In this document: piece by piece, positions 1 through 64,000 of the stretch
Layout: every line of letters begins with the position of its first letter
How positions within the stretch are numbered: position 1 is the first letter of the stretch
NCBI GenBank assembly: GCA_016206155.1
Contig: JACQSC010000002.1
Location: 15,473 to 79,472 of the forward strand
Reading direction: 5' to 3'
Origin: Candidatus Uhrbacteria bacterium
GTDB taxonomy: Bacteria > Patescibacteriota > Patescibacteriia > JACQRZ01
Length of the DNA: 64,000 nt
The notes under the pieces: generated by a model
The model's database searches: none
Told to the model about the DNA's origin: nothing
The model's input: the letters and a program-made list of their open reading frames with translations, nothing else
Made by a program: the position numbers and the translations under genes

Positions 1-95
1 TCCTCAGAGCATATTCCTTTGTTCTTTTTCTCAATTCGTTCTTATCCATAAAGTCTAAAGTTGAAAGTTGAAAGTTAATACGCTATAATCCTACC

Positions 96-1448
96 ATGAA
101 CACCAGCATCTTCAAAGCATACGACATTCGCGGTATTGTTCCATCAGAAATCAACGCGCAAACCGCGGTGCATATCGGCCGCGCGTTCGCAACCTTCCTT
201 CGGCGGGAAACCGGCAAGAAGCGGATTGCCATTGCGGTTGGACAGGACAATCGCGTCCACTCGCCTGAGTTATTTTCCGCGCTCGTTTCCGGCCTTGTTT
301 CCGCTGGTGCGGACGTTGTTGACATCGGCCTTGCGTCCACGCCATTTTTTTACTTCGCGGTTTCGCACCTTCGTCTCGATGGCGGAATCAACGTCACCGC
401 ATCGCACAATCCTCCTGAGTATAACGGTTTCAAATGCGTACGCAAAAACGCCGAACCAATCGGCGTTGAAACGGGCTTGCGTGAAATTCAAGCGCTGTTT
501 GAAAAAAGCAGCGCGCGCGTTAGTGTCCGGAACGTCATGGATGAATACATCCAAAAAAATCTCAAACTCGCGCCAGTCGGCGATTGGTCAGGGCTCCGCG
601 TCGCTATTGATACCGGCAACGGCGTCTCCGCGCTCATGATCAAAGATCTGATCGCCGCGACAGGGCTTGCGGTCATACCATTATATTTTGAACTCGACGG
701 CACGTTCCCCAATCACATGCCCAATCCACTCAAAGAAGAAAATATCGCCGCCTTAAAGAAAACCGTTGTCGACGAGAAGTGCTCATGTGGCATAGCGCTT
801 GACGCCGACGGTGACCGCTCAATTTTCATCAATGAAAAGGGAGACGTGGTTCCCTCGGATCTCTTGACGGCGCTTGTCGCCGGACTCTTGCTCAAAAAAA
901 ATCCCGGTGAAAAAATCTGCTATGACGCAACATCAAGCTGGACAACTCGCGAGGTCATCAAAGAGTGCGGAGGCGTCCCGATCATCTCGCGCGTAGGCCA
1001 TTCTTTTATCAAAGAAACAATGCGCAATGAACATATTCTGTTCGCCGGGGAGCGGAGCGGGCATTTCTATTTCCGCTTTAGCAACCTTGGCTATTTTGAA
1101 GCGCCGCTCCTTGTCATGATCGCGGTCCTCAACCACATGGCAGAGACCAACCAACCGCTTTCCACCATTATGGCGCCGTTGCAGCGCTATTTTGCAACCG
1201 GAGAAATAAATTTTGAAGTGCACGACAAAAGTGCGGCGATGAAAAAAGTTGAAGAGCGCTATGCTGATGCAAAAAGCGTTTCATATCTTGATGGCATCAC
1301 CGTGGAATATGACGATTGGTGGCTCAATCTTCGCCCATCAAACACCGAGCCGTTATTGCGGCTGAATCTCGAAGCGCGTACCGCTGAATTGCGCGACAGC
1401 AAACTCCGAGAGCTCACCGTGCTCATAACGAAGAATCAGGAATTATGA
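96..1448 (+). CDS. phosphoglucomutase/phosphomannomutase family protein (alpha-D-phosphohexomutase)
   Basis: Full-length ORF. N-terminal 'FKAYDIRG' and the active-site phosphoserine loop 'TASHNPPEYNGFK' are typical of PGM/PMM/GlmM enzymes. Confidence 0.85.
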   Translation: MNTSIFKAYDIRGIVPSEINAQTAVHIGRAFATFLRRETGKKRIAIAVGQDNRVHSPELFSALVSGLVSAGADVVDIGLASTPFFYFAVSHLRLDGGINVTASHNPPEYNGFKCVRKNAEPIGVETGLREIQALFEKSSARVSVRNVMDEYIQKNLKLAPVGDWSGLRVAIDTGNGVSALMIKDLIAATGLAVIPLYFELDGTFPNHMPNPLKEENIAALKKTVVDEKCSCGIALDADGDRSIFINEKGDVVPSDLLTALVAGLLLKKNPGEKICYDATSSWTTREVIKECGGVPIISRVGHSFIKETMRNEHILFAGERSGHFYFRFSNLGYFEAPLLVMIAVLNHMAETNQPLSTIMAPLQRYFATGEINFEVHDKSAAMKKVEERYADAKSVSYLDGITVEYDDWWLNLRPSNTEPLLRLNLEARTAELRDSKLRELTVLITKNQEL

Positions 1449-1597
1449 ATCAAGAATTAAGCAAGAAAATGCAATCATTTACTGATTTCAGAGCATGGCT
1501 AGAAGGTCATGTGTTTGTTCTCATAAAATTACGAATGGCTTAATCAAGGGCACAAAAACAATCATTCGTAATTCTTAATTCGTAATTCATAATTCTG
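1440..1597. mobile_element. MITE-like repeat, copy A: AT-rich heptamer-repeat termini around a ~110 bp core; carries a 32-codon ORF (1445..1543) overlapping the mutase stop as ATGA
   Basis: Termini 'gaattatgaatcaagaattaag' and 'attcgtaattcttaattcgtaattcataattc' are inverted heptamer arrays. The core reappears reverse-complemented at 3431..3674. Confidence 0.6.
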
Positions 1598-1598
1598 C

Positions 1599-2411
1599 AT
1601 GACCATCGGCGTATTCGATTCTGGTATCGGGGGACTCACGGTGTTAAAGCACCTAGTGCGTGTGTTGCCTGAATACGACATGCTCTACCTGGGCGATAAT
1701 GCGCGGGCGCCCTACGGTGACCGATCCGCGGATCGCATATATGAGTTCACTCAGCAAGCGGTTGCTCATCTTTTTGAAGAAGGGTGCGCGCTGGTTATCC
1801 TTGCGTGCAACACCGCCTCATCCGAAGCTCTGCGCCGACTGCAACAAGAGTTCCTGCCGTCACACTTTCCCGACCGGCGGATCTTGGGCATTCTTATACC
1901 CGCGGCGGAACTCATTGAAAAAAAATACGCGCAGAAGAACATTGGCATTATCGGAACGCGCGCAACCGTGCAATCAAACGCGTATCTTCGCGAGATTGAA
2001 AAACGCGGCATGGCGCAAAAAAAAGTTACTCAAATCCCGTGCCCCCTATTAGTCCCATTGATTGAAGAGGGGTGGCAGGATACACCGCCCGGCCGGCAGA
2101 TCCTAAAAAAATACCTCTACCCGCTCAAGCAAAAACAGGTTGATGTTTTGGTCCTTGGCTGCACGCACTACGCGCTCATCAAGGATCGCGTTGCCCGAAT
2201 TATGGGAAAGAAGGTCGCCGTCATAGATACCGGATCCGCGGCGGCCGCATCATTAAAAAAATATCTATCCTGTCATCCCGAAATTGAAAAAACTCTCTCA
2301 AAAAACAGCGCCGTCCGCCTACTCTCAACCGATACGTCCGAGCGCATTTGCAGCCTCGTTCAGCGTTATTGGGGTAGCGCGCTGCCAATAGAACAAATTA
2401 CCCTTGAGTAA
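1599..2411 (+). CDS. murI: glutamate racemase
   Basis: Motifs 'VFDSGIGGLTV', 'LACNTAS' and 'LGCTHY' are the two catalytic-Cys regions of MurI. Confidence 0.9.
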   Translation: MTIGVFDSGIGGLTVLKHLVRVLPEYDMLYLGDNARAPYGDRSADRIYEFTQQAVAHLFEEGCALVILACNTASSEALRRLQQEFLPSHFPDRRILGILIPAAELIEKKYAQKNIGIIGTRATVQSNAYLREIEKRGMAQKKVTQIPCPLLVPLIEEGWQDTPPGRQILKKYLYPLKQKQVDVLVLGCTHYALIKDRVARIMGKKVAVIDTGSAAAASLKKYLSCHPEIEKTLSKNSAVRLLSTDTSERICSLVQRYWGSALPIEQITLE

Positions 2412-2412
2412 T

Positions 2413-2440
2413 ATGTTCGACATCAGATGTCGAACATTTG
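2413..2440. terminator. bidirectional hairpin terminator between convergent murI and trpS
   Basis: Perfect 11 bp inverted repeat 'atgttcgacat cag atgtcgaacat' sitting between two convergent stop codons. Confidence 0.5.
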
Positions 2441-2443
2441 GTG

Positions 2444-3424
2444 TCACTCATAGAGACCGATGCGTCTTTTAATCATGATCATTTTTTTCTCAGCGTGCTT
2501 CTTCGCGCGCGATGCGCCATCGGCGAGAAGGGCGCGCAGATTATTCTCATCCCCTCGATACTGCCCATAGCGTTCCTGAACGGGTGCAAGAAACTCAATT
2601 AGGACTCTTGCAAGGCCATCCTTAAACTCTTTGTACCCTCCTTGGGCATACGCTTTTTCAATATCGGATATCGCTTGGCCAGAGAGCAGATGATAGATGG
2701 TCAAAAGATTGGCGAGCGCCGGTTTCTTCTTTGCGTCAAAGAGGATCTCGCGCCCCGAATCCGTTACGGCACGCTTGATTTTTTTCTTCACTAAGTCAGG
2801 CGTATCAGAAAGAGCGATATATCCATCGACCGATCCTGTCTTCTCCATTTTTTTAGCAGGGTTGTCTAGCGCCATAACGCGCGCGCCATGTTTCATGAGC
2901 ATGCTTTTAGGCACCGTGAACGTCTCGCCAAAACGCCCATTGAAGCGCCGCGCAAGCTCGCGCACAAGTTCAACGTGCTGTTTTTGGTCTTCGCCAACGG
3001 GTACGCCCTCAGTATCATAGAGAAGAATATCGGAAGCCATCAAGACGGGATAGTCAAACAAACCCATATTGATGTTGTCAGGGTTGCTCTTGCTCTTCTC
3101 TTTGAACTGGTGCATTGCTTTTAGCTCGGAAATTTTTGCAATGGTGTTCAGTATCCAGCCTAACTCCGCGTGCGCCGAAACGTGCGATTGCACAAAGAGC
3201 GTACTCTTCTTCGGGTCGAGACCAAGCGCGAGATACCATGCCGCCGCGTCAAGCGTGCGCCTCCGCAATTCGGAAGGGTCAATCGCTACGGTCAACGCGT
3301 GAAGATCGACAACGCAATAGATGCACTCATGCGCATCTTGCAGCGCTATCCATTGAGAGAGAGCGCCGATGTAATTGCCGAGATGCAGATCGCCGGATGG
3401 CTTGATGCCGGAAAAAATTCGCAT
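2444..3424 (-). CDS. trpS: tryptophan--tRNA ligase
   Basis: N-terminal 'GIKPSGDLHLGNYIGA' is the class I HIGH region. Size and overall layout fit TrpS. Confidence 0.9.
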   Translation of the reverse strand: MRIFSGIKPSGDLHLGNYIGALSQWIALQDAHECIYCVVDLHALTVAIDPSELRRRTLDAAAWYLALGLDPKKSTLFVQSHVSAHAELGWILNTIAKISELKAMHQFKEKSKSNPDNINMGLFDYPVLMASDILLYDTEGVPVGEDQKQHVELVRELARRFNGRFGETFTVPKSMLMKHGARVMALDNPAKKMEKTGSVDGYIALSDTPDLVKKKIKRAVTDSGREILFDAKKKPALANLLTIYHLLSGQAISDIEKAYAQGGYKEFKDGLARVLIEFLAPVQERYGQYRGDENNLRALLADGASRAKKHAEKKMIMIKRRIGLYE

Positions 3425-3430
3425 AGGTTG

Positions 3431-3674
3431 GAATTAAGAATCAAGAATTACGAATTAAGAATTACGAATGATTGACTTCGTGCCCTTGATTAACCATTCG
3501 TAATTTTATGAGAACAAACACATGACCTTCTAGCCATGCTCTAAGATCAGTAAACGATTGTATCTTATTCCTGCTTAATTCTTGATTCATAATTCTTAAT
3601 TCTTCATTCTTGAGATCAGTAAACGATTGTATCTTATTCCTGCTTAATTCTTGATTCATAATTCTTAATTCTTC
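3431..3674. mobile_element. MITE-like repeat, copy A', inverted relative to 1440..1597, with an internal ~65 bp tandem duplication (3545..3613 and 3614..3674)
   Basis: 'ccattcgtaattttatgagaacaaacacatgaccttctagccatgctc' is the exact reverse complement of the copy A core. The unit 'gatcagtaaacgattgtatcttattcctgcttaattcttgattcataattcttaattcttc' occurs twice in tandem. Confidence 0.6.
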
Positions 3675-3720
3675 GTACTATACAGAGTAGATAATAATAG
3701 AGCGCCAACGCCTCCTTAGA

Positions 3721-5613
3721 TTAAACCTTGATAATCACCGGCAATACCATCGGCCGTTTCTCAGTGCGTTTGAATAGAAGCAATCCGACATCATCGCGAA
3801 TACGGTTGCGCACCGGCGACCAATTCTCAACATCATTGCAGGTATATCCGTCAACAAGCTTGCGCACCATACCGCGCACTTCGGCGATCAAGCGCTCGGA
3901 TGTCTTAACATAGACGAATCCGCGAGAAATAATATCGGGAGATCCCACAAGCTTTCCGTCCTTGTCAACGGCGGCAATAACCACAACCATGCCATCTTGT
4001 GCCAACACCTTGCGCTCACGCAGGACAACGTGCTCAATATCGCCAACGCCCAACCCATCAACCATCACGTTGTCAACTTTAATTTTTTCAGGGCTGATGC
4101 GTGCCGTTCCCGTCTGATCAAATTCAATTATCGTTCCGATGCCGATAACAAAAAGCGATCGGTCGTCCCACCCCATGGTTCGTGCGAGCTCGGCGTGGTG
4201 CACAAGCATATATCGCTCGCCGTGGATCGGCATAAAGTATCGCGGACGAACCAATCCAAGCATCAACTTCAGCTCCTCGCGATATCCGTGGCCCGAGGTG
4301 TGCACGTCAAACATCTTGTTATAAATCACGTTTGCGCCAAGGGTGTACAACTCGTTCATGAGATTGGTCACCGCACGCTCATTGCCCGGAATCGGCGAAG
4401 ATGAAAGGATGATCGTATCCTTGGGCTGAATCTTCACGTGCTTATGTTCGCCTTTTGACATCCGCACCAACGATGATGTCTCCTGTCCCTGGCTTCCGGT
4501 AGACAAAATAACGACGCGCTCATCGGGAACGTTCCTCAGTTGGTCAATTTTTATCAGCGTTCCGCGCGGCATTTTCAAATATCCCAAGTTTGCGGCGGTG
4601 GTGAGCACTTTTTCCATACTCATACCAGACACTGCCACTTTACGATTCAGATCAACGGCGGCATTGATAACTTGCTGAATGCGACTGATGAGGGAGGAAA
4701 ACGTGGAGACGATAATACGGCCCGGGGCCTTTGCGAGAAGAGATTCAAGGTTTGCTTGAATGTCTTTCTCAGACTGACAATATCCCGGCACCTCCGCGCG
4801 CGTGCTATCAGAACACAACAACAACACTCCCTCTTCGCCGAGCCTGGCAATTTTCCCAAACTCTGTCGGACGCTGATCCTGCGGAGTGTGGTCAAACTTC
4901 CAGTCACCGGTATGGATAATGGTGCCAACCGGCGTGCGCACCGCAACGCCAACGCTATCGGGAATATTGTGGTTGACACGGAAAAAGTTGAGGCGAAAAA
5001 CGCCCAGCTGCAATGAGTCATCAGGATGAACCTCGATACAGCGCACATGGCGCGTCAAATTAAACTCTTCCAGTCGGTCACGAAGCATGCCAAGCGTCAA
5101 ACGGGTGCCATAGACCGGCGGAGACCCAATATCCTTAATAAGATAGGGAATGGCCCCCATGTGGTCGAGATGGCCATGCGTGATGATAATACCTTTCAAT
5201 TTTCCCTTGTGCTGTTTGAGATACGACGTATCGGGAATGACAAAGTCAATGCCTGGCATGTTCTCGGTGGGGAACATGACACCCATATCAATCACGACAG
5301 CGTCATTGCCATATTCAATGACCATCATATTACGACCAAACTCCCCGATCCCCCCAAGCGGAATCACGCGCAATTTGGCGTGGTCCAAGCGCGGCGCGCC
5401 TCTGCGACCGAGGCCTGATTGCCGTGGCACCCGGGTGCGCGAAACCACTTTTGGCCGCCCATATCCCCGCAATCGCGAGGACGCGTTTGATAATGATGCG
5501 CTTCTCGTCGCTACGGCGAGAGAGGCCGCTGGTTCAGAAACATGTTGTGCTTCCATGAAATAATGCTTTACAGCGTTATAAATAATACAGCTTTGATAGT
5601 AATCGACCATCAA
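3721..5613 (-). CDS. rnj: ribonuclease J (metallo-beta-lactamase/beta-CASP) with an Arg-rich N-terminal extension
   Basis: 'IPLGGIGEFGRNMMVIEYG', 'ITHGHLDHMGAIPYL' and a beta-CASP region. The true start is uncertain; MEAQ at 5556 or upstream are both possible. Confidence 0.8.
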   Translation of the reverse strand: MMVDYYQSCIIYNAVKHYFMEAQHVSEPAASLAVATRSASLSNASSRLRGYGRPKVVSRTRVPRQSGLGRRGAPRLDHAKLRVIPLGGIGEFGRNMMVIEYGNDAVVIDMGVMFPTENMPGIDFVIPDTSYLKQHKGKLKGIIITHGHLDHMGAIPYLIKDIGSPPVYGTRLTLGMLRDRLEEFNLTRHVRCIEVHPDDSLQLGVFRLNFFRVNHNIPDSVGVAVRTPVGTIIHTGDWKFDHTPQDQRPTEFGKIARLGEEGVLLLCSDSTRAEVPGYCQSEKDIQANLESLLAKAPGRIIVSTFSSLISRIQQVINAAVDLNRKVAVSGMSMEKVLTTAANLGYLKMPRGTLIKIDQLRNVPDERVVILSTGSQGQETSSLVRMSKGEHKHVKIQPKDTIILSSSPIPGNERAVTNLMNELYTLGANVIYNKMFDVHTSGHGYREELKLMLGLVRPRYFMPIHGERYMLVHHAELARTMGWDDRSLFVIGIGTIIEFDQTGTARISPEKIKVDNVMVDGLGVGDIEHVVLRERKVLAQDGMVVVIAAVDKDGKLVGSPDIISRGFVYVKTSERLIAEVRGMVRKLVDGYTCNDVENWSPVRNRIRDDVGLLLFKRTEKRPMVLPVIIKV

Positions 5614-5645
5614 AAGCCAGAATAATAGTTAAAGAAAATAGCAAT

Positions 5646-5729
5646 TGCCGCGGGTGGGACTCGAACCCACACATCCTTGCGAACACATGGCCCTGAACCA
5701 TGCGCGTCTACCAGTTTCGCCACCGCGGC
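5646..5729 (-). tRNA. tRNA-Leu (anticodon CAG)
   Basis: Cloverleaf: 7 bp acceptor stem GCCGCGG/CCGCGGC, anticodon stem CATGG/CCATG, loop TTCAGGG, long variable arm, T-loop GGTTCGAGTCC. No CCA is encoded. Confidence 0.85.
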
Positions 5730-5736
5730 ATAGATA

Positions 5737-7503
5737 TCAACGCTTCCATTGACGCTTCGATGTAATATACCACTTCGCGCTATCGCTAAAACGATCCGCG
5801 GGATAGGCAATGCGCCTATGATCAGAAACGCCCTTAATCTTTTTGCTCATCATCATACTGTGCGTTGGCGCGTAGAGAAAGATTGCCGGCATCTCCCGCG
5901 CAAGTATGTCCTGAAATGTTCGATAGAGCTCCGCTCGCTTTGGAGCATCTGCGGTTACACGAGCGTTTTCGAGCAATGCGTCCGCCTCCTTGTTGGCAAA
6001 CTTTGAAAGATTCAATCCCGGCGCATTCGCCTGTGATGAATGCCAAAATGGATACAGGTCCGGATCAGAGCCCACAACCGCTCCATATAAAAGTATATCG
6101 TATTTTCGGGGATTCAGCACGAGCTCCTTCATTGTTCCTTGCGGCTCGTAGGTCAATGCCACCGTTATACCCATACGCTCCCACATTTCCTTGATGATTT
6201 CGGCAATGCGCGCGCGCTCTGGCGTATCGACGGTCGCCAATTCAAGAATGAGTCCGCGCTTTCCTTCTTCATCCTTTTTCAATCCGGCTTCATCAAGCAG
6301 TTCCTCGGCTCGCTTTATATCATAGGGATACTTTTTTATATCGGCATGATACCCCAAAAGTCCCTCGGGGATTGCCGAATGAATCACGCTTCCCTCGCCG
6401 GCCACACCCTCCAAAACCAGTTGTTCTTTATCAAGCGCGAGCGCCAGCGCGCTGCGTACCGGCGCGCGTGCAAGCTCTTTTTTCCCTTCGTTGTTGATGA
6501 ACAGCGCGGTATATTGCGGTAGTGAAAGGCTATACGAATAAAGTCCCCCCTCGCGAGAAAGCGTTTCTCTAAATTCGCGCGGCACGAAGCTCACTCCTTG
6601 TACGTGACCATTCTTCAAGCCCTGGACCGCTGTCTGCATATCGGGATAAAACTTAAATATGAACTTTTCGATATGCGGCTTCTCGCCATAAAAAGTATCG
6701 TTGCGCGAGAGCGTATACGAACGAATTGTGCCGTCTTTTTCTTTTTGGAGGGAGCGGAATTTCCACGGACCGGTACCGACCGGCTTTATGTTCAGCGCCG
6801 AAAGAGGAAACTGTTCATTGGATAGCTCCCGCCACAGATGCTCTGGCAGAATAGGGAGGGTGGCGAGATCCAAAAATGGCGCGAACGGCTTTTGAAGCGT
6901 AAATACAACCGTTCTGGAATCCGTTTTTTTTACGGTGATATCTTTGTAGCTGGCGTAGAGCGTGCTTTTTATATCAGTATCCTGCACTTTTGCCATGGTG
7001 AAAAGAACGTCTTGCGCGGTAAATGGCTCCCCGTCATGCCACGTCACTCCCTCGCGCAGGATAAAGGTATACTCTTTCTGATCATCGGAAATCTTCACTC
7101 CCTCGGCCAAGTCGGGAACAAGCTTGCGATCCGGAGTATAATGCATCAAGCCTGAATATACGAGACCAACAAGATCGCGGTCACTATCGTTCGTCAGGAG
7201 GAAAAGAGGATTGATCGCGCTTGGTGATCCCACCAGCCCCTCGCTGTACGTTCCTCCAGACCGCGGCACCTCAACGGTCAACGCCTGATACGCTTTTCCC
7301 GAAAGAAAAACAGCATTGATAAGCACAATAATTCCGAGAACCTGCACCAGACGATATTCTCGCCGAGAAAGAATCCGATGTAGATATTTCAGCTTGCGTA
7401 GTGAAAAATTTTTCTTCCCGGAGAGCGATCCAGCGAGCTGAACGTCAAGCGTCACGTGCGAGGTGTCTCGATTTCTCCAGAACTGTGGTGAAAAAAATGA
7501 CAT
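5737..7503 (-). CDS. ABC transporter substrate-binding protein, family 5 (peptide/nickel type), membrane-anchored
   Basis: N-terminal TM segment followed by a solute-binding family 5 sized domain; overall composition resembles OppA/DppA. Weaker than a motif-based call. Confidence 0.6.
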   Translation of the reverse strand: MSFFSPQFWRNRDTSHVTLDVQLAGSLSGKKNFSLRKLKYLHRILSRREYRLVQVLGIIVLINAVFLSGKAYQALTVEVPRSGGTYSEGLVGSPSAINPLFLLTNDSDRDLVGLVYSGLMHYTPDRKLVPDLAEGVKISDDQKEYTFILREGVTWHDGEPFTAQDVLFTMAKVQDTDIKSTLYASYKDITVKKTDSRTVVFTLQKPFAPFLDLATLPILPEHLWRELSNEQFPLSALNIKPVGTGPWKFRSLQKEKDGTIRSYTLSRNDTFYGEKPHIEKFIFKFYPDMQTAVQGLKNGHVQGVSFVPREFRETLSREGGLYSYSLSLPQYTALFINNEGKKELARAPVRSALALALDKEQLVLEGVAGEGSVIHSAIPEGLLGYHADIKKYPYDIKRAEELLDEAGLKKDEEGKRGLILELATVDTPERARIAEIIKEMWERMGITVALTYEPQGTMKELVLNPRKYDILLYGAVVGSDPDLYPFWHSSQANAPGLNLSKFANKEADALLENARVTADAPKRAELYRTFQDILAREMPAIFLYAPTHSMMMSKKIKGVSDHRRIAYPADRFSDSAKWYITSKRQWKR

Positions 7504-7511
7504 ACCCTGAT

Positions 7512-7545
7512 CGTAACTCGTAACTCGTAACTCGTAACTCGTACG
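7512..7545. repeat. tandem heptamer (cgtaact) x4.5, immediately upstream of the substrate-binding-protein start
   Basis: Read directly: 'cgtaactcgtaactcgtaactcgtaactcgtacg'. Confidence 0.9.
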
Positions 7546-7576
7546 AATGCTATTCAGGAAATATCAGTATGTTCTA

Positions 7577-7795
7577 TTATGCCAAAAATATGCGCGCAAG
7601 CGAAGATGCGAAAAAAATGATAGCAACACCGATAGTAACCATGAAAAGAATCTTTTCTACACCACGCTTTGCGCGATAGACGTTTCCCTCCCCGCCGAAT
7701 GCGCCCGAAAGGCCGGTACCACGTTGCTGCAGCAGAATACAAACAATCAGGAGGAGTCCGCTCACTGCCTGAATAATGGTCAATACTTGAATCAT
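7577..7795 (-). CDS. secG: preprotein translocase subunit SecG
   Basis: 72 aa with two TM helices and the 'LLQQRGTGLSGAFGG' Gly-rich loop typical of SecG. Confidence 0.7.
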   Translation of the reverse strand: MIQVLTIIQAVSGLLLIVCILLQQRGTGLSGAFGGEGNVYRAKRGVEKILFMVTIGVAIIFFASSLARIFLA

Positions 7796-7854
7796 GCCTT
7801 TTAGGGAATAGGTTTTAGGGAATAGTGACTAGTATAGGGCAAACGCTGAAAATG

Positions 7855-8754
7855 TCAACCCAAACGCTCGCCATCCATGCCCCGCAGACGCGCAATGCGA
7901 TCCTCAATCGGCGGATGCGTCGAGAAAAGGCGCATCATCCAATCTTTTGATCCCTTGAACGGATTTGAAAAATACAGGTGCGCGGTCGCGTGATTGGCGT
8001 GCACGAGAGGCCGTGTCTCTTGTCCGATCTTCTCAAGCGCTACGGCAAGCCCCTCGGGGTACCGCGTCGCCAGTGCGCCTGATGCGTCAGCCAAATATTC
8101 TCGCTGGCGGGAGACGGCAAGTTTAATCAACTCTGCAATAACCGGCGCAAGAATCATGAGCGCGAGGCCAATGATGAGCAGTGCGGGATGTCCGCCTTTT
8201 CCCCGATCATTATTTCCGCCAAAAAATTGCGCGCGAAACAACCAATCAGACAACAATACAATAACGCCAACCAGCACGACAACGATCGTCATGACCAATA
8301 TATCATAGTTCTTGACGTGGGAGAGTTCATGGGCGAGCACACCCTCGAGCTCCTCGTTCTCAAGTTTTTGAATCGCACCCGTAGTTACCGCAACAGAAGC
8401 ATGACGAGGATCTCGTCCCGTTGCAAATGCATTGATCGCCGGATCGTCGATGATATACAGCGCCGGCATGGGAAGGCCTTGGGCGATACAGAGATTTTCA
8501 ATCATGTTCCACGCATAGGGATTTTCATCTCTTGATGAAACCCGTTTTGCTCCCGATGAAGCAAGAGCAATCTTGTCGCCCGAGTAATAGGAAACAAGGG
8601 TCATAATCAAAGAAAGCGCGACGGCAGGCACAACGCCATACCATGGTGAACCGTAGAGATACCCAAAAATCGCTCCAATCCCCCAGATAATGAGGGTAAA
8701 AAGCGCGATAAGAAAAAATGTCTTTCGCTTGTTTGCGGTAATCTGATTATACAT
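7855..8754 (-). CDS. htpX: zinc metalloprotease HtpX
   Basis: HEXXH motif 'HELSHVKNYD', TM helices, M48 family architecture. Confidence 0.85.
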   Translation of the reverse strand: MYNQITANKRKTFFLIALFTLIIWGIGAIFGYLYGSPWYGVVPAVALSLIMTLVSYYSGDKIALASSGAKRVSSRDENPYAWNMIENLCIAQGLPMPALYIIDDPAINAFATGRDPRHASVAVTTGAIQKLENEELEGVLAHELSHVKNYDILVMTIVVVLVGVIVLLSDWLFRAQFFGGNNDRGKGGHPALLIIGLALMILAPVIAELIKLAVSRQREYLADASGALATRYPEGLAVALEKIGQETRPLVHANHATAHLYFSNPFKGSKDWMMRLFSTHPPIEDRIARLRGMDGERLG

Positions 8755-8807
8755 AAAAGCAGTTCGTAGTTCGTAGTTCTTCTTTCTGCGAACTCATCAA
8801 CCACGAA

Positions 8808-9371
8808 CTAAAACGCTATCTTGACTGGTTCTTTTGCCGCACCTTCGGTTAATTCAAAAAACTGCCGAGCAAAAAACCCGAGCATCCCCGCAATCACCGA
8901 GTTTGGAAACTGCTGAATCGCGGTATTGAAATCTCGAACATTCGTATTATAGAAGCGACGCGCCGCCTGAACCTTGTTCTCCGTATCAGAAAGCTCGTCC
9001 TGAAGGCGGAGAAAGTTCTGTGATGCTTTCAAATCAGGATAGTTTTCCGCGACGGCAAAAATGCTCTTGAGCGCTTCTGTCAGCATATTCTCCGCTTTTG
9101 CATGATCCTGCACCGATTGGGCGCCCATCGCCGCGACGCGCGCCTGTGTGACTGCCTCAAGCGTGCCGCGCTCGTGTTGCATGTAGCCCTTTACCGCTTC
9201 TACTAAATTCGGAATAAGGTCATAGCGTCGCTTCAACTGGACATCAATATCAGACCACGATTCGTCAACGCGATTGCGCCGTGTGATAAGACCGTTGAAC
9301 GTTGCGATGCCCCAGAGAATGACAACACCAAGAATAATGAGGATAATAATCAACAATTGGTCCATATACAT
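8808..9371 (-). CDS. lemA: LemA family protein
   Basis: N-terminal TM plus the LemA-typical 'DESWSDIDVQLKRRYDLIPNLVE'. Adjacent to htpX, a common pairing. Confidence 0.75.
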   Translation of the reverse strand: MYMDQLLIIILIILGVVILWGIATFNGLITRRNRVDESWSDIDVQLKRRYDLIPNLVEAVKGYMQHERGTLEAVTQARVAAMGAQSVQDHAKAENMLTEALKSIFAVAENYPDLKASQNFLRLQDELSDTENKVQAARRFYNTNVRDFNTAIQQFPNSVIAGMLGFFARQFFELTEGAAKEPVKIAF

Positions 9372-9425
9372 TTATGTTATGTCCTTATAATATAAGTATA
9401 GCACGATTTCCAGTTTGTGTAAATA

Positions 9426-10115
9426 GTGTCAATACGCTACTATTATTATATGTCCACCCAACAGCTGTTCGCCTTTCTTGGTTCTTTAATTGTTATCCTC
9501 GGCATCGGGGGGTTTTTGACATTTCAGGATCGCATCCTTCCGGGCAAGAATCCTTCTGCCACGTCAGCACGGAAAAACGCGAGCACACCAATCGATGGAG
9601 CGATTCAATCTTCGGATGCGGTGACAATAGGGCCAGATCAGGCAACCGTTACCGTCGTCGAATTTATAGACTTTCAGTGTCCGTTTTGCCGCGCCGCACA
9701 TCCGACGCTGGCGCGCATCATGGATGAATATAAGGATAGACCCGTGCGGTTTATGTTCCGCCATTTTCCAATTATCTCCATTCATCCGCTCGCGCTACCC
9801 GCATCCAACGCGTCGCTGTGCGCCAATGAGCAAAAACAATTCCTCCCCTACTACGACATTCTCTACACGCGCCAAGACGAAATCTCTCTTGCAAACCTCG
9901 TCATCTTTGCAGAAAGTCTCGGCCTTAATCTCAGGCAGTTTAACGCCTGCCTTGCTGAAAAACGATACGAATCGTTGATTCGCCAGGACGTGCGCGACGG
10001 CTTGAATCTGGGCCTTGAAGGAACGCCGACATGGTTTATCAACGACACGCGGCTAGTCGGCGCCGTGCCGTATGAAAAACTAAAAGAAGCGATAGAACAA
10101 GAACTGAAAAAATAA
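9426..10115 (+). CDS. DsbA-like thiol:disulfide oxidoreductase (thioredoxin fold), membrane-anchored
   Basis: CxxC active site 'CPFC' and an N-terminal TM helix. Confidence 0.7.
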   Translation: MSIRYYYYMSTQQLFAFLGSLIVILGIGGFLTFQDRILPGKNPSATSARKNASTPIDGAIQSSDAVTIGPDQATVTVVEFIDFQCPFCRAAHPTLARIMDEYKDRPVRFMFRHFPIISIHPLALPASNASLCANEQKQFLPYYDILYTRQDEISLANLVIFAESLGLNLRQFNACLAEKRYESLIRQDVRDGLNLGLEGTPTWFINDTRLVGAVPYEKLKEAIEQELKK

Positions 10116-10311
10116 TCCCCCCTCTCTTCCTTTTTTCTGAACGGTGCTGTATACTGTCCCAAACATCACTTTGGAGTGTGTGACGACTTCCGCAGTTGGC
10201 ACATTTCTTCGTTACCGCCTCCGGTACGGGGACACCGTACTATTAGAGTACGCCTTACTCCGTTCCTCGGCGGTGCCTTGAACTGTACTCAACTGCGAGA
10301 GTCGTAAAAAT

Positions 10312-13131
10312 ATGCAGCAACAATCGATTGTCATTCGCGGATGCCGCGTCAATAATTTAAAAAACGTTTCGCTTGATATTCCCCACAACGCGCTTGTTGT
10401 CTTCACGGGATTGTCGGGATCGGGAAAATCGTCTTTGGCGTTTGATACAATTTATGCCGAGGGACAGCGCCGATTCATGGAGAGCCTCTCAAGTTTTACC
10501 AAGCACTTTCTCGAAAACATCGACAAGCCTGACGTCGAGCGCATCGAGGGGCTTCCCCCCACGATCGCGATTGATCAACGCACCACATCCTCTTCGCCGC
10601 GCTCAACAGTCGGAACCGCTACCGAAATGTACGACGCCCTTCGCCTCCTCTTTGCTCGCGCGGGGACGCCACATTGTCCGCTCTGCGGCATCGAAGTTTC
10701 AGCGCGGACACGCCAACACATCATCCATGACGTGGGACAGCGCATTAAAAAGGGGGGTGCCGCTATCACCATTGCCGCCCCGCTTAAAAAAGGAGAGCAT
10801 ATCGATATCGATCGCATGCTTGAGGAGCTGGAAAAATTATCAATTCACGCCCTCCGTATTGACGGGCAATCATACACGCTTGCCAATCTCATTCGAAATC
10901 CTCGTGCAATGGACGGCGTCCATACGATCGATGTTATTGTCGATCGATTCGAGCATCCCGCCGAGGATGCGCGTGATTCTGCGCGTATTGTGCGATCCGT
11001 TCAGCGTGCGCTCGAATTTGGCGATGGAACACTGTCCATCTGGGAAGAAAAAATAAAACAAGGGACCACTATTACCGAACGGCTTACCTGCACCCGCTGC
11101 GCCTATACCGTTGAGCATCTCGAGCCGCGCCATTTTTCTTTTAATAACCCCACCGGGGCGTGCTCCCCGTGCGCCGGTCTTGGTGTCTTGCACCAGTTCG
11201 ATACCGAGCTCCTGATTCCCAATCAAAAGCTTACTGTTGCGCAAGGTGCAATTCATCCTCTTTCAAAATTTTATGCAAACACCCATGGGCTCATGCAGTC
11301 CATCAATGAGTTGCTTGTGGCGCTTGGCACATCAAACAGCGCCCCTTTGGAGGCATATACAAAAAAACAGCGCGACGGCCTTCTGTATGGCTTGAAAAAA
11401 GAATCATCCTTTGGCGGAGTAATCCCGTATCTGCAGACGAAATACGAGCAAAGCGACTCCGAGTATATTCGCGCTGAGTTGGAGACATATATGCGAATCT
11501 CAACCTGCTCTTCGTGCCATGGCAAGCGTCTAAAAAAAGACGCCCTTGCCGTCACCGTTGCAGGACATTCGATTGATCAAATTGTCGCCATGCCAATCGA
11601 ACATCTTCTGAAGCTTTTTCGCTCCTGTTCACTGAATCAGTCCCAGCGCGCAATTACCGAGCCGATTGTCAACGAAATACTCAACCGCGCACAGGCGCTC
11701 ACCCGCGTAGGTCTTTCCTACCTTGTTCTGGACCGCAGTATGCCGACGCTCTCAGGCGGAGAAGCGCAGCGCGTCAAACTCGCAGCACATGTCAGCACGT
11801 CACTTGTCGGCGTTGTCTACTGTCTGGACGAACCATCTGTGGGACTCCATCCGCGCGACACCGACCATCTTATTGCAACACTAAAAGAACTGCAGGGACT
11901 CGGTAACACCGTTATTGTTGTTGAACATGACAAACAGATTATTCTCGCCGCAGACAGCATCGTCGACATTGGACCTGGCGCCGGAAAGCAAGGGGGCACG
12001 ATTGTTGCCCAAGGATCCGCGCAGGACATCGTGAAGACAAAAGCCTCGCTGACCGGACGATATCTTTCTGGCGCAAAAGCAATCGCGCTTCCTCGCAAAA
12101 AGCGCATTCGCACAGACGCGTGTATCGATCTTGTCGGTGTCCGTGAGCATAACTTGAAAAATATCTCCGTCCGCATACCAACCGGAGCGCTGGTTGCAAT
12201 TACCGGCGTGTCTGGATCGGGAAAATCAAGCCTGGTGATCGACGTGTTAAGCAAAGCCCTCATGAAGCGATTCTACCGCAGCAAGGATATTCCGGGCGCG
12301 CATGACGACATCCGCGGCCTGGAATATATTGACAAGGCAATCGTTATCGATCAGGCGCCGATTGGGCGGACGCCGCGCAGCAATCCCATCACCTATACGA
12401 ATATCTTCACCCCCGTCCGCGAGCTATTCACCAATCTTCCCGAATCAAAAATCAGAGGGTTTACACCCGGCCATTTTAGTTTTAATGTAAAGGGGGGGCG
12501 GTGTGAAACGTGCCAGGGCGAAGGAATGATGCGTATCGATATGCGCTTCCTTTCGGATGTCTATGTCGAATGTGGCGACTGCGGAGGAAGGCGCTACACG
12601 CCCGATGCCCTTGAGGTTCATTTTGAGGGACTCTCCATTGCCGACGTGCTTGACTTGACTGTCAGCGAAGCGTGCGAGGTTTTCAAAAAGATTTCCCCGA
12701 TCTATGATAAGCTAAAGGTGCTTGCCGATGTTGGTCTTGGGTACATTCGTCTTGGGCAACCGGCTCCCACATTATCCGGCGGTGAGGCACAGCGCATCAA
12801 ACTTGCCGCAGAGCTTTCTCGGCGATCAACTGGACGAACCCTGACCATCCTCGATGAACCAACCACCGGACTCCACTTTGAAGATATCCAACAACTTCTC
12901 GGGGTGCTCGATGCGCTTGTCGCAAAAGGGAATACCGTCCTGATGATCGAACACAACCTTGACGTAATCCGTTGCGCGGATTGGATCATTGATTTGGGAC
13001 CTGAGGGTGGAGAAGCGGGCGGATATGTCGTCGCGCAAGGAAGCCCTTCTGATGTTGCCAACAATCCGCAGAGTATCACCGGCCGCTATTTGAAAAAGGC
13101 GTTGATTGAGCAAGGAGCTATGAAGAATTAA
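10312..13131 (+). CDS. uvrA: excinuclease ABC subunit A
   Basis: 939 aa with two ABC ATPase modules ('[14 protein letters not shown]', '[11 protein letters not shown]'), zinc-finger Cys clusters and 'LSGGEAQR' signatures. Confidence 0.95.
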
Positions 13132-13204
13132 GAATCAAGAATTAAGAATTAAGCAAAGGGATATTTGTATTATTCGTAATTCTTGATTCGTAATTCTTAA
13201 TTCC
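13124..13204. repeat. heptamer-array hairpin (short MITE-like element) between uvrA and leuS
   Basis: 'gaattaagaatcaagaattaagaattaag' and, 22 nt later, its inverse 'cgtaattcttgattcgtaattcttaattc'. Same heptamer family as the 1440 and 3431 elements. Confidence 0.7.
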
Positions 13205-13223
13205 TCTCCGGAGGAAGGAGTGC

Positions 13224-15689
13224 ATGATGAGGCATAAAAACAGTGCAAGCTATAACCACGCTCACATCGAGCAGAAGTGGCAAGAATACTGGCGCGATCA
13301 TCAGACGTTTGCCGCCGCAAACGACTCACCAAAGGAAAAAAAATACATCCTCGTTGAATTTCCCTATCCATCCGGCGAAGGTCTTCATATGGGTCATTTG
13401 CGTCCGTACACGGCCGGCGACGTGATGAGCCGTTTTTGGCGCATGAGAGGATGCGAGGTGCTTTATCCTATGGGCTGGGATGCATTTGGCTTGCCAGCGG
13501 AGAATTACGCCATAAAGAAGGGAGTTCATCCCAGTATTTCGACTGAGCAAAATATCAAAAACGCAAAAAAGCAGCTCCAGAGCTGGGGAATGAGTTTTGA
13601 CTGGAGTCGTGAGGTGAATACCACCGATCCAGCATACTATCGATGGACCCAGTGGATCTTTTTGCAATTCTGGCATGCCGGACTGGCCTACGAGGCGGTA
13701 GGTCTGATTAATTGGTGTCCCAAAGATAAAACAGGACTTGCCAACGAGGAAGTTATTGATGGACGCTGCGAGCGATGCGGCGCAAAGGTTGAAAAAAAAG
13801 AACTGCGCCAATGGTATCTCAAAATTACGGCCTACGCCGAAAAATTGCTCACGGGCCTGGACCAGCTGCGGCAATGGCCTGATGCGGTCAAGCTTCAACA
13901 GGAACATTGGATCGGAAAAAGCGAAGGCTCCATGATTGACTTTCGCATCAAAAACACCACCCTGACCGTTTCGGTGTTTACCACGCGCCCCGATACGTTA
14001 TATGGCGTCACCGCTCTTGTTCTTGCGCCCGAACATCACATCATCAATGAACTCAAAACGCCGATCGGAAATATCCGCGAGGTGCGCGACTACATCGAAA
14101 AAGCGCGCAGCGCCTCTGACACAGAACGACTGGCAACAACACGCAAAAAAACCGGCGTTCCTCTCAAGGGCATCATGGCTATACATCCTGCGACAAAGGA
14201 GGAAATTCCACTATGGACCGCCGATTATGTCCTTGCGGCGTACGGCACAGGCGCTGTCATGAGTGTGCCGGCGCACGATGACCGCGATTTTGCTTTTGCA
14301 AAAAAATACGACCTTCCCATGAAAATCGTCATTATGCCTGATGATGCGCACGCCATTCTTTCCCGCGCGCGCCAGAACATAGCATATACCGGTTCTGGGG
14401 TGATGGTCGCTTCGGGTCCTTTTACCGGCATGCCATCGCAGGAAGCAAAGGACGCTATTGTAAAACACGTAAAGGGAAAGCGAGTCGTTCAGTACAAATT
14501 GCGCGATTGGGTATTTTCTCGACAGCGGTATTGGGGAGAACCAATCCCCCTCATTCACTGTTCAGCGTGCGGAATCGTTCCTGTTCCCGAAAAAGATTTG
14601 CCTGTCACTCTTCCAGACGTGGAAAAATATGAACCAACAGGCACGGGCGAATCTCCGCTCGCGGCAATTGAGGAGTGGGTGAACACGTCCTGCCCTCGCT
14701 GTAAAGGACGCGCGCGCCGTGAAACAAACACGATGCCGCAATGGGCGGGAAGCTGCTGGTACTTCCTGCGTTATACTGATCCGCATAACGCCGCCGCTTT
14801 TGCCGATAAAGAGGTCATGAAACAGTGGCTTCCCGTAGATATATACTTCGGCGGTGCGGAACACATAACGCTTCACCTCCTCTATTCCCGTTTTTGGAAT
14901 CTTTTCCTTTATGACCAACAGCTTGTTCCCGTGAAAGAACCATACACTCGCCGCGCCATTCACGGCATCATTTTGGGACCCGACGGAGAGAAAATGAGCA
15001 AAAGCCGCGGGAACGTCGTGAACCCGAACGATCTCGTATCGTCCTATGGCGCAGACACCGTCCGCATGTATGAATTGTTCCTCGGACCCCATGAGGCAAC
15101 GGTCGCATGGAATGACAATGGAATCATCGGGATCCGGCGCTTTATCGAGCGCGTATGGCGACTGTATGCCGACTGTTTTATCGATGACGAAAGTGCATCG
15201 ACGCCGCCTTCCCCAATGGCGATAAAAAGCGTTCATCGCGCAATAAAAAAAGTAACCGACGACATCAATGCAATGAAATTCAATACGGCCATAAGCGCCA
15301 TGATGATGTGCGTCAACGAACTGTACGATGCGTGCAGTGAAAAAAAACATTCCCTCCCCAAAGAACTTCAAGGGGCCTTCGTGCGCATCCTCTCTCCGTT
15401 CGCGCCGCATATCGCGGAAGAACTCTGGCGTATGATGGGACATCAGGGCACTCTTGCGTATGAGCCGTGGCCATCATATGATGAAGCGCTGATCAGAGAG
15501 GCTATGTTCACCCTCGCGGTGCAAATCAACGGCAAAACCCGCGACACCTTTGCGTGCGATGTCGGCACGAGTGAAAAAAAGCTAATCAGTCTAGCGCGTG
15601 AACGGCCGAAAGTAAAAAAATGGATCGAAGGAAAGAACATTAAAAAAACGATTTATATTAAGGGGCGATTAATCAATCTGATCATATGA
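13224..15689 (+). CDS. leuS: leucine--tRNA ligase
   Basis: 'PYPSGEGLHMGHL' HIGH region, 'KMSKS' signature, editing-domain sized insertion, 821 aa. Confidence 0.95.
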   Translation: MMRHKNSASYNHAHIEQKWQEYWRDHQTFAAANDSPKEKKYILVEFPYPSGEGLHMGHLRPYTAGDVMSRFWRMRGCEVLYPMGWDAFGLPAENYAIKKGVHPSISTEQNIKNAKKQLQSWGMSFDWSREVNTTDPAYYRWTQWIFLQFWHAGLAYEAVGLINWCPKDKTGLANEEVIDGRCERCGAKVEKKELRQWYLKITAYAEKLLTGLDQLRQWPDAVKLQQEHWIGKSEGSMIDFRIKNTTLTVSVFTTRPDTLYGVTALVLAPEHHIINELKTPIGNIREVRDYIEKARSASDTERLATTRKKTGVPLKGIMAIHPATKEEIPLWTADYVLAAYGTGAVMSVPAHDDRDFAFAKKYDLPMKIVIMPDDAHAILSRARQNIAYTGSGVMVASGPFTGMPSQEAKDAIVKHVKGKRVVQYKLRDWVFSRQRYWGEPIPLIHCSACGIVPVPEKDLPVTLPDVEKYEPTGTGESPLAAIEEWVNTSCPRCKGRARRETNTMPQWAGSCWYFLRYTDPHNAAAFADKEVMKQWLPVDIYFGGAEHITLHLLYSRFWNLFLYDQQLVPVKEPYTRRAIHGIILGPDGEKMSKSRGNVVNPNDLVSSYGADTVRMYELFLGPHEATVAWNDNGIIGIRRFIERVWRLYADCFIDDESASTPPSPMAIKSVHRAIKKVTDDINAMKFNTAISAMMMCVNELYDACSEKKHSLPKELQGAFVRILSPFAPHIAEELWRMMGHQGTLAYEPWPSYDEALIREAMFTLAVQINGKTRDTFACDVGTSEKKLISLARERPKVKKWIEGKNIKKTIYIKGRLINLII

Positions 15690-16543
15690 CCAAGTCTCCC
15701 GACCGCTTCTCCGAGCTCACCAATCGCATCTTCGGCGAGCAAAAAACTCTTGATGCGCTTTTAAAAGGTGGCGAGAAGAAAGAAGCAATAGTTGCTCAAC
15801 TTGTCTCCGAGCTTCGGGATGATTTTCCCGGGCAAGAGGATTTTGTAAAAGACCTTTCCCAAATGCTTGCAATTGAGGGCGATGATGGCGTGACGAATCG
15901 GCGCGACGGTGCATTGGCCGTTCTTACTGATTTTGCCTTTTTTGATATCATAGAAAATCAGACCGCTGTTGCATACCAGGCGTATCTTGACGCAGTCAAA
16001 CAGCAAGATAAAGATAATAATCCTTTTTCCGGCTCCATTGACGCGCTTCTGGAAGCGGGAAAAATTATTGGGCCATTTGTCTTCAAGGCAAATGGAAATA
16101 AGTACTTCAAAAGAGAAAAGATTATCGCCGCCTGGGAAAAAGTAAAGGATAATTTTTTTGACGACGATGCGCTGCACATCGAAAGAAAACTGTTAAAAAT
16201 CAAAAAAAGCATGAAAAAAAATGGCGCGCTGCTTCTCAAGGTGGAAACCCTAAGAAATCGAAAAGGCGTGTACCTATCAAGAGATGAAATGGCTGCAATG
16301 CTGAAAGAACCATTGTGGGCAATCGACGGCGCAATAGGTATTCTTATTTATGAAAAAAGGGTTGCGGCTCGCGGGAGAAATAATGAAGAAAAGATGGCTT
16401 TCGATGATCGTGTCCTTGCATTAAAAGAACAAGGAATGACAAAACTGGCGATTGCGGATGAGCTCGGTGTAATGGAGAGTCCTGTCTCGGAAGCGCTCAC
16501 GCGGCTTTATAGCGCGGGACGTATAAAAAAACGTGGGAGATAA
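15686..16543 (+). CDS. hypothetical protein with a C-terminal HTH-like segment; paralog of 17869..18750
   Basis: No recognisable catalytic motifs. Shares about 30% identity blocks with the ORF on the other side of glyA, for example 'TLDALLKGGEKKEAIVAQL' against 'TLNALLIEKGERSSAIIQKL', and 'IDALLEAGKIIGPFV' against 'IRVLLDAGIALSPYL'. Confidence 0.45.
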   Translation: MTKSPDRFSELTNRIFGEQKTLDALLKGGEKKEAIVAQLVSELRDDFPGQEDFVKDLSQMLAIEGDDGVTNRRDGALAVLTDFAFFDIIENQTAVAYQAYLDAVKQQDKDNNPFSGSIDALLEAGKIIGPFVFKANGNKYFKREKIIAAWEKVKDNFFDDDALHIERKLLKIKKSMKKNGALLLKVETLRNRKGVYLSRDEMAAMLKEPLWAIDGAIGILIYEKRVAARGRNNEEKMAFDDRVLALKEQGMTKLAIADELGVMESPVSEALTRLYSAGRIKKRGR

Positions 16544-16559
16544 AAAACCTAAACCATAA

Positions 16560-17858
16560 ATGACTCCTATGCATCTTTCGAAAACCGATCCGGAACTCGC
16601 ACAGCTTCTCCAGCATGAACTTATCCGAGAGCGCGACGGCCTTGAACTTATTCCATCGGAAAATATCGTATCCCCCGCAGTCCTTGAAGCGCTCGGCTCG
16701 GTTGGCACCAATAAATACTCCGAAGGGTATCCGGGCAAACGGTATTATGGCGGTCAGGAGTTTGTGGACAAGATTGAATCGCTTGCGATTGAAAGGGCAA
16801 AAAAATTGTTCGATGTGACGCACGCAAACGTTCAGCCCTACTCTGGATCGCCGGCAAATCAGGCTGTGTGTTTTGCGCTTTTGGAGCCGGGAGAAAAACT
16901 CATGGGTATGCATCTCCTGTATGGCGGCCACCTCACGCACGGGTGGAAAGTGAATTTTTCCTCAAAATACTATACCGCCGTCCAGTATCCGACCGGGAAA
17001 GACGGGTATCTTGATTATGATGAAATTGGCCGCATCGCGCGCGAAGAAAAACCGAAACTTATCTTTATTGGCGCAACCGCCTATCCGCGGATCTTTGATT
17101 TCGCGCGGTTTGCGGAAATTGCGCATGATGTTGACGCATATCTTGTTGCCGACATCTCTCATGTATCCGGTCTTATCATCGGCGGCGTGCACCCTTCACC
17201 GGTTGGATGCGCCGATGTCATTACAACAACAACTCACAAAACGCTTCGCGGACCGCGCGGAGCCATGATTCTTTGCAATGGAGAGGAGAGCAATTTCTTG
17301 AAGCCCCCGCCGGAAAAATCACGCCGCTATTTGCCGACACTCATAGATCGCGCAGTCTTCCCGGGATTGCAGGGCGGCCCCCATGATCATCAAACAGCCG
17401 CGATTGCGGTTGCGCTCCATGAAGCCGCGCAACCCGAATTCAAAGAGTATGCGGCGCAAATTGTGCGGAATGCGAAATCGTTAGCCGATCATCTGCTGTC
17501 CTATGGTTTTACTCTTATTTCTGGGGGCACAGACAATCACATGCTTCTTGTCGACGTAACGGCAAAAGGCTTAACAGGCAAAATTGCTGAAAAAACTCTT
17601 GACGAAGTCGGCATTACCGTCAATAAGAACACCATTCCGTTTGATACGCGCTCGCCCTACGACCCTTCAGGTATTCGTATCGGGACGCCTTCGCTGACGA
17701 CACGCGGAATGAAGGAATCGGAGGTTGCAATCATCGCCGATGTGATAAACCGCGTTCTTCATCATCCTGACGATGATGCTCTCAAGCGCCGGTGTCATCA
17801 AATAATCAAAGACCTTTGCGCACAGTTCCCGATTTACCCCGATCTTTCATATCTTTAA
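16560..17858 (+). CDS. glyA: serine hydroxymethyltransferase
   Basis: PLP-lysine motif 'TTTHKTLRGPRG' and a full-length SHMT layout. Confidence 0.95.
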   Translation: MTPMHLSKTDPELAQLLQHELIRERDGLELIPSENIVSPAVLEALGSVGTNKYSEGYPGKRYYGGQEFVDKIESLAIERAKKLFDVTHANVQPYSGSPANQAVCFALLEPGEKLMGMHLLYGGHLTHGWKVNFSSKYYTAVQYPTGKDGYLDYDEIGRIAREEKPKLIFIGATAYPRIFDFARFAEIAHDVDAYLVADISHVSGLIIGGVHPSPVGCADVITTTTHKTLRGPRGAMILCNGEESNFLKPPPEKSRRYLPTLIDRAVFPGLQGGPHDHQTAAIAVALHEAAQPEFKEYAAQIVRNAKSLADHLLSYGFTLISGGTDNHMLLVDVTAKGLTGKIAEKTLDEVGITVNKNTIPFDTRSPYDPSGIRIGTPSLTTRGMKESEVAIIADVINRVLHHPDDDALKRRCHQIIKDLCAQFPIYPDLSYL

Positions 17859-17868
17859 TTTTTTTCCT

Positions 17869-18750
17869 ATGCAAGAAGGATATCCAACCGGCGCGCCGAG
17901 CCTGCCCGATGATCTTGCCCAACTACTTACGACACCGGGAACATTGAACGCGCTTCTTATCGAGAAAGGAGAGCGCAGTAGTGCTATTATTCAAAAGCTT
18001 GCGGAGGAGATGGAGCGCCATCCCGAACGACAAGAAGAGTCGCTCACGGGACTGATTCGTGCCATGGGCTATTTCGAGGCGACAAACCAGCGTGGCGCCG
18101 CTTTTGAAATCATAAAAAATCCGCTTTTGGCGCGAATGATTACCCTTCACTCACATGCCATTCATGCGTCATATCTCGATGTCGTCGGACGGCAAACCTC
18201 TGAAGGAAGCATGGCCCCTGATTCTCCTATCCGTGTTCTTCTTGACGCTGGGATAGCGCTTTCTCCCTATCTCGCGTGGGACGCTAAACGAGAATGGAGG
18301 GAGGTGCGAATGGCATGGAATGCGCTTGCCGATCGATATCCCGGACTCAATCAACAATTCAACATTCGACTTGATTTCCTTGAAATGTATGAACGGCGAT
18401 CGCCCGATCCGGTGCTTGACTGGCGCGTACAAGATCTTCGAAACAGCAGGAGGAATATAACCGCGAAGGAGATTGCAAAAAAAGCGCCCGCGTCCGAATC
18501 GGCAGTCAATACTTCCATCGCGCGCCTCATCAGGGACGAACGTGTCAGAAAACTAAACGCGCGTTCTCCGGAGCAACAAGCGCGGCACGAAAAAATAAAA
18601 CAAGAAGTAGATAGGCTTTTGGCGAACGATATCCGCCCTCAGATTATCGCGAAACTTTTGAATATAGATGCGAATAAAGTCTATGCGGCGAGGAGTGAGC
18701 TGGCTATTGAGAAAGAAATTGCAAAAAGATCACATGAAGAAAACACCTAA
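17869..18750 (+). CDS. hypothetical protein with a C-terminal HTH-like segment; paralog of 15686..16543
   Basis: See the paralog entry at 15686..16543. Overlaps the holA-like start. Confidence 0.45.
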   Translation: MQEGYPTGAPSLPDDLAQLLTTPGTLNALLIEKGERSSAIIQKLAEEMERHPERQEESLTGLIRAMGYFEATNQRGAAFEIIKNPLLARMITLHSHAIHASYLDVVGRQTSEGSMAPDSPIRVLLDAGIALSPYLAWDAKREWREVRMAWNALADRYPGLNQQFNIRLDFLEMYERRSPDPVLDWRVQDLRNSRRNITAKEIAKKAPASESAVNTSIARLIRDERVRKLNARSPEQQARHEKIKQEVDRLLANDIRPQIIAKLLNIDANKVYAARSELAIEKEIAKRSHEENT

Positions 18751-19774
18751 CATCTACCTTTTCTGCGGCCCTGACAGTTTTTCCATTACGGAAAAAATAA
18801 CGTCGTGGAAGGCGCGCTTCGCGCAAAAGTATGGAGCGGGCGGCATCAGCGTTTTTGATTGCGAAGAGCTCGGCGATGATGTGCTCATGCTGCAGGGCGT
18901 AAAAAATGCCCTTTCCGGCAGAACGCTATTTAGCGCAATATCCCTCATCATTATAAAAAACGTCTTCTCTAAAAAAGCAGGGGGGTGCCAAGAGATGCTG
19001 TGCCGCTATCTCCCTGCGCTTTCAAGCGATGCTTTTTGCGTTCTTATTGACGAAAAACGCGATCCGAAATCAGAGCTTTCCAAACTCCTCACCCAGCTGT
19101 CAAAGGAGGGCGTATGCTCGATTGAAGAGTTTATCATTCCGGCCGGCCACGCACTCAAGAAGTGGCTTGTCGCCCGCGCACAACATCATGGCGGATCGTT
19201 TGAGCCTCGTGCGCTTGTCTTCTTTACAGGCGCACTTGAACAGCAGGGTGATACCAAAGAAGATGCATCAGGGATCTCTCTTTGGCATCTTGATAATGAA
19301 ATAAGAAAACTTGTATCGTATAGCGCGGGCAAGCCCATTACCGCCGCTGCCATTGAGGCGCTGTCCTGCCTTCCGGCATCGGCGCATATCTTTGAACTCT
19401 CTGATGCGCTGCTTGCAGGAAATACAGCAACCGCGCTTCACAATATTCATCGCCTCATAGGACCATATAAAACAGGCATGCACGCGCCTTTGCTGCGCGC
19501 TCTCGCATTTCTTATGACACAATTCCGATCGTTTCTTATACTGAAAAATATGGAGGAGGGCGGCGAACCTGAGCAAGTGATCGCCGAAACACTTTCTTGG
19601 AATCCGAGGCGCGTCTGGGTTGTTCGAAATAAATTAAGCCGCCACACGACCACATCCATGAAAAGCGCCTATACAGGACTTCTCGACCTTGAACGCATCA
19701 TAAAAACGGGAAGCGGCGACGCGCTCCTCTCGTTCGATATTTTTATAAAAAAAACTACTGAACCCGCTCAGTAG
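18734..19774 (+). CDS. holA: DNA polymerase III delta subunit-like protein
   Basis: Internal start 'MKKTPNIYLFCGPDSFSI'; the 'YLFCG' region resembles the delta N-terminal domain. Size about 346 aa. Confidence 0.55.
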   Translation: MKKTPNIYLFCGPDSFSITEKITSWKARFAQKYGAGGISVFDCEELGDDVLMLQGVKNALSGRTLFSAISLIIIKNVFSKKAGGCQEMLCRYLPALSSDAFCVLIDEKRDPKSELSKLLTQLSKEGVCSIEEFIIPAGHALKKWLVARAQHHGGSFEPRALVFFTGALEQQGDTKEDASGISLWHLDNEIRKLVSYSAGKPITAAAIEALSCLPASAHIFELSDALLAGNTATALHNIHRLIGPYKTGMHAPLLRALAFLMTQFRSFLILKNMEEGGEPEQVIAETLSWNPRRVWVVRNKLSRHTTTSMKSAYTGLLDLERIIKTGSGDALLSFDIFIKKTTEPAQ

Positions 19775-19786
19775 TTTTTTGGCGTA

Positions 19787-20059
19787 TTACGCTGTCTTTT
19801 TCAATGTATTGATCTTCTTGGCAAGTCGTGACTTACGGCGGTTTGCCGTATTTTTCTTTACAATGTTCCGCTTCGCCGCCTTATCAACGCTTTTGACAAG
19901 CTTTTTATAAAAATCCTCCGCCCGCGCGGCATCCTTCTTTTCAACGGCCTTTTGCGTTTGTTTCTTTAAGTATGCCAAGTGTTCCTTCACATTCTTATTC
20001 CGCTTTGCGCGTTTTTTTGTTTGTCTGATGTCTTTGAGCGCTGCTTGTTTGTGAGCCAT
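19787..20059 (-). CDS. rpsT: 30S ribosomal protein S20
   Basis: 'MAHKQAALKDIRQTKKRAKRNKNVKEHLAYLKK', a basic protein of about 90 aa. The longer upstream ORF extension is unlikely to be real. Confidence 0.85.
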   Translation of the reverse strand: MAHKQAALKDIRQTKKRAKRNKNVKEHLAYLKKQTQKAVEKKDAARAEDFYKKLVKSVDKAAKRNIVKKNTANRRKSRLAKKINTLKKTA

Positions 20060-20269
20060 AAAAAATTTCAAATTTATAATTTCAGATTTATCAAAATACA
20101 AGGTGTCAATTCGAGGAAATGGGGTCTGGCTCAATTTCCTGAAAGGAATTTGTGCCTGACCTCATTTCATTTCTATCTGAATCGAAGAGAAGAAACAGTC
20201 TTGTTCGTTTTCTTGCGATGCTTTTTCTGCGCTATTTTTTTCTTTTTGTACATATTAATTTTTATTTAA

Positions 20270-20346
20270 TGGCGGGCCGTACGGGATTCGAACCCGTGCT
20301 CTATCGCGTGACAGGCGATTGTTTTAACCGGCTAAACTAACGGCCC
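20270..20346 (-). tRNA. tRNA-Asp (anticodon GTC), CCA encoded
   Basis: Reverse complement 'GGGCCGTTAGTTTAGCCGGTTAAAACAATCGCCTGTCACGCGATAGAGCACGGGTTCGAATCCCGTACGGCCCGCCA': anticodon stem ATCGC/GCGAT, loop CTGTCAC. Confidence 0.85.
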
Positions 20347-20351
20347 ATGGA

Positions 20352-21350
20352 TTAAAATTTTTCAAATACTACTTTCTTTCGCGGGAGAAATAACTCACTT
20401 TTCATAGATGAATACATATATGTATAGAGACGCCTTGAATCATGAATAGAAAAACGTAAGTTAAAACCATCTCCTTCGGATATGCTTCCGCCCGCTACTA
20501 CTCTGTATTTTTTAAGGACCAAAAAGATTTGTTCGAGAATCTTTTTCCCGCCTGACGTGAATCCGGAAGCAAGTACTCGATTTTTCTTTCTACGTCCTTT
20601 CCTAAAATACTCATAGATAACGACATGACCACATCCATCAAAATAGCCTCGTAAAAAATGGCAGAAAAATTTATGGGGGACGGCAGGAAGCTGAACAATC
20701 AGGCTTTTGCGAACGATCATACCGAATGCGCTGAGATTCTTAAAAAGTTTTTTACTACCAATTTGCAAACGGTAACAGTCTTTCGCCCTTCTTGTTCTGT
20801 CGCGTTCGTGCGGTTTCACGCCGATCGAGTGATTGGAACCAAGGGCATCTCTAATTTTCTCAATGATTGCCCGATCGCATGAGGTAAATTCAATATATTT
20901 GCTTCCTCGCGGATTGACTGTCAAATTTCCGTCTGCGACAAAAAACCCGAGTACATACGCCATCTCCTCTGACCATGTTTCAAAGAACGATTGATTTACC
21001 TTCCATGGAAATTCCCTTTTAACCTTCGGCTTCGCGCGCGGCCCCTTACGTGGCCCAGTATTAAGGAGATTCAAGTTCGTAAACCGAGTACACGACTGGC
21101 TTGGAATATGAAGCTTATGAAACCATCTGGTTACGGTGCCTCGCGGCAGACCAACTTTTTTCCCAATCTCACTGTGTTTGAGATTTTCATCCCAGTGCCA
21201 GTAATAAAAAAGTTGATGAACTGGCGTTCTCCACTTTTCCTCAATGGCGGTCAGTCGAGGTGAGTGCACGATTTGCTGCATGGGAATCCCAAAAAAGATA
21301 GATACATTATACCACCTTTTTTTCTTTCCGCAATACCCATACCAATCCAA
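20352..21350 (-). CDS. free-standing LAGLIDADG homing endonuclease with two motifs and an N-terminal HTH region
   Basis: Motif 1 'YVLGFFVADGNL' and motif 2 'FLRGYFDGCGHV'. The gene lies immediately upstream of tRNA-Asp. Confidence 0.7.
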   Translation of the reverse strand: MDWYGYCGKKKRWYNVSIFFGIPMQQIVHSPRLTAIEEKWRTPVHQLFYYWHWDENLKHSEIGKKVGLPRGTVTRWFHKLHIPSQSCTRFTNLNLLNTGPRKGPRAKPKVKREFPWKVNQSFFETWSEEMAYVLGFFVADGNLTVNPRGSKYIEFTSCDRAIIEKIRDALGSNHSIGVKPHERDRTRRAKDCYRLQIGSKKLFKNLSAFGMIVRKSLIVQLPAVPHKFFCHFLRGYFDGCGHVVIYEYFRKGRRKKNRVLASGFTSGGKKILEQIFLVLKKYRVVAGGSISEGDGFNLRFSIHDSRRLYTYMYSSMKSELFLPRKKVVFEKF

Positions 21351-22098
21351 GGGTGCCGACGATCATAAACCCAAGGGAAATCCATTGGGGGGCACGAAGA
21401 CCGAACGCTAAGGGAACGATATCAATCCTTAAAAACTCAATACCAAAACGTCCAAGAGAATAAAGGATGAGATAGAGAAAAAAAACCGTACCATTTGTCA
21501 TCCCGGCGGAGGCCGGGATCCAGCCACCCCCCCTTCTCCACACGAGCCATCCCAAAAAAAGAAAGAGCAAAACATCAAAAATAGACTCGTACAAAAATGT
21601 CGGATGAAATGTCGCAAATGATTCATATCCCGGCAACCGCTTCTCCGTATCGATGGTTATTCCCCATGGCACATCAGTCGGAAGACCATACGCCTCCTGG
21701 TTGACATAATTTCCCCACCGCCCGATAGCCTGCCCCAACGCAACACCGGGCGCGAGCACATCAAGAAGTGAAAGAAATGATATATGCGTTTTCCGGCAAT
21801 ACCCATACACGCCAAGTATCCCTCCAAGTAGCCCTCCATGCCAGACCCATCCACCATTCCAGACTGCAATATTTTCTTGGGGGTGAGTGCCAAAATAATC
21901 AAGGTGGTACACAACAAACAATACACGTGCCCCAATCACCGCGGGGATAAGCGCCCATAAAAGTACGCTGTCAATATGGTCAGTGCGAATAGTCGCAGAT
22001 CTTCGCGCAAAAAATAACGCCGCGCAATACGCGACAAGAAACCCCAGTGAAATGAGAAGTCCGTATCCTGAAATGCCAACGATACGCACCCCCTCCAT
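21307..22098 (-). CDS. lgt: prolipoprotein diacylglyceryl transferase
   Basis: 'GRWGNYVNQEAYG' signature and multiple TM helices. Carries a 29 bp palindromic insertion (see the repeat at 21497). Confidence 0.85.
   Translation of the reverse strand: MEGVRIVGISGYGLLISLGFLVAYCAALFFARRSATIRTDHIDSVLLWALIPAVIGARVLFVVYHLDYFGTHPQENIAVWNGGWVWHGGLLGGILGVYGYCRKTHISFLSLLDVLAPGVALGQAIGRWGNYVNQEAYGLPTDVPWGITIDTEKRLPGYESFATFHPTFLYESIFDVLLFLFLGWLVWRRGGGWIPASAGMTNGTVFFLYLILYSLGRFGIEFLRIDIVPLAFGLRAPQWISLGFMIVGTLGLVWVLRKEKKVV
21497..21525. repeat. 29 bp GC-rich palindromic repeat 'gtcatcccggcggaggccgggatccagcc' inserted in-frame in lgt
   Basis: Same element at 42914..42942 inside rfbD and a longer copy at 25142..25206. 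Encodes 'WIPASAGMT' in Lgt. Confidence 0.8.
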
Positions 22099-22100
22099 AG

Positions 22101-23483
22101 TTATTGTATAAGTTCAATATCTACCTCGTCGTCCTCCAGCTCAAGAACTCTGTCACCATTTTTTACGATTCCGACTTTCTTAAGAAATGCATACCGGTTC
22201 TTCTGCGTTGTATACATGGTTACTCCGCGCAGCAGATTGAGCTGTCGCCGACGCTTTTCATTTTCCGAAAAACCAATAATACGCACTTCGGGCCGGTGTG
22301 CCGCGACAAACGCGATAAGTTCAGGATCGTCATCCTTAATAATAAGCGCCTTTAGTTTTCTTGTTCTCACGATTTCACACGCCGCATGCGCGATCATTTG
22401 CCGTGAACTTTTTTCGCGCGTAATCTGCTGACAAACATAATCGTCGTATCGCGACTCCTCTGTTTCCTTCGCAATCCGCGCCATCATCTGTACTGTTTCT
22501 ACGGGGTATTTACCGGTTGCGCTTTCGCCAGAGAGCATCACCGCATCTGTGCGGTCAATCACGGCATTCGCGACATCCGACACCTCCGCGCGCGTCGGGC
22601 GGCGATTCGCGATCATCGATTCCAACATCTGTGTTGCAACAATCACGGGCTTATGCGCCGCGATACACTTTTCTATAAGTTGTTTTTGAATAATCGGAAC
22701 TTTTTGCGCGGGAATCTCAATGCCCAAGTCGCCCCGCGCAACCATAATTCCGTCTGATACTTCTAGAATTTCGTCAAAATTTCTCACCGCCTCCCGCCGT
22801 TCGATCTTGGAAATGATGCCGATGCTTGCCGCGCTGCGTGTTTTTTGTGCATGTCTTTTTAACAACGAACGAAGCTTCTTCACGTCATCAGCGCTGCGGA
22901 CAAAAGACAAGGCAACATAATCAACCTTCTGCTTCACCCCAAACGCAAGGTCTTCCTTGTCCTTTGCGGTGATGCTTGGGACAGAAAGTCTGGAGGCCGG
23001 TATGTTCATTCCCTTGTGTGAATGTACCGTACCGCCAACCACAACCGTACACGTCATATGCAGTCCGAAAATTTTTGTCACCCGCACATCCATGGCGCCA
23101 TCGGCAATGAGAATATGCTGTCCCTTTTTTAAATCACTGGCAAGTTGCGGATAGTGCGTCGGAAGCATCAAGGGCTTATCTCCTGACTTGTATTCCTTCT
23201 GGGGAACAATAACAACGGCTTGACCCTTTTTGATAACAACGCCCTCTTCTGCAACTTCGCCGATGCGAATGCGCGGTCCTTGCAAATCCTGGAGGATCGT
23301 GATCGGTTCTCGAAGCGCTTTTGCGCTTGCCCGAATGTTTTTGATAAGTTTTGCATGACTTCTATATGTTCCATGAGAAAAATTAAGCCGCGCCATATTC
23401 ATACCCGAACGCATCAGCTGTTTGAGAACTGCAGTCTTCTCCGACGCCGGCCCTATTGTACACACAATTTTCGTGAGCTTCAT
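22101..23483 (-). CDS. pyk: pyruvate kinase
   Basis: 'MKLTKIVCTIGPAS', 'MVARGDLGIEIP' and a C-terminal allosteric-domain sized region. Confidence 0.9.
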   Translation of the reverse strand: MKLTKIVCTIGPASEKTAVLKQLMRSGMNMARLNFSHGTYRSHAKLIKNIRASAKALREPITILQDLQGPRIRIGEVAEEGVVIKKGQAVVIVPQKEYKSGDKPLMLPTHYPQLASDLKKGQHILIADGAMDVRVTKIFGLHMTCTVVVGGTVHSHKGMNIPASRLSVPSITAKDKEDLAFGVKQKVDYVALSFVRSADDVKKLRSLLKRHAQKTRSAASIGIISKIERREAVRNFDEILEVSDGIMVARGDLGIEIPAQKVPIIQKQLIEKCIAAHKPVIVATQMLESMIANRRPTRAEVSDVANAVIDRTDAVMLSGESATGKYPVETVQMMARIAKETEESRYDDYVCQQITREKSSRQMIAHAACEIVRTRKLKALIIKDDDPELIAFVAAHRPEVRIIGFSENEKRRRQLNLLRGVTMYTTQKNRYAFLKKVGIVKNGDRVLELEDDEVDIELIQ

Positions 23484-23598
23484 AAAACAAGGTTTAGGGG
23501 TTAGAGTCTAGAGATTAGTATATATGAAATCTTTCATTTAGAAAACATAAGACCCAAAAACCATCACGACGGACGACATCTCGGGTCTTTGAAGATTC

Positions 23599-24975
23599 TT
23601 ACTTGAGAAGCCAGGCGGGGATGACCGTGATATCGGATGAAAGCGCGTGCGACATTCGCGAGATAACGGTCATTGGCGCGTTGTGCTTCTTGGCCACACG
23701 AGTCAGAAATGGTATATCGCGCATATCAATATGCTCGCGCCATTTCACTTCGATGTGCTGAAACGCGCGCGTATCGCGCATATCATTTGAGCAAAGAAAA
23801 TCAAACTCATGTGAGCGGACGCGATAGAAAGAGCAAAAGCGAAACTGTCTTCGCAGAAGAGAGAACACATAGTTCTCAACCATAAAACCCGTTCGCTGGC
23901 GAGAGATTTCAGAATCACGCCAATCCGTAAACAAGGAGAGAAAATTACTACTGCCGAGATAGAGTTTTTTCAGAAGACGGCGCGATTTGCGAAATGATTT
24001 GCTATAGTTATGGAGCGGGTACACTAAAAATGATTGTTCAAAATAGGAAAGATACTTTTTTACCGTTGCCGCATCGATCCCAATTTCGCGGGCGAGATTG
24101 GTGGGCTCTGAAAGCAAACCTGTTTCGGAAAGAATAACCGCAAAGAGAAACTTCAGCTCATCAACCTTCTCAACGCCAAAAATTCGCGGGATGTCATACT
24201 CCACTGTTTTTTTAAAAATTGATTCCTCAAGATATTTTTGCTTTGCTCCCGTCTCTTCGGTGCCAATGAGCTCGGGAAATTGCCCGAAACGAAGAAAATC
24301 ATCAAAGTGCGCAATGAGATCGTTTCCATACTGCGCAGTAATTCTCTCGTGTCGAAGAGCATGCGCGGCGCTATCGCCGATTGTTACCGCGCCACCCTGA
24401 TACGCATCAACAAGAATGGTGCTCACTCTCTTTAATGACAGATATTCCTCAAAGCTCAATACCGGTAAAAAAAACTCCTCGATACGTCCCGCGAGAGTTT
24501 CCGTTGTTTTTTTCTGCAAAAAAAGCGACGAAGACCCGCTGATAATAAATTTTATGTTCGGTTCCGTATCGTAATAACGCTTGAGAATGTGATGCCACTG
24601 TTTCGCGTATTGAATCTCATCCAAAAAAATAGTGAGCCGCGTATCTTTTGGCGCCTTATGTTCAAGATAAGCATCAATATAATCGGCAAGGGTTACGTCT
24701 TTAGGAAAAAGCACCTCATCAAACGAGAGAAAAAGGATTGCCTCAGCATCTACGTTTGAAAGTAGATTCTTGATGAGCTGTTTGAGCAGAACGGTTTTAC
24801 CAACACGGCGCAAGCCAACCAAGGATATTATCTGTCGTTTTTTGAGCGCGGGAACAAGAGAAAAATAGAGAGTCCGCTGATATTCAATATGTTCAATATC
24901 AAAAAAGAATTCATCGGGATTCTCCCAGTGCCTGTTCTGTCGAAAAATTTCCTTTAAAATAAAGTCTTTTTTCAT
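23599..24975 (-). CDS. AAA+ ATPase of the DUF4143 type (COG1373-like)
   Basis: Walker A 'VGLRRVGKT', Walker B 'IFLDEIQ', about 458 aa. Architecture of the archaeal/CPR-type 'AAA plus DUF4143' ATPases. Confidence 0.65.
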   Translation of the reverse strand: MKKDFILKEIFRQNRHWENPDEFFFDIEHIEYQRTLYFSLVPALKKRQIISLVGLRRVGKTVLLKQLIKNLLSNVDAEAILFLSFDEVLFPKDVTLADYIDAYLEHKAPKDTRLTIFLDEIQYAKQWHHILKRYYDTEPNIKFIISGSSSLFLQKKTTETLAGRIEEFFLPVLSFEEYLSLKRVSTILVDAYQGGAVTIGDSAAHALRHERITAQYGNDLIAHFDDFLRFGQFPELIGTEETGAKQKYLEESIFKKTVEYDIPRIFGVEKVDELKFLFAVILSETGLLSEPTNLAREIGIDAATVKKYLSYFEQSFLVYPLHNYSKSFRKSRRLLKKLYLGSSNFLSLFTDWRDSEISRQRTGFMVENYVFSLLRRQFRFCSFYRVRSHEFDFLCSNDMRDTRAFQHIEVKWREHIDMRDIPFLTRVAKKHNAPMTVISRMSHALSSDITVIPAWLLK

Positions 24976-25141
24976 GTAATTACATTTATAATGACCTCAA
25001 TCATCATAAATGTAACATTTATGATTGCTTATGTCAATAGAGATGTCATAATAATGCCCCATTTATCCACATTGACAATAAAAATGGTGTCTGGTTTAAT
25101 TTCTGAGGAAATTATACCTGCCACCTGACAGCATTATTGCT

Positions 25142-25206
25142 GTCATCCCGGTCCGACTGTGCCAAAGCGCTTCGTCGCGACGGCGAGCGGAGGCCGGGAT
25201 CCAGAC
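25142..25206. repeat. long intergenic copy of the palindromic repeat (gtcatcccgg...ccgggatccagac) with a 36 bp internal insert
   Basis: The ends match the 29 bp elements inside lgt and rfbD. The internal segment 'tccgactgtgccaaagcgcttcgtcgcgacggcgagcg' is absent from the short copies. Confidence 0.75.
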
Positions 25207-25372
25207 TCAACTATGTTGATTTCAAAAAATACGACAACTTGGTCAAGCTACGCATCATCTACGCGAGGAAATCCTCAAGAGTAGGTTTGTGCGTGCTTTG
25301 GAAAATTCGAAACATTCAGAAACCTGCCCTTGAGGCAGGTCTTTTCCTTATTCCTTGAGAAAGGAGTGAACA

Positions 25373-25519
25373 GTGACACTTTGGAACGGCGTTAAAGTTC
25401 TGGCATCAGAGTTCTACGGGTATGAGTTCCAGCTCGCGGAATACGGAATCAAGAAAATAGGTCCAATCACAGAGAGGGAAATCCTCAGCGCGTGGAAAGC
25501 GACACGCGAGACAACATAA
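25373..25519 (+). CDS. small hypothetical protein (48 aa, GTG start), not in the supplied ORF track
   Basis: RBS 'aaggagtgaaca' then GTG. Preceded by the hairpin 'cctgcccttgaggcaggtctttt'. Translation: VTLWNGVKVLASEFYGYEFQLAEYGIKKIGPITEREILSAWKATRETT. Confidence 0.3.
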   Translation: MTLWNGVKVLASEFYGYEFQLAEYGIKKIGPITEREILSAWKATRETT

Positions 25520-26229
25520 CACTCATGACTATCACACCTATCAAAACACGAATTTTTCTGGAAAACGAAAATCTCGAAAAATTTATTGATGAATACATTC
25601 CTGCCGTCCAAGAGAATACCATCATCGTCATCACTTCAAAAATCGTCGCTCTCTCTGAAGGTCGCACATACGATGACGATAGCGAGGAAGCGAGAGAAAC
25701 GCTTATTCGGCAAGAAAGCGAATGGATGTTAAAAACAAAATACGTATGGCTCACTCTCAAAGACGGCATGCTTGCGGCATCCGCTGGTATCGATGCATCA
25801 AACGCGAATGGCAAACTCATCCTCTTGCCAAAAAATAGTTTTCAGACAGCAAAACAAATACGCGACGCGTTGCGGAAAAAATACTCCCTCACCAACCTTG
25901 GCGTTCTTATTACCGATAGCCGCCTCCTCCCCTTGCGCGCGGGCGCGCTCGCGTACGCCATTGGGTATGCGGGATTTCGCGGTGTTCGCGACAATCGCGT
26001 AAAGCCCGACATCTTTGGCAGAGAATTATTATATTCCCAAACAGATGTTGCCGACGGGCTTGCGTCCTCCGCTGTTATTTGCATGGGCGAGGGCGCGGAA
26101 CAAATTCCGCTTTGCATCATCACCGACCCGCCGGTGGAGTGGACCGATGATCCGATTGATCCAAACGAACTACGCATTCCACCCGAAGACGACCTCTACC
26201 GCCCATTCTTTGAAAATTTACCTGATTGA
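25492..26229 (+). CDS. CofE-family protein (F420-0:gamma-glutamyl ligase-like)
   Basis: 'IVITSKIVALSEGR', an exact 'AGIDASN', 'VLITDS' and 'DIFGRELLYSQTDVADGLASSAVICMGEG' align with the CofE family. The likely start is MTITP at 25525. Confidence 0.75.
   Translation: MESDTRDNITLMTITPIKTRIFLENENLEKFIDEYIPAVQENTIIVITSKIVALSEGRTYDDDSEEARETLIRQESEWMLKTKYVWLTLKDGMLAASAGIDASNANGKLILLPKNSFQTAKQIRDALRKKYSLTNLGVLITDSRLLPLRAGALAYAIGYAGFRGVRDNRVKPDIFGRELLYSQTDVADGLASSAVICMGEGAEQIPLCIITDPPVEWTDDPIDPNELRIPPEDDLYRPFFENLPD
26185..26229. repeat. R1: the 3' terminal ~45 bp of the cofE-like gene, first of three direct copies
   Basis: 'cccgaagacgacctctaccgcccattctttgaaaatttacc'. Recurs at 26607..26655 and 27289..27335 at about 80% identity. 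Confidence 0.8.
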
Positions 26230-26253
26230 TTGAATGTACTTTGAAGGATGTCC

Positions 26254-26559
26254 TCAAGATAAATCTTTGGATCCTTGATCATATATGCGTATTTCTTCTT
26301 TAAGAATCTGCTCCCTCATTTGCGGTTTTATTGCATCATATTCTACAAGATCAACTTGTCTGCCAAGAGTTTCTTCGAGGAGCATCTTAAGGGTGATGAA
26401 ATCAAGGAGGGTTTTTGTCATTGGGAGTTCTACAAGAAGATCAACGTCACTTTCTGGCGTAAGCTGATCGCGCGCCGCAGAACCAAAAAGACCTGCACGA
26501 GTTGCCCCTGCCTGAATCATAAATGGAATGATCTTTTTTGTGATTTCTTCGTTACTCAT
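26254..26559 (-). CDS. nucleotidyltransferase-domain (MNT/pol-beta superfamily) protein, orphan
   Basis: 'GLFGSAARDQLTPESDVDLLVEL' is the minimal NTase motif hG[GS]...DhDh. No adjacent HEPN partner. Confidence 0.75.
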   Translation of the reverse strand: MSNEEITKKIIPFMIQAGATRAGLFGSAARDQLTPESDVDLLVELPMTKTLLDFITLKMLLEETLGRQVDLVEYDAIKPQMREQILKEEIRIYDQGSKDLS

Positions 26560-26606
26560 AATGTTATGATACCACAGAAAGCAGGCAGCGGTCAAACCCG
26601 ACCTAC

Positions 26607-26655
26607 CCCTGAAGGCGACCTCTACCGTCAGTTTTTTGAGAATATTCCCCTATGA
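26607..26655. repeat. R2: copy of the cofE-like 3' end repeat
   Basis: 'cctgaaggcgacctctaccgtcagttttttgagaatattcc', followed by the hairpin 'attcccctatgagggaat'. Confidence 0.8.
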
Positions 26656-26934
26656 GGGAATGCGCTGAAGAACCATATCATAGACACGCGAACGATGTGC
26701 AATGATAAGAACCCTCACTTCATCATTTGCAGCAATTCGATAAATAACTCTCCAATCACCTACTCTAAGCTTCCAATATCCTGCCAGCCATTTTCGAAGC
26801 GGCTTGCCATACTGATCTGGAGATGTAGTAAGACGGGTCTCGATCGCAGTTTTTACGCGCACTCGGATATCAGTAGGCAGGGATGGGATGTCGTCATTCT
26901 GCACACGTTCGTGCAACAAAACGTTATAGGCCAT
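26650..26934 (-). CDS. type II toxin, RelE/ParE family
   Basis: 'WKLRVGDWRVIYRIAANDEVRVLIIAHRSRVY' is the hallmark RelE/ParE C-terminal region. Start placed at MAYNV. Confidence 0.75.
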   Translation of the reverse strand: MAYNVLLHERVQNDDIPSLPTDIRVRVKTAIETRLTTSPDQYGKPLRKWLAGYWKLRVGDWRVIYRIAANDEVRVLIIAHRSRVYDMVLQRIPS

Positions 26935-27157
26935 ATTTCGCCCACACGTCCTTCTGGGGAATATATGCGCCGCCTTCAGCTTCCCGCTGTTTCGCAAGAT
27001 ATTCCCAGGTGATATCTTCTTCCAATTCTAACGCCTCTTCAAGAAGATGTGCCGCTTTTGTCGCGTAAGGAACGTCATCGCGCTTCGCAAGATAGCCGAT
27101 TGCTTTAGCGACCGGCTTTGAAAGCGATACGTTAACCCGTTTTTTTTGGGTGGGCAT
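26924..27157 (-). CDS. putative antitoxin partnered with the RelE/ParE toxin
   Basis: 77 aa. Overlaps the toxin start by 11 nt on the same strand. No family assigned. Confidence 0.5.
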   Translation of the reverse strand: MPTQKKRVNVSLSKPVAKAIGYLAKRDDVPYATKAAHLLEEALELEEDITWEYLAKQREAEGGAYIPQKDVWAKYGL

Positions 27158-27288
27158 AAAAGAGGTGATACACTTTAGTATCTCTATTGTATCAAAAGTG
27201 TCACACCTGTCAAGTTAAAATTGAGCCAGTGTCAACTGGAAGTAGAAATGTCACATTCCCGCGTTTTCTCCACATCGCCGACGTACGC

Positions 27289-27335
27289 TCTCGAAGATGG
27301 CCTCTACCGCCCGTTTTTTGAGAATATTCCGCAAC
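27289..27335. repeat. R3: third copy of the cofE-like 3' end repeat
   Basis: 'tcgaagatggcctctaccgcccgttttttgagaatattcc', followed by the strong hairpin 'cgacacaaaacag...ctgttttgtgttgtcg' at 27343..27388. Confidence 0.8.
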
Positions 27336-27396
27336 GACACAAAACAGTCCAATAATCTGAGCTGTTTTGTGTTGTCGCTTGAAGTTTAACAGTACA

Positions 27397-28446
27397 TCAT
27401 CTTCCAACCCCTTCGGGACCATATGGATTTTGACGACTGTTATATCTGCCTCCTCTTCCACCAGGCTGACTTCCTTGAGCTGGTGGTGTAATGTTAACAG
27501 GCTGCGGCTGCTGAGATGGCGGAGCTTTTGTGGTAAATTGATACGGTAGATTCGATTGATCATACAATTTTTGCGAATACGTCTTCGTCGCAGGATCGAA
27601 CCCCATGAATAAAAATTGATACGTCGTGTTTGGAGAACGATTTTTTATCACAACACGATGATTTTCTTGTGCACGATTACTGTCTGAGTATACAGATTCA
27701 CCATATTCACTCCCACCTCCTTTTAACCAAATCAGCCAACTAATAATCGGCTTGCTTGTCTGCCATGTAATTGTAGCGGTTGTGTCGGTTGTTTGCACCA
27801 CCTGCACATCACTGTATGACACGGAAGAGTTGTCTGGCACGGCAGTGGGGGTGGATGGCGCGCCATAAGCATCGTACTTATTACCAAAAGCATCGTACTT
27901 CTTATTCAAAAATTCTTCCGACGATTTTTTCGGGGGGAGTGTAGTAAATTGAAATATTGGGAGACTCAATTGTGCTTGAGCGGCTAACCCGCTATCCGGT
28001 GGTTTGCTACCATATGCATAAAGCGTAAATGTGTATTTTGTGTTTGGGGAAAGATTTTTTATCTCAACACTATGATCTTCTTGAAATGATGGATAACCGC
28101 TATCGTATTCCCAGTTCCCATAATTATTATCAGACTCTTTAAGCCACCGCAGAGAACCAGCAACCGGCGGAGTTGTTTTCCATTTGATAACCGCGGTTGT
28201 GTCGGTTTTTTGCAATTTCACATCATGGAAAATAACATCTAAAAGAGGTGCGCATGCTTTCGCTCCTGGTGATCCATCAAGATTCGGGACTTCCTCAAGA
28301 CAAAAATTTGTGACCTTTCCTCTCTCTCCCTGTATCACCTTTATTACACCTGCAGCTGCCGCAAGGGAAGCCGCGCCTACAGCAATGGCAACAAGCGTTT
28401 TTACATACGTACTGGTCCCGATGGACGTTTTTGTCTGTATGCTCAT
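27397..28446 (-). CDS. secreted or membrane-anchored protein with two internally duplicated fibronectin-III-like domains and a Pro/Gln/Gly-rich tail
   Basis: N-terminal signal/TM 'VKTLVAIAVGAASLAAAAG'. Duplicated blocks 'TTAVIKWKTTPP...KNLSPNTKYTFTLYAYG' and 'TTATITWQTSKP...KNRSPNTTYQFLFMGF'. Confidence 0.5.
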   Translation of the reverse strand: MSIQTKTSIGTSTYVKTLVAIAVGAASLAAAAGVIKVIQGERGKVTNFCLEEVPNLDGSPGAKACAPLLDVIFHDVKLQKTDTTAVIKWKTTPPVAGSLRWLKESDNNYGNWEYDSGYPSFQEDHSVEIKNLSPNTKYTFTLYAYGSKPPDSGLAAQAQLSLPIFQFTTLPPKKSSEEFLNKKYDAFGNKYDAYGAPSTPTAVPDNSSVSYSDVQVVQTTDTTATITWQTSKPIISWLIWLKGGGSEYGESVYSDSNRAQENHRVVIKNRSPNTTYQFLFMGFDPATKTYSQKLYDQSNLPYQFTTKAPPSQQPQPVNITPPAQGSQPGGRGGRYNSRQNPYGPEGVGR

Positions 28447-28618
28447 ATTAATATTACTTTATTTTTTATTGACATATTAATTAGCGTGTAGATGAATAGT
28501 AGATACTTTTTGGTATTGCACACGATAATACGTTCCTTACACATTCCATAATCATCCTTGACTATCTTCATCTCAAACAAAGGTTTTTGTGCTAATAAAT
28601 AAATTTTCATTCCCTTCT

Positions 28619-29659
28619 TCAGTGAATGTCTGCGTGTTCAATCCCAATCCATTCGGCAACTATTTCCTTTACATCTTCAACTCTTACGGTGACTAATTCC
28701 TCATCGCGATGTTCATATACTTTTTTTGCCGCGCCATGCAAAAGAGCAGCGGCATGTTCATGCGCTGAACCTCGTTCAACATTTAGTTTTGCCGCGGCCT
28801 CGTCCATAATGTCAATAGCCTTATCGGGCAATCGCCGACCTTTTATATATTCTTGAGAGAGCCGCACGGAGGCAACAATAGCCTCGTCGCTTATCTTCAC
28901 TTTGTGATAATCTTCATATTTCCCCTTAATTCCTCGTAAAATTTGTATTGATTCATCAACAGTCGGCTCATCGACGAGAACTGCTTGAAAACGACGATCC
29001 CAGCTCTCATCAGGCTGAATGTACGTCTCGTACTCAGCTTTTGTCGTCGCACCGATAAGCTGAAGATCTCCACGAGCAAGTGCGGGCTTAAGGATATCGG
29101 ATAAACTTATAGCGCCCTCAGTTCCTCGCGTCTGTGATATCGTATGAATTTCATCAATAAAAAGAATAATGGTACGCTTGCTTCTTTGGATTTCCTGTAC
29201 GATTCTTTTAATTCGCTGTTCAAACTCTCCCCGATATTTCGTTCCTGCAAGTAACTCGGAAACCTGTAGAAGAAGAACACGTTTGTTGCGTAAAATTTCC
29301 GGCACCTCAGCGCGCGCAATACGTTGTGCCAAACCTTCAACCACCGCGGTTTTCCCAACTCCGGGCTGTCCGACTAAAATAATATTATTTTTTGTCCTGC
29401 GTGATAAAATTTGTGCGGCGCGCATAATCTCATCCGATCGGCCAATAACTGGATCAATCGTGCCTGCGCGTGCAGCTATCGTAAGATCGGTCGCATAGAT
29501 ATCCAGCGTCGGCGTCTGTGTTATATAACCGCCAATTCCTCTCTTCTTGAGGTAATAACCAATACAAACAATAATGCCCAATATGACAAGCCACTTTATA
29601 AATTCATCTGTAAAAACAGGGAGGAACGTTTCCATACACATGGCGCGCGCCGCGCCCAT
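28619..29659 (-). CDS. membrane-anchored AAA+ ATPase corresponding to the Clp/Hsp100 D1 module only
   Basis: N-terminal TM helix, then 'IGRSDEIMRAAQILSRRTKNNIILVGQPGVGKTAVVEGLAQRI', 'TKYRGEFE' and '[10 protein letters not shown]', which are ClpA/B/C D1 signatures. No Clp N domain and no D2 module. Confidence 0.65.
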   Translation of the reverse strand: MGAARAMCMETFLPVFTDEFIKWLVILGIIVCIGYYLKKRGIGGYITQTPTLDIYATDLTIAARAGTIDPVIGRSDEIMRAAQILSRRTKNNIILVGQPGVGKTAVVEGLAQRIARAEVPEILRNKRVLLLQVSELLAGTKYRGEFEQRIKRIVQEIQRSKRTIILFIDEIHTISQTRGTEGAISLSDILKPALARGDLQLIGATTKAEYETYIQPDESWDRRFQAVLVDEPTVDESIQILRGIKGKYEDYHKVKISDEAIVASVRLSQEYIKGRRLPDKAIDIMDEAAAKLNVERGSAHEHAAALLHGAAKKVYEHRDEELVTVRVEDVKEIVAEWIGIEHADIH

Positions 29660-29751
29660 CTATTCTTTAATTACCACTTAAGTATATCCCCCCCCCCTCT
29701 GTGCACAAGTGGATAAAAATAATCAAAGGCTAAAACCGTCTTAGCCGTTGA

Positions 29752-29797
29752 AAAAGAGCTTCGCTCCGTCAGCTGGCGGAGCGAAGCTCTTTTTATT
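29752..29797. terminator. rho-independent (bidirectional) terminator downstream of groEL
   Basis: 15 bp perfect stem 'aagagcttcgctccg...cggagcgaagctctt' flanked by A and T runs. Confidence 0.75.
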
Positions 29798-29831
29798 TAA
29801 TGCCTAGAGCCTAATGCCTGATGCCTCTTTT

Positions 29832-31493
<1,662 letters not shown>

Positions 31494-31520
31494 CTAGGTT
31501 ATAGTGGTTAGGGGTTAGTG

Positions 31521-31829
31521 TTACCGGACAAGTACTGCGAGAATATCTGACTCTGAAAGAATGAGATATTCTTTGTCGTCGACCTTGATTTCGTCGGGAG
31601 CGTATTTCTTAAAGAACACTACGTCACCGACCTTCACTTCCCAGGCCAAGCGCTGGCCATTATCCAAGAGTTTGCCGGATCCAAGGGCAACCACGCGCCC
31701 CTTCTCCGGTTTCTCTTTATCAACGGTGTCGGGCAGAATAATGCCCGCCTTTGTCACCTCGTCTGCGCTGATCGCTTCCACAATGATGCGGTCAGCAAGC
31801 GGCTGGAGTTTCAACGCTGTATCACTCAT
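31521..31829 (-). CDS. groS: co-chaperonin GroES (10 kDa)
   Basis: 'LKPLADRIIVE...KAGIILPD' mobile-loop region, 102 aa, immediately upstream of groL. Confidence 0.95.
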   Translation of the reverse strand: MSDTALKLQPLADRIIVEAISADEVTKAGIILPDTVDKEKPEKGRVVALGSGKLLDNGQRLAWEVKVGDVVFFKKYAPDEIKVDDKEYLILSESDILAVLVR

Positions 31830-31883
31830 AGAGCGTTTTTATCTATTTAAGAATTAAAAAACGACACAAAGAATGTCGCCATT

Positions 31884-33236
31884 TTATACAAAAACAATTT
31901 TACTGTCAAGACCCCCTACTCCGTTACGATGGTTGACAAGAATACCAAGCACGATGCCAACAAGGAATATCCCAGACGGGAGCGTCCAAAGGAAGTGGTC
32001 AAAAAGTGACGCGCCCAAAAGAGCGGCCAGTAACGGATATCCGGCAACGGATACGCGCTTACACACCGACCACAAAAGAATGAGAATTAACACTGCGCCG
32101 ATGATGCCAAGCTCTGCCACTATCATAAGAAAAACATTGTGGATCGGCTGATACGCATACCATGGCTGCGCCGTGCCAGTGGCTTGCTCATGATAATAAA
32201 GGGCGTTGGTAAAATTACCAATACCGGTTCCCGTTATCCGCGTGGCCAACGGAAAACTGGCTGCGCGTTCGAGAATCCCAACCCGCTCTGAGAGCGACTG
32301 GGATTCCAGGCGTGTTTGCGCATACCCAAAACGTGTGGCTGTCTCTTCCGGGAATATGCTTATAAATATAAAAACTGTCATCATGCTTGCCACGACCATG
32401 ATTGCGAGAGGGTGAACCGTCCTTGTGCCGGCGTGTATCGCCGCTGACAGTCCTCGCTTGCGAAAAGAGATGAGCGCCGCAACCATTCCGACACACGCCG
32501 CCGCGAGCAGAGCAAACCACGCACTGCGTGAGAATGTGAAAAGAAGCGCAAGGAGAATAATCTGTGACGATCCGATAAGAACTATCCACTGTATCTTTTC
32601 GTGCGCGCGGGTAAGCGCTGTTGCGCAAAACACCATGCTTATGGAAAGATAGACTCCAAGAATGTTGGGGTGAGGGAAGGCGCCGTACGCGCGCAGCCAC
32701 CGTCGATCGCCCGCCTCAACAACCGATGTTCCAAGCGTGGAGGGGTCGTGTGCGGCAATGCCGAGCAGTGAATTCGCCGCGACCTCTTGCGTGCCAAACT
32801 GCCACAGGCCGAGAATACTCTGAACAACTGCCGCGATAATCCACGCACCGAGAAACCATCGTACGTTCAAGTGAACGCTGCGAAATAGAAAAAAAAGAAT
32901 CGCGCCCTCGAGTAAGCGAATCCACGCGAATAGCGCGACAAGACGATCGTCGCTCCAAAAAATAGAAAGACCGGCGAACAAGAGAAAGGCGAGAATCCAT
33001 TGTGCGCATACCGAGAGATTCCTCGGCCTATGATTATGTAAAAATGTAACCGCCAAAAGGGCGAGCGCGAGGATCAAAAACTCAATGGCATAGATGCGAA
33101 GCGTCCCGTACTGCCACACCCCCTGCGCTCCATCAGGACCTATCATAGCCTCGTGAATAATCCAGACCGTCTGCCATGGAAGCAGAAAGATCAAAAGGGC
33201 AATGCCCGATTCAAGTGTTTTATTCAAAAAATTCAT
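31884..33236 (-). CDS. polytopic membrane protein, O-antigen ligase/Wzy-like (tentative)
   Basis: About 12 predicted TM helices with a large periplasmic loop, O-antigen polymerase/ligase-like topology. No diagnostic motif. Confidence 0.4.
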   Translation of the reverse strand: MNFLNKTLESGIALLIFLLPWQTVWIIHEAMIGPDGAQGVWQYGTLRIYAIEFLILALALLAVTFLHNHRPRNLSVCAQWILAFLLFAGLSIFWSDDRLVALFAWIRLLEGAILFFLFRSVHLNVRWFLGAWIIAAVVQSILGLWQFGTQEVAANSLLGIAAHDPSTLGTSVVEAGDRRWLRAYGAFPHPNILGVYLSISMVFCATALTRAHEKIQWIVLIGSSQIILLALLFTFSRSAWFALLAAACVGMVAALISFRKRGLSAAIHAGTRTVHPLAIMVVASMMTVFIFISIFPEETATRFGYAQTRLESQSLSERVGILERAASFPLATRITGTGIGNFTNALYYHEQATGTAQPWYAYQPIHNVFLMIVAELGIIGAVLILILLWSVCKRVSVAGYPLLAALLGASLFDHFLWTLPSGIFLVGIVLGILVNHRNGVGGLDSKIVFV

Positions 33237-33271
33237 AGGAACGTCAACAGTGCCGAATCAGGAATTATGAA

Positions 33272-34291
33272 TTATGAATAAGGGGTTTTCTGATTCCTGA
33301 TTCCGAGTTCTTCGCAGCGCTGTTCAAATCTCTCACTGATCTCTTGCCGCCGATCCGCGATGTGAAACTTCAGCACCGTGTCGGAAACGACAACTCCCGT
33401 CCCGACATTGGCGCGGTTGCGGATGGCGATGGGAAGAATGCGAAGCTGCAAAGATCGAAGTATTCGCTCAATCGCTCCGCCAAAACACCGGCTGAATATC
33501 TCCCCCGCATGCTTTATCCCATGCATGATAGGCGAAAGCGTGATACGACGCCGCGGAATCGGTTCACACGGAAATACGTTTGGAAGAATGTCGGTAATCC
33601 ACGCGTTTTTCAAAAAGAATTGATCGTACACACCATCATCATAAAGCGGAACGCACCACGCGACCCAGGATGCAAGATACACGTCAGGATCCCATCCATC
33701 CAGCTGGAGCGACGAGAGATCAAGAGCGCAATCTGAAATGAAAAAACTCAAGCAAAACGTATCGCGCTCATGGCCTTTTCTCGGACGGAGATTCAGTATA
33801 TGGGCAAGACTGGTACAAAAAAATCGTACCGTCCACACATGGCGTGCGCTGACAACAATAAAAAGATCAATATCGCTTTCATCGCGCGCGACATTCAGGC
33901 CCAGTGTGTTGCATACGCAAACCATGCGCACAAACGGTATGTGCGCAAGCAGAGAAACGAACCGCTTTGCCCGTATGTATTTTCGATACGAATAGATCAT
34001 ACGCCCTTGCCGACGCGCGCGCAAAAGATCGCGCCCAACAAGATAAAAGAGTCCCTCCCCCGATGAAATACGCGCGGCGAGAAACGGAGAAGATGCAAGA
34101 CAGTCGCGAATCATGAGTACGGTATAGGGCTCGCCCCTCTCTGTTGAGATAAGAAATTTCCAAATCTCGAAATCGGTTAGAGGGTATTCAAAGATATCAA
34201 AAAAAATAAGGGTTCGAAGTATTGCGCATTCAAAATGTGAGGGTGTTTCCGTTGACATAAGGCCTGTCATATTGTATCCTAATAAGCGCAT
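33272..34291 (-). CDS. hypothetical protein with a nucleotidyltransferase-like motif
   Basis: 'LGLNVARDESDIDLFIVV' resembles the pol-beta superfamily NTase motif. Otherwise unassigned. Confidence 0.3.
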   Translation of the reverse strand: MRLLGYNMTGLMSTETPSHFECAILRTLIFFDIFEYPLTDFEIWKFLISTERGEPYTVLMIRDCLASSPFLAARISSGEGLFYLVGRDLLRARRQGRMIYSYRKYIRAKRFVSLLAHIPFVRMVCVCNTLGLNVARDESDIDLFIVVSARHVWTVRFFCTSLAHILNLRPRKGHERDTFCLSFFISDCALDLSSLQLDGWDPDVYLASWVAWCVPLYDDGVYDQFFLKNAWITDILPNVFPCEPIPRRRITLSPIMHGIKHAGEIFSRCFGGAIERILRSLQLRILPIAIRNRANVGTGVVVSDTVLKFHIADRRQEISERFEQRCEELGIRNQKTPYS

Positions 34292-34300
34292 AATTCAACC

Positions 34301-35572
34301 ATGAAAGCATTATTGTACAGCACTGCGCGTGCGTGTGCCCGTGCCCTATCACCTGTGGGACGGTTTTTTTTGGGTGGCGCTGTTTTTCTCTACGGATGGT
34401 ATCTCAAAGGGAGCATTTCTCTTCAGAAGAGGGGGGTTATGGTTCATCATCCGCTATATGCTCTTGTTTCCCGCCACCACGTACATCACGCACTGATCGT
34501 TGGCATATCTCTGCTTGCCATTGGCCACACCGTCCTCCTTCAGCGAGTGGATGAACAAGAATTCCTTCTCCCTCAGAACGCGCTCTCTCGCCTCTTTGCA
34601 GAAGAAGACGCCTTTATTGTTGAAACACAAAATTTCACTCCCATTGCCGATAGTGAGTATGTCACCTCAACCGACATACGATCTCAACCAACGCCAACAC
34701 CAACCGAAAACACGCAAAAGCAATCCCCGCTTCCACAGGCAGGCAGTCTCGCGACCATTCCCGACACGCTCATCAAACCCATACTGCCAACCATCCAGAC
34801 CGAGCCGTATCGCGCCCAAACAATCCAAACGTATGTTGTCAAAACGGGAGATACGCTGGGAAACATTGCGCGCGCCCACGGCCTTAAACTCTCGACACTC
34901 CTCTGGGCGAACAACCTAACAGAACGATCGGTTATCCGACTCGGCCAGCATCTTGTTGTTCTACCCGTTGATGGCATACATTATCGCATTAAACGTGGCG
35001 ATACGCTTGGATTGGTTGCAAAACGCTTCAGCTCCGACATAGATAGTATTGTTAAAGCAAACAACCTTGCAAACCCCAATGCGGTTGCCATTGGCGACCT
35101 ACTCATGATCCCGGGCGGAGTCATGCCAACTCCTTCCCGCTATGTGCCACAGCAGTCGCTTATTGGACGCGTGCGAGATACCATTGCTCCGTCTGGAACA
35201 AGCGAACGGGCAAGCGGCAGCTATATCTGGCCGACGTCTGCACGGCGCATCACGCAGTACTTTAGCTGGCGCCATATTGGCGTCGACATTGCAGGACCTC
35301 CGTCAAATCGGATTTACTCCGCCGCCGATGGCGTTGTTTCCTTCGCGGGATGGGCGAAGGGATATGGCCTCTCTGTCGTGATTAATCATGGAGGAGGCAA
35401 GCAAACACGCTATGGACATTCGCGACAACTCTTTGTAAAAGTAGGCCAATCCGTATCACAGGGAGAAACGATTGCCATGGTCGGAAGCACCGGGCGCTCA
35501 ACGGGTCCCCACCTCCATTTTGAAATCATTGTCAACGGAAAACGCGTTAACCCATTCGCCTACATCCGTTAA
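34301..35572 (+). CDS. peptidoglycan hydrolase: two LysM domains plus an M23 family metallopeptidase
   Basis: LysM 'YVVKTGDTLGNIARAHGL' and 'YRIKRGDTLGLVAKRF'. M23 'HGGGKQTRYGHS...GSTGRSTGPHLHFEI'. Confidence 0.85.
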   Translation: MKALLYSTARACARALSPVGRFFLGGAVFLYGWYLKGSISLQKRGVMVHHPLYALVSRHHVHHALIVGISLLAIGHTVLLQRVDEQEFLLPQNALSRLFAEEDAFIVETQNFTPIADSEYVTSTDIRSQPTPTPTENTQKQSPLPQAGSLATIPDTLIKPILPTIQTEPYRAQTIQTYVVKTGDTLGNIARAHGLKLSTLLWANNLTERSVIRLGQHLVVLPVDGIHYRIKRGDTLGLVAKRFSSDIDSIVKANNLANPNAVAIGDLLMIPGGVMPTPSRYVPQQSLIGRVRDTIAPSGTSERASGSYIWPTSARRITQYFSWRHIGVDIAGPPSNRIYSAADGVVSFAGWAKGYGLSVVINHGGGKQTRYGHSRQLFVKVGQSVSQGETIAMVGSTGRSTGPHLHFEIIVNGKRVNPFAYIR

Positions 35573-35588
35573 TACGACGTACGTATTG

Positions 35589-37148
35589 CTAATACTCTCT
35601 GCACTGCGATCGGTACTGAATGCTTTCCGCAATATGTCCGGTCTCTATCGTCTCGCTCTCATCAAGATCGGCGATGGTTCGCGCAACTTTGAGCGTGCGC
35701 GCATAGGAGCGCGCGGAAAGCCCCAACCGTTCTGCCGCGGTGCGCATCATCGCGAGCGCCTCATTTTTCAGCTCGCAAAACGTTTCAAGAAAATGAGCGG
35801 GGATCTCGTTATTGGTTCTCAGATGATGCACGGCAAGCCGAGCCGTTTGGCATGTACGCGCCTTTATAATGCGCGCACGCACAATCTCAGATGTCTCTCC
35901 TTGCCCCGGAGAAGAAAGAAGTTCGATATCAACGGCGGGAACATCGACGAACATATCGATTCGGTCGAGAATGGGGCCCGATATTCTTTTTTGGTACATA
36001 CTTATTGCTCCGGCAGAACAGACACACTCCTGCCTATCGCTCCCTCGATTACCGCACGGGCACGGATTCTGCGCGGCGACAAGTTGACACCGGCTTGGAT
36101 ATTTGATGCTTCCCTGCGCGCGACTGATGGTCACCCACCCGTCTTCAAGCGGCTGTCGCAATGCCTCAATAACCGAGCGAGGAAATTCTGGAAATTCATC
36201 AAGAAAGAGAACACCACGATGCGCAAGCGTTATTTCCCCTGGACTTGGCGTACTTCCTCCGCCAACAAGGGAGGCAATCGATGCGGAATGGTGCGGGCTC
36301 CGAAAGGGTCGCTCCCTGATCAGCGGCAGCGATGGTGACAACTTTCCGGCAACGCTCCAGATACGCGTCACCTCAAGAGCCTCATCAAATGAGAGCTGGG
36401 GAAGCAGCGTTGGCAACACGCGAGCAAGCATGGTTTTTCCTGACCCGGGAGGACCGGAAAATAAAATATGGTGTCCGCCCGCAGCAGCTATTTCCAATGC
36501 GCGCTTTGCATGATGTTGTCCTTTGATACATGAAAGGTCGCTCAGTAAAGGCCCTCCTGGCGGCTGCGCGAACGTTTCGTTCTCTGATACTTCCCGCGCA
36601 AAGGGCTTCAAGCGCGCAACGCCGACAAGATGGTCAATAAGCGCCGACAGGGACGGAACGGGATAGATGGTGATACCGTCGATCAATGCAGCTTCTGCAG
36701 CATTCTCTTGGGGTACGAAAATCGAGTCATGCCCGCAGGTGCGCGCGGCATGTGCGCAGGCAACAGCGCCGGCAACCGCGCGTACGCTTCCTTCAAGCGA
36801 CAGCTCTCCGACACACGTGCTCTTTTCTACTTCGGCGCGTGCGGCATCGGAAAAAACGCCCCTCATGTCTGGGTCCGCCAACACCATAGAGAGCGCAATG
36901 GGAAGATCGTATGACGCTCCCTGTTTTTTCATGTCCGCAGGAGCCAGGTTAACGGTCACGCGCCCGCGCGGGAACGACAGTCCGCTATTCTTAATAGCGG
37001 ACCGAACACGCTCTCGCGCCTCCTGCACCGAAGCATCGGGAAGACCGACAATGACGCAAGCATACTGTCCCGGACCCGCATCACACTCAACATCGATGCG
37101 CTCCGCATCAAGACCAACCACACGGGCGGAATATACTTTGGATAACAT
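35589..37148 (-). CDS. comM: Mg-chelatase-like AAA ATPase YifB/ComM
   Basis: N-terminal Lon-like domain then AAA 'ILFSGPPGSGKTMLARVLP', 'VLFLDEFPEF', and a C-terminal ChlI-like region. Confidence 0.85.
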   Translation of the reverse strand: MLSKVYSARVVGLDAERIDVECDAGPGQYACVIVGLPDASVQEARERVRSAIKNSGLSFPRGRVTVNLAPADMKKQGASYDLPIALSMVLADPDMRGVFSDAARAEVEKSTCVGELSLEGSVRAVAGAVACAHAARTCGHDSIFVPQENAAEAALIDGITIYPVPSLSALIDHLVGVARLKPFAREVSENETFAQPPGGPLLSDLSCIKGQHHAKRALEIAAAGGHHILFSGPPGSGKTMLARVLPTLLPQLSFDEALEVTRIWSVAGKLSPSLPLIRERPFRSPHHSASIASLVGGGSTPSPGEITLAHRGVLFLDEFPEFPRSVIEALRQPLEDGWVTISRAQGSIKYPSRCQLVAAQNPCPCGNRGSDRQECVCSAGAISMYQKRISGPILDRIDMFVDVPAVDIELLSSPGQGETSEIVRARIIKARTCQTARLAVHHLRTNNEIPAHFLETFCELKNEALAMMRTAAERLGLSARSYARTLKVARTIADLDESETIETGHIAESIQYRSQCREY

Positions 37149-37177
37149 AGTGTAATTTCAGATTTCAGATTTTGAAA

Positions 37178-37615
37178 TCAATTATTTGAAATTTTTGTAC
37201 TATCCTCAGTATACCTTTTCCGAGAACAACATGAAATAACAACGAACACACAACCAACTAAAATCCAGACATCAGCAAGATTAAAAACAGTGAGGCCCGG
37301 TAGTGCGATCCAATCGATCACTCCGCCATAGATATGAGTGTCAAAAAAATTCGACGCCGCACCCGCAACCATGAACGTTGCACCGCTCGCCACGAATGTC
37401 ATGCGCGCCGTCCGAGATACTTCATGCATGAACCATCCTATAAGCAGCAAAACAAAAATAAGAAAAAGGAGGAACGAGAACTCAGCGTTTTGAATAAAAA
37501 ATAACGTCTTCCGATTAAGAAGGACGTTATCTGGGTATACTAATAGGACGATTGTCTTTGTGAGACGATCAATCGCAAAAAGGAAGCACAGAAGAAGACC
37601 GTACGTTCGCCTCAT
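37178..37615 (-). CDS. lspA: lipoprotein signal peptidase II
   Basis: 'FAIDRLTK', 'FFDTHIYGGVIDWI' and 'FNLADVWI' are LspA signatures. Start placed at MRRTYG, overlapping the dksA-like stop. Confidence 0.7.
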   Translation of the reverse strand: MRRTYGLLLCFLFAIDRLTKTIVLLVYPDNVLLNRKTLFFIQNAEFSFLLFLIFVLLLIGWFMHEVSRTARMTFVASGATFMVAGAASNFFDTHIYGGVIDWIALPGLTVFNLADVWILVGCVFVVISCCSRKRYTEDSTKISNN

Positions 37616-37983
37616 TTGCCAGCCTTCTCTTGGCATGCAATACAGAGAACAGCCTGAGGCCGCACGGCAAGACGCTGTTCGCCAATGTCCATACCGCATG
37701 ATTTGCACGTTCCCCATGTGCCTTCGTCAAGACGCGCAAGCGCCTCAACAACCTCGCGAAGTTCTGATTCAAAAGTTGCTTCAAGGCCCAATGAATCACT
37801 ATATGCCGCGACTTCTGCGGCATTCTCGTCTTCTTTGTCACCATAATCCTCCCATGTCGTCTGGAAGTCGGTGTCATCCTTGCCGCTCGGCTTGCCGATT
37901 TTTGCAAGCTCGGCTTCAAGCCGCTCTTTCTCTAAAAACAATTTTTTCTCTATATCTGATAAAAATTGTGTTGAAAAGGCCAT
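37612..37983 (-). CDS. DksA/TraR family C4 zinc-finger protein
   Basis: Coiled-coil N-terminus and the C-terminal 'CKSCGMDIGEQRLAVRPQAVLCIACQ' four-Cys finger. Confidence 0.7.
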   Translation of the reverse strand: MAFSTQFLSDIEKKLFLEKERLEAELAKIGKPSGKDDTDFQTTWEDYGDKEDENAAEVAAYSDSLGLEATFESELREVVEALARLDEGTWGTCKSCGMDIGEQRLAVRPQAVLCIACQEKAGK

Positions 37984-38651
37984 AGTGGTTTATTAATGAA
38001 AGAGTGATGTAAAGAATAAGGACGCCATAGATATAATATAATTTCTTTTGGCGTCCCGGCTACCTCTTTTGCGAGGCAGTCCGGGATCACCCATGTCGAC
38101 AGCGAAGATATTTCGCCGCCCGCATGGGTGATCGCACCAGAATTCGACCTCAAGAGGCAAAAATGCCTTTCTCCGACTGCGAAAAGCAATTATCTTCACT
38201 CCCGATTCTTTGGTGGATTATTGAAACGCCTTTTTTGTGAGCTCAAAAGCCCAATAATACGTTCAACCACCGTTTTGTTTTGTTGTGGCGGGGTTGTCGG
38301 TCTTCCCCGTAAAGAATAGGAGAGAAGACAGAAAATGAGCCCTTTTCGTAAAGGATCATGTTCTGTTTCCTTGTAAAGAACATCTTCACAATAGTAAGTA
38401 TAGCATACTTTTTCCCTGTGGTCAATTGTTTGAACACAATTTGTACTCTCGCTACGAAACACGCGGTTTTTGTTATAATAATAAGAATACTGGACATATG
38501 CCCTCCGGTTCAGCGCTCCCTCACAACTGTTATCCACATGCCCATCGTCGATTTCCGCAATCGCTACCCTCTCACTGTGCGGGCTTGACACGTCAACTCA
38601 AGATCTCCGCGCACAAGCGCGCGAATAACATATCCATTTGATAGCGAACGC

Positions 38652-40796
38652 TTACTCTTTGACGCGCTTCATCGAAAGATTGATGCGATTCTGTTCGTCT
38701 ATGGCAACAACGACAACCTTTACGGCTTGCCCCACTTTCACAATATCGGTTACTTTTTCAACACGGCGGGGGCTGAGTTCTGAGATGTGAACGAGTCCTT
38801 CGGTGCGTGGCAATATTTCGACAAACGCTCCAAAGTCCATAATCCGCGTCACCTTTCCATCAAAGACTTCACCGGCTACTACCTCGCGGGTCAATCGTTT
38901 CACCCACTCAACGGCGCGCTTCATGCCATCTTCATTGGTCGAAGTAATCATCACAAGCCCGGATTGCTCGATGTCGATTTGCACACCGGTCGCGTCGATG
39001 ATCTCATTGATTATTTTTCCGCCCGGACCAATGACGTCGCGGATTTTGTCCGGATTGATCTGCAGTGTCTCAATGCGCGGCGCATAGGGCGAGAGATTTT
39101 CGCGCGGCGCGGTAATCGCCCCCTGCATGACATCAAGAATTTTCAGCCGCGCGCCGTGTGCTTGGGCAAGCGTCTCTTTCACTATTTGCATCGTCAGTCC
39201 ATGAGTCTTGGTGTCGAGCTGAATGGCGGTAATACCCGCGCTCGTTCCTGCGACCTTAAAGTCCATCCCCCCTTCACCGTCTTCGAGATCCTGGAGGTCG
39301 GTAAGAATTTTGTAGTTCCCTTTTTCATCGGATGCTAAGCCCATGGCAATTCCCGCGACCGGCGCCTTGATGGGCACACCGGCATCCATCAGCGCGAGGG
39401 TTGACCCACAGGTTGACCCCATGGAGCTCGATCCGTTTGATCCGAGTACCTCAGAGACAACGCGAATGGTGTAGGGAAATTCCTCCTTGCTTGGCAATAC
39501 CGGAAGCAACGCTTTTTCGGCTAAAGCACCATGGCCCACTTCACGCCGCCCAGGTCCGCGCATGGGCTTGACCTCGCCAACCGAATAGGGAGGGAAATTA
39601 TAATGGTGCATGTAGCGCTTTTTTCCGACTTCCTCCATGCCATCAAGTGTCTGCTCATCACCTGGCGAACCAAGAGTGGCGATTGAGAGCACCTGTGTCT
39701 CTCCCCGCATAAACAGCCCCGATCCATGGGTTCGCGCAAAGATGCCAACTTCGGCGCTCAATGCGCGAATCTCATCAAGTCCGCGAAGGTCGACGCGCTT
39801 GTCCTCCGCAAGAATTGCGCGGGTAATCTCTGACTCTGCAAACTCATTGGCAATCTCAACAATCTTCTTTCGTTTATCCTTCCCGATCTGCAAGGTAACG
39901 AGATATTCATCAAGATCGTGTTTCATTTGGACCACTGCCGCTTTTCTGCTCGCCTTGGTAACTTTCGCACCCATAGTAAGATACTGCGACGCTTTCTCGG
40001 CAAGCCATGTGCGCGCTGTTTTCCATGTTTCTTGGCTTATTGGCTCTTCTTCGGTAATCGCGCCTGAGCCTTGTGCGGCGGCGGACATGATCTCTTCAAC
40101 CGACTGTTTTGGTGCGCCAATTTCCCCTTGAATCTTGGTCAAAAAATCACAGAGCTTGCGATTTTCTTTTAGGGAGTATTCAACGGCCGAAAGCATTACG
40201 TCTTCGGGAACTTGCTGTGCGCCTGCCTCGATCATCACGATTTTTTCTCCGGTGCCAGCAACATAAAGGTCAAGATCGCTCTTTTGACGCGCTTCATATG
40301 TGGGATTGATAACCCACTCACCATTGATGCGGCCGATACGAATGCCGGACAACGGGCCATTCCAAGGAATGTTTGAGAGCATAAGCGCTGCGGACGCTCC
40401 GATCATAGCGGGAACATCGGGATCGTTCTCCTGGTCAATCGCAAGAACGGTAACAATCACTTGAATGTCATTGCGCAACTCTTGAGGGAAAAGCGGACGA
40501 AGCGCGCGGTCAATAAGGCGCGCGGTAAGAATCGCCTCATCGGTCGCGCGGCCTTCGCGCTTGATAAAGCGCGAGCTTTTAATTTTTCCCGCGGCATACA
40601 ATCGCTCTTCATACTCAACCATAAGGGGAAAATAACTCATTCCCTCGCGCTGGTCCGCGCTCATGACAACGGTTGCAAGCACAACCGTCTCTCCAAACTG
40701 ACAAACAACAGCGGCTGACGCCTGTTTGGCGAGTTTGCCGGTCTCGATAATGAGCTTTTTTCCGGCAACCTCTGTTTCATAGGTCTTTGGCATATG
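38652..40796 (-). CDS. pnp: polyribonucleotide nucleotidyltransferase (PNPase)
   Basis: Two RNase PH domains, then KH and S1 ('GEVFDGKVTRIMDFGAFVEI'). Start placed at MPKTYETEV. Confidence 0.95.
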   Translation of the reverse strand, partial: HMPKTYETEVAGKKLIIETGKLAKQASAAVVCQFGETVVLATVVMSADQREGMSYFPLMVEYEERLYAAGKIKSSRFIKREGRATDEAILTARLIDRALRPLFPQELRNDIQVIVTVLAIDQENDPDVPAMIGASAALMLSNIPWNGPLSGIRIGRINGEWVINPTYEARQKSDLDLYVAGTGEKIVMIEAGAQQVPEDVMLSAVEYSLKENRKLCDFLTKIQGEIGAPKQSVEEIMSAAAQGSGAITEEEPISQETWKTARTWLAEKASQYLTMGAKVTKASRKAAVVQMKHDLDEYLVTLQIGKDKRKKIVEIANEFAESEITRAILAEDKRVDLRGLDEIRALSAEVGIFARTHGSGLFMRGETQVLSIATLGSPGDEQTLDGMEEVGKKRYMHHYNFPPYSVGEVKPMRGPGRREVGHGALAEKALLPVLPSKEEFPYTIRVVSEVLGSNGSSSMGSTCGSTLALMDAGVPIKAPVAGIAMGLASDEKGNYKILTDLQDLEDGEGGMDFKVAGTSAGITAIQLDTKTHGLTMQIVKETLAQAHGARLKILDVMQGAITAPRENLSPYAPRIETLQINPDKIRDVIGPGGKIINEIIDATGVQIDIEQSGLVMITSTNEDGMKRAVEWVKRLTREVVAGEVFDGKVTRIMDFGAFVEILPRTEGLVHISELSPRRVEKVTDIVKVGQAVKVVVVAIDEQNRINLSMKRVKE

Positions 40797-40884
40797 CGTT
40801 CTTTCTGGTGCCCTCAAGGTTTCAGATCCATTTCAGAGAAGAAACGAATCTACATATCCTGAGGCCACCGTACATGAATAATTG

Positions 40885-41400
40885 TTATCTTCGCTGTCTC
40901 GTGGGTAATAAATATTTTTGGGTATCTGCGGAAAGATCGGTAAAATCATCAACGTGTTCAAGAAGTTTGCTTGATGTCGTATCGCCAAAAGCAATAAGCT
41001 CAACAATGCATCCGCGATTCTCCTTGAGATAGGTCACCAATGGAATATAATCCCCATCACCAGTTGCCAGAACAACAACGTCAAGCTTGTCCGCCGATTT
41101 AATAGCATCCACGGCAAGACCGACGTCCCAATCGCCCTTTTTGCTTCCGTCGACAAAGACCTGAAGGTCTTTCATCTTCACCTCAAAACCCTGCTTGGCA
41201 AGTGCTTCAAAAAAGGTCTGCTCCTCTTGTGTCTTGGACACAACGACATACGCAATTGCGCGGATGAGCTTACGCCCAGCTGTTGCGGCTTTTAGCAGTT
41301 CTTGAAAATTAACCCTTCGATTGTAGAGATTTTTTGCCGAGTGGTACATGTTCCCAACATCAACAAATAGCCCCACTCGTTGTTCTTTGTGTTTTACCAT
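40885..41400 (-). CDS. NYN/LabA-like PIN-domain protein
   Basis: 'RVGLFVDVGNMYHSAKNL...RAIAYVV...VVVLATGDGDYIPLV' is the NYN domain pattern. Confidence 0.7.
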   Translation of the reverse strand: MVKHKEQRVGLFVDVGNMYHSAKNLYNRRVNFQELLKAATAGRKLIRAIAYVVVSKTQEEQTFFEALAKQGFEVKMKDLQVFVDGSKKGDWDVGLAVDAIKSADKLDVVVLATGDGDYIPLVTYLKENRGCIVELIAFGDTTSSKLLEHVDDFTDLSADTQKYLLPTRQRR

Positions 41401-41413
41401 TGAGCTGTATATT

Positions 41414-41583
41414 GAGAGTGGTGAAAAATATCACGTATAAGTTTCTTCCGGCTCATTTCCAGCCAATGTCGCCCCAAAAATGCGCTGAACTCGTCGCCCG
41501 GCCACGGCCGGGCTTCTCATTCATCATCATTTTTGGAACGAAATTGTCATGGAACTGACCGGGAATCTATTTTTCACCACTCT
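41414..41583. mobile_element. 170 bp MITE bounded by perfect 17 bp terminal inverted repeats (gagagtggtgaaaaata / tatttttcaccactctc)
   Basis: TIRs at 41414..41430 and 41567..41583. Internal GC hairpin 'gcccggccacggccgggc'. A partial second copy lies at 58478..58550. Confidence 0.75.
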
Positions 41584-41588
41584 CATCA

Positions 41589-41939
41589 TTACGCATTGTG
41601 TTCTTCTTCCGGGATATCGGCAGCCGCGAGCATCAAGTCGACATCTTCGTCATTCTTCTTCTCCGCGAAGTCGCGCTTCTTAATTTTCAATGTCTTAACC
41701 AATTTGTCGTACCCCTGCGCATCTTCCGATGCGTAGTATCGGAGCAACCGGCGCCGTTCCCCGACTTTTTTCAGCAATCCGCGCCGAGATGACTGATCCT
41801 TCTTGTGAAGCTTCAGGTGTTCGGTCAAACGATTGATCTCTTCGGTGAGAATCGCGGCTTGCACCGGCGTGGAACCCGTGTCGTCTTTATGGGTTCCGTA
41901 TTTGGCAATAATCTTTGCCTTTGCTTTGGGATCCAGCAT
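41589..41939 (-). CDS. rpsO: 30S ribosomal protein S15 with a C-terminal acidic extension
   Basis: 'MLDPKAKAKIIAKYGTHKDDTGSTPVQAAILTEEINRLTEHLKLHKKDQSSRRGLLKKVGERRRLLRYY' is canonical S15. About 25 extra C-terminal residues. Confidence 0.85.
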   Translation of the reverse strand: MLDPKAKAKIIAKYGTHKDDTGSTPVQAAILTEEINRLTEHLKLHKKDQSSRRGLLKKVGERRRLLRYYASEDAQGYDKLVKTLKIKKRDFAEKKNDEDVDLMLAAADIPEEEHNA

Positions 41940-42043
41940 AGATCTCCTTTCGCCTCATGTCCAGTATGCTCTTTTGTGAGAGGCACACCGATTCATGCGC
42001 ATTATATATAATGTAAGCAGTATAGCAAAAGAGAGCGAAAAAG

Positions 42044-43000
42044 TCAATGGGTCTGCTGTACCAGAAACGAAATGCACTCGCTCAAACTTGCGTCCCAGTC
42101 GTGGATCGCCACGCCGAACGTATGTTGAATTTTTTTTGTTGAAAGGACGCTATATGCCGGACGTGTGACCTTGGTTGGATATTCCGATGCGGGAATGGGC
42201 TTGATCTCGCATGACAACCCTGCCAAGTCACGGATCTTCTGCGCGAACTCAAACCAGGTGACCTCCCCGTCGTTTGCGTAATGGTATATACCGAAAGGAA
42301 ATGGGGTCTGGCTCTGTGGGGAAAACGGTGTCTGGTTCGTTTTCGCTTGCAAAAATGCACCTGACACCATTTTCCATGTGCCTGACTCCATTTTCGTGAT
42401 CATCGCAATGAGCGCGCCGGCAAGATCGCGGGCGTAGGTCGGACTCCCATACTGGTCTGCGACAACGGGTAATGACTCCTGCTCCTCGCAAAGACGCACT
42501 ATCGTTTTAACAAAATTACTGCCGTACGACGAATAGAGCCAAGAGGTGCGGACAATAAAACTTTTAGGGCATACTTCTTGAACCGCCAACTCCCCTTCAT
42601 ATTTTGATCGTGCGTATGCTCCCAGCGGATGCGGCTCATCATCTTCGGTGTATGGCACGGTTTTTTTCCCATCGAACACAAAGTCGGTCGAGATATGGAA
42701 AAGAATCGTGCTATTCTTTGCGCATGAGCGTGCGATGTTCTCAGCGCCCAGTACATTGACTGCGTGCGCAAGCGATTGTTCATCCTCCGCTTTTTCAACG
42801 TTCGTGTATGCGGCAGTGTTGATGCAATAATCTGGTTTGTGTTCATCAAAAAATTTCAGCACGGCATCCGCGTCAGTAATATCAAGCTCGTCGCGATCAA
42901 CAAAAGTAAAAATGTCATCCCGGCGCAGGCCGGGATCCAGACAAATTTTTTTTAGCTCTGACCCGAGCTGTCCATTTGCGCCGGTGACAAGGAGTCTCAT
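42044..43000 (-). CDS. rfbD: dTDP-4-dehydrorhamnose reductase
   Basis: 'MRLLVTGANGQLGSEL' Rossmann start and RmlD layout. Contains the in-frame palindromic insertion encoding 'LDPGLRRDDI'. Confidence 0.85.
   Translation of the reverse strand: MRLLVTGANGQLGSELKKICLDPGLRRDDIFTFVDRDELDITDADAVLKFFDEHKPDYCINTAAYTNVEKAEDEQSLAHAVNVLGAENIARSCAKNSTILFHISTDFVFDGKKTVPYTEDDEPHPLGAYARSKYEGELAVQEVCPKSFIVRTSWLYSSYGSNFVKTIVRLCEEQESLPVVADQYGSPTYARDLAGALIAMITKMESGTWKMVSGAFLQAKTNQTPFSPQSQTPFPFGIYHYANDGEVTWFEFAQKIRDLAGLSCEIKPIPASEYPTKVTRPAYSVLSTKKIQHTFGVAIHDWDASLSECISFLVQQTH
42914..42942. repeat. 29 bp GC-rich palindromic repeat 'gtcatcccggcgcaggccgggatccagac' inserted in-frame in rfbD
   Basis: Same family as 21497..21525 and 25142..25206. 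Confidence 0.8.
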
Positions 43001-43533
43001 AGTTCTGCCAATGTTTTCCACGCGAGATCTTTTTCCGCGACAATGATTTCCTCGCGAGGCAAGCGCCAATCGATGGCAAGCGTTGGGTCGTCAAAGCTAA
43101 TACCACTTTCACTTTCCTTGTTATAGTAGTTGCTGCATTTGTAAAAAAACTCTGCTCCCTCGCGGCTCAATACCAGAAACCCGTGGCAGAATCCCACGGG
43201 CGCAAAAAGCTGTTTTTTATTTTCTGCCGAAAGCTCAACCGCGACATGATTTCCGTATGTCGGCGAGTCCTTTCGAATATCGACAACAACATCAAGGACA
43301 ACACCGGACAATACCCGAACAAGTTTTGCTTGTGCGTGCGGTTCACGCTGAAAATGCATTCCGCGCAAAATCCCGTACTTCGACCACGATTGATTTTCTT
43401 GCACGAAATGAACGCCTGCTTTTTGAAAAAATTCGTCTTCAAGAAATGACTCAAAAAAATACCCGCGCGCGTCCTGAAAAATCTGGGGCTCAATAATCAA
43501 TACTCCGTGAATTGAGGTTTTTGTGTAGGTCAT
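42997..43533 (-). CDS. rfbC: dTDP-4-dehydrorhamnose 3,5-epimerase
   Basis: 'IEPQIFQDARGYFFESF' and 'GMHFQ...AQAKLVRVLSGVVLDVVVDIR' cupin motifs of RmlC. Overlaps rfbD by 4 nt. Confidence 0.85.
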   Translation of the reverse strand: MTYTKTSIHGVLIIEPQIFQDARGYFFESFLEDEFFQKAGVHFVQENQSWSKYGILRGMHFQREPHAQAKLVRVLSGVVLDVVVDIRKDSPTYGNHVAVELSAENKKQLFAPVGFCHGFLVLSREGAEFFYKCSNYYNKESESGISFDDPTLAIDWRLPREEIIVAEKDLAWKTLAEL

Positions 43534-43534
43534 A

Positions 43535-43816
43535 CTACACCAGTGCTCCGAATCGTTTATATATTTTGTCACGGGGCCCAATTGCTCGAATAGTCAACGT
43601 TCTCATTTCTGTCTCGACTGTGTAAATGACCCGTGCGTCCCCTATTCGTAATTTAAAATATCCGCGCAATACATTACTTAATGGAAGCGGGAGTGTTCTA
43701 TCGAAATTTTCCTCGAGCCATTCAAATTTTTCAATAATGCGATCCTGTATTCGCTCGTCAAATTTTTTGAGATCATCTTCTGCCCCATCAATGAAAACAA
43801 TACTCCATAAAGGCAT
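43535..43816 (-). CDS. type II toxin, RelE/ParE family
   Basis: 'LRGYFKLRIGDARVIYTVETEMRTLTIRAIGPR' is typical of ParE/RelE. Confidence 0.7.
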   Translation of the reverse strand: MPLWSIVFIDGAEDDLKKFDERIQDRIIEKFEWLEENFDRTLPLPLSNVLRGYFKLRIGDARVIYTVETEMRTLTIRAIGPRDKIYKRFGALV

Positions 43817-43817
43817 A

Positions 43818-44030
43818 CTATGCTGTCCTTGCTTTTAGTCGCCTTTTTACTTCTCTGAGAGAAATGGTTTTTTGGGGCTTCTTTGCAAGACGTTTTTGAA
43901 CCCATGGCTGCAGTTCACAAAAATATTCCTGGTCCATCAAAATTTCGCGCATCGTACTTGCAACGGTTTCCGCAACGGTCACTTGAATTTTTTTTGTCAG
44001 AGTCGCAGGATCTAATTGAAGCGAGGGCAT
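43818..44030 (-). CDS. putative antitoxin, upstream partner of the RelE/ParE toxin
   Basis: Small ORF ending 2 nt before the toxin start on the same strand. Start placed at MPSLQL. No family motif recognised. Confidence 0.4.
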   Translation of the reverse strand: MPSLQLDPATLTKKIQVTVAETVASTMREILMDQEYFCELQPWVQKRLAKKPQKTISLREVKRRLKARTA

Positions 44031-44080
44031 AAAAATGCATGATAAGTATACAATTACTCTATCGAATTGTTGTAAAAATG

Positions 44081-45166
44081 TCAAAACGATGTACAAGACG
44101 CATACATAGGTAACACTTTTGATAGTTCAAGAGGTGGTTTGTAGTTCAGCGATTGATGAGGGCGTCTGAAGTTGTACTCAATCAGCCATTCAGTCAGATC
44201 TCTGTTAAAGATCAATGGGTCAGGATCGAACCCCTTCATCTCAATGAACTCTTCCTGCAGAGTTCTGTTGAATCGTTCATTGTTCGGATTGTCTTTTGGC
44301 GTGTGTACTCTGCTGTAGTATTGTTCAATGCCGAGTTCCAGGCACGCGGCCTTAAAGTATTTCTCAAACTCTGTTCCATTGTCGTGGCCGACTCGTGGAA
44401 TCTGTCCGTCAAGGAGGTAGTGGAGGCGCAGTAGAAAATCCTCACCATTCTTTGAGCTCTTGGACGTGTACATTCGCGCAAAGGCCACCTTGCCATACTT
44501 GTCGACAGCCGTGAAGATATATCGTTTCAATCCATGCCAGTATATCACGATCGTATCAAGGCAGATAATGTAGCCGGCTCTTTTCTGCCAGGGCAGGATG
44601 TTCTTCACAAGATCAATGGTCTTTTTCTTTTTCTGTGCTTTTCTTCGTTTTGCTTGTATTCTCTTGTTTTTTGAGGGTTTGTAGTAGAGCTTGAAGTCTG
44701 TAATAACGCACTGGATTTTCCATGAAGAAATTGTCTCTCCATAGGTTTGCTCATAGATTTCTTTGAGCTTCATTTTGCCATAGCGCATGTTGGACTTTCT
44801 GGGGGCTATGATACGTTCTAAAACGTCTGGGGCGATTGTACGGCCTCGTTTTTTCCTTGGAGAGCGTGATTTGTCCTCAAGGAGGTGGAGAGTGTAGAGA
44901 TTTCGCTCGTCAAAGAGTTTGAACCATTTGTAGAAGGTTTTTCCCGGGATGCCAAAGTGCCGGCAGGCTAATGAGGCGTTTCCCTCGTGTTCGTAGTACC
45001 AGATGATCCAGTCAAGGCGCTGTTTTGCTTTCTTTGAAACCTTGAGGATGTCTGCGACGCGTCTCCAGCGCTCATATTTGTCCAAAAGAGTATGGCGGTA
45101 GTAAGGGAAGTGCTTGAAAAGATCTTCAAGGCGCAATTTCTCTGGGGTATGGTATGCTGTTTGCAT
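44081..45166 (-). CDS. DDE transposase with an integrase (rve) core and an N-terminal HTH
   Basis: 'TAVDKYGKVAFARMYTSKSSKNG...GHDNGTEFEKY...YSRVHTPKDNPNNERFNRTLQEEF' is a DDE rve core. Single ORF of about 360 aa with an HTH N-terminus, as in IS481 members. Confidence 0.8.
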   Translation of the reverse strand: MQTAYHTPEKLRLEDLFKHFPYYRHTLLDKYERWRRVADILKVSKKAKQRLDWIIWYYEHEGNASLACRHFGIPGKTFYKWFKLFDERNLYTLHLLEDKSRSPRKKRGRTIAPDVLERIIAPRKSNMRYGKMKLKEIYEQTYGETISSWKIQCVITDFKLYYKPSKNKRIQAKRRKAQKKKKTIDLVKNILPWQKRAGYIICLDTIVIYWHGLKRYIFTAVDKYGKVAFARMYTSKSSKNGEDFLLRLHYLLDGQIPRVGHDNGTEFEKYFKAACLELGIEQYYSRVHTPKDNPNNERFNRTLQEEFIEMKGFDPDPLIFNRDLTEWLIEYNFRRPHQSLNYKPPLELSKVLPMYASCTSF

Positions 45167-45250
45167 AGATGAGATGCATTATGGTAACTTAGGCTCCCTT
45201 TATTGTACCACTTCGTGGCACATCAAGGGTGTTACCGATGTATCTCATCT
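44095..45250. mobile_element. IS481-family-like insertion sequence (~1.16 kb) with ~29 bp imperfect terminal inverted repeats
   Basis: Left end 'aagacgcatacataggtaacacttttgat' against the reverse complement of the right end 'aagatgagatacatcggtaacacccttgat', matching at 24 of 29. Single transposase ORF inside. Confidence 0.65.
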
Positions 45251-45331
45251 TTTGCAGTCTTTGTACAACGGTATTGCGTATTTCGAATGAGTTTGATATA
45301 TTTACATAGTACATAATCGAACTTCGATTCT

Positions 45332-46090
45332 ATGTTGATAAAAGAAAAAGAGAAAAGGCAGGCCATTTTACTAAGAAAGCGGGGTAAAAGTTATAGCGAA
45401 ATACAAAAAGTAGTTGGCGTCTCTATGTCAAGTATAAGTTTGTGGTTGCGAAATGTTCCGCTCAGTAAGAGGCAAAAAGATCGTTTATTTCGATTAAAAG
45501 TGCGGGGGGCAAAAAATGGGGGTGGCAAAAAAAAGCACCTTCAGAGATTGTATGAATCAAAAAAAATTATAAGGTCGGCCTGGGATGAATTTCCTAAAAA
45601 AATTTCGAGTCCACTATTTTTATTAGGTGTTTCCCTTTACTGGGCGGAGGGATCAAAAGCGGACGAAAAAATGTCTCTAAGCAATTCTGATCACCTTATG
45701 ATAGAATGCTTTATGAAGTGGTTAAGAGAGGTATGCGATGTTCCTGAAAAAAAGGTGCGCGTTCATCTTCATATTCACTCGCTCCACTCAAAAAAAGGTA
45801 TAGAAAAATATTGGTCCCGCATCACACACATTCCCTTAAATCAGTTTATAAAGACCTATGTAAAAACGACTTCACTGGGACACAGAAAAAACATACTCTA
45901 TAATGGTACTTGTACTGTCAATGTCCATGATGTAACATTGTATCGAAAAATGATTGGGTGGCAATTGGGCTTACTGGAATATTTGAACCTTATTTCCCCG
46001 TCAGAGAATGAAAAAAATTGTATCATCGACCGCATCATAAAAAAAAGAACAATGAAACAGATAGCGAGCACTCTAATTGTGCGCCCATAG
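45332..46090 (+). CDS. HTH-containing protein, possibly a degenerate LAGLIDADG-type homing endonuclease
   Basis: N-terminal HTH 'KSYSEIQKVVGVSMSSISLWLRNV'. 'LLGVSLYWAEGSKAD' loosely resembles a LAGLIDADG block. The stop overlaps the tRNA-Arg 5' end by 10 nt. Confidence 0.35.
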   Translation: MLIKEKEKRQAILLRKRGKSYSEIQKVVGVSMSSISLWLRNVPLSKRQKDRLFRLKVRGAKNGGGKKKHLQRLYESKKIIRSAWDEFPKKISSPLFLLGVSLYWAEGSKADEKMSLSNSDHLMIECFMKWLREVCDVPEKKVRVHLHIHSLHSKKGIEKYWSRITHIPLNQFIKTYVKTTSLGHRKNILYNGTCTVNVHDVTLYRKMIGWQLGLLEYLNLISPSENEKNCIIDRIIKKRTMKQIASTLIVRP

Positions 46091-46152
46091 CTCAAGGGAT
46101 AGAGCATTAGCCTTCTAAGCTAAGTATCTAGGTTCGAGTCCTAGTGGGCGCA
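46081..46152 (+). tRNA. tRNA-Arg (anticodon TCT)
   Basis: Acceptor GCGCCCA/TGGGCGC, anticodon stem TTAGC/GCTAA, loop CTTCTAA, T-loop GGTTCGAGTCC. Confidence 0.85.
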
Positions 46153-46167
46153 AATACTATAACGTCT

Positions 46168-46521
46168 ATGCAAACAACAGTCCTTGTCATCATCGCAATC
46201 GCAAGCGGCGCAATCGGGAATCTTCTCATTAAACTCTCTGCGAAAGATATTCCCCAGAGCATCACGCTTGAGGCCTTTGGTAAAATGGCGACAAACCCAA
46301 CACTCCTCCTTGGGATCCTTTTTCTTGCCGGAAGCTTTCCGGTATATGCGATGGTGCTTCAACGCCTTCCCTTGAGTTTCGGATTCCCGCTCGTGCAAAA
46401 CCTCGCATTCGTCACGCTCCTTGTCCTGTCGTATTTCTTCTTGCGCGAACAATTGACCTTCATCAATTTTCTTGGTATACTCCTTCTCATTGTCGGGCTT
46501 TTCTTGGCGGCGGCAAAGTAA
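46168..46521 (+). CDS. small multidrug-resistance (SMR/EamA-like, 4-TM) family membrane protein
   Basis: About 117 aa with four TM helices, resembling ArnE/ArnF-type SMR proteins. Confidence 0.5.
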   Translation: MQTTVLVIIAIASGAIGNLLIKLSAKDIPQSITLEAFGKMATNPTLLLGILFLAGSFPVYAMVLQRLPLSFGFPLVQNLAFVTLLVLSYFFLREQLTFINFLGILLLIVGLFLAAAK

Positions 46522-46528
46522 AAATTTA

Positions 46529-46604
46529 TGGTGGGCGTAGTGTAACGGTTCGCACACGACTCTGTGAAAGTCGGAGTGGGAGTTCAAGTCTCCTCGCTCA
46601 CCCC
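46529..46604 (+). tRNA. tRNA-His (anticodon GTG) with encoded G-1 and CCA
   Basis: Extra 5' G paired to discriminator C, anticodon stem CGACT/AGTCG, loop CTGTGAA. Confidence 0.85.
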
Positions 46605-47549
46605 ATGAAATCATCTCCCTCGCGGGAGGTGTTTTTATTTATGCCGTCAGGTATACTGCTTATATTATTATGCTTTTTTATGCTTTGGTTTCCCTTTGCA
46701 CTCTTTAGCGCCGTCATTCTTGCTTCGCGGCGCACCTACGAAAAGAATCTTACGAACTCCTTTGGAAACTTTTCCATGGGATTTATTGTACAGTCCTTTT
46801 CGCTATTGCCGACACTCGTACTCTTTTTCTTTTTCCCTATTCCTGATGACTTCCTGCATCTACCTTGGCAATTCTGGTGGCCGCTTTTGATTATCTGGTT
46901 TGTTCTCTATCCTATTCAAACGTACTTCTTGTACCGCGGGCTCCGTGAGGGAGAACTTTCTCAAACCGTTCCGATCATGGCTCTCATGCCCGTCTTTAAC
47001 TTGGCTTCATCGTTTCTGTTGCTTGGCGAGCGCCCCTCGCTTATGGGGATGGTCGGCATTGGGATCATTGTTCTGGGAACCTATCTTCTCCTTATGGAGG
47101 GCACACAAAAGGAACACGGAAAGCGCTACAATAAAGCGGTGATGTATACAATCATCGCGACATTCTGCGTTGCAATAGGATCGACGCTTGATAAAATTTC
47201 AATCAATGTATCAACGCCGGTCTTTTACAGTTTTATGAATACGCTTGGTGCGTCGGTTGTCTTTCTTGTTCTGATGAATATCTATCGTCAGCGCGATGAT
47301 ATCCCAAAGATGCTTCAACGATTCTGGCCATTTACGATCCTTGGCATCTTTCAGGCGCTTCTCTATACGGCAAAAATGCTCGCCTTCTCCTTCGGACCAA
47401 CTTCCTATGTTGTTGCGGTTCTCTCGTCAAGCTTTCTTTTTGCCGCGCTCTTTGGTATCATCTTTTTGAAAGAGAAATGCACAATACGCAAAATGTCATC
47501 CTTTGGACTATTTGTTTTTGGAATTATTTTGATTACGGTCACCCGTTAA
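46605..47549 (+). CDS. EamA/DMT-superfamily 10-TM transporter
   Basis: Two repeated 5-TM halves, drug/metabolite transporter-like. The start may be the internal Met at 46641. Confidence 0.55.
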   Translation: MKSSPSREVFLFMPSGILLILLCFFMLWFPFALFSAVILASRRTYEKNLTNSFGNFSMGFIVQSFSLLPTLVLFFFFPIPDDFLHLPWQFWWPLLIIWFVLYPIQTYFLYRGLREGELSQTVPIMALMPVFNLASSFLLLGERPSLMGMVGIGIIVLGTYLLLMEGTQKEHGKRYNKAVMYTIIATFCVAIGSTLDKISINVSTPVFYSFMNTLGASVVFLVLMNIYRQRDDIPKMLQRFWPFTILGIFQALLYTAKMLAFSFGPTSYVVAVLSSSFLFAALFGIIFLKEKCTIRKMSSFGLFVFGIILITVTR

Positions 47550-47600
47550 GACACTGTAACAAAAATCATACTATTCCCCAATTTTCTGAATTTTGATGTA

Positions 47601-47701
47601 TGCGGCAATCGGGATTTGAACCCGAATAGCCCCCGTTTCCTCAACTGACCACCTCCCCCAGTGAGGCATTAAAGGGGCATTCTGCCTTGAATCATTGCCG
47701 C
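47601..47701 (-). ncRNA. atypical 101 nt tRNA-like gene (possible intron-containing tRNA or pseudo-tRNA)
   Basis: Perfect 7 bp acceptor GCGGCAA/TTGCCGC, D-arm ATTC/GAAT, T-arm TCGGG-TTCAAAT-CCCGA. A 5 bp helix GCCCC/GGGGC is separated by 40 nt, read here as an anticodon loop plus a ~33 nt insert. Confidence 0.4.
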
Positions 47702-47768
47702 TTTATTCGTGTCTATGATAGTAAGACGCAACAAGAGACGAAAATGTTACACCGTGCTATACTCTTGG

Positions 47769-48467
47769 CATGACCGACGAAGAGAAGAAACAATCAGATA
47801 AAGCAAAACTTTTTATCGCGCAGCATAAAGCGCTGCTCATTCAGATATTTGCAGATCCAGCGATGTATATTGCAGATGCTCGGCCTGTTTCGCTGTTCAT
47901 GGCAGGATCGCCGGCGCAGGAAAGACAGAGATTTCCAAAAGGTTGACCAAGAGATTTCAAGTCAAACCGGTTCGTATTGATGCAGATGATATTCGTGAAT
48001 TTGTTCCCTGATATACCGGCGAGAATTCATTCATTTTTCAAGCGGCCGCAACTCGTGGCATTCACATTCTCTATGATCACGTTTTAAAATATCATTTTAA
48101 TGTCATTCTCGATGCAACGTTTGCATATAATGAAGCGCTCGTGAATGTGGAACGCTCATTAAAGCGGGATAGAAAAGTTGAAATTTATTACATCTACCAA
48201 AATCCTCAAATTGCATGGGAGCTCACGAAAAAACGCGAGGCAGTTGAGCACCGTTTTGTATCTCGAGAGGTGTTTATCAATGCTTTTGTCGCATCTCGTG
48301 CAAATGCCAACCAGGCGAAGAGAGCTTTTAAGAATTCTATCGAACTAAATCTTATCATCAAGGACGTTCGGCAAAATACCGAGCAAATTTTTTCAGATAT
48401 TTCTTTAGTTGACGATTATCTGCCAAGAATATATACTAAGGATGAACTAGAGAAAATTGTTCTATGA
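47769..48467 (+). pseudogene. zeta-toxin-family P-loop kinase, disrupted by at least two frameshifts
   Basis: Three frames together give 'MAGSP|GAGKTEISKRLTKRFQVKPVRIDADDIREFVP|YTGENSFIFQAAATRGIHILYDHV...'. The Walker A is split between frames. Confidence 0.6.
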
Positions 48468-48725
48468 TAAAAAATCTACTACAATCACTAAAGGGAGGAA
48501 AAAAAGTAAAGAGCGATTTTTCAACTTTTTTCCGTGAAGCGTCCCGGGAGCAAAAAGAAAAGCTCCTTCTTGAAGTTGCCCATGAGGCAAATCAAGATCA
48601 GCGCCAGATTCTTGAACGCTACGATAAATTGCAGGCGAAGAACACTTCCTGACATACCTGTAACAAAATGCCGGCCTTTTACGTCTTATATTGAATGAGG
48701 ATGAGATCCTCATTTTTTAATCTCT

Positions 48726-48865
48726 ATGCCCCGCACTTAACTCTGATTGGTGCCATGGAATCTCCACATTTATGATCACGATTAACAACTATAATTCATC
48801 ATTACTCGCTTCGTCTTCCTGTTCGTGTCACAGCATGAGGATAATCGGAGTTAAGTGCGGGGTAT
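48726..48865. promoter_or_regulatory. 23 bp inverted repeat with a 94 nt spacer, overlapping the ABC exporter start (long stem-loop or miniature element)
   Basis: 'atgccccgcacttaactctgatt' (48726..48748) against 'aatcggagttaagtgcggggtat' (48843..48865), 22 of 23 complementary. Confidence 0.5.
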
Positions 48866-50627
48866 GACTGTTACCAAAAAAGACATTCTGAAAATCTATT
48901 GGCGCGCGTGCCGCAATCACAAGCCTTCGCTATTCCTGGCCGTGCTTGGCGTTGTCAGCGGAGCCGTCGTATGGATTATCTATCCAATCTACTACAAGGA
49001 GCTCTTTGATCTTCTTGCGCAGTCAGAATCCCCGGATACGCTCTATCCGCAACTCATGCATATTTTTTTCACCCTTCTCTCCGTGTCAATTCTGGCCTGG
49101 ACGCTTCATCGCATCGCTGATTTTGGCAACAACGTCTTCCAAACAAGCGTAAAAGCGGATCTCAAAGAACACGCCTTTAGCGCGCTTCTTCATCATTCAT
49201 ACGCCTTCTTCGCCAACTCATTTGCGGGAGCGCTTGTTCGCCGCGTTCATCGACTTTCCTCAGATGGTTTTGAAGTCTTTGCCGATCGCATGCTCTGGAC
49301 GCTTCTTCCCCTTGCTGTGCAGCTTGCCGGCATTGCGATTGTTTTGTCTCTCAATCTTCCTGTCTTTGCTGTTGCGTTTATCGTCTGGTTTGTGATTTTC
49401 GCCGCAGTCCAAACTTCACTCTCAATCTGGAAGATGCGCTACGACAAAATCCGCGCGGAACGTGATACGGAAAGCACCGCGATTCTTTCTGACGCGCTTG
49501 CCAACCATACGACCATCCAGCTCTTTGCCCGCAAAAAATATGAGTTCAAAAAATTTCGAGAGATCAATCAATCACTACGAAGCATGATGCTCTTTACCTG
49601 GAATCTGAGTGCGATAATCGATGCGGTTCAATTCATCCTCTTCATGGTCATTGAATTTGTCGTACTCTATCTTGCGCTTGGCGCGTGGCGAGACGGGTCA
49701 ATCACGATTGGAACGTTCGTCCTTGTCCAATCCTATATGATCCAGATTTTTGGGCGGTTGTGGGATTTTGGCAGAGCGGTGCGCAGCATCTTTACAAGCT
49801 TCGCCGATGCAAAAGAGATGGTTGAAATAATGCTCAAGCCAGTTGACGTCACGGACACGCCAGGAGCAAAAACCCTTCACGTCATGCATGGCGAAATTGT
49901 CTTTGATCGCGTTTCATTCTCCTACCAAAAAACACGGCGGGTACTCAACGCATTCAGCGGCACCATTCGGGCCGGCGAGCGAGTCGCCCTTGTCGGCCAT
50001 TCCGGCGCGGGGAAATCAACAATTGTGAAGCTCCTGCTCCGTCTTCACGATCTTGAGAGCGGGAAAATACTGATTGACGGACAACATATCCAGAAAGTAA
50101 CTCAAGACAGTCTTCGCGCATCAGTTGCCTTTGTCCCCCAAGAACCGCTTCTGTTCCATCGGACGCTTATGGAAAACATCCGCTACGGCCGCCCTGATGC
50201 GACCGATGATGGGGTCGTCAGGGCTTCGCGCTTGGCGCACTGTGATGAATTTATTCATGATCTTCCGGAACGCTATGACACGCTCGTTGGTGAACGTGGC
50301 ATCAAACTCTCTGGTGGCGAACGCCAACGCATCGCGATTGCGCGAGCGATCTTAAAAAACGCCCCCATCCTCGTTCTTGACGAAGCGACTTCAAGTCTGG
50401 ACTCAGAGTCGGAGATGATGATTCAAGATGCGCTTGCGGCATTGATGAAAAACAAAACAACAATCGCCATTGCGCACCGCCTCTCGACGATCAAACAGAT
50501 GGATCGTATCCTGGTCATTGATGAAGGCAAACTCATAGAAGAAGGCGCGCACGAAGAGCTGATTAAAAAGCGGGGAAGCCTCTATGGGAAGCTATGGAAA
50601 CTTCAGTCCGGTGGATTTCTTGCATAG
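48855..50627 (+). CDS. ABC exporter, fused permease and ATPase (MsbA/type I exporter-like)
   Basis: Six-TM N-terminal domain and a C-terminal NBD with 'GHSGAGKST', 'LSGGERQRIAIARA' and 'ILVLDEATSSLD'. Confidence 0.85.
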   Translation: MRGMTVTKKDILKIYWRACRNHKPSLFLAVLGVVSGAVVWIIYPIYYKELFDLLAQSESPDTLYPQLMHIFFTLLSVSILAWTLHRIADFGNNVFQTSVKADLKEHAFSALLHHSYAFFANSFAGALVRRVHRLSSDGFEVFADRMLWTLLPLAVQLAGIAIVLSLNLPVFAVAFIVWFVIFAAVQTSLSIWKMRYDKIRAERDTESTAILSDALANHTTIQLFARKKYEFKKFREINQSLRSMMLFTWNLSAIIDAVQFILFMVIEFVVLYLALGAWRDGSITIGTFVLVQSYMIQIFGRLWDFGRAVRSIFTSFADAKEMVEIMLKPVDVTDTPGAKTLHVMHGEIVFDRVSFSYQKTRRVLNAFSGTIRAGERVALVGHSGAGKSTIVKLLLRLHDLESGKILIDGQHIQKVTQDSLRASVAFVPQEPLLFHRTLMENIRYGRPDATDDGVVRASRLAHCDEFIHDLPERYDTLVGERGIKLSGGERQRIAIARAILKNAPILVLDEATSSLDSESEMMIQDALAALMKNKTTIAIAHRLSTIKQMDRILVIDEGKLIEEGAHEELIKKRGSLYGKLWKLQSGGFLA

Positions 50628-50630
50628 AAT

Positions 50631-51869
50631 GTGATATACAGTGAGTATATGACAGAGCACATGTACGAGAAACAAATTGCAGAGCTCGGCGATGAAATGG
50701 ATAAAAAGCTCAAAAAACTATCGGAAGCTGATAGTTTACCTTCGGAGGAATTCGTTGCGCGCGCATGCATCCTGCGCGCCGCCTTGCAAGACGTATATGC
50801 AAACGCGCGCGGCGAAACCCCAAACAGCGTGTTTGAACTTCAAGCTCTTTTGTCATCCGAAGAAGCGCGCAATGAAAAGGAGCGTGGAGAATTCCGCCAT
50901 ATAAGCGTTTTACCCGACACACTCAAGGAGGAGATTGTCATACGCGTCGCGTCATTACTGCGTAATCATCCCCCCTATGATACGATTGCCTATCCCCCCA
51001 TGATCCGTGAAGCAACGGGTCTAACCGGCAGCAAACGACAATATTCAGAGTCACTCGAGCGAGATTTAGAACAAGCTGATGTTTCCAGCCATGTTCTCGC
51101 CTTTGTATGGGGTGAACGCATACGCGCGGCTGTCAGTACAATGCTGTCAACGAAACTCTGTGAGTTGCTCAACAAGCACGTGGATCTATCGGTTGGCGGT
51201 TCACCGGAAGCGTTTTGGCGTTTGCAACTTCTCGGCGTACGTCAGGACGAAGAGTATGTGGAGTACGGTCTTCTCTTTCTTCAAAAATTTACCCAACGAA
51301 TGAACGCTCTGACACAGAGAAGCGCGGAGATGTTCTATGGTGATGAAGCGGCGCGTGCGCTTCTGCTCTGGAGGGCGCTTCTTTCAGTAAAACGGGGAAC
51401 CAAACCAATCAAAGAATTCCGTCAAGCATGCGCTTCCGCTCTTGTGTACCACCGCTATAGCGAGGCAGAGGAGGAGCTGAGTCGCGCGGTCGCCAAAACG
51501 CCACTTCTATTTACTGAAGCGCAACGAAAGACATTCCATGCAAAGCGCCTCATCCCGGCAGAACCGAAAACGCAAGAGCAGCCCCTTTCTCTGTATCAGC
51601 AACGCACACGCGAACAACTTTCGCGTATCGAAACATTTGTTGGAAAAACGTTTGTATCAAAAAAAGGTCATCTCTGGCATGTTGTCAAGGCAGGACTTGA
51701 AGTAGTTTATGGCCAGCGGGGTTTTCATCCCGGAGTAAAACTTTTGAAGTTTGGAACAAAAAAATATCCTCGCGTCAACCCAACGTACGCCCCTACAACA
51801 TATTTGTCCCCAAATGAGTTTTTGGGAAAAATGGAGCGGGAAGAATGGAATGAATGGAACCCGAAATAA
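50631..51869 (+). CDS. hypothetical protein (412 aa), translationally coupled to the ABC exporter
   Basis: Starts 4 nt after the exporter stop. No recognisable domains, predicted soluble. Confidence 0.35.
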   Translation: MIYSEYMTEHMYEKQIAELGDEMDKKLKKLSEADSLPSEEFVARACILRAALQDVYANARGETPNSVFELQALLSSEEARNEKERGEFRHISVLPDTLKEEIVIRVASLLRNHPPYDTIAYPPMIREATGLTGSKRQYSESLERDLEQADVSSHVLAFVWGERIRAAVSTMLSTKLCELLNKHVDLSVGGSPEAFWRLQLLGVRQDEEYVEYGLLFLQKFTQRMNALTQRSAEMFYGDEAARALLLWRALLSVKRGTKPIKEFRQACASALVYHRYSEAEEELSRAVAKTPLLFTEAQRKTFHAKRLIPAEPKTQEQPLSLYQQRTREQLSRIETFVGKTFVSKKGHLWHVVKAGLEVVYGQRGFHPGVKLLKFGTKKYPRVNPTYAPTTYLSPNEFLGKMEREEWNEWNPK

Positions 51870-51899
51870 ATCCGCCACTAATGCGCATGGCCGAGATCC

Positions 51900-54452
51900 T
51901 CAGATCATTTTTTGCTGTCCGCTGTCTGGTTTTTTGATGTTCAAATGCTCATACGCACGATCGGTTGCGATACGTCCGCGGGGAGTGCGATTAAGAAATC
52001 CGATTTGCAATAAAAACGGTTCACAGACCTCTTCCACGGTTTCCATCTCCTCGGCAATGGATGCGGCGATCGTGTTTAGTCCTACGGGGCCGCCGTTAAA
52101 TTTTTCGATGATTGTGTGAAGAATTTTTCGATCAACTGCATCAAGCCCCTGCTCATCAACGCCAAGCTTGTGCAATGCCTCTGATGTTTGTGTATGACCA
52201 ATAGTGCCATCACCTTTGATCTGCGCGTAATCGCGTACGCGCTTAAGCAAGCGATTTGCAATACGCGGTGTTGAGCGGGAGCGGCGAGCAATCTCTTCTG
52301 CCGCTGACTGATCTATCGCTACGCCTAAAATTCGTGCTGAACGCTCAACGATCTGCATAATCTCTTCCGAGGTATAAAAATCAAGATGAAAAAGCGTGCC
52401 AAATCGATCGCGGAGCGGACCCGTTAGCAAACTCATGCGCGTGGTTGCACCCACAAGCGTAAACTTAGGGAGGTCAAGACGAATGGTGCGCGCGGACGGC
52501 CCTTTCCCGAGTACGATATCAAGCGCATAATCTTCCATCGCTGGATACAGCGCTTCGGAAATGCTTTTTGACAAACGGTGAATCTCATCGATAAAAAGAA
52601 TGTCACCATCAGAGAGGTTGGTCAGAATCGCCGCCAAGTCACCAACTCGCTCAAGCGCTGAGCCGGATGTCACGCGCACCTGCACCCCGCGCTCATTGGC
52701 GATGACGTGTGAAAGTGTCGTGTTGTGATTCACGAACGAGTTTGCGACGAATGAATGTGTTTTGGGTACACAAAAATCATAAACCTCTGCCTTCTGATGT
52801 TCAATGGAAGAGATACTATCCCAGTAGTATTGTGGATCCATCAGCGCCTTTAACGTTGAAAATTCTTGATTCATTTTAGCTGAATCTGGAAGAAGGGCAA
52901 GATATTTTTCTATCGTAGTGCGAGAAAAAGATCTATCTTCATTTCTTGCATGTTGGAATCTATGATGCAGATTACGAGGATGGGGACGAGTCGCGGTAAG
53001 AATTTTGTAGAGGAGCGACGAGGCGTACGGAACGACCTCTGAACGAGAAAATCCACGTTTACTGCTTTTTAATATTGAAAGTCGCTCTTGCTTCCTTCTC
53101 AGTCGAAAACCTATCGTTTTATAAAAAATTTCTGCATTTTTTCCACCCACAAACAACTGCCAATATCGTTCACCCTTTACTATTTTTTTCTCACGGTGCG
53201 CGATGATGCCAAAATTTGCAAGAAGAATTTGAGTTTGCCGTGCAAGAACGGTGGATTTTGTATAGAAATCAACATAGCCATCACACCGAGCTGAACCATC
53301 GGCGTCAAATAAACCCTGAAAAAAACCACATACAACGCGCGCGGGGCTTTTCAATATTGCTGACGGGATACTTTTTTCTGCCGCTCGTGCCGGATGTATG
53401 CCAAGGGAAATCAAAAGATGTCCAAAATTTTGACTAAATCGCATCCGCGGAGCTCTATTTTCATAAACCCCAAGACTGGGAGTCCAGCCAAATTGTTCCC
53501 TGATAATCCTGCTTATTTCTTGCTGGATGTCTTTTTCGCTTACGGTAATATCGCACGCTGGATAATTCATCTGAAATTCAAAATGACCATCGCCGATAAG
53601 AAGGCCAATCACATATGCGAGATCCTCATTGACAACATGTGGTTTTTTCCATCTTAATGCGCTTATTTCTAATGATGGGGCTTCATACAGTGTACTCTTA
53701 ATCTTTCTTCCATCACTGAGAGATAAATTCAATCTGTGGGCGGTAATGGGAATGGTAATATTTCTTCTCACTGCTCCAGCATATGCATATTCAAGCTCAT
53801 GAGCTGTTGGAGCTCGTTCAAGCGCCTGAACAAGAGCGGCACGCAACGAGACTGTGCGATGTTCTGTATGCTCTTTTCTCTGTGCGGGACTATAATACAG
53901 CGGCTCAAAGTCAATAGTTTGCGACGGTCCCCAAAGATGAGTACCCCGCATGATCGCAACATAGTCAGTTTGAGAAATTGCAGCGAGATTTTTCCACTGC
54001 GGTCCATTGGGGGTTGCGATGAGGACTGGATGATTAACCGTGCCTTCAATCTGAAATCCCGATCTGGTTGTGATCCGAATGGTTTGCCGGTATCCCCCGT
54101 AATAGATATGCGATGTATTTTCGAGACCCTCGCGACCATAAATATTTAAAGAAAGTGGTGCGTACGAATCCGAATTAAGGGGACGAAGAATAAAATCCTG
54201 AATGTGAAAGATGCCCCGATCGCTTAAGACAAGGCTATCCCCAGTAATACATTTCCCCAAGCCAGGCGCGCCGGAGAGAAGAACGTGCTCAAGCGGCTCA
54301 TTGCGCTGTTTTGATGCTTCGATAAAAATTTCGAGTGATTCTCGAATCTTTATCTGGCCGATGTATTCACGCAGAGTCCGCGGACGCAAGGTGGCATCGT
54401 CGCTCGACTCATCGGTCTTTGCTTGTTGTGCTGAAAATTCCTCGTCGCTCAT
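51900..54452 (-). CDS. ruvB: Holliday junction helicase RuvB interrupted by a 510 aa intein
   Basis: Extein: 'SGAPGLGK | [10 protein letters not shown]...[10 protein letters not shown]...' is the RuvB Walker A/B and sensor region. The 67 aa N-extein plus 273 aa C-extein give 340 aa, a normal RuvB size. Confidence 0.9.
52722..54251 (-). other. intein with a LAGLIDADG homing-endonuclease domain, inserted in the RuvB P-loop between GLGK and TT
   Basis: Starts '[10 protein letters not shown]' (Cys1) and ends 'SFVNHN' before Thr+1. Endonuclease motifs '[14 protein letters not shown]' and '[15 protein letters not shown]'. Confidence 0.85.
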
Positions 54453-54838
54453 ACTACTGGTATATTCATCTTCTTTGCAATCTGCTTAAGTTGACGATCA
54501 AATGTAACGACGGAAAGGTTCATGCGCTGCGCGCGCATGAGAAGGGTACTATCAACAAATGAAATGCGTTGTGGAAGTGAGGCAAAAAAAGTAATTTCAT
54601 CATCGAGCCATTCACCGAGCATCGTCATGTGATCTGATTGAACAAGGTATTCCAAAAACAAATCCGCCTGCTCTTTTGAATGTTTGTATGTTAGCACTGT
54701 CGCAACCTCGCCAACTGCGCCAGAAGTAATATACAGCGTTCCGTTCAACACTTCCATCAGATGTACCGCATCCTGATGGTTGGCATCAAAATCCAAAAAC
54801 AATGCGACGAATATCGAACTGTCAACGAGATACGCCAT
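54449..54838 (-). CDS. vapC: PIN-domain toxin (VapC-like)
   Basis: '[14 protein letters not shown]...D' N-terminal PIN acidic residues, about 130 aa, downstream of an AbrB-type antitoxin. Confidence 0.65.
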
Positions 54839-55076
54839 AGACGATAGTGTCAACGTTCTCGCTTGTGCATTGCTTCTTTTTCTTCGTGGGAATAACAAAC
54901 TGCCTCCACTGTTGAGCGCGAGGTGTTCGCGGCAGTACGTGCTTAATAAGAATAGTCGTCTGTTCTTGTCCGATAAGTACCGGCGTTCCCTCTTTGAAGC
55001 GAAGATTGCGTGTAATCGTACGGGGCAGGCGAACCGCCAAACTATTGCCCCATTTTTGAACTTTTGTCTGTTCCAT
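54822..55076 (-). CDS. vapB: AbrB/MazE-type (SpoVT-AbrB fold) antitoxin, VapB-like
   Basis: 'MEQTKVQKWGNSLAVRLPRTI' is the swapped-hairpin AbrB motif. Overlaps the PIN gene start. Confidence 0.65.
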   Translation of the reverse strand: MEQTKVQKWGNSLAVRLPRTITRNLRFKEGTPVLIGQEQTTILIKHVLPRTPRAQQWRQFVIPTKKKKQCTSENVDTIVYGVSR

Positions 55077-55129
55077 AGATGTGTTCGATAATGTATATAC
55101 ATATAAGTATATACATATGATTCTGCTTG

Positions 55130-55582
55130 TCAAGTGAACAAATGAAATGTAAAAACAATGGCGTTCTTAGGAATAAGCTTACTGACCCGTTCGGGCCACT
55201 CAACCGCAGTAAGGGTATGCGCATCTCCAATATACTCCACGGCACCAATCGCGGCAAGCTCGGCGGATGAGGAAAGGCGATACGCATCGATGTGGCAAAG
55301 CTGAGTGATGTTGTTGATCGGTTTTGGCAACGCATAAATTTTCATCAACACAAACGTTGGGCTCGTAATCTGCTCCGCGATGCCAAGCGCTTTTGCAAGA
55401 CCTTGCACAAATGTTGTTTTGCCAGCGCCAAGATCTCCGGATAACGCAAGCACATCGCCGCCGCGCAATTCCTTAAAAATCTTTTGTGCGAGAAGATGAG
55501 TCTGGTGAGCAGAACGAGTTTTATATACCTTCTTACTGCCATTGCTTTCGATGGTAATCGTCCGTTCATTCATAGTTCCCAT
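55130..55582 (-). CDS. tsaE: tRNA threonylcarbamoyladenosine biosynthesis protein TsaE (YjeE)
   Basis: '[26 protein letters not shown]' P-loop typical of TsaE, about 150 aa. Confidence 0.8.
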
Positions 55583-56640
55583 CCCCCTTTCACATCAAGT
55601 TTCTGCAACGGGGTAAAATCGTTTTTTTGCGCGTGAAAATATCCCGCCATGGCAATCATCGCGGCGTTGTCAGTGCAAAAGGCAAGAGCGGGAATGTGCA
55701 GTACACACTGTGGCGCTTCGCGCTCAAGATCAGTTTGCATCCGCGAGCGAAGCTCTGCATTTGCAACAACCCCTCCGCCCAACAATACACTCTTGACGCG
55801 ATACAGTTGAGCGGCCCGCGAAGTCTTTGCAACGAGTACATCAACCGCGGCTCGCTGGAATGATGCGCAAAGATCGGGGATTATTTCTTTTGAAAATATT
55901 TCTTGCGCATTTAGCTCGCGCACACAATAGAGTACCGACGTCTTCAGCCCACTGAAACTAAAATCGAAAATGCGCGTGCTATCATTTAAGAGCGCGCGCG
56001 GAAAGTCGAACCGTTGAGAATCACCGGATTCTGCATGGCGCGAAATCGCGGGACCGCCCGGATATCCCAGACCAAGTATTTTTGCCACTTTATCGAATGC
56101 CTCACCGACCGCATCGTCGAGTGTTTGGCCAACTTTTTTATACTTCCCATGATCGCGCATGAGAATAAGTTCGGTGTGCCCGCCTGATGCAATGAGTACC
56201 AATGCCGGAAACTCAATGTTTGAAATTTGAAATTTGAAATTTGAAATTCCTCCGACTGGTGGAAGCCAGTTGGAGTATAGATGTCCCTCAATATGGTTGA
56301 CGGCAACAATCGGAATATTCCAGAGAACGCTCAGCGCCCGGGCACACGCAACGCCGACAGAGACGGAGGTGACAAGTCCCGGGCCAACCGTTACCGCAAT
56401 ATAGTCAGGCCTGCCTGCCGAATGGGCAGGTTTTCTCTTTGAGTATGCTTTTGTGATGACTGCAAGTATTGAACCCACGTGATTGCGCGCGGCAACCTCG
56501 GGCACAACTCCGCCGGTTTTTGCATGGATGGATACTTGCGAAGCGCAAACATTCGATACGAGCAGAGCGCGCGCTCCACGCACCTCCAGCACAGCGGCGG
56601 CTGTTTCATCACATGACGACTCAATACCCAAAATGATCAT
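55570..56640 (-). CDS. tsaD: tRNA N6-adenosine threonylcarbamoyltransferase TsaD (Kae1/YgjD)
   Basis: 'MIILGIESSCDETAAAVL', 'HIEGHL', 'SGGHTELI'. Contains an in-frame heptamer-repeat insertion encoding 'ISNFKFQISNIEF'. Confidence 0.9.
   Translation of the reverse strand: MIILGIESSCDETAAAVLEVRGARALLVSNVCASQVSIHAKTGGVVPEVAARNHVGSILAVITKAYSKRKPAHSAGRPDYIAVTVGPGLVTSVSVGVACARALSVLWNIPIVAVNHIEGHLYSNWLPPVGGISNFKFQISNIEFPALVLIASGGHTELILMRDHGKYKKVGQTLDDAVGEAFDKVAKILGLGYPGGPAISRHAESGDSQRFDFPRALLNDSTRIFDFSFSGLKTSVLYCVRELNAQEIFSKEIIPDLCASFQRAAVDVLVAKTSRAAQLYRVKSVLLGGGVVANAELRSRMQTDLEREAPQCVLHIPALAFCTDNAAMIAMAGYFHAQKNDFTPLQKLDVKGGWEL
56219..56246. repeat. tandem heptamer (tttgaaa) x4 inside the tsaD coding sequence
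   Basis: Read directly: 'tttgaaatttgaaatttgaaatttgaaa'. Confidence 0.9.
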
Positions 56641-56712
56641 AATCGTGTAACCTTATCATATCGTGAAAAATTTTCCACTTCCCACCCGCTCGGTTCATGA
56701 AATTTCATATTT

Positions 56713-58458
56713 TTGTTCATTTCTGGTAGTATTCTGTTGACATTGCGTGACGCGCCATCTATGAAATCTCCGCTTGCATCACACAGTCATGAAATTATTG
56801 TTTTTCTCATTGCGATCATTTTTTTTGCCGCGATGAGTTATTTTGTCGTACTTGCGCATTCGGGAAATTTTTTAAAATTCTCATCGCCTGATGAATCGGC
56901 AAATTATTTCTTTTCGCGCCTCTATGCTGAAACCGGCAATCTCACACTCTTTGAGCCGCGCAATCTTATCGCCACGGATCTTATTCATACGCGCAGTATT
57001 CGCAGCGATTACGGCGTGCTTAAACCGGTCAGCTTTCTGGGCCTTCCCCTGCTATACGGATCGCTTGGAGCGCTGATCGGCGTATGGGTTCTGCCATACC
57101 TTACGCCGTTTCTTGCCAGCCTCGGCATTCTCTTTTTTTACTTTTTTTTGATTAAAATTTTTGACAAAACAACCGCGCTGGTCGCATCGTTCTTTCTCGC
57201 GGTCTTTCCTATCTACGGATATTATACCGCGCATGCACTGTTTCACAATGTTCCTTTTTTTGTCTTTTTCATCGCGGGGATGTCCTGCGCCGTACGAATG
57301 GCTGATACTTCGCGAATACGCGCGCTCTTCTTTTCAGGCGCTGGCGGTATTTTTTTTGGGCTTGCGCTTGCAATGAGAACATCGGAGGCGCTTTGGTTGA
57401 TTCCGACACTGCTTCTTTGTGCGATACTGTATATACGAAAGATCGGCGTTTTGCGATTAGCGCTTGGCACAACTTTTCTTGTTGCTGTTCTTTCCATGAT
57501 TGGAGCATGGAATACCGTTTTGTACGGATCGCCGCTCGCCGGAGGATATCCGGGAATGAATGAATCTATCGCGGTAATAAACGCAACTCCACAGACGCTT
57601 GCCTCGTCGTTTGTTGCGCAAAACTGGTCTGCGGTAAACGAAGCGGCGCATCGATTGAAAGAGGCGCTCTTTCCTTTGGGTCTAAATGGTGATCTCGCAT
57701 TCCGGCGCGCCTATCAGTATGGTGTTCTAATGTTTCCTTGGCTTGCTCTTTTGGCCGCTCTTGGTTTTTTGCTGCGTTTCAGATGCTGGCGTGAACATGG
57801 ATATACACTGGCTGTTTATGGTGCGAGCGTAGCGCTATTCTCAATAATTCTTATTCTCTATTACGGAAGTTGGACATTTTACGAAAATCAAAACGCCCCG
57901 ACGCTTACTGTCGGAAATTCTTATTTGCGCTATTGGCTGCCCATCTATGCCGCTCTTCTACCATTTGCGGCGTTCTGTATCTGCGCGGGCGCACAATGGG
58001 TGAGCGGAATCGTGAATGGCTGGCTGCGCGTGGCGCTGCGGACAATGATCTCTGCCGGAATCATCGGCGCCATTGCTTTCGTATCTCTCTCATTCCTGCT
58101 TAACGATCCGGGGGAAGGACTTTTGAAATTTCTCGAACGTCAGGAGCGCGCGCGTGAAGAATACTCGGCAGTTCTTCAGAAAACAGAGGAGCGTGCGATT
58201 ATCATCACGCGGTACCACGACAAATTGTTTTTTCCCGAACGCAGCGTCATTGTCGGATCGCTTGATATTCCGGATATCGTCAGCGCGTATGCGGCGCTTG
58301 CGCAAAAAATACCGCTCTATTATTACAATTTTGCCTTTTCTCCTGAGGATATCCACTACCTAAATACCCGCCGACTGGCCCGCTTCGGCCTTGAAATTGA
58401 ACCAACCGATGTTGCTGTCGATCGCTTCAGATTATACCGATTGAGGACAGCACAATAA
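56713..58458 (+). CDS. polytopic membrane glycosyltransferase, PMT/ArnT-like (GT39/GT83-type), tentative
   Basis: More than 10 TM helices with the periplasmic loops of dolichyl/undecaprenyl-phosphate sugar transferases. Adjacent to a GtrA-GT2 gene. Confidence 0.45.
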   Translation: MFISGSILLTLRDAPSMKSPLASHSHEIIVFLIAIIFFAAMSYFVVLAHSGNFLKFSSPDESANYFFSRLYAETGNLTLFEPRNLIATDLIHTRSIRSDYGVLKPVSFLGLPLLYGSLGALIGVWVLPYLTPFLASLGILFFYFFLIKIFDKTTALVASFFLAVFPIYGYYTAHALFHNVPFFVFFIAGMSCAVRMADTSRIRALFFSGAGGIFFGLALAMRTSEALWLIPTLLLCAILYIRKIGVLRLALGTTFLVAVLSMIGAWNTVLYGSPLAGGYPGMNESIAVINATPQTLASSFVAQNWSAVNEAAHRLKEALFPLGLNGDLAFRRAYQYGVLMFPWLALLAALGFLLRFRCWREHGYTLAVYGASVALFSIILILYYGSWTFYENQNAPTLTVGNSYLRYWLPIYAALLPFAAFCICAGAQWVSGIVNGWLRVALRTMISAGIIGAIAFVSLSFLLNDPGEGLLKFLERQERAREEYSAVLQKTEERAIIITRYHDKLFFPERSVIVGSLDIPDIVSAYAALAQKIPLYYYNFAFSPEDIHYLNTRRLARFGLEIEPTDVAVDRFRLYRLRTAQ

Positions 58459-58477
58459 TGGATTGCCATTTCTCTTT

Positions 58478-58550
58478 CAGCGCATTTTTGTGGCGAAATT
58501 GGGCAGAAATGAGCCGGAATAAATACATAATGGTATTTTTCACCACTCTC
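58478..58550. mobile_element. partial copy (one end) of the 41414..41583 MITE, opposite orientation
   Basis: 'tatttttcaccactctc' TIR at 58534..58550. The adjacent 'ttccggctcatttctgcccaatttcgccacaaaaatgcgc' matches the MITE interior in reverse complement. Confidence 0.7.
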
Positions 58551-58594
58551 AAGATGGTTGGCAATTGCGGGAGGGGTAATGTACAATACTGCGC

Positions 58595-59752
58595 ATGACA
58601 GGACTCACAAAACAGTTCTCCCTTCTCGCAACGAAATACATGCTGGTCGGAGCAACAAGCGCCATCATTGATATCGGATTGCTCGCAGTACTGGTGGAAT
58701 ATGCTCACATCCCTCTTATGCCAGCCGCCACGCTTTCTTTTTTAGTTGCGGTTGGCAATGGATTTTTACTCAATAAGCGTTGGACGTTCCGCGATAGGAG
58801 CAAGCGCCTTGCGCGCCAATATACAAAATTTTTTCTGACCGGCCTTGTTGGCCTTGCGCTGAACGTATCGCTCCTCGCGCTGTTTGTCTATGGATTCAAT
58901 CTCTGGTATCTCCTTGCAAAAATTTTTGTGACGGGCATTGTCTTCTTTTGGAATTTTACAATCAATCGCTTTTGGACATTTCGCGATTATACCATTCCGC
59001 GGCCGGAGCGCACAGCTCCACCAACCAAAGAAGTATCGGTGGTCATCCCTGCGTACAATGAAGAGCGGGAAATCAGCCCGGTTGTTATGAGCGCCGTACG
59101 CTATCTTAGAGAGCGATGGGCGAATGCGGAGATCATTGTCGTTGATGACGGAAGCACGGATACGACTGCCGAGCAATTGCGTTCGCTCATCCTGACCTAT
59201 CCGATGGTACGCGCCATTACGCATGACCAGAACCGAGGCAAGGGCGCGAGCGTGCGTGATGGCGTGCATGCGACGAGAGGAGCGCTTATTCTTTTTATGG
59301 ATGCCGACGGGTCAACACCGATTGAATCGTTTGACGCTTTTGTTCCTTACTTGGGAAAAACGGCGGATATCGTTATCGGTTCTCGATATCTGAAGGAGAG
59401 CTCGATTATCAGAAAACAACCGTGGTGTCGCGTTCTCTTGGGGCGTATTGGAAATTTGATTATACAGCTCGTGCTTCTTGAGAATATCAAAGACACTCAA
59501 TGCGGCTTTAAGGCGTTCACCCATGAATCAGCGCATGCGCTTTTTAGAAAATCTGCGATTAACCGGTGGGGCTTTGACACGGAGATTCTTACACTCGCCC
59601 AGTATATGGGTTATACGATCAAGGAAATTCCGATACAGTGGCACGACAGCGTTACGCGAAAAAGCCGGTTGCGCCCTATAAAGGATGCGCATCGCACATT
59701 GCGCGACCTCATATGTATCAAATACAACATCCTTGCAAAGCGATATCATTGA
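58595..59752 (+). CDS. GtrA-like 4-TM domain fused to a family-2 glycosyltransferase (polyprenyl-phosphate hexose synthase-like)
   Basis: N-terminal 'LVGATSAIIDIGLL...WNFTINRFWTFRD' is a GtrA fold. C-terminal 'VVIPAYNEE', 'VDDGSTDTT' and 'FMDADGS' give a GT2 DxD. Confidence 0.8.
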   Translation: MTGLTKQFSLLATKYMLVGATSAIIDIGLLAVLVEYAHIPLMPAATLSFLVAVGNGFLLNKRWTFRDRSKRLARQYTKFFLTGLVGLALNVSLLALFVYGFNLWYLLAKIFVTGIVFFWNFTINRFWTFRDYTIPRPERTAPPTKEVSVVIPAYNEEREISPVVMSAVRYLRERWANAEIIVVDDGSTDTTAEQLRSLILTYPMVRAITHDQNRGKGASVRDGVHATRGALILFMDADGSTPIESFDAFVPYLGKTADIVIGSRYLKESSIIRKQPWCRVLLGRIGNLIIQLVLLENIKDTQCGFKAFTHESAHALFRKSAINRWGFDTEILTLAQYMGYTIKEIPIQWHDSVTRKSRLRPIKDAHRTLRDLICIKYNILAKRYH

Positions 59753-59791
59753 CAGAGCCATATTTTTCGATATACTTTCTTTCATCATTAT

Positions 59792-59863
59792 GGCCCTATC
59801 GTCTAGTGGTTAGGACGACAGGTTTTCATCCTGTAAACCGGAGTTCGATTCTCCGTGGGGCTA
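59792..59863 (+). tRNA. tRNA-Glu (anticodon TTC)
   Basis: D-loop 'TCGTCTAGTGGTTAGGACG', anticodon stem ACAGG/CCTGT, loop TTTTCAT, T-loop GGAGTTCGATTCTCC. Confidence 0.8.
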
Positions 59864-61233
59864 AATAATGTATACTTTGCGAACTCCCGACTCTCACCAA
59901 GAGTCGGGAGTTCGCTTTTGAGGGGGCAATCGGTTTTTCGGTCGGACAAAACACCAACAGAATTTTTATCGTCGGGGGCAATCGTTAAATCCTTGTGTAA
60001 CGAAAAGGAAATAATAATTTGGTCGGGGGCATACTCAATTTTTTCCAAACATTTTTTCGCAAAGAAATTTCTCTCGATGCCTTTGAGCGAGCGGAGGGTG
60101 ATGGCGAAAAATTTCAAGGTCGCGGCGATACTCTCAGCCGAAATCTGGGAAATCGAAGAGTGCTCGCCTGAGAGTTCGATTCCCTGAGGGTGCCCCGTCG
60201 AACCGTCATTATTCAAGCGAAAAACGAGATTTTCTAGATACGTCTTATCTACAGTCAGACGCTCGAGATCCTCCAGACAAAAATTTTCAAGGCGGTCGGC
60301 AGAAACTTGTTTTACCGAACACGCACCCCAATTCTGCTTTGATATCCTTGTACAACGATAGTAGTAATAGCGCCTCATTTTGCCTTCATGCCACTTGTTC
60401 GTAAAACAAGCTGTCATCGTCGAATTGCAATTTTTGCATTTAACCAGACCGCCGAACAGAAAGTTTTTGTAGAGCTTGAATTTTTTCGTCTTGGACTTGT
60501 GTATTTTTTGAGCAAGTTCAAAGAGTTCAAGAGATATGAGCGGTTCGTGGATGCCGTAGTAATACACCCCTCTATGAAATACTTTCCCGGCATAGACGCG
60601 GTTTCTAAGAATTTTGCTGACATACGTACTCGCGAAATGGTTTCCGCGCTTGTTTCGTGTGTCATTTTCTCTTAACGCCCTATGGACGGCGGCCACAGAC
60701 TGCGTTTCCAGGTATATATCAAACATTAGCTTTATGGCATCACGCTCTTTTGGATGCGGGACCAGCTTCTTGTCTTGACGAATGTATCCATACGGCGTAG
60801 CCCCGCCATTACACATTCCTTTCTTCGCGCGTTCAAGTGCCTTGTCTCGCGTGCGTTCGCTCGTGAGTTCGCGTTCAAATTGCGAGAATGTGAGCATGAT
60901 ATTCCTCAACAGTCTGCCGGCGGGAGTAGACGTATCGAATCGTTCGGTGATGGAGATAAAGTCAAGATTTGCGCGCTCAAAAAATTCTATGAGCTGGTAA
61001 AAATCCTTCGGCGAACGTGTGAGCCGATCAATCTTGTACACGAGGACAACATCGATTTTTTCTTTCTTTGCGTCAGCCAACAATTGCGTGAGGGCGGGCC
61101 GATCAACAGTTGCTCCTGAGTACCCTGCGTCGGAATAGACCTTGCACACCTGCCAATCAGATTGACTCTCAATGAATGAACGGATCTTTAGTTCTTGCGC
61201 TTCACAGGACGAAAACTCCTTCTCTGCCTGCAA
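59803..61233 (-). CDS. large serine recombinase (resolvase/invertase catalytic domain, recombinase domain and zinc ribbon)
   Basis: N-terminal 'EFSSCEAQ...VYKIDRLTRS', recombinase-domain 'GGATPYGYIRQDKKLV', zinc-ribbon Cys pairs 'CKNCNS...YYYRC'. The 3' end of the ORF overlaps tRNA-Glu on the opposite strand. Confidence 0.8.
   Translation of the reverse strand: MQAEKEFSSCEAQELKIRSFIESQSDWQVCKVYSDAGYSGATVDRPALTQLLADAKKEKIDVVLVYKIDRLTRSPKDFYQLIEFFERANLDFISITERFDTSTPAGRLLRNIMLTFSQFERELTSERTRDKALERAKKGMCNGGATPYGYIRQDKKLVPHPKERDAIKLMFDIYLETQSVAAVHRALRENDTRNKRGNHFASTYVSKILRNRVYAGKVFHRGVYYYGIHEPLISLELFELAQKIHKSKTKKFKLYKNFLFGGLVKCKNCNSTMTACFTNKWHEGKMRRYYYYRCTRISKQNWGACSVKQVSADRLENFCLEDLERLTVDKTYLENLVFRLNNDGSTGHPQGIELSGEHSSISQISAESIAATLKFFAITLRSLKGIERNFFAKKCLEKIEYAPDQIIISFSLHKDLTIAPDDKNSVGVLSDRKTDCPLKSELPTLGESREFAKYTLFSPTENRTPVYRMKTCRPNH
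59879..59919 (+). terminator. rho-independent terminator after tRNA-Glu
   Basis: 16 bp perfect stem 'gcgaactcccgactct cacca agagtcgggagttcgc' followed by 'ttttg'. Confidence 0.8.
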
Positions 61234-61472
61234 ATCTGTGGAGACGCGGGTATAGATTGCACAGTTTTTGATCGCAAACTTATAAACGAAACTCCCGCCG
61301 TTAAAGCGGGAGAACGAAGACAGTAGCCGAAGCGCACGAGACGATCATTGGCATCCCAGTTGTCGTTGTCGAGCCAATTCCAGTTCAGCACCCACCGGTC
61401 GTCGTTCCAGTTGAGGTACGCGACGTTGCGGTTGCCATCCGGATTGCGCCGTGCGTACGAAATGTCATCCAT
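61188..61472 (-). CDS. hypothetical protein with an N-terminal Trp-rich motif shared with 61758..62345
   Basis: 'NWNDDRWVLNWNWLDNDNWDANDRLVR' aligns without gaps to 'GWDGGRWYRLWNRLGGGDWSGRGRLLR' in the neighbouring gene. Its 3' end overlaps the recombinase start in another frame. Confidence 0.3.
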   Translation of the reverse strand: MDDISYARRNPDGNRNVAYLNWNDDRWVLNWNWLDNDNWDANDRLVRFGYCLRSPALTAGVSFISLRSKTVQSIPASPQICRQRRSFRPVKRKN

Positions 61473-61757
61473 ACCACCACCCTTCGAGTGCTCTCAGGGT
61501 TGTATCTCATTTGGGATCTATAATCCACCAACATTTCGTACCGAGTCTCTTCCGTTTTTGAAATCGTACAAACGCTCTGCGGAAAGCCGTGGCCGTCCGC
61601 ACTCTGATCTGAAAAATTCCAGAGTTCGGCTGCATGAAGCCATAACCGCATGCTGGCCTACGCTCTGAGAGATAGTATATCACAGGAAAAGAAAAAAAGG
61701 CCAAAGGATCAAACCGCCTGACGGCGGAAGATCCAATGACCCCAAGGGGCATAGTGC

Positions 61758-62345
61758 CTAGTTGGAAGAGACCTCGCGGAGGCGCAGGAGACGACCGCGG
61801 CCAGACCAGTCGCCGCCGCCCAGACGATTCCAGAGCCGGTACCACCGCCCGCCGTCCCAGCCGACAAACGCGGCATCGGCACCGTTGCGCTCTTCGGGAA
61901 AGGCGAAGTACACCTTCCCGCGCAGGGCGACAGGAATCTCGTCCTGATGGTCGAGGATCCACTGACTGTCTTCCGCGCCCATGTTGGCATGGAGCTTCTT
62001 GCCGCGCTCGTGCATGACGGTGCCGTCCACCCAGCCCCTGTCGCCTTTCTCGACAAAGGTCAGGATGTCGTAGATGCGGCCGCCGAGCGTCATCTCGGTC
62101 GGGAGCTCGTCGGTGGCGGGCTTTTCCGGCGCGGAAGACGTGAGGTCGTCTTCCTGCTTGCCGAGCACCTCGGAAATAACCTGCTGGAGCGCGGGAGCTG
62201 CCTTGGCGTGAAGCTTCTTCTTCATGCCGATGAGCCGCTGCGCGTCTTCGAAGGTCAACTTCGGGATGTCGGTGATGAGGGTCGCCGCGATGTCGAGAAT
62301 CTGTTCCTGCGTTGCCATACGGACTGTCTCAGTGGCCAGAGCCAT
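61758..62345 (-). CDS. hypothetical protein encoded in a locally GC-rich (about 62%) segment, with a C-terminal Trp-rich motif
   Basis: Start placed at MALATETV. The region 61700..62400 is visibly richer in G+C than its surroundings. No known domains. Confidence 0.4.
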   Translation of the reverse strand: MALATETVRMATQEQILDIAATLITDIPKLTFEDAQRLIGMKKKLHAKAAPALQQVISEVLGKQEDDLTSSAPEKPATDELPTEMTLGGRIYDILTFVEKGDRGWVDGTVMHERGKKLHANMGAEDSQWILDHQDEIPVALRGKVYFAFPEERNGADAAFVGWDGGRWYRLWNRLGGGDWSGRGRLLRLREVSSN

Positions 62346-63088
62346 TTGAGCTGTTCCTTTCTGTTCCGACCGGCCTATCCCGAAATCGGGCACCGTCTCT
62401 TCTTTTGAGACGAGCAATAAACCTACTTATCACTTAAAATAGGCTTATTGCTCGTCTCATTTCCTCCTGATTATTCAAAGAACTTTATGAATTAAAGCAA
62501 ATTTTCGGTTGCTTGTCAATGGCAAAAGGTCAAAATCTTAATGTTTTCCTTATATTTTCAACAATTCCTTTCTCAATCCAAGCCCTCCCGTTTTACCTTC
62601 GGCCCATTTCCCTTCATACCAGTATTTGTCTGCGCAGTATGTTTCTCCGGTGAGACTGGTAATCACGGGTTTTCGAGAGGTCGAAATATCTCAGTGAAAA
62701 GCAAAGAAGGCCGTCAGATAGTTCATACCGCTTTGAACTATCCGCGATACTAGCATCCGGCATCGGAAAACTCCTCGGCCGGACTCAAAAATGGCATACA
62801 TTTTTGAGCTGCCACCCGAGAGCGGGGCGGCTATTTGGAGAGGTTCATCCTCCGTGATCCATGGATAAAGTTTGGTCGGACGATCCGGAAGTTTGGGGCC
62901 AAATCTGACGAGCTACCAGTACAACCAAATAGATATCCCCTATGGATAGCGGTGAACAGAAATATCGATCCGTTTTTATAACACCCCGTGCATTCTTGGT
63001 GGCAAGCCTCTCTAATCTCTAATGGCTCTAATGGGGTCAGGAGCCATTATTTTGTTTTTCATTACAAAACTGCTAGGATTCATACGCT

Positions 63089-64000
63089 ATGGATCCTATT
63101 ATATCCGCTCACAATCTATCAAAACAATTTCAATTCGCTGTGAAGAATCCTGCGCATGGATTCGTGCGCAATCTTTTTAATCCCGAGCGCAAAACAATAA
63201 CGGCGGTTGACGGCATTTCCTTTTCTGTCCATAGGGCTGAGTCGCTCGCGTTTATCGGGCCAAATGGCGCCGGCAAGTCAACATGCATAAAAATGCTGAC
63301 AGGCATTCTGTATCCCACCTCGGGGAGCATTAGCGTGAGTGGTTTGAATCCGCAAAAAGACAGAAGAGCATTGAGCTATCACATTGGCACGGTCTTTGGC
63401 CAGCGGTCACAGCTCATGTTCAATTTGCCCGCGCGCGATTCATTTGAACTTTTTGGAAAGATTTACGGACTGTCAAACACTGAGATCGCACAGCGGCAAA
63501 AAGAATTGATAGAGCTTTTTGATCTTGGAGAATTCGCCAATCAGCCGGTGCGCAAGCTTTCGCTCGGACAGCGTATGCGCTGTGAAATTGCCGCATCACT
63601 CATCCATAATCCGGAAATTATTTTTCTTGATGAGCCGACGATCGGTCTGGATGTTGTCGCAAAACAAAATCTTCGCGACGTTCTTTCCCGCCTGAACAAG
63701 GAACATGGCACAACGCTTTTTCTCACATCGCATGACCCTGGCGATATTGAGGCGTTGTGCGAACGGACGATTATCATCAATCACGGCACAATAATGTTTG
63801 ATGCGCCGACTGACGACCTTCAAAAGAAATTTTTTACCAACAAAGAAATACGCGTTGAATTCAAAGAGAAGACAACAAATCCTCATATCGCTAACGCGAC
63901 ACTGGTTGAATGCGATGGCAGAATCGCGCATTTTGTCGTGGATACACATCGCCATTCATTGAACAATGTATTAAAAGATATTCTTTTTGCATACGAGGTA
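63089..64000 (+). CDS. ABC transporter ATP-binding protein, 3' end beyond the window
   Basis: 'GPNGAGKSTCIKMLTG', Q-loop, 'LSLGQRMRCEIA', 'IIFLDEPTIGLD'. No stop before the window end. Confidence 0.85.
   Translation, partial: MDPIISAHNLSKQFQFAVKNPAHGFVRNLFNPERKTITAVDGISFSVHRAESLAFIGPNGAGKSTCIKMLTGILYPTSGSISVSGLNPQKDRRALSYHIGTVFGQRSQLMFNLPARDSFELFGKIYGLSNTEIAQRQKELIELFDLGEFANQPVRKLSLGQRMRCEIAASLIHNPEIIFLDEPTIGLDVVAKQNLRDVLSRLNKEHGTTLFLTSHDPGDIEALCERTIIINHGTIMFDAPTDDLQKKFFTNKEIRVEFKEKTTNPHIANATLVECDGRIAHFVVDTHRHSLNNVLKDILFAYEV

Follow-up and report, generated by a model that had tools for sequence, protein, structure and literature searches.

The closest described case to the locus analysed here is the 23S rRNA intervening sequence (IVS) with an S23p ORF, known from Coxiella burnetii, Leptospira and others (PMC4990558). 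In Coxiella, the IVS contains heptameric repeats and a 28-bp stem that is cut by RNase III, and its S23p ORF is decaying and probably untranslated (PMC4990558). A different heptamer, TAACTGA, is repeated in spacers near start codons in Beggiatoaceae, Cyanobacteria and Bacteroidetes (PMC4679880). Tandem heptamers with this placement were also found in a 64-kb stretch of Candidatus Uhrbacteria DNA (the window), where they bound two elements, A and B. We consider it probable (roughly 0.8) that A and B are internal-deletion remnants of a heptamer-bounded cassette encoding a four-helix-bundle protein of the PF05635 family.

As in the IVS, the loop ORF probably falls in PF05635, tandem heptamers stand just upstream of the start of S23p, terminal inverted repeats form an extended stem around the ORF (in A, B and 52 full-length cassettes), and the ORF is under reductive evolution with the stem retained. 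Unlike the IVS, the elements occupy operon spacers (pgm/murI and rnj/trpS) rather than 23S rRNA helix 9, 25 or 45, and of their ORF only ~27 + ~19 codons are left; the unit is ANGAATT here and GACAGAT in Coxiella. An Rfam search of the window found no rRNA. S23p/IVS elements with heptamers are known from 23S rRNA, and the setting here is an operon spacer between protein-coding genes. The ancestral gene would belong to the same family as the PF05635/TIGR02436 proteins (PDB 2RLD, 2GSC) and the DGR accessory protein Avd, a family that is Avd-like and also goes by S23p or 23S rRNA intervening-sequence protein. In contrast to those systems, the window has fragments only, with no reverse transcriptase or DGR template/variable repeat nearby.

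The elements share with the cyanobacterial short tandemly repeated heptamers (STRR) and with TAACTGA repeats the intergenic tandem heptamers, often a few nucleotides from a start codon, a patchy distribution across phyla and an upstream ORF that sometimes reads into the repeats. They differ in their units (ANGAATT/AATTCNT, not TAACTGA, CCCCAAT etc.) and in that the arrays are inverted pairs around a particular gene or what is left of it, whereas a single indirect repeat has been reported for TAACTGA. Like MITEs and REP-type palindromes, they are repeats that lie between genes, are short and non-coding, form hairpins, derive from a longer element by internal deletion and can serve as recombination substrates; unlike MITEs, they have a parent without a transposase, no target-site duplication could be recognised across highly diverged junctions, the copy number is very low and the termini are heptamer arrays instead of unique inverted repeats.

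An inverted pair of elements around murI and trpS

At the DNA level A and B are ~170-bp inverted repeats that bracket murI-trpS (Table 1), with three pairs of arms: 1460-1538/3494-3572 (79 nt, 91%), 1540-1596/3437-3493 (57 nt, 91%) and 1428-1467/3637-3676 (40 nt, 93%). Over the full alignment of 173 columns, 15 mismatches and 4 gap columns leave 89% identity. The differences are spread non-uniformly, the longest identical run being 49 nt at 1490-1538 (permutation p = 0.023). A first-pass annotation had proposed this inverted pair and a tandem duplication in B. Both are real, with the homology in A beginning at 1428 and not 1440, and the perfect duplication having a unit of 69 nt and not ~65 nt. 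Each element is sense-oriented relative to its own flanking genes and, since the two operons converge, A and B are inverted relative to each other. The window contains exactly two copies of a 61-nt core, for which 0 are expected, and 19 matches to the heptamer pattern, for which 0.01 are expected.

The arrays reach into or up to the flanking genes. The final seven codons of pgm (1428-1448, TKNQEL and stop) are the sequence of A's 5' heptamer array; the pgm genes of relatives end in IIKNN and stop, without the array. Downstream, the 3' arrays stop 1 nt short of the murI ATG (1599) in A and 6 nt short of the trpS ATG (3424) in B. The end of rnj (3721) lies ~60 nt before the first ATG in B.

Table 1 Features of the two elements, their neighbouring genes and two further heptamer hairpins in the window.
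Feature	Position	Strand	Basis
pgm, phosphoglucomutase/phosphomannomutase family	96..1448	+	ORF; orthologues with PF02878-PF00408
Element A, probable decayed heptamer-bounded four-helix-bundle cassette, pgm/murI spacer	1428..1597	+	Repeat arms, alignment to B, two-block alignment to L156
5' heptamer array of A, (A/C)NGAAT(T/C) units, includes mini-ORF ATG	1428..1461	+	TRF period 7 at 1431-1461
Mini-ORF A, 32 aa	1445..1543	+	Codons 6-27 (1460-1525) correspond to PF05635 N-terminus and first half of helix 1
C-terminal gene remnant in another frame, SHKITNGLIKGTKTIIRNS and stop; stop inside 3' array	1519..1578	+	Translation, profile, DNA block
3' heptamer array of A, AATTCNT units, reverse complement of 5' array	1564..1597	+	Inverted repeat, pattern, TRF
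murI, glutamate racemase	1599..2411	+	100% match to Candidatus Uhrbacteria protein; PF01177
trpS, tryptophanyl-tRNA synthetase	2444..3424	-	ORF; PF00579 in orthologous contigs
Element B, probable second decayed copy, rnj/trpS spacer, sense to rnj and trpS	3431..3679	-	Repeat arms, alignment to A
3' heptamer array of B	3431..3470	-	Heptamer pattern and TRF
Mini-ORF B, 42 aa, internal start of 65-aa ORF 3462-3659	3462..3590	-	Profile positions 3-30, E = 1.9e-11
Perfect 69-nt tandem duplication, 3544-3612/3613-3681 (5' array and first ~16 codons)	3544..3681	-	TRF, 1.9 copies, 100% matches
rnj, RNase J gene, upstream neighbour of B	3721..5613	-	ORF; Pfam annotation of orthologues
Minimal hairpin of same heptamer type, uvrA/leuS spacer	13123..13203	+	Pattern; fold -37.7 kcal/mol, z = -6.2
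Short weaker hairpin, same heptamer type, between two co-directional genes	33255..33304	-	Pattern and TRF

Mini-ORFs and the gene they probably derive from

The two mini-ORFs, whose peptides the first-pass annotation had quoted correctly, are probably what is left of the start of a gene since lost, its first ~27 codons, and so pseudogene remnants and not member proteins of the family. Searched with hmmsearch against a profile of 59 full-length relatives, mini-ORF A gave E = 1.7e-6 over profile positions 4-25. When this profile was run against all 1,842 ORFs of the window, the only matches were B, A and a C-terminal end in another frame of A (positions 100-125, E = 0.077; weak on its own), where the last ~19 codons persist as HKITNGLIKGTKTIIRNS followed by a stop. 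Alignment of A to the full-length cassette L156 recovered two DNA blocks, 1433-1510 and 1522-1590 (the latter at L156 3334-3402), which are 270 nt apart in L156 and 11 nt apart in A. About 270 nt of the ancestral gene are missing from both A and B, and the deletion junction is common to the two. The complete four-helix domain (~105 residues) is absent, with only profile positions ~3-30 and ~100-125 kept, in different frames.

Relatives were recruited with the 8-residue pattern K[IM]QSFTD[LF] and match that portion by construction; support independent of the bait comes from AW.EGH..VL, the C-terminal frame and the DNA blocks. Searches of Pfam, NCBIfam and PDB with the 32- and 42-aa peptides alone gave no match, as their overlap with the Pfam model is limited to ~13 residues. 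The mini-ORF was missed by a profile of the xanthomonad subfamily, and Smith-Waterman comparison to that subfamily was not significant after removal of the array-coded leader.

Full-length cassettes in other genomes

A peptide-pattern scan of metagenomes returned at least 99 relatives, of which ~64 are complete ORFs of 125-136 aa with the layout M..KIQSFTDLxAWKEGHKLVL...SNIAEGFSR...NGLIKSSK..ILNS and stop. Three were scanned against Pfam and matched PF05635 at E = 4e-33 to 1e-37 and bAvd weakly; heptamer-flanked PF05635 members are close to 2RLD. Among full-length relatives from groundwater metagenomes, more than 50 have heptamers over the start codon and the reverse complement of these over the stop codon. 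Period-7 arrays called by TRF likewise cover the ATG of both window elements, and such arrays cover the ATG of the full-length relatives.

A 5' array with a complementary 3' array is present at 52-53 unique full-length loci. At least 30 different heptamer units occur across these loci, with the two arms of each locus matching each other; cognate arms pair with a duplex energy of -29.3 kcal/mol vs -18.1 for non-cognate arms (p = 5e-15). The cassettes lie in sense orientation in short spacers inside operons, with a co-directional neighbour upstream at 44 of 51 loci and downstream at 37 of 50. The same layout is seen between accB and accC in Rhodanobacter and in three further loci (L036, L054, L115), and independently decayed cassettes in another three (L183, L154, L157). 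Full-length relatives encode the four-helix-bundle protein only and no transposase. Cassettes occur in CPR bacteria, Bacteroidota and Gammaproteobacteria, and bare arrays in many more phyla.

Insertion, inversion and competing explanations

In five orthologous contigs (L129, L130, L134, L135, L136), the pgm/murI and rnj/trpS junctions are empty, which indicates that the elements were inserted. No target-site duplication was recognisable when the junctions were compared with the empty sites of L129, for which divergence is high. The short-read contigs break within the elements, at both ends of murI-trpS, because the elements are repeated. Exactly the murI-trpS block is inverted in one clade of related Uhrbacteria (independent assemblies L124-L126 and L127/L128), with breakpoints in the same two spacers; this clade has degenerate heptamer traces at its junctions but no recognisable copy of the element. 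The ancestral orientation is seen in the window and in the outgroups L134-L136. The earlier suggestion that the segment could invert by homologous recombination has circumstantial support: the 49-nt identical tract suffices and a related clade is inverted, but the window is in the ancestral orientation and the inverted clade has no recognisable copy of the element.

The first-pass annotation took the mini-ORF for a conserved peptide, and a real micropeptide gene, translationally coupled to the upstream gene via ATGA, would account for an ATG-initiated ORF kept in both copies, for residues 17-32 being identical and for the many database relatives. The relatives, however, are N-termini of 125-136 aa proteins and not short ORFs, and in the window the ends of this gene are joined out of frame. 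The identical stretch is identical in DNA as well and thus uninformative on peptide selection. Outside it, changes described as mostly synonymous or conservative amount to one synonymous change (TCA/TCG) against four replacements (K to R, K to N, M to I, F to L), plus a 3-nt indel. A 1-nt indel at 1539 (GGCTTAATC vs GGTTAATC) shifts the frame, such that A ends after 32 aa and B continues for 10 further codons to a different C-terminus; the 1-nt deletion in B relative to A also destroys the ancestral C-terminal frame (HKITNG and stop). Frame breakage of this kind is what the first-pass annotation had itself said would count against a conserved peptide. The ATG overlaps an upstream stop codon in A only (pgm, 1446-1448), no gene stop overlapping the ATGA in B, and it lies within the predicted stem. 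Phmmer against 1.84 billion representative proteins returned only two spurious repeat proteins, and the exact peptides were not found among ~15 billion proteins. We therefore regard a micropeptide gene as highly improbable. Slightly less credible still is a programmed murI-trpS switch under a site-specific recombinase. Inverted repeats do bracket the block and both orientations exist among relatives, but each clade has a single orientation with one change across the tree, the repeats are probably what remains of decayed genes, and an inversion merely swaps which upstream operon feeds each gene. The neighbours, in the window and in relatives, are housekeeping genes (pgm, rnj, a SBP_bac_5-family solute-binding gene, secG), none of them a recombinase.

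The heptamer arrays could alternatively serve mainly as translation-initiation or leader elements of the downstream gene, with the stem and gene remnant incidental. Arrays end 1-20 nt before the murI, trpS and leuS starts, murI and trpS lack a Shine-Dalgarno motif, the window has several solo heptamer arrays with different sequences 7-19 nt upstream of starts, and TAACTGA repeats are similarly placed in Beggiatoaceae, Cyanobacteria and Bacteroidetes (PMC4679880). Yet the 5' and 3' arrays co-vary to stay complementary in more than 50 cassettes, which argues for pairing rather than a single-stranded leader, and the 5' array is upstream of the cassette ORF and not of a host gene; we find this explanation unlikely. 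Possible, though still the weaker bet, is that the deleted form is an active non-autonomous MITE-like element mobilised in trans by whatever moves full-length cassettes. The common junction, the two sites empty in relatives, the terminal inverted arrays, the contig breaks typical of repeats and the recurrence of decayed cassettes elsewhere all fit. Against it stand the two core copies in 64 kb with none found by DNA pattern in 185,579 representative genomes or JGI metagenome contigs, the failure to recognise a target-site duplication across diverged junctions and a cassette family without a known transposase. Gene conversion between once full-length copies explains the junction equally well and fits the non-uniform differences.

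As decayed cassettes, A and B would have arisen by a deletion that, judging by the shared junction, happened once, followed by copying to the second site through gene conversion or movement of the deleted element. The mini-ORF peptide would be non-functional, and the A and B repeats would exchange sequence and could allow inversion of murI-trpS, leaving the direction of transcription relative to the upstream neighbours unchanged for either gene. For annotation the outcome is mostly deflationary, neither mini-ORF warranting annotation as a micropeptide gene.

Array stems and decayed hairpins

The 5' (1428-1461) and 3' (1564-1597) arrays of A pair into a long stem (fold z = -4.25), and the arrays of B pair likewise. 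What persists would be a ~30-bp AU-rich stem of the two arrays in the polycistronic RNA. The IVS suggests by analogy that this stem may act as an RNase III-type processing or insulating hairpin, a tentative reading to which we give somewhat less than even odds.

The wider pattern comprises the gene family of the 23S rRNA IVS, co-varying stems with dozens of units, sense orientation in operons, recurrent decay to bare hairpins and, here, an association with a natural two-gene inversion; it touches the old question of the nature and spread of S23p/IVS elements. More speculatively, and on balance doubtful, heptamer-bounded PF05635 cassettes could be widespread undescribed operon-embedded selfish elements, with the 23S rRNA IVS as their rRNA-resident special case. 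If so, the Avd-like protein, a pentamer, might bind the 4-5 heptamers of its own cassette to process RNA or to spread, and cassettes in decay would leave behind working processing stems as well as substrates for recombination by which operons are reshuffled, the murI-trpS inversion being an example. The cassettes offer concrete substrates for RNase III and protein-binding assays.

The hairpin in the uvrA/leuS spacer keeps only TTAAGCAA...ATTATTCGT between its arms and is a cassette reduced to its stem. The predicted folds of A, B and this 13.1-kb hairpin are all significantly stable.

Inverted elements flanking murI and trpS

The window derives from Candidatus Uhrbacteria (CPR), its MurI being 100% identical to the NCBI protein of that name. 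Two convergent operons are present, one of pgm (a phosphoglucomutase-family gene) and murI and one of rnj (the RNase J gene) and trpS, with the pgm/murI spacer filled by element A and the rnj/trpS spacer by element B, each in sense orientation. The first-pass annotation had described an inverted pair flanking murI-trpS, and this pair is real, as seen from the complementarity of its arms (see table) and from a 61-nt core probe that has exactly two matches in the window versus zero expected. Alignment of A with B spans 173 columns with 15 mismatches and 4 gap columns. A 49-nt run at 1490-1538 is identical in both copies, longer than expected for evenly spread differences (permutation p = 0.023), and the 5' part of B contains a perfect 69-nt tandem duplication.

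Both elements open with tandem heptamers ANGAAT(T/C) and close with the reverse complement AATTCNT, a heptamer pattern with 19 matches in the window versus 0.01 expected. The 5' and 3' arrays are predicted to fold into a long AU-rich stem (z = -4.25 for A and -3.4 for B). Homology between A and B begins at 1428, so that the final seven pgm codons (TKNQEL*) are array sequence. Searches with the element itself gave no match by blastn against plasmids and phages and no Rfam family at the gathering threshold or at E <= 1; a wobble-degenerate 29-nt core pattern had 0 matches both in the representative genomes of GTDB and in metagenome contigs from JGI. The core also has a weak terminator-like hairpin (1493-1512); such sites are no commoner in the region than in shuffled sequence. 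Between element B and the rnj stop, a stretch of ~40 nt (3682-3720) holds a strong Shine-Dalgarno-like AAGGAGG on the minus strand with no start codon after it now; this may be a trpS ribosome-binding site that has been displaced, or a vestige of some earlier insert.

Features of the window around murI-trpS and its heptamer-bearing sites
Feature	Positions	Strand	Remarks
pgm	96-1448	+	followed by murI
Element A	1428-1597	+	pgm/murI spacer
murI	1599-2411	+	3' of pgm
trpS	2444-3424	-	3' of rnj
Element B	3431-3679	-	rnj/trpS spacer
rnj	3721-5613	-	followed by trpS
Inverted-repeat arms A/B	1428-1467/3637-3676; 1460-1538/3494-3572; 1540-1596/3437-3493		91-93% complementarity
Bare hairpin, A/B-type heptamers	13123-13203		between uvrA and leuS; fold z = -6.2
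Weaker hairpin, A/B-type heptamers	33255-33304		
Further period-7 arrays, quite different units	7511-7543; 57-76; 8761-8779; 29798-29826; 37155-37172; 56219-56248		units among the six: (TCGTAAC)x4.7, AAAGTTG, AGTTCGT, TAATGCC, ATTTCAG, (TTTGAAA)x4.3
Perfect palindrome, 22-bp arms	29751-29794		arms AAAAAGAGCTTCGCTCCGTCAG/CTGGCGGAGCGAAGCTCTTTTT

Ancestry of the shared core

Each element contains a mini-ORF, whose peptide sequence includes MNQELSKKMQSFTDFR... Direct searches with this peptide gave no match in Pfam, NCBIfam or PDB and zero candidates in a word-indexed protein search, and the ORFs were absent from a 15-billion-protein collection by exact look-up. An exhaustive phmmer search of 1.84 billion representative proteins returned two matches, both long repeat proteins (QNWLSGQVQVLIILSG, TDLRAYLQKSD repeats) and judged spurious, and a tblastn near-match in one further contig (L073) turned out to be unrelated sequence.

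Relatives were instead found by back-translating conserved stretches of both mini-ORFs and scanning metagenome contigs, which yielded at least 99. Extension to the stop codon gave ~64 complete ORFs of 125-136 aa, which read M..(N)KIQSFTDLxAWKEGHKLVLxIYKxTKxFPKEE...SQMRRAAVSITSNIAEGFSR...VHKLINGLIKSSK..ILNS*. Three of these relatives, scanned against Pfam, matched the four-helix-bundle family PF05635 (S23p, or 23S rRNA intervening-sequence (IVS) protein) at E = 4e-33 to 1e-37, with additional weak bAvd matches. The negative Pfam result for the mini-ORF is explained by the Pfam model itself, which does not begin until the DL of ...TDLxAW. A profile of the xanthomonad PF05635 subfamily, the wrong subfamily for this comparison, did not pick out the mini-ORF, and Smith-Waterman scores with that subfamily stood out from shuffles (p ~ 0.03-0.05) when the array-coded leader was included but were not significant once it was removed.

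Of all 1,842 window ORFs, a profile of 59 unique full-length relatives matched just three: the ORF of B at profile positions 3-30 (E = 1.9e-11), that of A at 4-25 (E = 1.7e-6) and, in another frame of A, FQSMARRSCVCSHKITNGLIKGTKTII at 100-125 (E = 0.077). The last of these frames continues to ...IIRNS*, with its stop inside the 3' array as in full-length genes; in B the C-terminal frame is truncated by a 1-nt deletion to HKITNG*. At the DNA level, two blocks of A align with L156, a full-length cassette: 1433-1510 of A with 2989-3063 of L156, and 1522-1590 with 3334-3402, so that 270 nt of gene correspond to 11 nt in A. The deletion junction is shared by A and B. Combined, the profile matches, the C-terminal frame and the two-block alignment argue, with a probability of roughly 0.8, that the core is an internally deleted, frame-shifted four-helix-bundle gene, i.e. 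a decayed PF05635 cassette, the cassette being such a gene bounded by a heptamer array at its start codon and the reverse-complement array at its stop codon. Because the pattern K[IM]QSFTD[LF] served to collect the relatives, that 8-mer matches by construction; independent evidence comes from the two DNA blocks, the C-terminal frame and the AW.EGH..VL that follows the 8-mer.

Judged by this comparison, the mini-ORF is a pseudogene stub, the first ~27 codons of the ancestral gene. The first-pass annotation had seen in it a hint of a conserved peptide, a reading superseded by the length and family of the relatives and by the 1-nt indel that separates the copies. Differences within the ORF, described there as mostly synonymous, are in fact one synonymous change against four replacements, plus a 3-nt indel. 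The second indel, 1 nt at 1539, shifts the reading frame and so gives the two ORFs their different lengths, 32 aa in A and 42 aa in B. An ATGA start overlapping the upstream stop had been ascribed to both copies, but a real stop is overlapped only in A. We propose a single origin of the deletion, which would then have reached the second site either because the deleted element moved there or because gene conversion transferred it from one cassette copy to another; the 49-nt identical tract speaks for a recent exchange of sequence. The peptide would have no function of its own.

Cassettes, arrays and stems

The same layout recurs in 52-53 unique full-length loci, where tandem heptamers overlap the start codon and a complementary array overlaps the stop codon. 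The unit is variable, with at least 30 canonical forms (e.g. ATGAATT, TGGAATT, GTAGTAT, AGTATNT, AGATTTA). Each 3' array matches its own 5' array, with a mean duplex energy of -29.3 kcal/mol for cognate versus -18.1 kcal/mol for non-cognate pairs (p = 5e-15), and this cognate matching is covariation favouring pairing. The cassettes lie in operons in sense orientation, the neighbouring gene being co-directional upstream at 44 of 51 loci and downstream at 37 of 50, and the next start codon is usually 0-60 nt past the cassette stop. Independently decayed cassettes that retain their arrays were found in L183, L154 and L157, the first with the same ATGAATT arrays and several internal deletions. Four metagenome loci (L187, L189, L190, L192) carry a four-helix-bundle ORF that lacks a stop and continues, in the same frame, through a long ORF 3' of it, for a combined 478-479 aa; this is either natural fusion or repeated loss of the stop codon from the 3' array.

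When representative genomes were scanned for heptamer arrays alone, at least 120 loci in many phyla matched. RATTCNT arrays of at least 3.5 units occur in at least 120 species representatives (L004-L123, among the matches listed), from Bacteroidota, Cyanobacteria, Ignavibacteria, Chloroflexota, Acidobacteriota, Verrucomicrobiota, Planctomycetota, Spirochaetota, Gammaproteobacteria and CPR, with one Methanophagales archaeon (L095); most of those listed have no gene and are either solo arrays or short hairpins. Among the matches listed, inverted arrays enclose a ~120-aa ORF in three loci (L036, L054, L115), and this ORF is PF05635/TIGR02436 (E = 1e-27 to 1e-32) and close to PDB 2RLD. A GC-rich cassette lies between accB and accC in Rhodanobacter (L137 1481-1927), reading (GGGAATN)x4, ORF, (NATTCCC)x4, ATG; its PF05635 gene is complete and the accC ATG directly follows the 3' array. 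Xanthomonad members of the family begin M(x)NRE[SL]xKRPHEDLxVW, with the leader array-coded. In a Chloroflexia MAG (L111), (AATTCNT)n-loop-(ANGAATT)n hairpins lie between consecutive ribosomal-protein genes (3034-3116, 4793-4865, 5617-5706), one 5' of an L14-like and one 5' of an L6-like ORF, and all have loops ending TTAATTG...CAATTAA.

Our literature search on heptamers and PF05635 found a description of this layout only for the Coxiella burnetii 23S rRNA IVS, where three tandem heptameric repeats precede the S23p start, a 28-bp terminal stem is cut by RNase III, and the ORF has undergone reductive evolution and is probably untranslated (PMC4990558). The window elements correspond to such an IVS-type S23p cassette, but they lie in mRNA spacers rather than rRNA and have shrunk by deletion. 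Save for the Coxiella IVS, the family-wide architecture appears undescribed; it is the part worth pursuing, the elements themselves being of modest interest as a window feature.

The surviving stem would act at the RNA level. By analogy with IVS excision, it could be an RNase III-type processing site or an insulating hairpin between cistrons, a role we advance tentatively and at somewhat under even odds. A credible alternative is that the arrays serve as translation leaders: their ends lie 1-20 nt 5' of the murI, trpS and leuS start codons, and solo arrays of other sequence are similarly placed elsewhere in the window. Other tandem heptamers known near start codons are the STRR and TAACTGA repeats (PMC4679880).

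The bare hairpin 5' of leuS retains just TTAAGCAA...ATTATTCGT in its loop, matching the inner edges of A and B, and the uvrA stop codon sits within its array; it looks like a cassette cut down to the stem. The window arrays with other units mostly lack an inverted partner, and several lie 7-19 nt 5' of a start codon in spacers of co-directional genes. They could have been left behind by cassettes built on other heptamers, or could represent a separate, leader-type repeat. The 22-bp-arm palindrome adjoins the TAATGCC array, has A and T runs on either side, and looks like a bidirectional intrinsic terminator.

Insertion and inversion at murI-trpS

Contigs of relatives were reached via MurI homologues. 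Five of them (L129, L130, L134, L135, L136) have the window order pgm>murI> <trpS<rnj with both junctions just 2-19 nt long, and two more (L132, L133) share the gene order and carry unrelated palindromes at one junction. In the closest relative (L131, 74% identity) an AATTCNT array lies directly 5' of murI, as in the window, and a different array, (GCGTTTA)x4, lies 5' of trpS (2040-2077), placing another heptamer type at the same junction. By this comparison, the elements are insertions into otherwise minimal spacers. The palindromes of L132 (4267-4334) and L133 (4115-4169) are near-perfect, with 23-bp and 26-bp arms, in the trpS/rnj and pgm/murI spacers; hairpin-forming inserts seem to have landed in these two spacers repeatedly. 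Between murI and trpS, L131 also carries an insert of ~200 nt (855-1057) with a tRNA-like end (…GGGTCCACCA).

A second group (L124-L126 and L127/L128) has the order rnj>murI> <trpS<pgm with the outer genes unchanged, so that exactly the murI-trpS block is inverted, and the inversion is present in several independent assemblies. In the MurI tree these loci form one clade (88% identity) nested among ancestral-order lineages, which indicates one derived inversion; the window orientation is ancestral. The junctions of the inverted clade hold degenerate heptamer traces only, with no long inverted repeat left between the two, and the junctions of the murI loci L124-L136 showed no vestige of a four-helix-bundle gene. 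A link between elements of the A/B type and this inversion is thus only plausible. The A/B pair would be a homologous-recombination substrate that could flip murI-trpS. The earlier proposal that the segment is invertible by recombination gains circumstantial support from the inversion of the same block in relatives, but the window itself is ancestral and the inverted clade has no recognisable element. Such an inversion is cheap for the cell, because the block consists of two convergent genes, each co-directional with whichever operon it joins.

Follow-up and report, generated by a model that had tools for sequence, protein, structure and literature searches.

CGTC-1-type hairpins, very probably REP elements, are read in frame within lgt and rmlD of a Candidatus Uhrbacteria genome

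Two housekeeping genes of a Candidatus Uhrbacteria bacterium, lgt and rmlD (rfbD), contain the same 28-nt hairpin, which is very probably a CGTC-tagged REP of family CGTC-1 whose copies landed in these and other genes and persist in tolerant loops and open frames. Both genes lie within a 64,000-nt stretch of one contig, the whole of which was analysed and is referred to as the window. The phenomenon itself is already described: a survey published in 2013 covers the family, its range across several phyla and its intragenic copies (Di Nocera, De Gregorio & Rocco 2013, BMC Genomics 14:522; PMC3733652). The broader novelty implied by an initial annotation of the same DNA is thus overstated, and what is new is the host lineage and the host genes. 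The remaining interest of the system lies in the conservation of the hairpin independent of reading frame.

A repeat search of the window recovered a 28-nt unit, TGTCATCCCGGCG[G/C]AGGCCGGGATCCAG, shared by the lgt and rmlD copies. The former reads TGTCATCCCGGCGGAGGCCGGGATCCAG, and the latter differs from it by a single loop base, having GCAG for GGAG. The initial annotation had described a 29-bp element at 21497-21525 in lgt and at 42914..42942 in rfbD; both copies are present, but the unit is 28 nt long, the lgt copy starts one base further to the left and the coordinates in rmlD are likewise revised (Table 1). A 26-nt pattern of the element matches exactly two sites in the window, in lgt and rmlD, against none in 100 dinucleotide shuffles. 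A third, intergenic copy had been missed. Excision of its 36-nt insert, which splits the hairpin, gives back the exact lgt copy; the 66-nt long form is the short form interrupted by a loop insert and not a longer element. The TGTC tag and the CCAG tail are found in all three copies, and the stem, ATCCCGGC/GCCGGGAT, forms eight perfect pairs and begins with AT. The loop measures 4 nt in lgt and rmlD and is enlarged in the intergenic copy. Folding of a 41-nt segment, which includes 6-7 nt of flank to either side, gives the hairpin a calculated energy of about -16 to -18 kcal/mol, and the element includes an ATGAC motif, as GGGATGACA. The copies are singletons, three per 64 kb at spacings of 3.6 kb and 17.7 kb, and 14 kb of a relative likewise contain three copies; dimers were seen in neither. 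No degenerate copies beyond the three were found in the 64-kb window, where GTCATYCC half-sites number 9 against 3.8 expected, all without partners. An Rfam scan of the whole window at the gathering threshold returned five tRNAs only, with no match at the elements, and a survey of hairpins in the window revealed no GC-rich intragenic family other than a second palindrome in rmlD.

Table 1. Elements, host genes and other features discussed in the text. Positions refer to the window; L numbers denote contigs outside it.
Feature	Position	Strand	Details
CGTC-1-type REP copy in lgt	21496..21523	+	tag TGTC, stem ATCCCGGC/GCCGGGAT, loop GGAG, tail CCAG; minus-strand reading W193-T201 (WIPASAGMT)
CGTC-1-type REP copy 2, in rmlD	42913..42940	+	loop GCAG; minus-strand reading L21-D29 (LDPGLRRDD)
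Third copy, long form, intergenic	25141..25206	+	TGTCATCCCGG + 36-nt nested insert + CGGAGGCCGGGATCCAG
lgt	21307..22098	-	263 aa, intact, PF01790 E 1.4e-66; REP in the loop joining helices 167-189 and 204-223, which corresponds to TM5-TM6 of E. coli
rmlD/rfbD	42044..43000	-	318 aa from ATG, PF04321 E 5.8e-98; REP between helix 11-20 and strand 31-34, Rossmann fold
Second palindromic insert in rmlD, unrelated, in-frame	42284..42388	-	residues 205-239; GGAAAATGGTGTCAGG...CCAGACACCGTTTTCC, -33.5 kcal/mol
Signal peptidase II gene	37178-37717		Pfam scan
rve transposase (DDE)	44081-45166		Pfam; 1.1 kb from rmlD
Large serine recombinase	59803-61233		Pfam
Alanine racemase	L145		28-mer and second palindrome, KRCQTPF..KGSDPF-type
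GT4/GT1 glycosyltransferase	L150		28-mer at domain linker, SSRRRPGSS
Adenine phosphoribosyltransferase (APRT)	L203		VIPAKAGIQ
Met-tRNA formyltransferase (Fmt)	L181		28-mer in-frame
2-oxoacid dehydrogenase E2	L204		28-mer in linker

The assignment to CGTC-1 is made because the TGTC tag, the 8-bp stem starting with AT, the 4-nt loop and the CCA tail fit the published definition, in which the tag is CGTC (with TGTC or CCTC accepted as variants), the 8-bp stem has complementary A-T at positions 1-2, the loop is 4 nt long and the tail is CCA (PMC3733652). CGTC-1 is there further equated with Neisseria dRS3 and R. conorii RPE-6, and CGTC-4 with RPE-4; the RPE-6 and dRS3 equivalence is taken from that paper's statement. 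The initial annotation had recognised the behaviour known from Rickettsia palindromic elements (RPEs), namely dispersed palindromes that lie in-frame within loops of housekeeping proteins, and this is borne out. Its proposal of an analogous process in a different lineage stops short of what the element suggests: with all four CGTC-1 features present, and CGTC-1 equated with RPE-6 by Di Nocera et al. 2013, the likeness would be one of family membership and not only of analogy.

The element is widespread, with matches in many phyla. A 24-nt core pattern, TCATCCCGGCNNNNGCCGGGATCC, was found at no fewer than 120 loci or contigs in a scan of species-representative genomes. Among the matches listed, most were from Alpha-, Beta- and Gammaproteobacteria, in proportions that are indicative only, and others came from Microgenomates, Falkowbacteria, contigs labelled Bathyarchaeota and Halobellus, and a few Actinobacteria. 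Comparison of 141 copies revealed that conservation stops at the unit boundary, with the flank consensus cG-TCATCCC...GGATCC-A. The bases preceding the core are mostly CG, giving CGTC, and the base following CC is mostly A, the search pattern itself having dictated the CC of the tail. At least 120 metagenome contigs, ranging from 38 to 71% GC, contain the exact TGTC 28-mer, which was found in-frame deep inside long ORFs of at least five other enzymes, confirmed by Pfam (Table 1); in two CPR contigs (L023 and L057) the copies are intergenic, 3' of genes. Stretches such as LDPGLRRDD, WIPA.AGMT, VIPAKAGIQ or SSRRRPGS in protein alignments should be read by annotators as translated REP and not as a protein motif. 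A full-text literature search on the encoded peptides gave nothing relevant, and a literature search for RPEs in Patescibacteria found nothing.

Antisense to the element two frames are open (LDPGLRRDD and WIPA.AGMT), and the third holds a TGA and is thus unusable. The two host genes, on the same strand, use different frames: in RmlD the codons CTG GAT CCC GGC CTG CGC CGG GAT GAC give LDPGLRRDD, and in Lgt C TGG ATC CCG GCC TCC GCC GGG ATG ACA gives WIPASAGMT, extending to the peptides LDPGLRRDDI (RmlD 21-30) and WIPASAGMTN (Lgt 193-202) with no stop across the element. The earlier claim that the element adds about ten codons without breaking the frame is right about the read-through, but the 28 nt, not being divisible by three, amount to 9.3 codons, and compared with element-free orthologues Lgt is longer by a net +5 to +10 aa and RmlD by no more than +1 to +7 aa, so that the count of added codons is too simple. 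The second palindromic insert of rmlD belongs to another repeat family, with further copies at 20095-20160 and 25060-25125. Lgt retains the invariant residues of its family in the orthologue alignment, and a working lipoprotein pathway in the host is plausible, as the gene for signal peptidase II is also found in the window. The term 'essential' that the initial annotation applied to lgt is an assumption carried over from E. coli.

Mapping of the inserts onto structures, as proposed in the initial annotation and done here with predicted models, placed both in loops. In the AlphaFold model of Lgt (mean pLDDT 86.5; TMq 0.73 against E. coli Lgt 5azb), residues 190-203 (GGGWIPASAGMTNG) are modelled as coil, with a pLDDT of 63 for the block 191-200, and in the sequence alignment the insert falls between E. 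coli residues about 219 and 226. According to the Lgt crystal-structure paper, the TM4-TM5 head domain and loop L6-7 lie in the periplasm, towards which the active site is also turned; by that topology L5-6, the TM5-TM6 loop holding the insert, would be cytoplasmic and distant from the active site. The model of RmlD (mean pLDDT 88) has the REP insert in the coil 21-30 (block pLDDT 70) and a second, disordered insert at 213-232 (pLDDT < 50). Both REP inserts are accordingly predicted in low-confidence surface loops, TM5-TM6 in Lgt and alpha1-beta2 in RmlD.

Orthologues of both proteins include carriers and empty sites. RmlD from a second Uhrbacteria genome, GCA_016209345.1 (82% identical), has the element with both junctions identical, followed by an extra 21 nt made up of a spacer and a half-copy (AGGGGAGAAGT + CGGGATGACA), and lgt of the same genome also carries the element, in the same orientation. 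The other close RmlD orthologues among the matches listed (61-69% identity) are all without it. The Lgt loop is occupied in six orthologues (P0002, P0004, P0006, P0007, P0010 and P0012), with no change of orientation, and in the five whose DNA was read (P0007 being left out) the element directly follows the same L-K/T-R codons. These orthologues use the other frame across it, encoding LDPG.RRDD or DPR.RGDD. Two stem subfamilies are found at the same Lgt site in different lineages, and both are present in one genome. In P0003 the long form is found, with a 31-nt hairpin nested inside it, and the loop of P0017, GGIPSHLQSAGFLGKLGMT, is probably a long form in the frame used in the window. Short loops without the element are found in P0011, P0015, P0016, P0018 and P0019, and P0125 is also element-free. 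In a rough NJ tree calculated with the loop masked, Lgt of the window clusters with P0002 and P0003, and carriers are interspersed with orthologues that have no element. Compared with P0002 and P0003, lgt of the window has 8 additional nt in an upstream G-run and is 2 nt shorter downstream of the element, a difference that moves the reading frame across it. Frame switch, half-copy duplication and nested inserts together show that the element undergoes local turnover.

The insertions appear to be old, given that the second Uhrbacteria genome has both sites and that several Lgt orthologues carry the same loop. We infer that they may be ancestral to a clade in the case of lgt and to a sub-clade in that of rmlD; a loop that acts as a hot spot and was entered several times would leave a similar picture. 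The spread suggested by the initial annotation is for the same reasons better seen as a state inherited from long ago, or as a hot spot, than as a current process. The insert, which it expected to be missing elsewhere, is indeed absent from several Lgt and the other listed RmlD orthologues, but present in both genes of GCA_016209345.1 and in several Lgt orthologues. The contrary case that it named, the same peptide encoded by non-palindromic DNA, turned out reversed: orthologues have the same palindromic DNA and a different peptide.

The hairpin has changed far less than the genes around it. Between lgt of the window and its orthologues, four-fold sites are 31-39% and third positions 38-47% identical, and the element is identical at 27/28 positions to those of P0004 and P0006 (P about 7e-9 at p=0.45). 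In the comparison of rmlD with GCA_016209345.1, identity is 41% at four-fold sites, 27/28 in the REP and 88/96 in the second palindromic insert. All eight stem pairs are intact (100% pairing) in all 6 distinct sequences, one pair having been swapped from G-C to C-G on both arms in P0010, P0012 and an intergenic copy of the relative. From 27/28 identity against only 31-41% at four-fold sites, we infer that the hairpin is maintained at the level of nucleic acid and not of protein; protein-level selection is excluded since the frames differ and the synonymous positions are frozen as well. The comparison argues against simple neutral decay, and the epithet 'selfish' used in the initial annotation goes further than the data, in which the conservation of the hairpin DNA far exceeds that of synonymous sites. 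Candidate causes are selection acting on the hairpin, gene conversion between the dispersed copies and hot-spot re-insertion, of which we think concerted evolution or re-insertion among dispersed copies the most likely, with selection on the hairpin as the alternative. An element that is 96% identical at orthologous sites while synonymous sites are saturated, even after a frame switch, makes the choice between relic, hot spot, gene conversion and function, which concerns RPE-4/6/7 and CGTC REPs alike, testable with metagenome population data.

It is possible, though somewhat doubtful, that each orthologue acquired its copy independently and recently at a hot spot, that CGTC REPs are still mobile and that the lgt copy of the window is a separate event in the other frame. 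Such a history would suit DNA that is near-identical despite the old divergence of the host genes, and also the three closest Lgt relatives, which each differ (short, nested long form, frame-shifted), and the sharing of one site by two stem subfamilies across lineages and their presence together in one genome. The nested inserts in hairpin loops suggest, moreover, that the hairpin is itself a target, and the same question was left open for RPE-4/6/7 (PMC3767692). Independent events are spoken against by an upstream junction shared by five Lgt orthologues, by an orientation that never changes and by two rmlD junctions that are identical in two genomes. Neither a target-site duplication nor a common target motif was seen at the lgt and rmlD junctions examined, and the 2013 survey links no transposase to CGTC REPs (PMC3733652).

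A functional hairpin is a less probable explanation, and in our estimate an unlikely one. The element would then be a cis-element under selection, such as an mRNA or DNA site for binding or processing by RNase, a gyrase-type or other protein, or an attenuator, rather than a passive selfish remnant. The identity of 27/28 nt across saturated synonymous divergence and two frames is in keeping with this, as are stems that are invariant or compensated next to loop bases that vary, and a role as RNA or DNA elements is generally assumed for REPs (PMC3733652). Several intact orthologues are, however, entirely without the element, the host genes elsewhere are unrelated, and gene conversion or recent re-insertion predicts equal similarity among dispersed copies. 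The rmlD copy is terminator-like on the sense strand, but the lgt copy is not, and a role as intrinsic terminator was rejected, the T run being found only after the rmlD copy of the window and neither after the lgt copy nor after the orthologous rmlD copy of the relative.

The notion that the element is a MITE or an insertion-sequence end moved by a DDE transposase, for example the rve enzyme encoded close to rmlD, draws on this proximity and on the existence of the longer 66-nt form; it is highly improbable. The long form differs from the short one by its loop insert and is not a longer element, and conservation that ends at the 28-nt unit in 141 copies leaves no longer terminal repeats. A MITE would be a unit of 50-400 bp with terminal inverted repeats and a target duplication, and here the unit has 28 nt and the lgt and rmlD junctions show no duplication. 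Chance or convergent origin of a native loop, or an isolated CRISPR-like repeat, has next to no probability, since the shuffles predict no match, the core pattern and the 28-mer each occur in at least 120 unrelated contigs and most orthologues are without the segment, and what favours it is the GC-rich 28-nt hairpin, which we take to be superficially similar to type I-E CRISPR repeats. A CRISPR array was rejected separately, as the three copies are isolated, 3.6 and 17.7 kb apart, with no spacer arrays in the window.

The preferred reading, a CGTC-1 REP persisting in coding loops, suggests a model in three parts. Copies would have landed in lgt, in rmlD and in other genes elsewhere; those within genes would survive only where a tolerant surface loop is combined with a stop-free orientation and frame and with a total indel that keeps the frame; and a process at the level of nucleic acid would keep the dispersed hairpins similar. 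In addition, we consider, at a low probability, that the hairpin is actively maintained in coding loops of Uhrbacteria, either through a cis-acting DNA or RNA role or through an active CGTC-REP machinery that repeatedly targets existing hairpins. Nested long forms, half-copy duplications and the occurrence of different variants at one orthologous site would all be explained by the latter route. If active maintenance is true, the gene-dense CPR genomes would be a place to look for the factor, so far missing, that mobilises or binds CGTC REPs. Pfam scans of about 46 ORFs of the window revealed no Y1/HUH or IS110 enzyme; the recombination enzymes detected are the rve transposase and the large serine recombinase listed in Table 1. 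The window also holds a RuvB intein and a LAGLIDADG ORF (Pfam).

Several known systems share part of these properties. GTAG REPs and REPINs (RAYT, IS200/IS605-like Y1) are likewise short, GC-rich, tagged hairpins that are sometimes intragenic, but their tag is GTAG instead of the (C/T)GTC found here, and no RAYT was found in the window or is known to be associated with CGTC REPs (PMC3733652). A GTAG REP or REPIN with RAYT was accordingly rejected on the TGTC tag and the absence of Y1_Tnp from the roughly 46 ORFs scanned, and the Coxiella QMITE element is different, being of GTAG type. Elements of the dRS3 type are intergenic, flank NIME arrays and have the stem ATTCCC..GGGAAT. In the 2013 survey, dRS3 has the CGTC-1 architecture, like the element in lgt and rmlD, and most Neisseria CGTC elements are found in large clusters (PMC3733652). 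The lgt and rmlD copies differ from the clustered dRS3 in being isolated and intragenic.

RPE-1 of Rickettsia conorii, reportedly presented by Ogata and colleagues in 2000 as the classic 'selfish DNA in protein-coding genes', behaves in the same way, as a palindromic repeat that proteins tolerate in-frame in their surface regions. It is much longer and of other sequence and origin, and the likeness is one of analogy only. The likeness to RPE-6, RPE-4 and RPE-7, Rickettsia palindromic elements that Ogata and colleagues are said to have described in 2002, goes further, and comprises in-frame inserts in solvent-exposed parts of housekeeping proteins, the ATGAC motif and same-locus inserts in orthologues; the lineage and the host genes are other ones. 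ATGAC is typical of RPE-4/6/7 and nearly absent from RPE-1/2/3/5 (Matsutani et al. 2013, PMC3767692). Rickettsial orthologues have inserts at the same locus that sometimes belong to another subgroup, hot spot or common origin being left open, and the gene inserts tabulated for R. japonica measure 68-192 bp (PMC3767692), against a single 28-nt unit here.

The CGTC-1 REPs of Di Nocera et al. (PMC3733652) have the same tag, stem, loop, tail and dispersal as the elements described here, and intragenic copies as well. In that survey, several species have REPs that lie wholly within ORFs and are translated, and the recB genes of two Xanthomonas species hold different REPs at about the same site. CGTC REPs are there reported as dispersed and multi-phylum (five phyla, mostly Alphaproteobacteria) and mostly arranged as head-to-head dimers, with no dedicated transposase described and with enlarged-loop variation noted only for CGTC-1 of Bradyrhizobium. 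The present elements differ in being singletons and in the nested hairpin insert of one copy and one orthologue, and their host, Candidatus Uhrbacteria (Patescibacteria/CPR), is not among the lineages named in the parts of the survey drawn on here. CGTC-tagged REPs are thereby extended to Candidatus Uhrbacteria, and Lgt and RmlD join the list of proteins that they decorate.

In rmlD of locus L001 and lgt of locus L124, a full copy of the CGTC-1-type REP precedes a purine-rich spacer of 11 nt (AGGGGAGAAGT and AGAGGGAGGGC, respectively), after which the right half of the REP is duplicated (CGGGATGACA and GGGGATGAC). The presence of this arrangement in two different genes suggests that REP, spacer and half-copy form a recurrent composite variant. 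The intergenic REP copy in the window is a long form with a 36-nt insert nested in the hairpin, and the Lgt loop of the orthologue P0003 contains another long form, where the nested insert of 31 nt starts with a GTAG-like tag and has its own 7-bp hairpin. Hairpins may themselves be targets for insertion.

The rmlD gene of the window contains a second in-frame palindrome, unrelated to the CGTC REP (GGAAAATGGTGTCAGG...CCAGACACCGTTTTCC, ~70 nt, -33.5 kcal/mol). It encodes the peptide WKMVSGAFLQAKTNQTPFSPQSQTPF, for which the structure model gives a pLDDT <50, and 88 of 96 positions are identical to the related Uhrbacteria genome (GCA_016209345.1), even though synonymous sites are only ~41% identical. 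An alanine racemase gene (L145) has an insert similar to this palindrome (KRCQTPF..KGSDPF) and also a CGTC REP. The REP copy in the rmlD of the window, together with the following GACATTTTTA, scores as intrinsic-terminator-like ~65 nt into the gene, a feature not kept in the relative.

Repeats and associated features by locus and position
Feature	Locus	Position
Second rmlD palindrome	window	42284-42388
Related palindrome copies	window	20095-20160, 25060-25125
Terminator-like site at the rmlD REP copy, minus strand	window	42917-42936
REP long form, intergenic	window	25141-25206
P0003 lgt	L248	4001-4795
CGTC-1 array	L073	2674-3729
AT-rich heptamer repeats (GAATTAA/GAATCAA/GAATTAC)	window	1427-1603, 3421-3680, 7506-7540, 13108-13206, 33244-33286
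~135-nt intergenic segment	window	41442-41576
Partial inverted copy of segment	window	58476-58555
Segment copy in relative	L002	2828-2962
RuvB with intein	window	51900-54452
LAGLIDADG ORF	window	20352-21350
Syntenic LAGLIDADG ORF	L002	3874-4809
Transposase, RelE/ParE-like pair	window	43535-45166
Large serine recombinase	window	59791-61233
Perfect 16-bp hairpin	window	59879-59915

The AT-rich heptamer repeats are a separate intergenic family, whose members pair up as long inverted repeats that surround genes or lie between them; the arms of one pair (79 and 57 nt, 91% complementarity) lie on either side of 1599-3424. The ~135-nt segment, with its partial inverted copy 17 kb away, is probably another small mobile element, since its 83%-identical copy in the related genome is differently placed, between pyruvate kinase and lgt. 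The RuvB intein bears a LAGLIDADG domain. Immediately after lgt comes a free-standing LAGLIDADG ORF, which shares 44 nt with the 3' end of that gene and has a syntenic counterpart in the relative. An rve-family (DDE) transposase and the RelE/ParE-like pair adjoin the rml genes, and the serine recombinase abuts tRNA-Glu in the region that includes the perfect hairpin; both regions may be borders of integrated elements.

In a gammaproteobacterial MAG (L073), CGTC-1 units are arrayed head-to-tail with a period of 36 nt, five copies lying in two runs on the plus strand and three more on the opposite strand of the same 8-kb locus. Grouped CGTC elements are rare according to Di Nocera et al. 2013 (PMC3733652).

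Follow-up and report, generated by a model that had tools for sequence, protein, structure and literature searches.

Probable CGTC-tagged palindromic repeats in a Candidatus Uhrbacteria genome, one of them carrying a nested 36-nt module

Introduction

The small bacterial palindromes closest to the repeats analyzed here are the CGTC-tagged REPs, defined by Di Nocera, De Gregorio and Rocco (2013, BMC Genomics 14:522; PMC3733652). Elements of family 1 (CGTC-1) are built from a CGTC tag, which is often TGTC (many members have TGTC or CCTC), an 8-bp stem with A-T then T-A in its first two positions, a 4-nt loop, and a short unpaired tail that is mostly CCA. The same work treats Neisseria dRS3 and Rickettsia RPE-6 as CGTC-1, and lets RPE-4 correspond to CGTC-4. 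The small genomes of Rickettsia are thus covered, intragenic copies have been reported, no dedicated transposase is known, and the hosts listed belong to five phyla, no candidate phylum among them (PMC3733652).

Here, we describe a set of such hairpins in a 64-kb stretch of DNA from a Candidatus Uhrbacteria genome, the whole of which we refer to as the window. Its RmlD and Lgt proteins are 100% identical to NCBI proteins of a Candidatus Uhrbacteria bacterium, a member of the Patescibacteria/Parcubacteria group. CGTC-tagged REPs are widespread, and three of the results presented here bear on what spreads them.

Results

Three Copies of a Hairpin Repeat in the Window

The original prediction held that the window contains three copies of a hairpin-forming element, two short ones within genes and one of 65 bp between genes, and all three were found where it had placed them. 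In the bounds drawn originally, copy 1 is tTGTCATCCCGGCGGAGGCCGGGATCCAGcc (21497-21525) and copy 3 is aTGTCATCCCGGCGCAGGCCGGGATCCAGACa (42914-42942), while the long copy (25142-25206) consists of GTCATCCCGG, 36 nt and CGGAGGCCGGGATCCAGAC, its last position including a trailing AC beyond the composite copy listed in Table 1. A pattern search with GTCATCCCGG-N(3-51)-CCGGGATCCA returned exactly three matches in the window, and the same two-end pattern had no match in 100 dinucleotide-preserving shuffles. The three hairpin repeats are confirmed as real and are not expected by chance. When folded, copies 1 and 3 each give eight perfect stem pairs capped by a 4-nt loop; the long copy forms a single extended imperfect hairpin. 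The unit can be written as T-GTC, ATCCCGGC, a 4-nt loop, GCCGGGAT and CCAG. All three copies are single and lie on the plus strand. REPs are typically extragenic for the most part and often arranged as head-to-head dimers, so a 64-kb stretch with just three copies, two of them intragenic, and no dimers is atypical.

Table 1. Repeat units of the window, the nested module, and the genes that house the intragenic copies
Feature	Coordinates	Strand	Description
REP copy 1, 27-nt unit	21497-21523	+	GTC + ATCCCGGC + GGAG + GCCGGGAT + CCAG, preceded by T (tag TGTC)
Composite intergenic copy	25142-25204	+	REP left part 25142-25151, REP right part 25188-25204, module between
Module M, 36 nt	25152-25187	+	TCCGACTGTGCCAAAGCGCTTCGTCGCGACGGCGAG, nested in the REP of the long copy
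REP copy 3, 27-nt unit	42914-42940	+	loop GCAG, flanked by T and ACA
lgt, prolipoprotein diacylglyceryl transferase	21307-22098	-	REP in variable loop between transmembrane segments
rmlD/rfbD, dTDP-4-dehydrorhamnose reductase	42044-43000	-	REP in variable loop after GxxGxxG helix

A further hairpin, at 41496-41513 (cGTC GCCCGGC CACG GCCGGGC), was considered as a fourth copy and rejected, having neither the AT stem base nor the CCA tail. It is positioned between rpsO and the NYN/pnp genes.

The Repeats Match CGTC-1

As for the class of the repeats, each part of the unit could be compared with the published architecture. All three window copies, and 11 of the 12 Uhrbacteria copies, have the tag TGTC ahead of the stem. 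The stem, ATCCCGGC/GCCGGGAT, has eight perfect pairs, and its AT pairs are invariant in 12/12 copies. Copies 1 and 3 have 4-nt loops, GGAG and GCAG respectively, and the long copy acquires a loop of this length only once its 36-nt module is removed. The stem is followed by CCAG in all three window copies. Since tag, stem, loop and tail all match CGTC-1, we assign the window repeats to this family. That they are CGTC-tagged REPs of family CGTC-1, in its TGTC variant, in a Candidatus Uhrbacteria genome is likely, and is overall the best explanation of what we see. The original prediction had recognized REP/RPE-like miniature palindromic elements, a view that is supported by our results, the repeats being common to this genome and its relatives. 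It had also taken the structured family to be undescribed, and this must be revised because its architecture is that of CGTC-1, in a superfamily that already takes in Rickettsia RPE-6 and RPE-4 (PMC3733652). The part that appears new is the host lineage, Patescibacteria/CPR, for which a literature search combining Patescibacteria and REPs found no report.

The Same Ends Occur in Many Phyla and Recur in Related Uhrbacteria

We scanned one genome per species for the 21 specified end bases separated by a gap of 3-61 nt. The same ends were present in at least 120 genome stretches from many phyla, and 157 matches were located within the stretches listed. Among the matches listed are isolates of Sphingomonas, Dyella, Luteimonas, Rhodanobacter, Marinicauda, Methylobacterium and Desulfatibacillum, a Rickettsia symbiont and Rickettsiaceae/Rickettsiales MAGs, and MAGs of many phyla that include eight CPR loci (36-54% G+C). 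The base before GTC lies outside the search pattern; of the 116 short hits among the matches listed, 78 have C there, 34 have T, and 4 have G or A. As this unconstrained base is mostly C or T, the hits are independently marked as YGTC-tagged. The inner parts of the matches listed form three groups. The first has 4-nt loops (GAAG, GAAA, GCAG and others), the second has 5-nt loops (CTTGA) with G-C or A-T as the closing pair, and the third has longer inner hairpins whose sequences are unrelated.

A finding of three copies only, with none in relatives, would have spoken for chance similarity in the terms of the original prediction; what we found in related Uhrbacteria is four to five copies per 21 kb. 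One locus, L123, has five copies in 20.8 kb with three stem variants, and another, L130, has four in 20.7 kb; eight of these nine copies are intergenic. Across the syntenic Uhrbacteria loci, the self-complementary stems are ATCCCGGC, ATCCCCGC, ATTCCCGC, ATCCTCGC, ATCCCCGA and ATCCCGGG. Dimers occur in these relatives, as an inverted pair in L123 (6444/6515) and as an overlapping dimer in the lgt gene of L125. In the syntenic region, 11 of the 12 copies share one orientation. A replication-linked strand bias was considered and rejected, since orientation bears no relation to local GC skew in 94 unrelated loci (49 negative vs 45 positive), so that common ancestry best accounts for the local bias.

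In one of the relatives (L126), the rfbC-rfbD spacer contains an 80-nt palindrome (3966-4046) with tags GTCATCCCGA...TCGGGATGAC at both ends, which is a symmetric double-tagged form of the repeat.

At the Lgt Site, Constraint Falls on the Hairpin and Not on the Encoded Amino Acids

Read on the minus strand, copy 1 contributes WIPASAGMT to Lgt and copy 3 contributes LDPGLRRDD to RmlD/RfbD, the latter in another frame of the DNA. Both insert segments correspond to gapped, variable loops in comparison with solved structures. Of the six frames of the 27-mer, five are open and one contains a single stop codon, and its 27 nt make up nine codons; the unit can thus persist in frame in tolerant protein loops.

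The Lgt site offers a series of states across species, and such a series at one site is new. The window has CTGGATCCCGGCCTCCGCCGGGATGAC, from which L123 and L127 differ by one loop base, with the frame reading LDPGLRRDD where the window reads WIPASAGMT. A change in one arm produces a mismatch in L128, and both arms are changed, with pairing restored, in L129. The site is occupied by a 50-nt long form in L124 and by the overlapping dimer in L125, and it is empty in L130. Two frames at one site, a one-arm intermediate and a compensated stem together place the constraint on the nucleic-acid hairpin, not on the encoded peptide. A structure count over 12 copies gives a stem that is 99% paired, with four of the eight pairs changed on both sides, although the paired percentage is inflated because these copies come mostly from a filter that demands a stem, the orthologous Lgt-site series alone being free of this bias. 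None of 500 shuffles reaches these values, and slid registers collapse.

The unit is identical at 26 of its 27 nt between the window and L123 or L127, and the lgt genes share 68-72% nucleotide identity. Near-identical copies in diverged species could reflect recent independent insertion or gene conversion, and not purifying selection. Most close Lgt orthologs have an insert in this loop; several orthologs are without it (L130, P0131 and P0135-P0141). In a crude Lgt tree, carriers and non-carriers are interleaved, which fits either an old insertion followed by losses and decay or repeated insertion into one permissive loop. The rfbD insert is found in two species, most RfbD orthologs having no LDPGL. 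In L126, the 27-nt unit in rfbD has another 21 nt behind it, with a second CGGGATGAC at their end. The window is without precisely this 21-nt stretch, which is what a deletion between 9-nt direct repeats would remove. For the annotation of CPR genomes, this means that LDPGLRRDD and WIPASAGMT are repeat-derived inserts, not motifs. A full-text literature search for repeat-derived peptide strings found nothing.

Next to lgt, between this gene and a tRNA-Asp, there is a free-standing LAGLIDADG-type ORF (20352-21350), which as an ORF runs 44 nt into the 3' end of lgt. L123 has this ORF in the corresponding position, and L125 and L130 do not have it. In other Uhrbacteria, RfbD contains further repeat-like inserts (RHSERSE...ARNDG), located in the same two loops as the inserts of the window protein, the second of which is described below.

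The Long Copy Is a Composite

Without its module, the long copy reads GTCATCCCGGCGGAGGCCGGGATCCAG, which is exactly the 27-mer of copy 1. The long copy, which the original prediction took for a possible master element, is therefore a composite, i.e., an ordinary unit of the copy-1 type carrying a second, unrelated 36-nt palindromic module that recurs in unrelated contexts. A 36-nt module nested in a REP is new. It has a small hairpin of its own (CGCC/UGCC-AAA-GCG-CUUCGU-CGC-GAC-GGCG).

Neither the rest of the window nor the 128 compared loci contain the module. Its central 22-mer matches 25 metagenome contigs, or 23 places after de-duplication, with 46-70% G+C, and at least 34 of the 36 positions are identical in the window and the 25 contigs that share this 22-mer. 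One of these contigs is from Verrucomicrobiota, as judged from an 86% identical CTP synthase. Conservation among the contigs falls sharply outside TCCGACTACGCCAAAGCGCTTCGTCGCGACGGCGAG, that is, at the same 36-nt bounds as in the window. The flanks in the contigs are mostly other, unrelated palindromes. In one family of host palindromes, the module sits before the loop AAGCCTA in some cases and after it in others, its orientation differing between the two, and its 3' end abuts CGGCG each time. Some copies lie within long ORFs with PrmC, OGG or PMT_2 domains. Searches of viral contigs, plasmids and Rfam gave no match to the module, and a full-text literature search for its sequence found nothing.

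An independent Logan contig from the same population (L001) has, in 3340 nt, a single difference from the window, a T to C change at 25160. It falls within the module, where it converts a G-T pair to G-C and strengthens the module stem. This contig ends inside the long copy, its positions 1-50 corresponding to 25141-25190 of the window.

One reading, which we put forward as a tentative possibility, is that the module is a previously undescribed ultra-small mobile hairpin, inserting without obvious duplication into palindromic repeats in either orientation. Its targets may be loops or loop-stem junctions of palindromes, usually just 5' of YGGCG. If the module is mobile, it would rank among the smallest insertion units known, CGTC REPs and similar repeats would be its landing sites, and the CPR genomes of ~1 Mb that carry both would be the smallest gene sets in which to seek the mobilizing enzymes.

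Presence and Absence at the Intergenic Site

An AAA_14/DUF4143 gene and an F420-ligase-like gene flank the 516-bp spacer that holds the long copy. Comparison with relatives divides this spacer into a conserved TTGACA box, an insertion zone, and a conserved leader of ~140 nt ending in a terminator-like hairpin. In the insertion zone, the window (long form) and L130 (short form with stem ATCCTCGC) each have a REP, and L123 and L125 have none. A palindrome of a second kind is shared by the window and L123 and missing from L125 and L130. All four combinations thus exist, which implies at least one independent gain or precise loss. This four-combination pattern is the best indirect evidence for mobility. 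The filled (window, L130) and empty (L123, L125) sites are too diverged for exact junctions to be read, and no target-site duplication is visible at the three window copies. As for transcription signals, a scan of 24900-25600 called no intrinsic terminator at the long copy, its sole plus-strand call being a different hairpin, at 25322-25340. The T-runs near copies 1 and 3 belong to conserved codons or to the antisense strand.

The ~140-nt conserved non-coding stretch downstream (25213-25352), which ends in the terminator-like hairpin 25322-25346, is common to three other Uhrbacteria (3-4 sequences) and has no match in Rfam. In these relatives, it lies upstream of an operon of 232-aa, DHFR and F420-ligase genes, of which the window is without the first two.

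A second family of small palindromes (AAATGGnGTCTGG ... CCTGACnCCATTT) has copies at 20116-20165, 25081-25130 and 42297-42395. One copy is beside rpsT, and another is 12 nt upstream of the long REP. In rfbD, a nested pair lies in frame, encodes SGTWKMVSGAFLQAKTNQTPFSPQSQTPFP, and is missing from most orthologs.

Other Features of the Window

The 55 nt that end the F420-ligase-like gene (encoding ...DLYRPFFENLPD) occur three times, once in the gene itself and twice more downstream of it (26182-26236, 26608-26662 and 27290-27344). These repeats bracket two toxin-antitoxin cassettes, one with NTP_transf_2 and the other with ParE and an antitoxin, and in relatives toxin-antitoxin genes are likewise found at the 3' end of the F420-ligase-like gene. 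This arrangement suggests site-specific cassette insertion that regenerates the end of the gene.

AT-rich heptad-like repeats (AAGAATT, TAATTCT) occur at 1427-1600, 3421-3680, 7506-7540, 13108-13206 and 33244-33286. Some are arranged as long inverted repeats, with 43-nt arms 6 nt apart (13115-13206) or arms that flank ~2 kb (1427-3680). A different inverted-repeat pair, at 41409-41489 and 58476-58555 (complementarity of 88% over 48 nt and of 92% over 25 nt), encloses 17 kb with the rfb genes, an integrase and two tRNAs.

At 51900-54452, the RuvB gene is interrupted by an intein with a LAGLIDADG domain (850-aa ORF). A large serine recombinase gene (59791-61233) abuts a tRNA-Glu, and an rve-type integrase gene (44081-45166) is 1.1 kb from rfbC/rfbD. 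It is possible that these last two loci are integrated elements.

Discussion

What we observe is a discrete 27-nt hairpin, its presence or absence at particular sites, the upkeep of the hairpin, its tolerance in coding loops, and the nesting of palindromes. We would interpret the units as non-autonomous selfish DNA, gained and lost as discrete hairpins. They would probably propagate via a single-stranded DNA hairpin intermediate, with the enzyme supplied in trans, and copies would survive only where they are harmless, in intergenic DNA, at gene 3' ends and in surface loops. A role of the transcribed hairpin, if there is one, would be secondary. No movement event was observed, and the presence/absence pattern, among species whose proteins are 60-70% identical, could instead stem from loss or from repeated insertion into permissive loops. 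A Pfam scan of 40 window ORFs, with 22 smaller or obvious ones set aside, detected no Y1/HUH transposase (Y1_Tnp). The window does contain the rve integrase and the serine recombinase, neither of them beside a copy; the recombinase nearest to a copy is the rve integrase, 1.1 kb from copy 3. Very small genomes (Patescibacteria, 36-54% G+C) carry CGTC REPs whose ends are identical to those in Proteobacteria, so that a small gene set could encode the mobilizing activity, or be exploited as such.

The hairpins might alternatively be selected cis-acting RNA elements, i.e., terminators, stabilizers of mRNA 3' ends or RNase targets, that have spread by virtue of their function. All four L130 copies are just downstream of genes or between operon genes, with the tag first in the mRNA sense, REPs are generally transcribed and mostly located 3' of genes according to the literature, and the hairpin is kept through compensatory changes. 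We nevertheless find this account unlikely, because two of the three window copies are in coding sequence and are transcribed in the sense opposite to that of the L130 copies. Moreover, the long copy has no called T-run terminator and sits between the TTGACA box and the rest of the conserved leader, a poor place for a stabilizer or a terminator. Rfam, too, offers no matching family, since only tRNAs reached the gathering score in the window and nothing overlapped the repeats at E values up to 10.

Another possibility is that the repeats serve mainly as landing pads at which IS110/IS1111-type elements or phages recombine or integrate, a role described for Neisseria dRS3 and for REPs that insertion sequences target. 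The dRS3 repeat is a target for the integration of filamentous phage. REPs are reported as IS targets (PMC1525189), and in Coxiella an IS1111 lies within a REP. The long copy has itself received an insertion, module M, and two recombinase genes are at hand in the window. Neither of these adjoins a copy, however, with 1.1 kb as the closest approach, and the role of a target accounts neither for the multiplication of the repeat nor for ends conserved across phyla, which makes this explanation quite improbable.

That the intragenic copies are functional, conserved protein inserts in Lgt and RmlD, their palindrome being incidental, would agree with the occupation of the same Lgt loop in most close orthologs and of rfbD in two species. 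It is very hard to reconcile with one Lgt loop that translates the same DNA in two frames, WIPASAGMT in the window and LDPGLRRDD in relatives. In addition, an identical 27-mer is found in unrelated proteins and in intergenic DNA, the insert is missing from the orthologs named above (L130, P0131, P0135-P0141), and the segment aligns to gapped loops of solved structures. Lastly, a chance resemblance among short GC-rich hairpins, or an artefact of assembly or binning, has the low copy number in the window as its sole argument and is of negligible probability in the face of the empty shuffles, the same sequence in an independent Logan assembly from another run, and orthologous-site copies in six other assemblies.

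Taking the repeats as CGTC-1 REPs that probably spread as selfish hairpins, we can compare them with the systems described so far. Like MITEs, including nested ones, they are small, non-coding, palindromic and dispersed, and they are able to nest. At 27 nt, they are nonetheless far smaller than MITEs, and they have no terminal inverted repeats distinct from the stem. With the GTAG REPs and REPINs they share the form of short tagged hairpins that often occur as inverted pairs, can lie in other palindromes, and are thought to move as single-stranded hairpins. They differ in their tag, which is YGTC (TGTC in the window) and not GTAG, in that the window copies are all single and on one strand, and in that no RAYT (Y1 transposase), the enzyme that mobilizes GTAG REPs, was found among the 40 scanned window ORFs.

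The Neisseria dRS3 repeat has the consensus ATTCCC-N8-GGGAAT, and one variant of L123, GTCATTCCCGCGAAGGCGGGAATCCAG, fits it. The window intergenic region, a mosaic of several small palindromes, also resembles the mosaic intergenic arrays of Neisseria. The differences are that the window stem reads ATCCCGGC and not ATTCCCGC, that large arrays are missing, and that no associated phage or IS110-type integrase was seen in the window. As for the RPEs, classic RPE-1 is ~100-150 bp long and specific to Rickettsia. The resemblance to the RPEs of Ogata and colleagues lies in palindromic repeats that are in frame within coding genes of a small genome and tolerated in surface loops. RPEs are recognized as in-frame insertions absent from orthologs, and here the lgt and rfbD frames are intact and several orthologs are without the insert. 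The window repeats are linked to RPE-6 solely through the equation of RPE-6 with CGTC-1 (PMC3733652).

The closest system is CGTC-1 itself. The likeness extends from the unpaired 5' CGTC/TGTC tag, the 8-bp AT-first stem, the 4-nt loop and the unpaired CCA tail to the coexistence of loop and stem variants in one genome, the occasional intragenic copies and dimers, and a life without a known dedicated transposase. The differences are a host, Patescibacteria/CPR, that is outside the five reported phyla, and a window in which copies are sparse, two of the three are intragenic, and one carries a nested foreign module.

Follow-up and report, generated by a model that had tools for sequence, protein, structure and literature searches.

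Why does the 3' end of one cofE-like gene occur three times in succession in the genome of Candidatus Uhrbacteria, an ultra-small (CPR) bacterium? The question arises from a 64-kb stretch of its DNA, which we analysed as a whole and call the window. That two small toxin-antitoxin (TA) cassettes were stacked serially 3' of cofE is well supported; three ends are present because each stacked cassette brought its own replacement gene end, while the older end was left downstream as a fossil. Serial end-replacing insertion at the cofE 3' end is likewise a well-supported origin of this layout, and two mechanisms are candidates for it: recombination with DNA from related strains, or the action of an integrase in trans.

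The cofE gene and its three 3' ends

The target gene encodes a cofE-like gamma-glutamyl ligase of 234 aa (25525..26229, plus strand; PF01996, E 8.5e-34), a protein 100% identical to one named coenzyme F420-0:L-glutamate ligase by NCBI in Candidatus Uhrbacteria. Its functional 3' end, copy A (26182..26229, plus strand), reads ...PEDDLYRPFFENLPD* and returns downstream as two in-frame direct repeats on the same strand. Copy B (26608..26655), a displaced end reading ...PEGDLYRQFFENIPL*, overlaps the stop codon of a ParE toxin gene by 6 nt, and copy C (27290..27337), the oldest displaced end, reads ...LEDGLYRPFFENIPQR... with an ORF tail to 27355. The initial annotation was right that the end recurs twice; its positions were off by 1-2 nt, and its figure of about 80% identity is slightly high against a measured 73-81%. 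Over 48 nt the identities are 73% (A-B), 75% (A-C) and 79% (B-C), and in a 42-nt core they reach 76-81%. A degenerate 29-nt pattern with at most 3 mismatches finds exactly three sites in the 64 kb, namely A, B and C, and has 0 matches in 100 dinucleotide shuffles. The copies are collinear and in frame over 39-48 nt without indels, and the 9-nt block CCTCTACCG is the sole stretch identical in all three. An alignment produced by shared Phe/Glu codons, the weakness that the earlier reading had itself foreseen, is ruled out because the similarity includes this identical block, keeps the frame and needs no indels.

At every position that is invariant in 108 homologs, copy A shows the family consensus. 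Copy B carries G and Q at positions where 0 of the 108 have them, and in copy C a G replaces a D that is invariant in the 108, indicating that selection on the displaced ends has been relaxed. Third codon positions account for most of the differences between copies (6 of 9 for A-B, 6 of 8 for A-C, and 6 of 9 for A'-B' of the related locus L010). Copy C is identical at 36 of 39 positions to the functional cofE end of L006, the closest relative with an empty site, and cofE-body sequence was found upstream of neither B nor C. The end is also the best-conserved stretch of the gene, with 72-95% identity between lineages as against 61-80% in the gene body. Judged by these sequence comparisons, copies B and C are former working cofE ends, from separate lineages, that are now displaced.

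A hairpin of its own had been assigned to every copy. This is true of copy C, which is followed by a strong hairpin (27331..27378; 15-17 bp, 17-nt arms, 88% complementary) that probably served at first as a bidirectional terminator for cofE, when C was its end, and for the fn3 gene beyond. Behind B there is a 6-bp stem only (ATTCCC/GGGAAT), and behind A the folding does not differ from shuffled sequence (z = +0.19); the structures downstream of A, B and C are not homologous to each other. For the repeats themselves, taken as 60-nt segments, the minimum free energies are -0.5, -6.6 and -1.9 kcal/mol; those of A and C do not beat shuffled sequence, and folding found neither a common secondary structure nor internal hairpin-forming symmetry among them.

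The cassettes and the rest of the island

The interval between A and B was described at first as holding only an orphan minimal nucleotidyltransferase (MNT) gene. The gene is there, an intact MNT antitoxin gene of 101 aa (26254..26559, minus strand; PF18765/PF01909), and neither "only" nor "orphan" stands: alignment with the intact HepT of L010 reveals a pseudogene remnant of HepT, a HEPN toxin, at 26223..26282 on the same strand. In this 60-nt remnant the first ~14 codons (MIKDPKIYLEDILQ) run out of frame into the last ~8 (KYIQSIR*), about 270 bp having been deleted, and its end is overlapped by the final 7 nt of copy A (26223-26229). L010 has at the same position an intact HepT of 109 aa (PF01934, E 2e-30), and the MNT paired with it shares 87% aa identity with that of the window. 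The complete pair, in which MNT is followed by an overlapping HepT gene, is found in L010, L008, L024 and L025; in the window MNT alone is intact. As read from these alignments, the lone MNT is a HepT-MNT cassette after recent deletion of HepT. The operon retains a sigma-70-like promoter (26566..26595, minus strand; TTGACC-18-TATCAT with TG, 10/12), whose -35 box forms the right edge of the cassette; homology to HepT-MNT cassettes in other contexts (L008, L024) ends directly after GGTCAA.

The second interval contains, as had been proposed, a ParE/RelE-family toxin gene of 94 aa (26650..26934, minus strand; PF05016, E 2e-9) and its antitoxin. The latter, a CopG-like ribbon-helix-helix (RHH) protein of 77 aa (26924..27157, minus strand), matches PF07878 (RHH_5) weakly, at E 7e-4 and below the gathering score, and is conserved with L007, L008 and L010; its gene overlaps the toxin start by 11 nt. 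Upstream lie a sigma-70-like promoter and a palindromic operator (27163..27213, minus strand; TTGACA-16-TACAAT, 11/12), the operator's inverted repeat (27163-27176/27195-27208) overlapping the promoter. With a toxin of the expected fold, an overlapping antitoxin gene and an operator within the promoter, the pair has the features of a type II TA system, even with the weak antitoxin match. Conservation with L007 and L008 stops at ...GTCAAG, the right edge of the cassette, and between the cassette and copy C lies a 74-nt spacer (27216..27289) without significant match in any fetched locus and without cofE-like similarity. Both cassettes resemble known type II systems (ParDE-like, HepT-MNT) in having the antitoxin first and then the toxin, overlapping genes and an autoregulatory palindromic operator with promoter, and Pfam hits back both assignments. 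Unlike usual HepT-MNT pairs, the one in the window has lost its toxin, and what is unusual with respect to type II TA is not the proteins, it is the position of the cassette, its stop codon welded to the cofE end.

Beyond copy C the variable cofE-groEL island continues over 27397..29659 with Pfam-identified genes for an fn3-repeat protein (27397-28446, minus strand) and a ClpA/B-like AAA protein (28619-29659, minus strand), neither with a blastn match in any fetched relative locus. Its right border is the terminator hairpin of groEL (AAAAAGAGCTTCGC...GCGAAGCTCTTTTT; 29752..29795), single-copy in the window, followed by groEL itself (29832-31481, minus strand), which is convergent with cofE. 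The GC content of the variable island is 0.37-0.46, that of the flanks 0.51-0.58.

Empty, single and stacked sites in relatives

The comparison of occupied with empty sites, which the initial annotation had called for, bears out its central claim, that inserts arrived serially at the cofE 3' end, each carrying a copy of that end; the sample is small, about 12 distinct loci and three stacking events. Zero inserts are seen in L006 and L012, where 50-64 bp with one shared hairpin separate the stop codons of cofE and groEL, the only intergenic element being an ortholog of the groEL terminator hairpin. A single insert abuts cofE in L007, L008, L016 and L022, and in these four genomes no relic of a cofE end was found. 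Two stacked inserts with relics are present in L010, L027 and the window. The comparison shows that the short cofE-groEL gap of a few dozen bases is, in the Uhrbacteria clade, a landing pad for compact TA operons, each consisting of promoter, antitoxin and toxin and all antisense to cofE. The cargo first remarked on in both slots of the window is of TA type in every slot.

The relics mark junctions that once were active gene ends. The B-ParE junction has its homolog in L007, L008 and L009, where ParE adjoins the functional cofE end, and the junction of the relic with DUF2283 in L027 is homologous to that of the functional cofE end with DUF2283 in L022; a shuffling test gives significance to the L027 relic (0 of 300). 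In L010 the copy B' is an intact "EEDV" allele known from other lineages, the functional end there being "EDDL". The resident cassettes behind HepT-MNT blocks are ParE in the window and L010 and DUF2283/DUF4258 in L027. Toxins have decayed repeatedly, with HepT deleted in the window, ParE truncated to 67 aa in L010 and HepT truncated to 51 aa in L027.

Compared with L010, the window shows 85% identity in the MNT gene and 66.7% in the cofE body. Identity reaches 97.5% in the final 122 nt of the cassette, with both flanks at ~67-74%; 3 differences in these 122 nt stand against 32 in the next 122 (p = 6e-8), and on its left the high-identity segment merges with a cofE end that is itself intrinsically conserved. 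By this measure the HepT-MNT cassette looks mobile and younger than both flanks, the sharp right boundary being one that could alternatively mark a later gene-conversion tract ending where homology ends. Three independent relics (B of the window with B' of L010, C of the window, and that of L027) have their left edges ~40-54 nt ahead of the cofE stop. Around that stop, primary insertions landed a few codons apart, and the imported segments end on the right at different places, namely the -35 box, +74 nt or ~+110 nt including hairpin H. The groEL side shows a parallel: L008 has three copies of the groEL terminator hairpin and L024 has two, and these copies bracket TA cassettes. Their stems differ by compensatory changes, which indicates that foreign functional alleles are present on this side too.

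How the array may have grown

A primary insertion, as the comparisons show, welds the stop codon of the toxin gene onto the last codons of cofE without any duplication, and from then on the cassette and its cofE end move as one unit. On entry of such a block into a genome where something already lies behind cofE, the incoming end takes over as the working cofE end and the resident end is displaced downstream as a ~45-nt fossil attached to the older cassette. In the window [B + ParE/antitoxin] displaced C, [A + HepT-MNT] then displaced B, and HepT was deleted afterwards, leaving the harmless MNT antitoxin. What joined these blocks to the gene? Our favoured answer, held with somewhat better than even confidence, is that blocks from the DNA of related strains recombine via the cofE end, the other junction being illegitimate. 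The illegitimate junction may be the product of homology-facilitated illegitimate recombination (HFIR) or of a template switch, and a dedicated recombinase would be unnecessary, though one may act in trans. Recombinants in which the resident TA cassette is replaced would die by post-segregational killing; if additive products alone survive, stacked arrays are the result. The likeness to HFIR lies in one homologous anchor, cofE or its conserved end, and one non-homologous join; an imported-allele signature is present and donor right ends vary, and microhomology at the insertion junctions is not significant. In contrast to classical HFIR, which usually deletes recipient DNA, ~45 nt are duplicated here, and the near-identical start coordinate of the three relics is not predicted by it.

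This clustering of relic left edges, where a purely illegitimate join should scatter, is the main argument for a sequence-directed and possibly enzymatic event. Integrase-mediated tandem accretion is accordingly the most serious competitor, one we regard as possible and not as probable. Elements would target the cofE 3' end with an attP that restores the gene end, and either decay to integrase-less CIME-like remnants with surviving addictive TA operons or be mini-cassettes mobilised in trans. Direct repeats of the target gene's 3' end at every cassette boundary, unoccupied attB sites in L006 and L012, three independent relics whose start coordinates in cofE nearly coincide (-40 to -54) and a cassette younger than both flanks all speak for it, and there are precedents. 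Tandem ICE/CIME accretion is documented for ICESt1/ICESt3 at the 3' end of the housekeeping gene fda (PMC5704250); there as here a conserved gene immediately precedes the array, direct repeats of its 3' end delimit every unit, the most recent unit adjoins the gene, the units lack integrase and relatives have empty sites. The units at cofE, however, are single TA operons of 0.4-0.7 kb and not decayed islands of many kilobases, the ~45-nt repeats (73-81% identity) have no long identical core, a cognate integrase is found in none of ~12 islands, and single-unit genomes have no attR-like copy. In Dehalococcoides, tandem islands at ssrA are each bounded by a 20-bp ssrA-end repeat and have a serine recombinase (PMC3146451); they share with our locus multiple tandem units downstream of one essential gene, each ending in a repeat of its 3' end, some units without integration genes and proposed to be cis-mobilizable (PMC3146451). 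Yet those islands have a conserved integration module with the serine recombinase DsiB, absent here, a precise 20-bp repeat and a mapped insertion point, and the target at our locus is a protein-coding end whose frame must be kept.

The search for an enzyme tells against accretion. By motif screen and Pfam search of candidates, no recombinase lies within 17 kb of the island, in agreement with the early remark that no integrase is nearby, and no integron or tyrosine integrase was found in the window; its only recombinases are an rve transposase 18 kb away and a large serine recombinase 33 kb away (59803-61233), the latter a point in favour of accretion. Recombinase calls are likewise lacking in the islands of the window, L007, L008, L010, L014, L016, L022, L024 and L027, and the cofE-end motif was found on no viral contig. 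Arm-type binding sites would not fit in such minimal operons, and only 9 nt (CCTCTACCG) are identical across all three copies. Varied insertion points, single-cassette genomes without a relic or second att copy, and the fact that at the opposite border of the island it is another sequence, the groEL terminator, that is duplicated around cassettes argue against one sequence-specific att site.

More speculatively, and in our estimate improbable, these units form a distinct class of miniature "end-replacement cassettes", in which the final ~45 nt of a housekeeping gene, a conserved stretch, serve as a portable attachment or homology site fused to a toxin gene. They would be moved by an unrecognised recombinase in trans or by recombinase-independent template switch; addiction would force additive exchange, arrays would grow and leave a fossil series, and the groEL terminators would reflect the same process at the other border.

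Duplication in situ, as a long target-site duplication, replication slippage or remnants of tandem cofE paralogs that have since diverged, would account for direct repeats of similar length (~45 nt) and, as target duplications, for the groEL terminators of L008 and L024 as well. It is disfavoured, and we give it little credence. Divergence is concentrated at synonymous sites, and B' of L010 is a complete natural allele (EEDV vs EDDL), not the neutral decay of a once-identical duplicate; cofE body is missing upstream of B and C; B is flanked on its left by the MNT promoter, which cassettes in other contexts share. The paralog alternative, which the initial annotation had named as its own refutation, fails in the relatives examined, none of which has tandem cofE genes.

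The attC-like cassette array that had been offered as a second explanation fares worse still and is effectively refuted. It would have the repeats as attC-type sites of promoterless cassettes, moved by an IntI-type integrase acting on folded single strands, as in chromosomal integron arrays and CALINs. The locus is like these in its small, mostly single-function cassettes, one operon each, in one orientation at one locus, with a repeated element between them. TA cargo, too, is typical of cassettes in chromosomal integrons, whose arrays are rich in TA modules that may stabilise them. But the repeat at our locus lacks internal symmetry and R''/R' boxes and does not fold as an attC hairpin, it belongs to the coding sequence of the neighbour gene and its substitutions follow a coding-type pattern, a strong sigma-70-like promoter is present in each cassette, and neither IntI nor attI was found in the window. 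Chance similarity or an artefact of codon composition, for which nothing more than the T-rich Phe codons of the motif can be adduced, is refuted by the three sites observed against none in the shuffles, by in-frame collinearity and by the orthologous relics in L010 and L027.

The locus is an example of selfish cassettes accumulating at one hotspot in a CPR bacterium, and gives a sequence-level picture of how TA arrays grow in streamlined genomes with almost no recognisable mobile-element machinery. Displaced gene ends provide a stratigraphic record of the order of insertion. "Orphan" antitoxins and the odd C-terminal extensions of cofE homologs (e.g. ...FFENLxMRED...) are by-products of the junctions, not novel protein features. 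Addiction may bias recombination to stacking over replacement, an idea that is testable, and the clustered starts of the relics, if upheld in larger surveys, would suggest that Patescibacteria possess a site-directed recombination activity not yet recognised.

Three copies of the cofE-like gene end

The 3' end of the cofE-like gene (25525-26229) is present in three copies, as the initial annotation had proposed. Copy A (26182-26229) is the current, working end and encodes PEDDLYRPFFENLPD followed by a stop codon; copy B (26608-26655) encodes PEGDLYRQFFENIPL, also with a stop; copy C (27290-27337) encodes LEDGLYRPFFENIPQR and reads on to a stop at 27355. Besides direct reading, the repeat was found independently by a repeat search (family D1) and by MAFFT. 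Over 48 nt, identity is 73% for A-B, 75% for A-C and 79% for B-C, and over a 42-nt core it is 76-81%. A degenerate 29-mer with three mismatches allowed finds A, B and C only in 64 kb and nothing in 100 shuffles, which rules out chance or codon composition as the source of the similarity. Remnants of tandem cofE paralogs are likewise ruled out; the left flanks of B and C do not resemble the cofE body at a significant level, and no tandem cofE copies occur among the relatives compared. Nor is there a common motif to the left of the displaced ends, as CGAC(C/G)TAC, found 12-14 nt upstream of both B and C, is not significant and is missing from the related locus L027. A hairpin had been proposed behind every copy. 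Copy C does have one (15-17 bp stem, 27331-27378), which looks like the original terminator; B is followed by a 6-bp stem, and downstream of A nothing exceeds the shuffled background.

Pfam agrees with the gene contents first read from the sequence: F420_ligase for the cofE-like gene (E 8.5e-34), Polbeta/NTP_transf_2 for MNT, ParE_toxin (E 2e-9), and a weak match for the RHH antitoxin. A Candidatus Uhrbacteria protein matches the cofE-like protein at 100% identity, and homologs number in the thousands. The C-terminal motif, P-E-[DE]-D-[LVI]-Y-R-P-F-F-E-N-[LI]-P, is nearly invariant among close homologs; its residues D (motif position 3), Y, P (position 7) and the second F never vary among the 108 homologs where it could be placed. 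Pterin/folate genes (PTPS, DHFR/RibD_C, Pterin_bind DHPS, TENA) lie upstream of cofE in the related loci L006, L010, L012, L014, L015, L022 and L023, a hint that in these F420-less bacteria the "F420 ligase" is a gamma-glutamyl ligase connected with folate or pterin. The window has a 48-aa ORF, not a pterin/folate gene, directly before cofE; an AAA_14/DUF4143 ATPase gene lies upstream of cofE here (23599-25519 region) and in L015.

The cofE-groEL island in relatives

Between the convergent cofE and groEL genes lies an island of 0.05 to about 5.8 kb, mostly of toxin-antitoxin (TA) genes (PIN, PhdYeFM, HepT-MNT, ParE, DUF4258/DUF2283). As an empty-site comparison, related genomes present the site empty, with one cassette, and stacked. 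In the empty loci L006 (86% aa) and L012, the cofE stop, a single terminator hairpin and the groEL stop follow one another within 50-64 bp in total, and L001 is near-empty, with a single tiny ORF. One cassette, ParE/antitoxin in L007, L008/L009 and L016 or DUF2283/DUF4258 in L022, abuts cofE directly, with no second cofE-end copy. Two relatives are stacked with a relic, that is, a displaced former cofE end: L010 reads cofE, HepT-MNT, a second cofE end (EEDVYRPFFENIPL and a stop), truncated ParE and antitoxin, and L027 reads cofE, truncated HepT-MNT, a hairpin, a decayed cofE end, DUF2283 and DUF4258. The L027 relic matches the reference ends at 25 of 39 positions, a score reached by none of 300 shuffles, and aligns continuously with the L022 junction of working cofE end and DUF2283. 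Scans for further loci gave five only in GTDB and six in JGI metagenomes, each of the latter single-copy.

Several cofE homologs carry extensions (...FFENLxMRED...) identical to the translation, in another frame, of the DNA immediately 3' of copy B, where the 3' end of ParE is read in antisense. This match predicted that ParE cassettes abut cofE elsewhere, and the fetched contexts confirmed it. The annotated C-terminal extensions of 15-27 aa in P0003, P0008, P0015, P0024 and P0026 (...FFENLxMREDxx...) are read-through into the antisense of the abutting ParE gene, junction artefacts and not real domain extensions.

At the opposite border, duplication of the groEL terminator hairpin (AAAAGAGCTTCGC...GCGAAGCTCTTTTT) mirrors the cofE-end repeats. 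The hairpin is triplicated in L008 (6020-6059, 7488-7527 and 8181-8220) and duplicated in L024 (1653-1689 and 2359-2396), with stem differences that are compensatory changes; the copies bracket PIN-DUF3892-Phd and HepT-MNT cassettes, the HepT-MNT family adjoining groEL in both loci. A generic genome-wide repeat is ruled out by its single copy in the 64-kb window.

The window island (26230-29831) has a GC content below that of its flanks, and its 74-nt spacer (27216-27289) and fn3/AAA genes have no match in any fetched locus. The gene for the fn3/purple-acid-phosphatase-N-like surface protein contains a 57-nt repeat (27613-27669 and 28027-28083, 81% identity) that reflects two tandem fn3-type domains. 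Ten consecutive C at 29688-29697, read as G10 in the coding direction, precede the start of the AAA (ClpA/B-like) gene by about 30 nt and may represent either a phase-variable tract prone to slippage or a site sensitive to assembly. Elsewhere in the window, a LAGLIDADG_3 protein gene (20352-21350) adjoins the tRNA-Asp gene (20270-20346) on the upstream side of lgt; a faint LAGLIDADG_3 gene is likewise next to lgt in L010 (1-276), which suggests that a homing-endonuclease-like gene is conserved at this spot.

Former gene ends and decayed toxins

Judged from their codons, B and C are former working ends of cofE. Third codon positions account for 6 of 9 differences between A and B, 6 of 8 between A and C, and 6 of 9 between the working end and relic of L010; given this bias, the copies diverged as coding sequence in separate lineages and not as decaying duplicates of one sequence. 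L010 is the clearest case, in that its relic is an intact EEDV-type allele, known from other lineages, beside an EDDL-type working end. The best match to copy C is the working end of L006, the nearest empty-site relative (36/39 identical). At positions where no such variant occurs among 108 homologs, B carries G in place of D and Q in place of P, and C carries G in place of D; decay of the relics has begun since they were displaced. Every relic remains fused to the toxin gene that follows it. Copy B and the ParE stop codon overlap by 6 nt, and the B-ParE junction is homologous to that of the working cofE end and ParE in L007/L008.

MNT, first described as an orphan, is the surviving antitoxin of a HepT-MNT pair, since the window keeps a HepT remnant (26223-26282) in which the first ~14 and last ~8 codons are kept and ~270 bp between them are deleted, as aligned with L010. 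Other truncated toxins are ParE in L010 (67 aa) and HepT in L027 (51 aa). Window and L010 MNT share 87% aa identity; at the nucleotide level their MNT genes are 85.0% identical and their cofE bodies 66.7%. The final 122 nt of the cassette (MNT 5' end and promoter) hold 3 differences, whereas the following 122 nt (relic B and ParE) hold 32 (Fisher p = 6e-8). Thus the HepT-MNT block is younger than both flanks. Identity of the two working ends is uninformative as a marker of the left cassette boundary, because in every pair the end of cofE is inherently better conserved than its body. The HepT-MNT family precedes two distinct residents, ParE (window and L010) and DUF2283/DUF4258 (L027), and homology of cassettes from different contexts stops right after the -35 box; the units are bare operons.

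How the cassettes may stack

The loci show serial, additive insertion at the cofE end, in which incoming blocks bring a replacement end. Primary insertion duplicates nothing; relics of ~45 nt arise with later stacking, and toxins decay afterwards. As to the enzymology, we tentatively favour recombination anchored at the cofE end, a reading that falls somewhat short of an even chance. Blocks would come from DNA of related strains, the anchor being the stretch that varies least from lineage to lineage (72-95% identity; 61-80% in the body), and the second junction would be illegitimate or a template switch. Post-segregational killing would counterselect recombinants in which a resident TA cassette had been replaced, leaving only additive products to survive.

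The main rival, an integrase acting in trans with CIME-like accretion at the cofE end, has precedent (PMC5704250, PMC3146451) and would fit the three relics, which begin at nearly one cofE coordinate (-40 to -54). We consider it unlikely: none of the ~12 islands examined has a recombinase inside it or close by, just 9 nt are common to all copies, a second cofE-end copy is missing from genomes with a single cassette, and on the groEL side another sequence is the duplicated one. The cofE-end motif is in no viral contig, a search of IMG/VR for a phage or plasmid carrier giving 0 matches. The nearest recombinases in the window are encoded at 44081-45166 (an rve transposase) and at 59803-61233 (a large serine recombinase, next to tRNA-Glu). 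The latter gene (minus strand, 476 aa; Resolvase, Recombinase and Zn_ribbon_recom) ends inside or next to the tRNA-Glu gene (59791-59864, plus strand), a site that could mark one border of an integrated element. The rve-family DDE transposase gene belongs to a low-GC patch (44081-46614, 0.43-0.44) with an HTH_23 protein gene (45332-46090), tRNA-Arg (46080-46153) and tRNA-His (46531-46605), probably an IS or mobile region.

Duplication of cofE ends in situ is disfavoured by the third-position differences and by the EEDV and EDDL alleles of L010. The integron model, with attC-like sites as the initial annotation had allowed, is rejected, as copies A, B and C are unstructured on folding. A dif/terminus (IMEX-like) origin is ruled out because the locus is not at a skew switch, the cumulative GC skew running through it monotonically, and a known RNA family or tRNA target because Rfam returned no family for the region, only sub-threshold hairpin noise, and the island holds no tRNA gene. 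Another repeat in the window, at 3544-3679, is intergenic and consists of two tandem 69-nt units (97% identity) rich in TAATTC/TGATTC motifs, with a weak third copy (61%) 2 kb upstream at 1537-1603.

The cofE arrangement resembles tandem accretion at gene 3' ends in layout and integron cassettes in cargo and scale, but, unlike these systems, it lacks attC sites and an integrase and has no obligatory attR. A topical literature search found no description of TA-cassette stacking with displaced protein-coding ends in CPR, which is weak evidence that none exists. In a small sample, and with ordinary TA genes as its components, stacking at the cofE end is real, recurrent and mechanistically suggestive.
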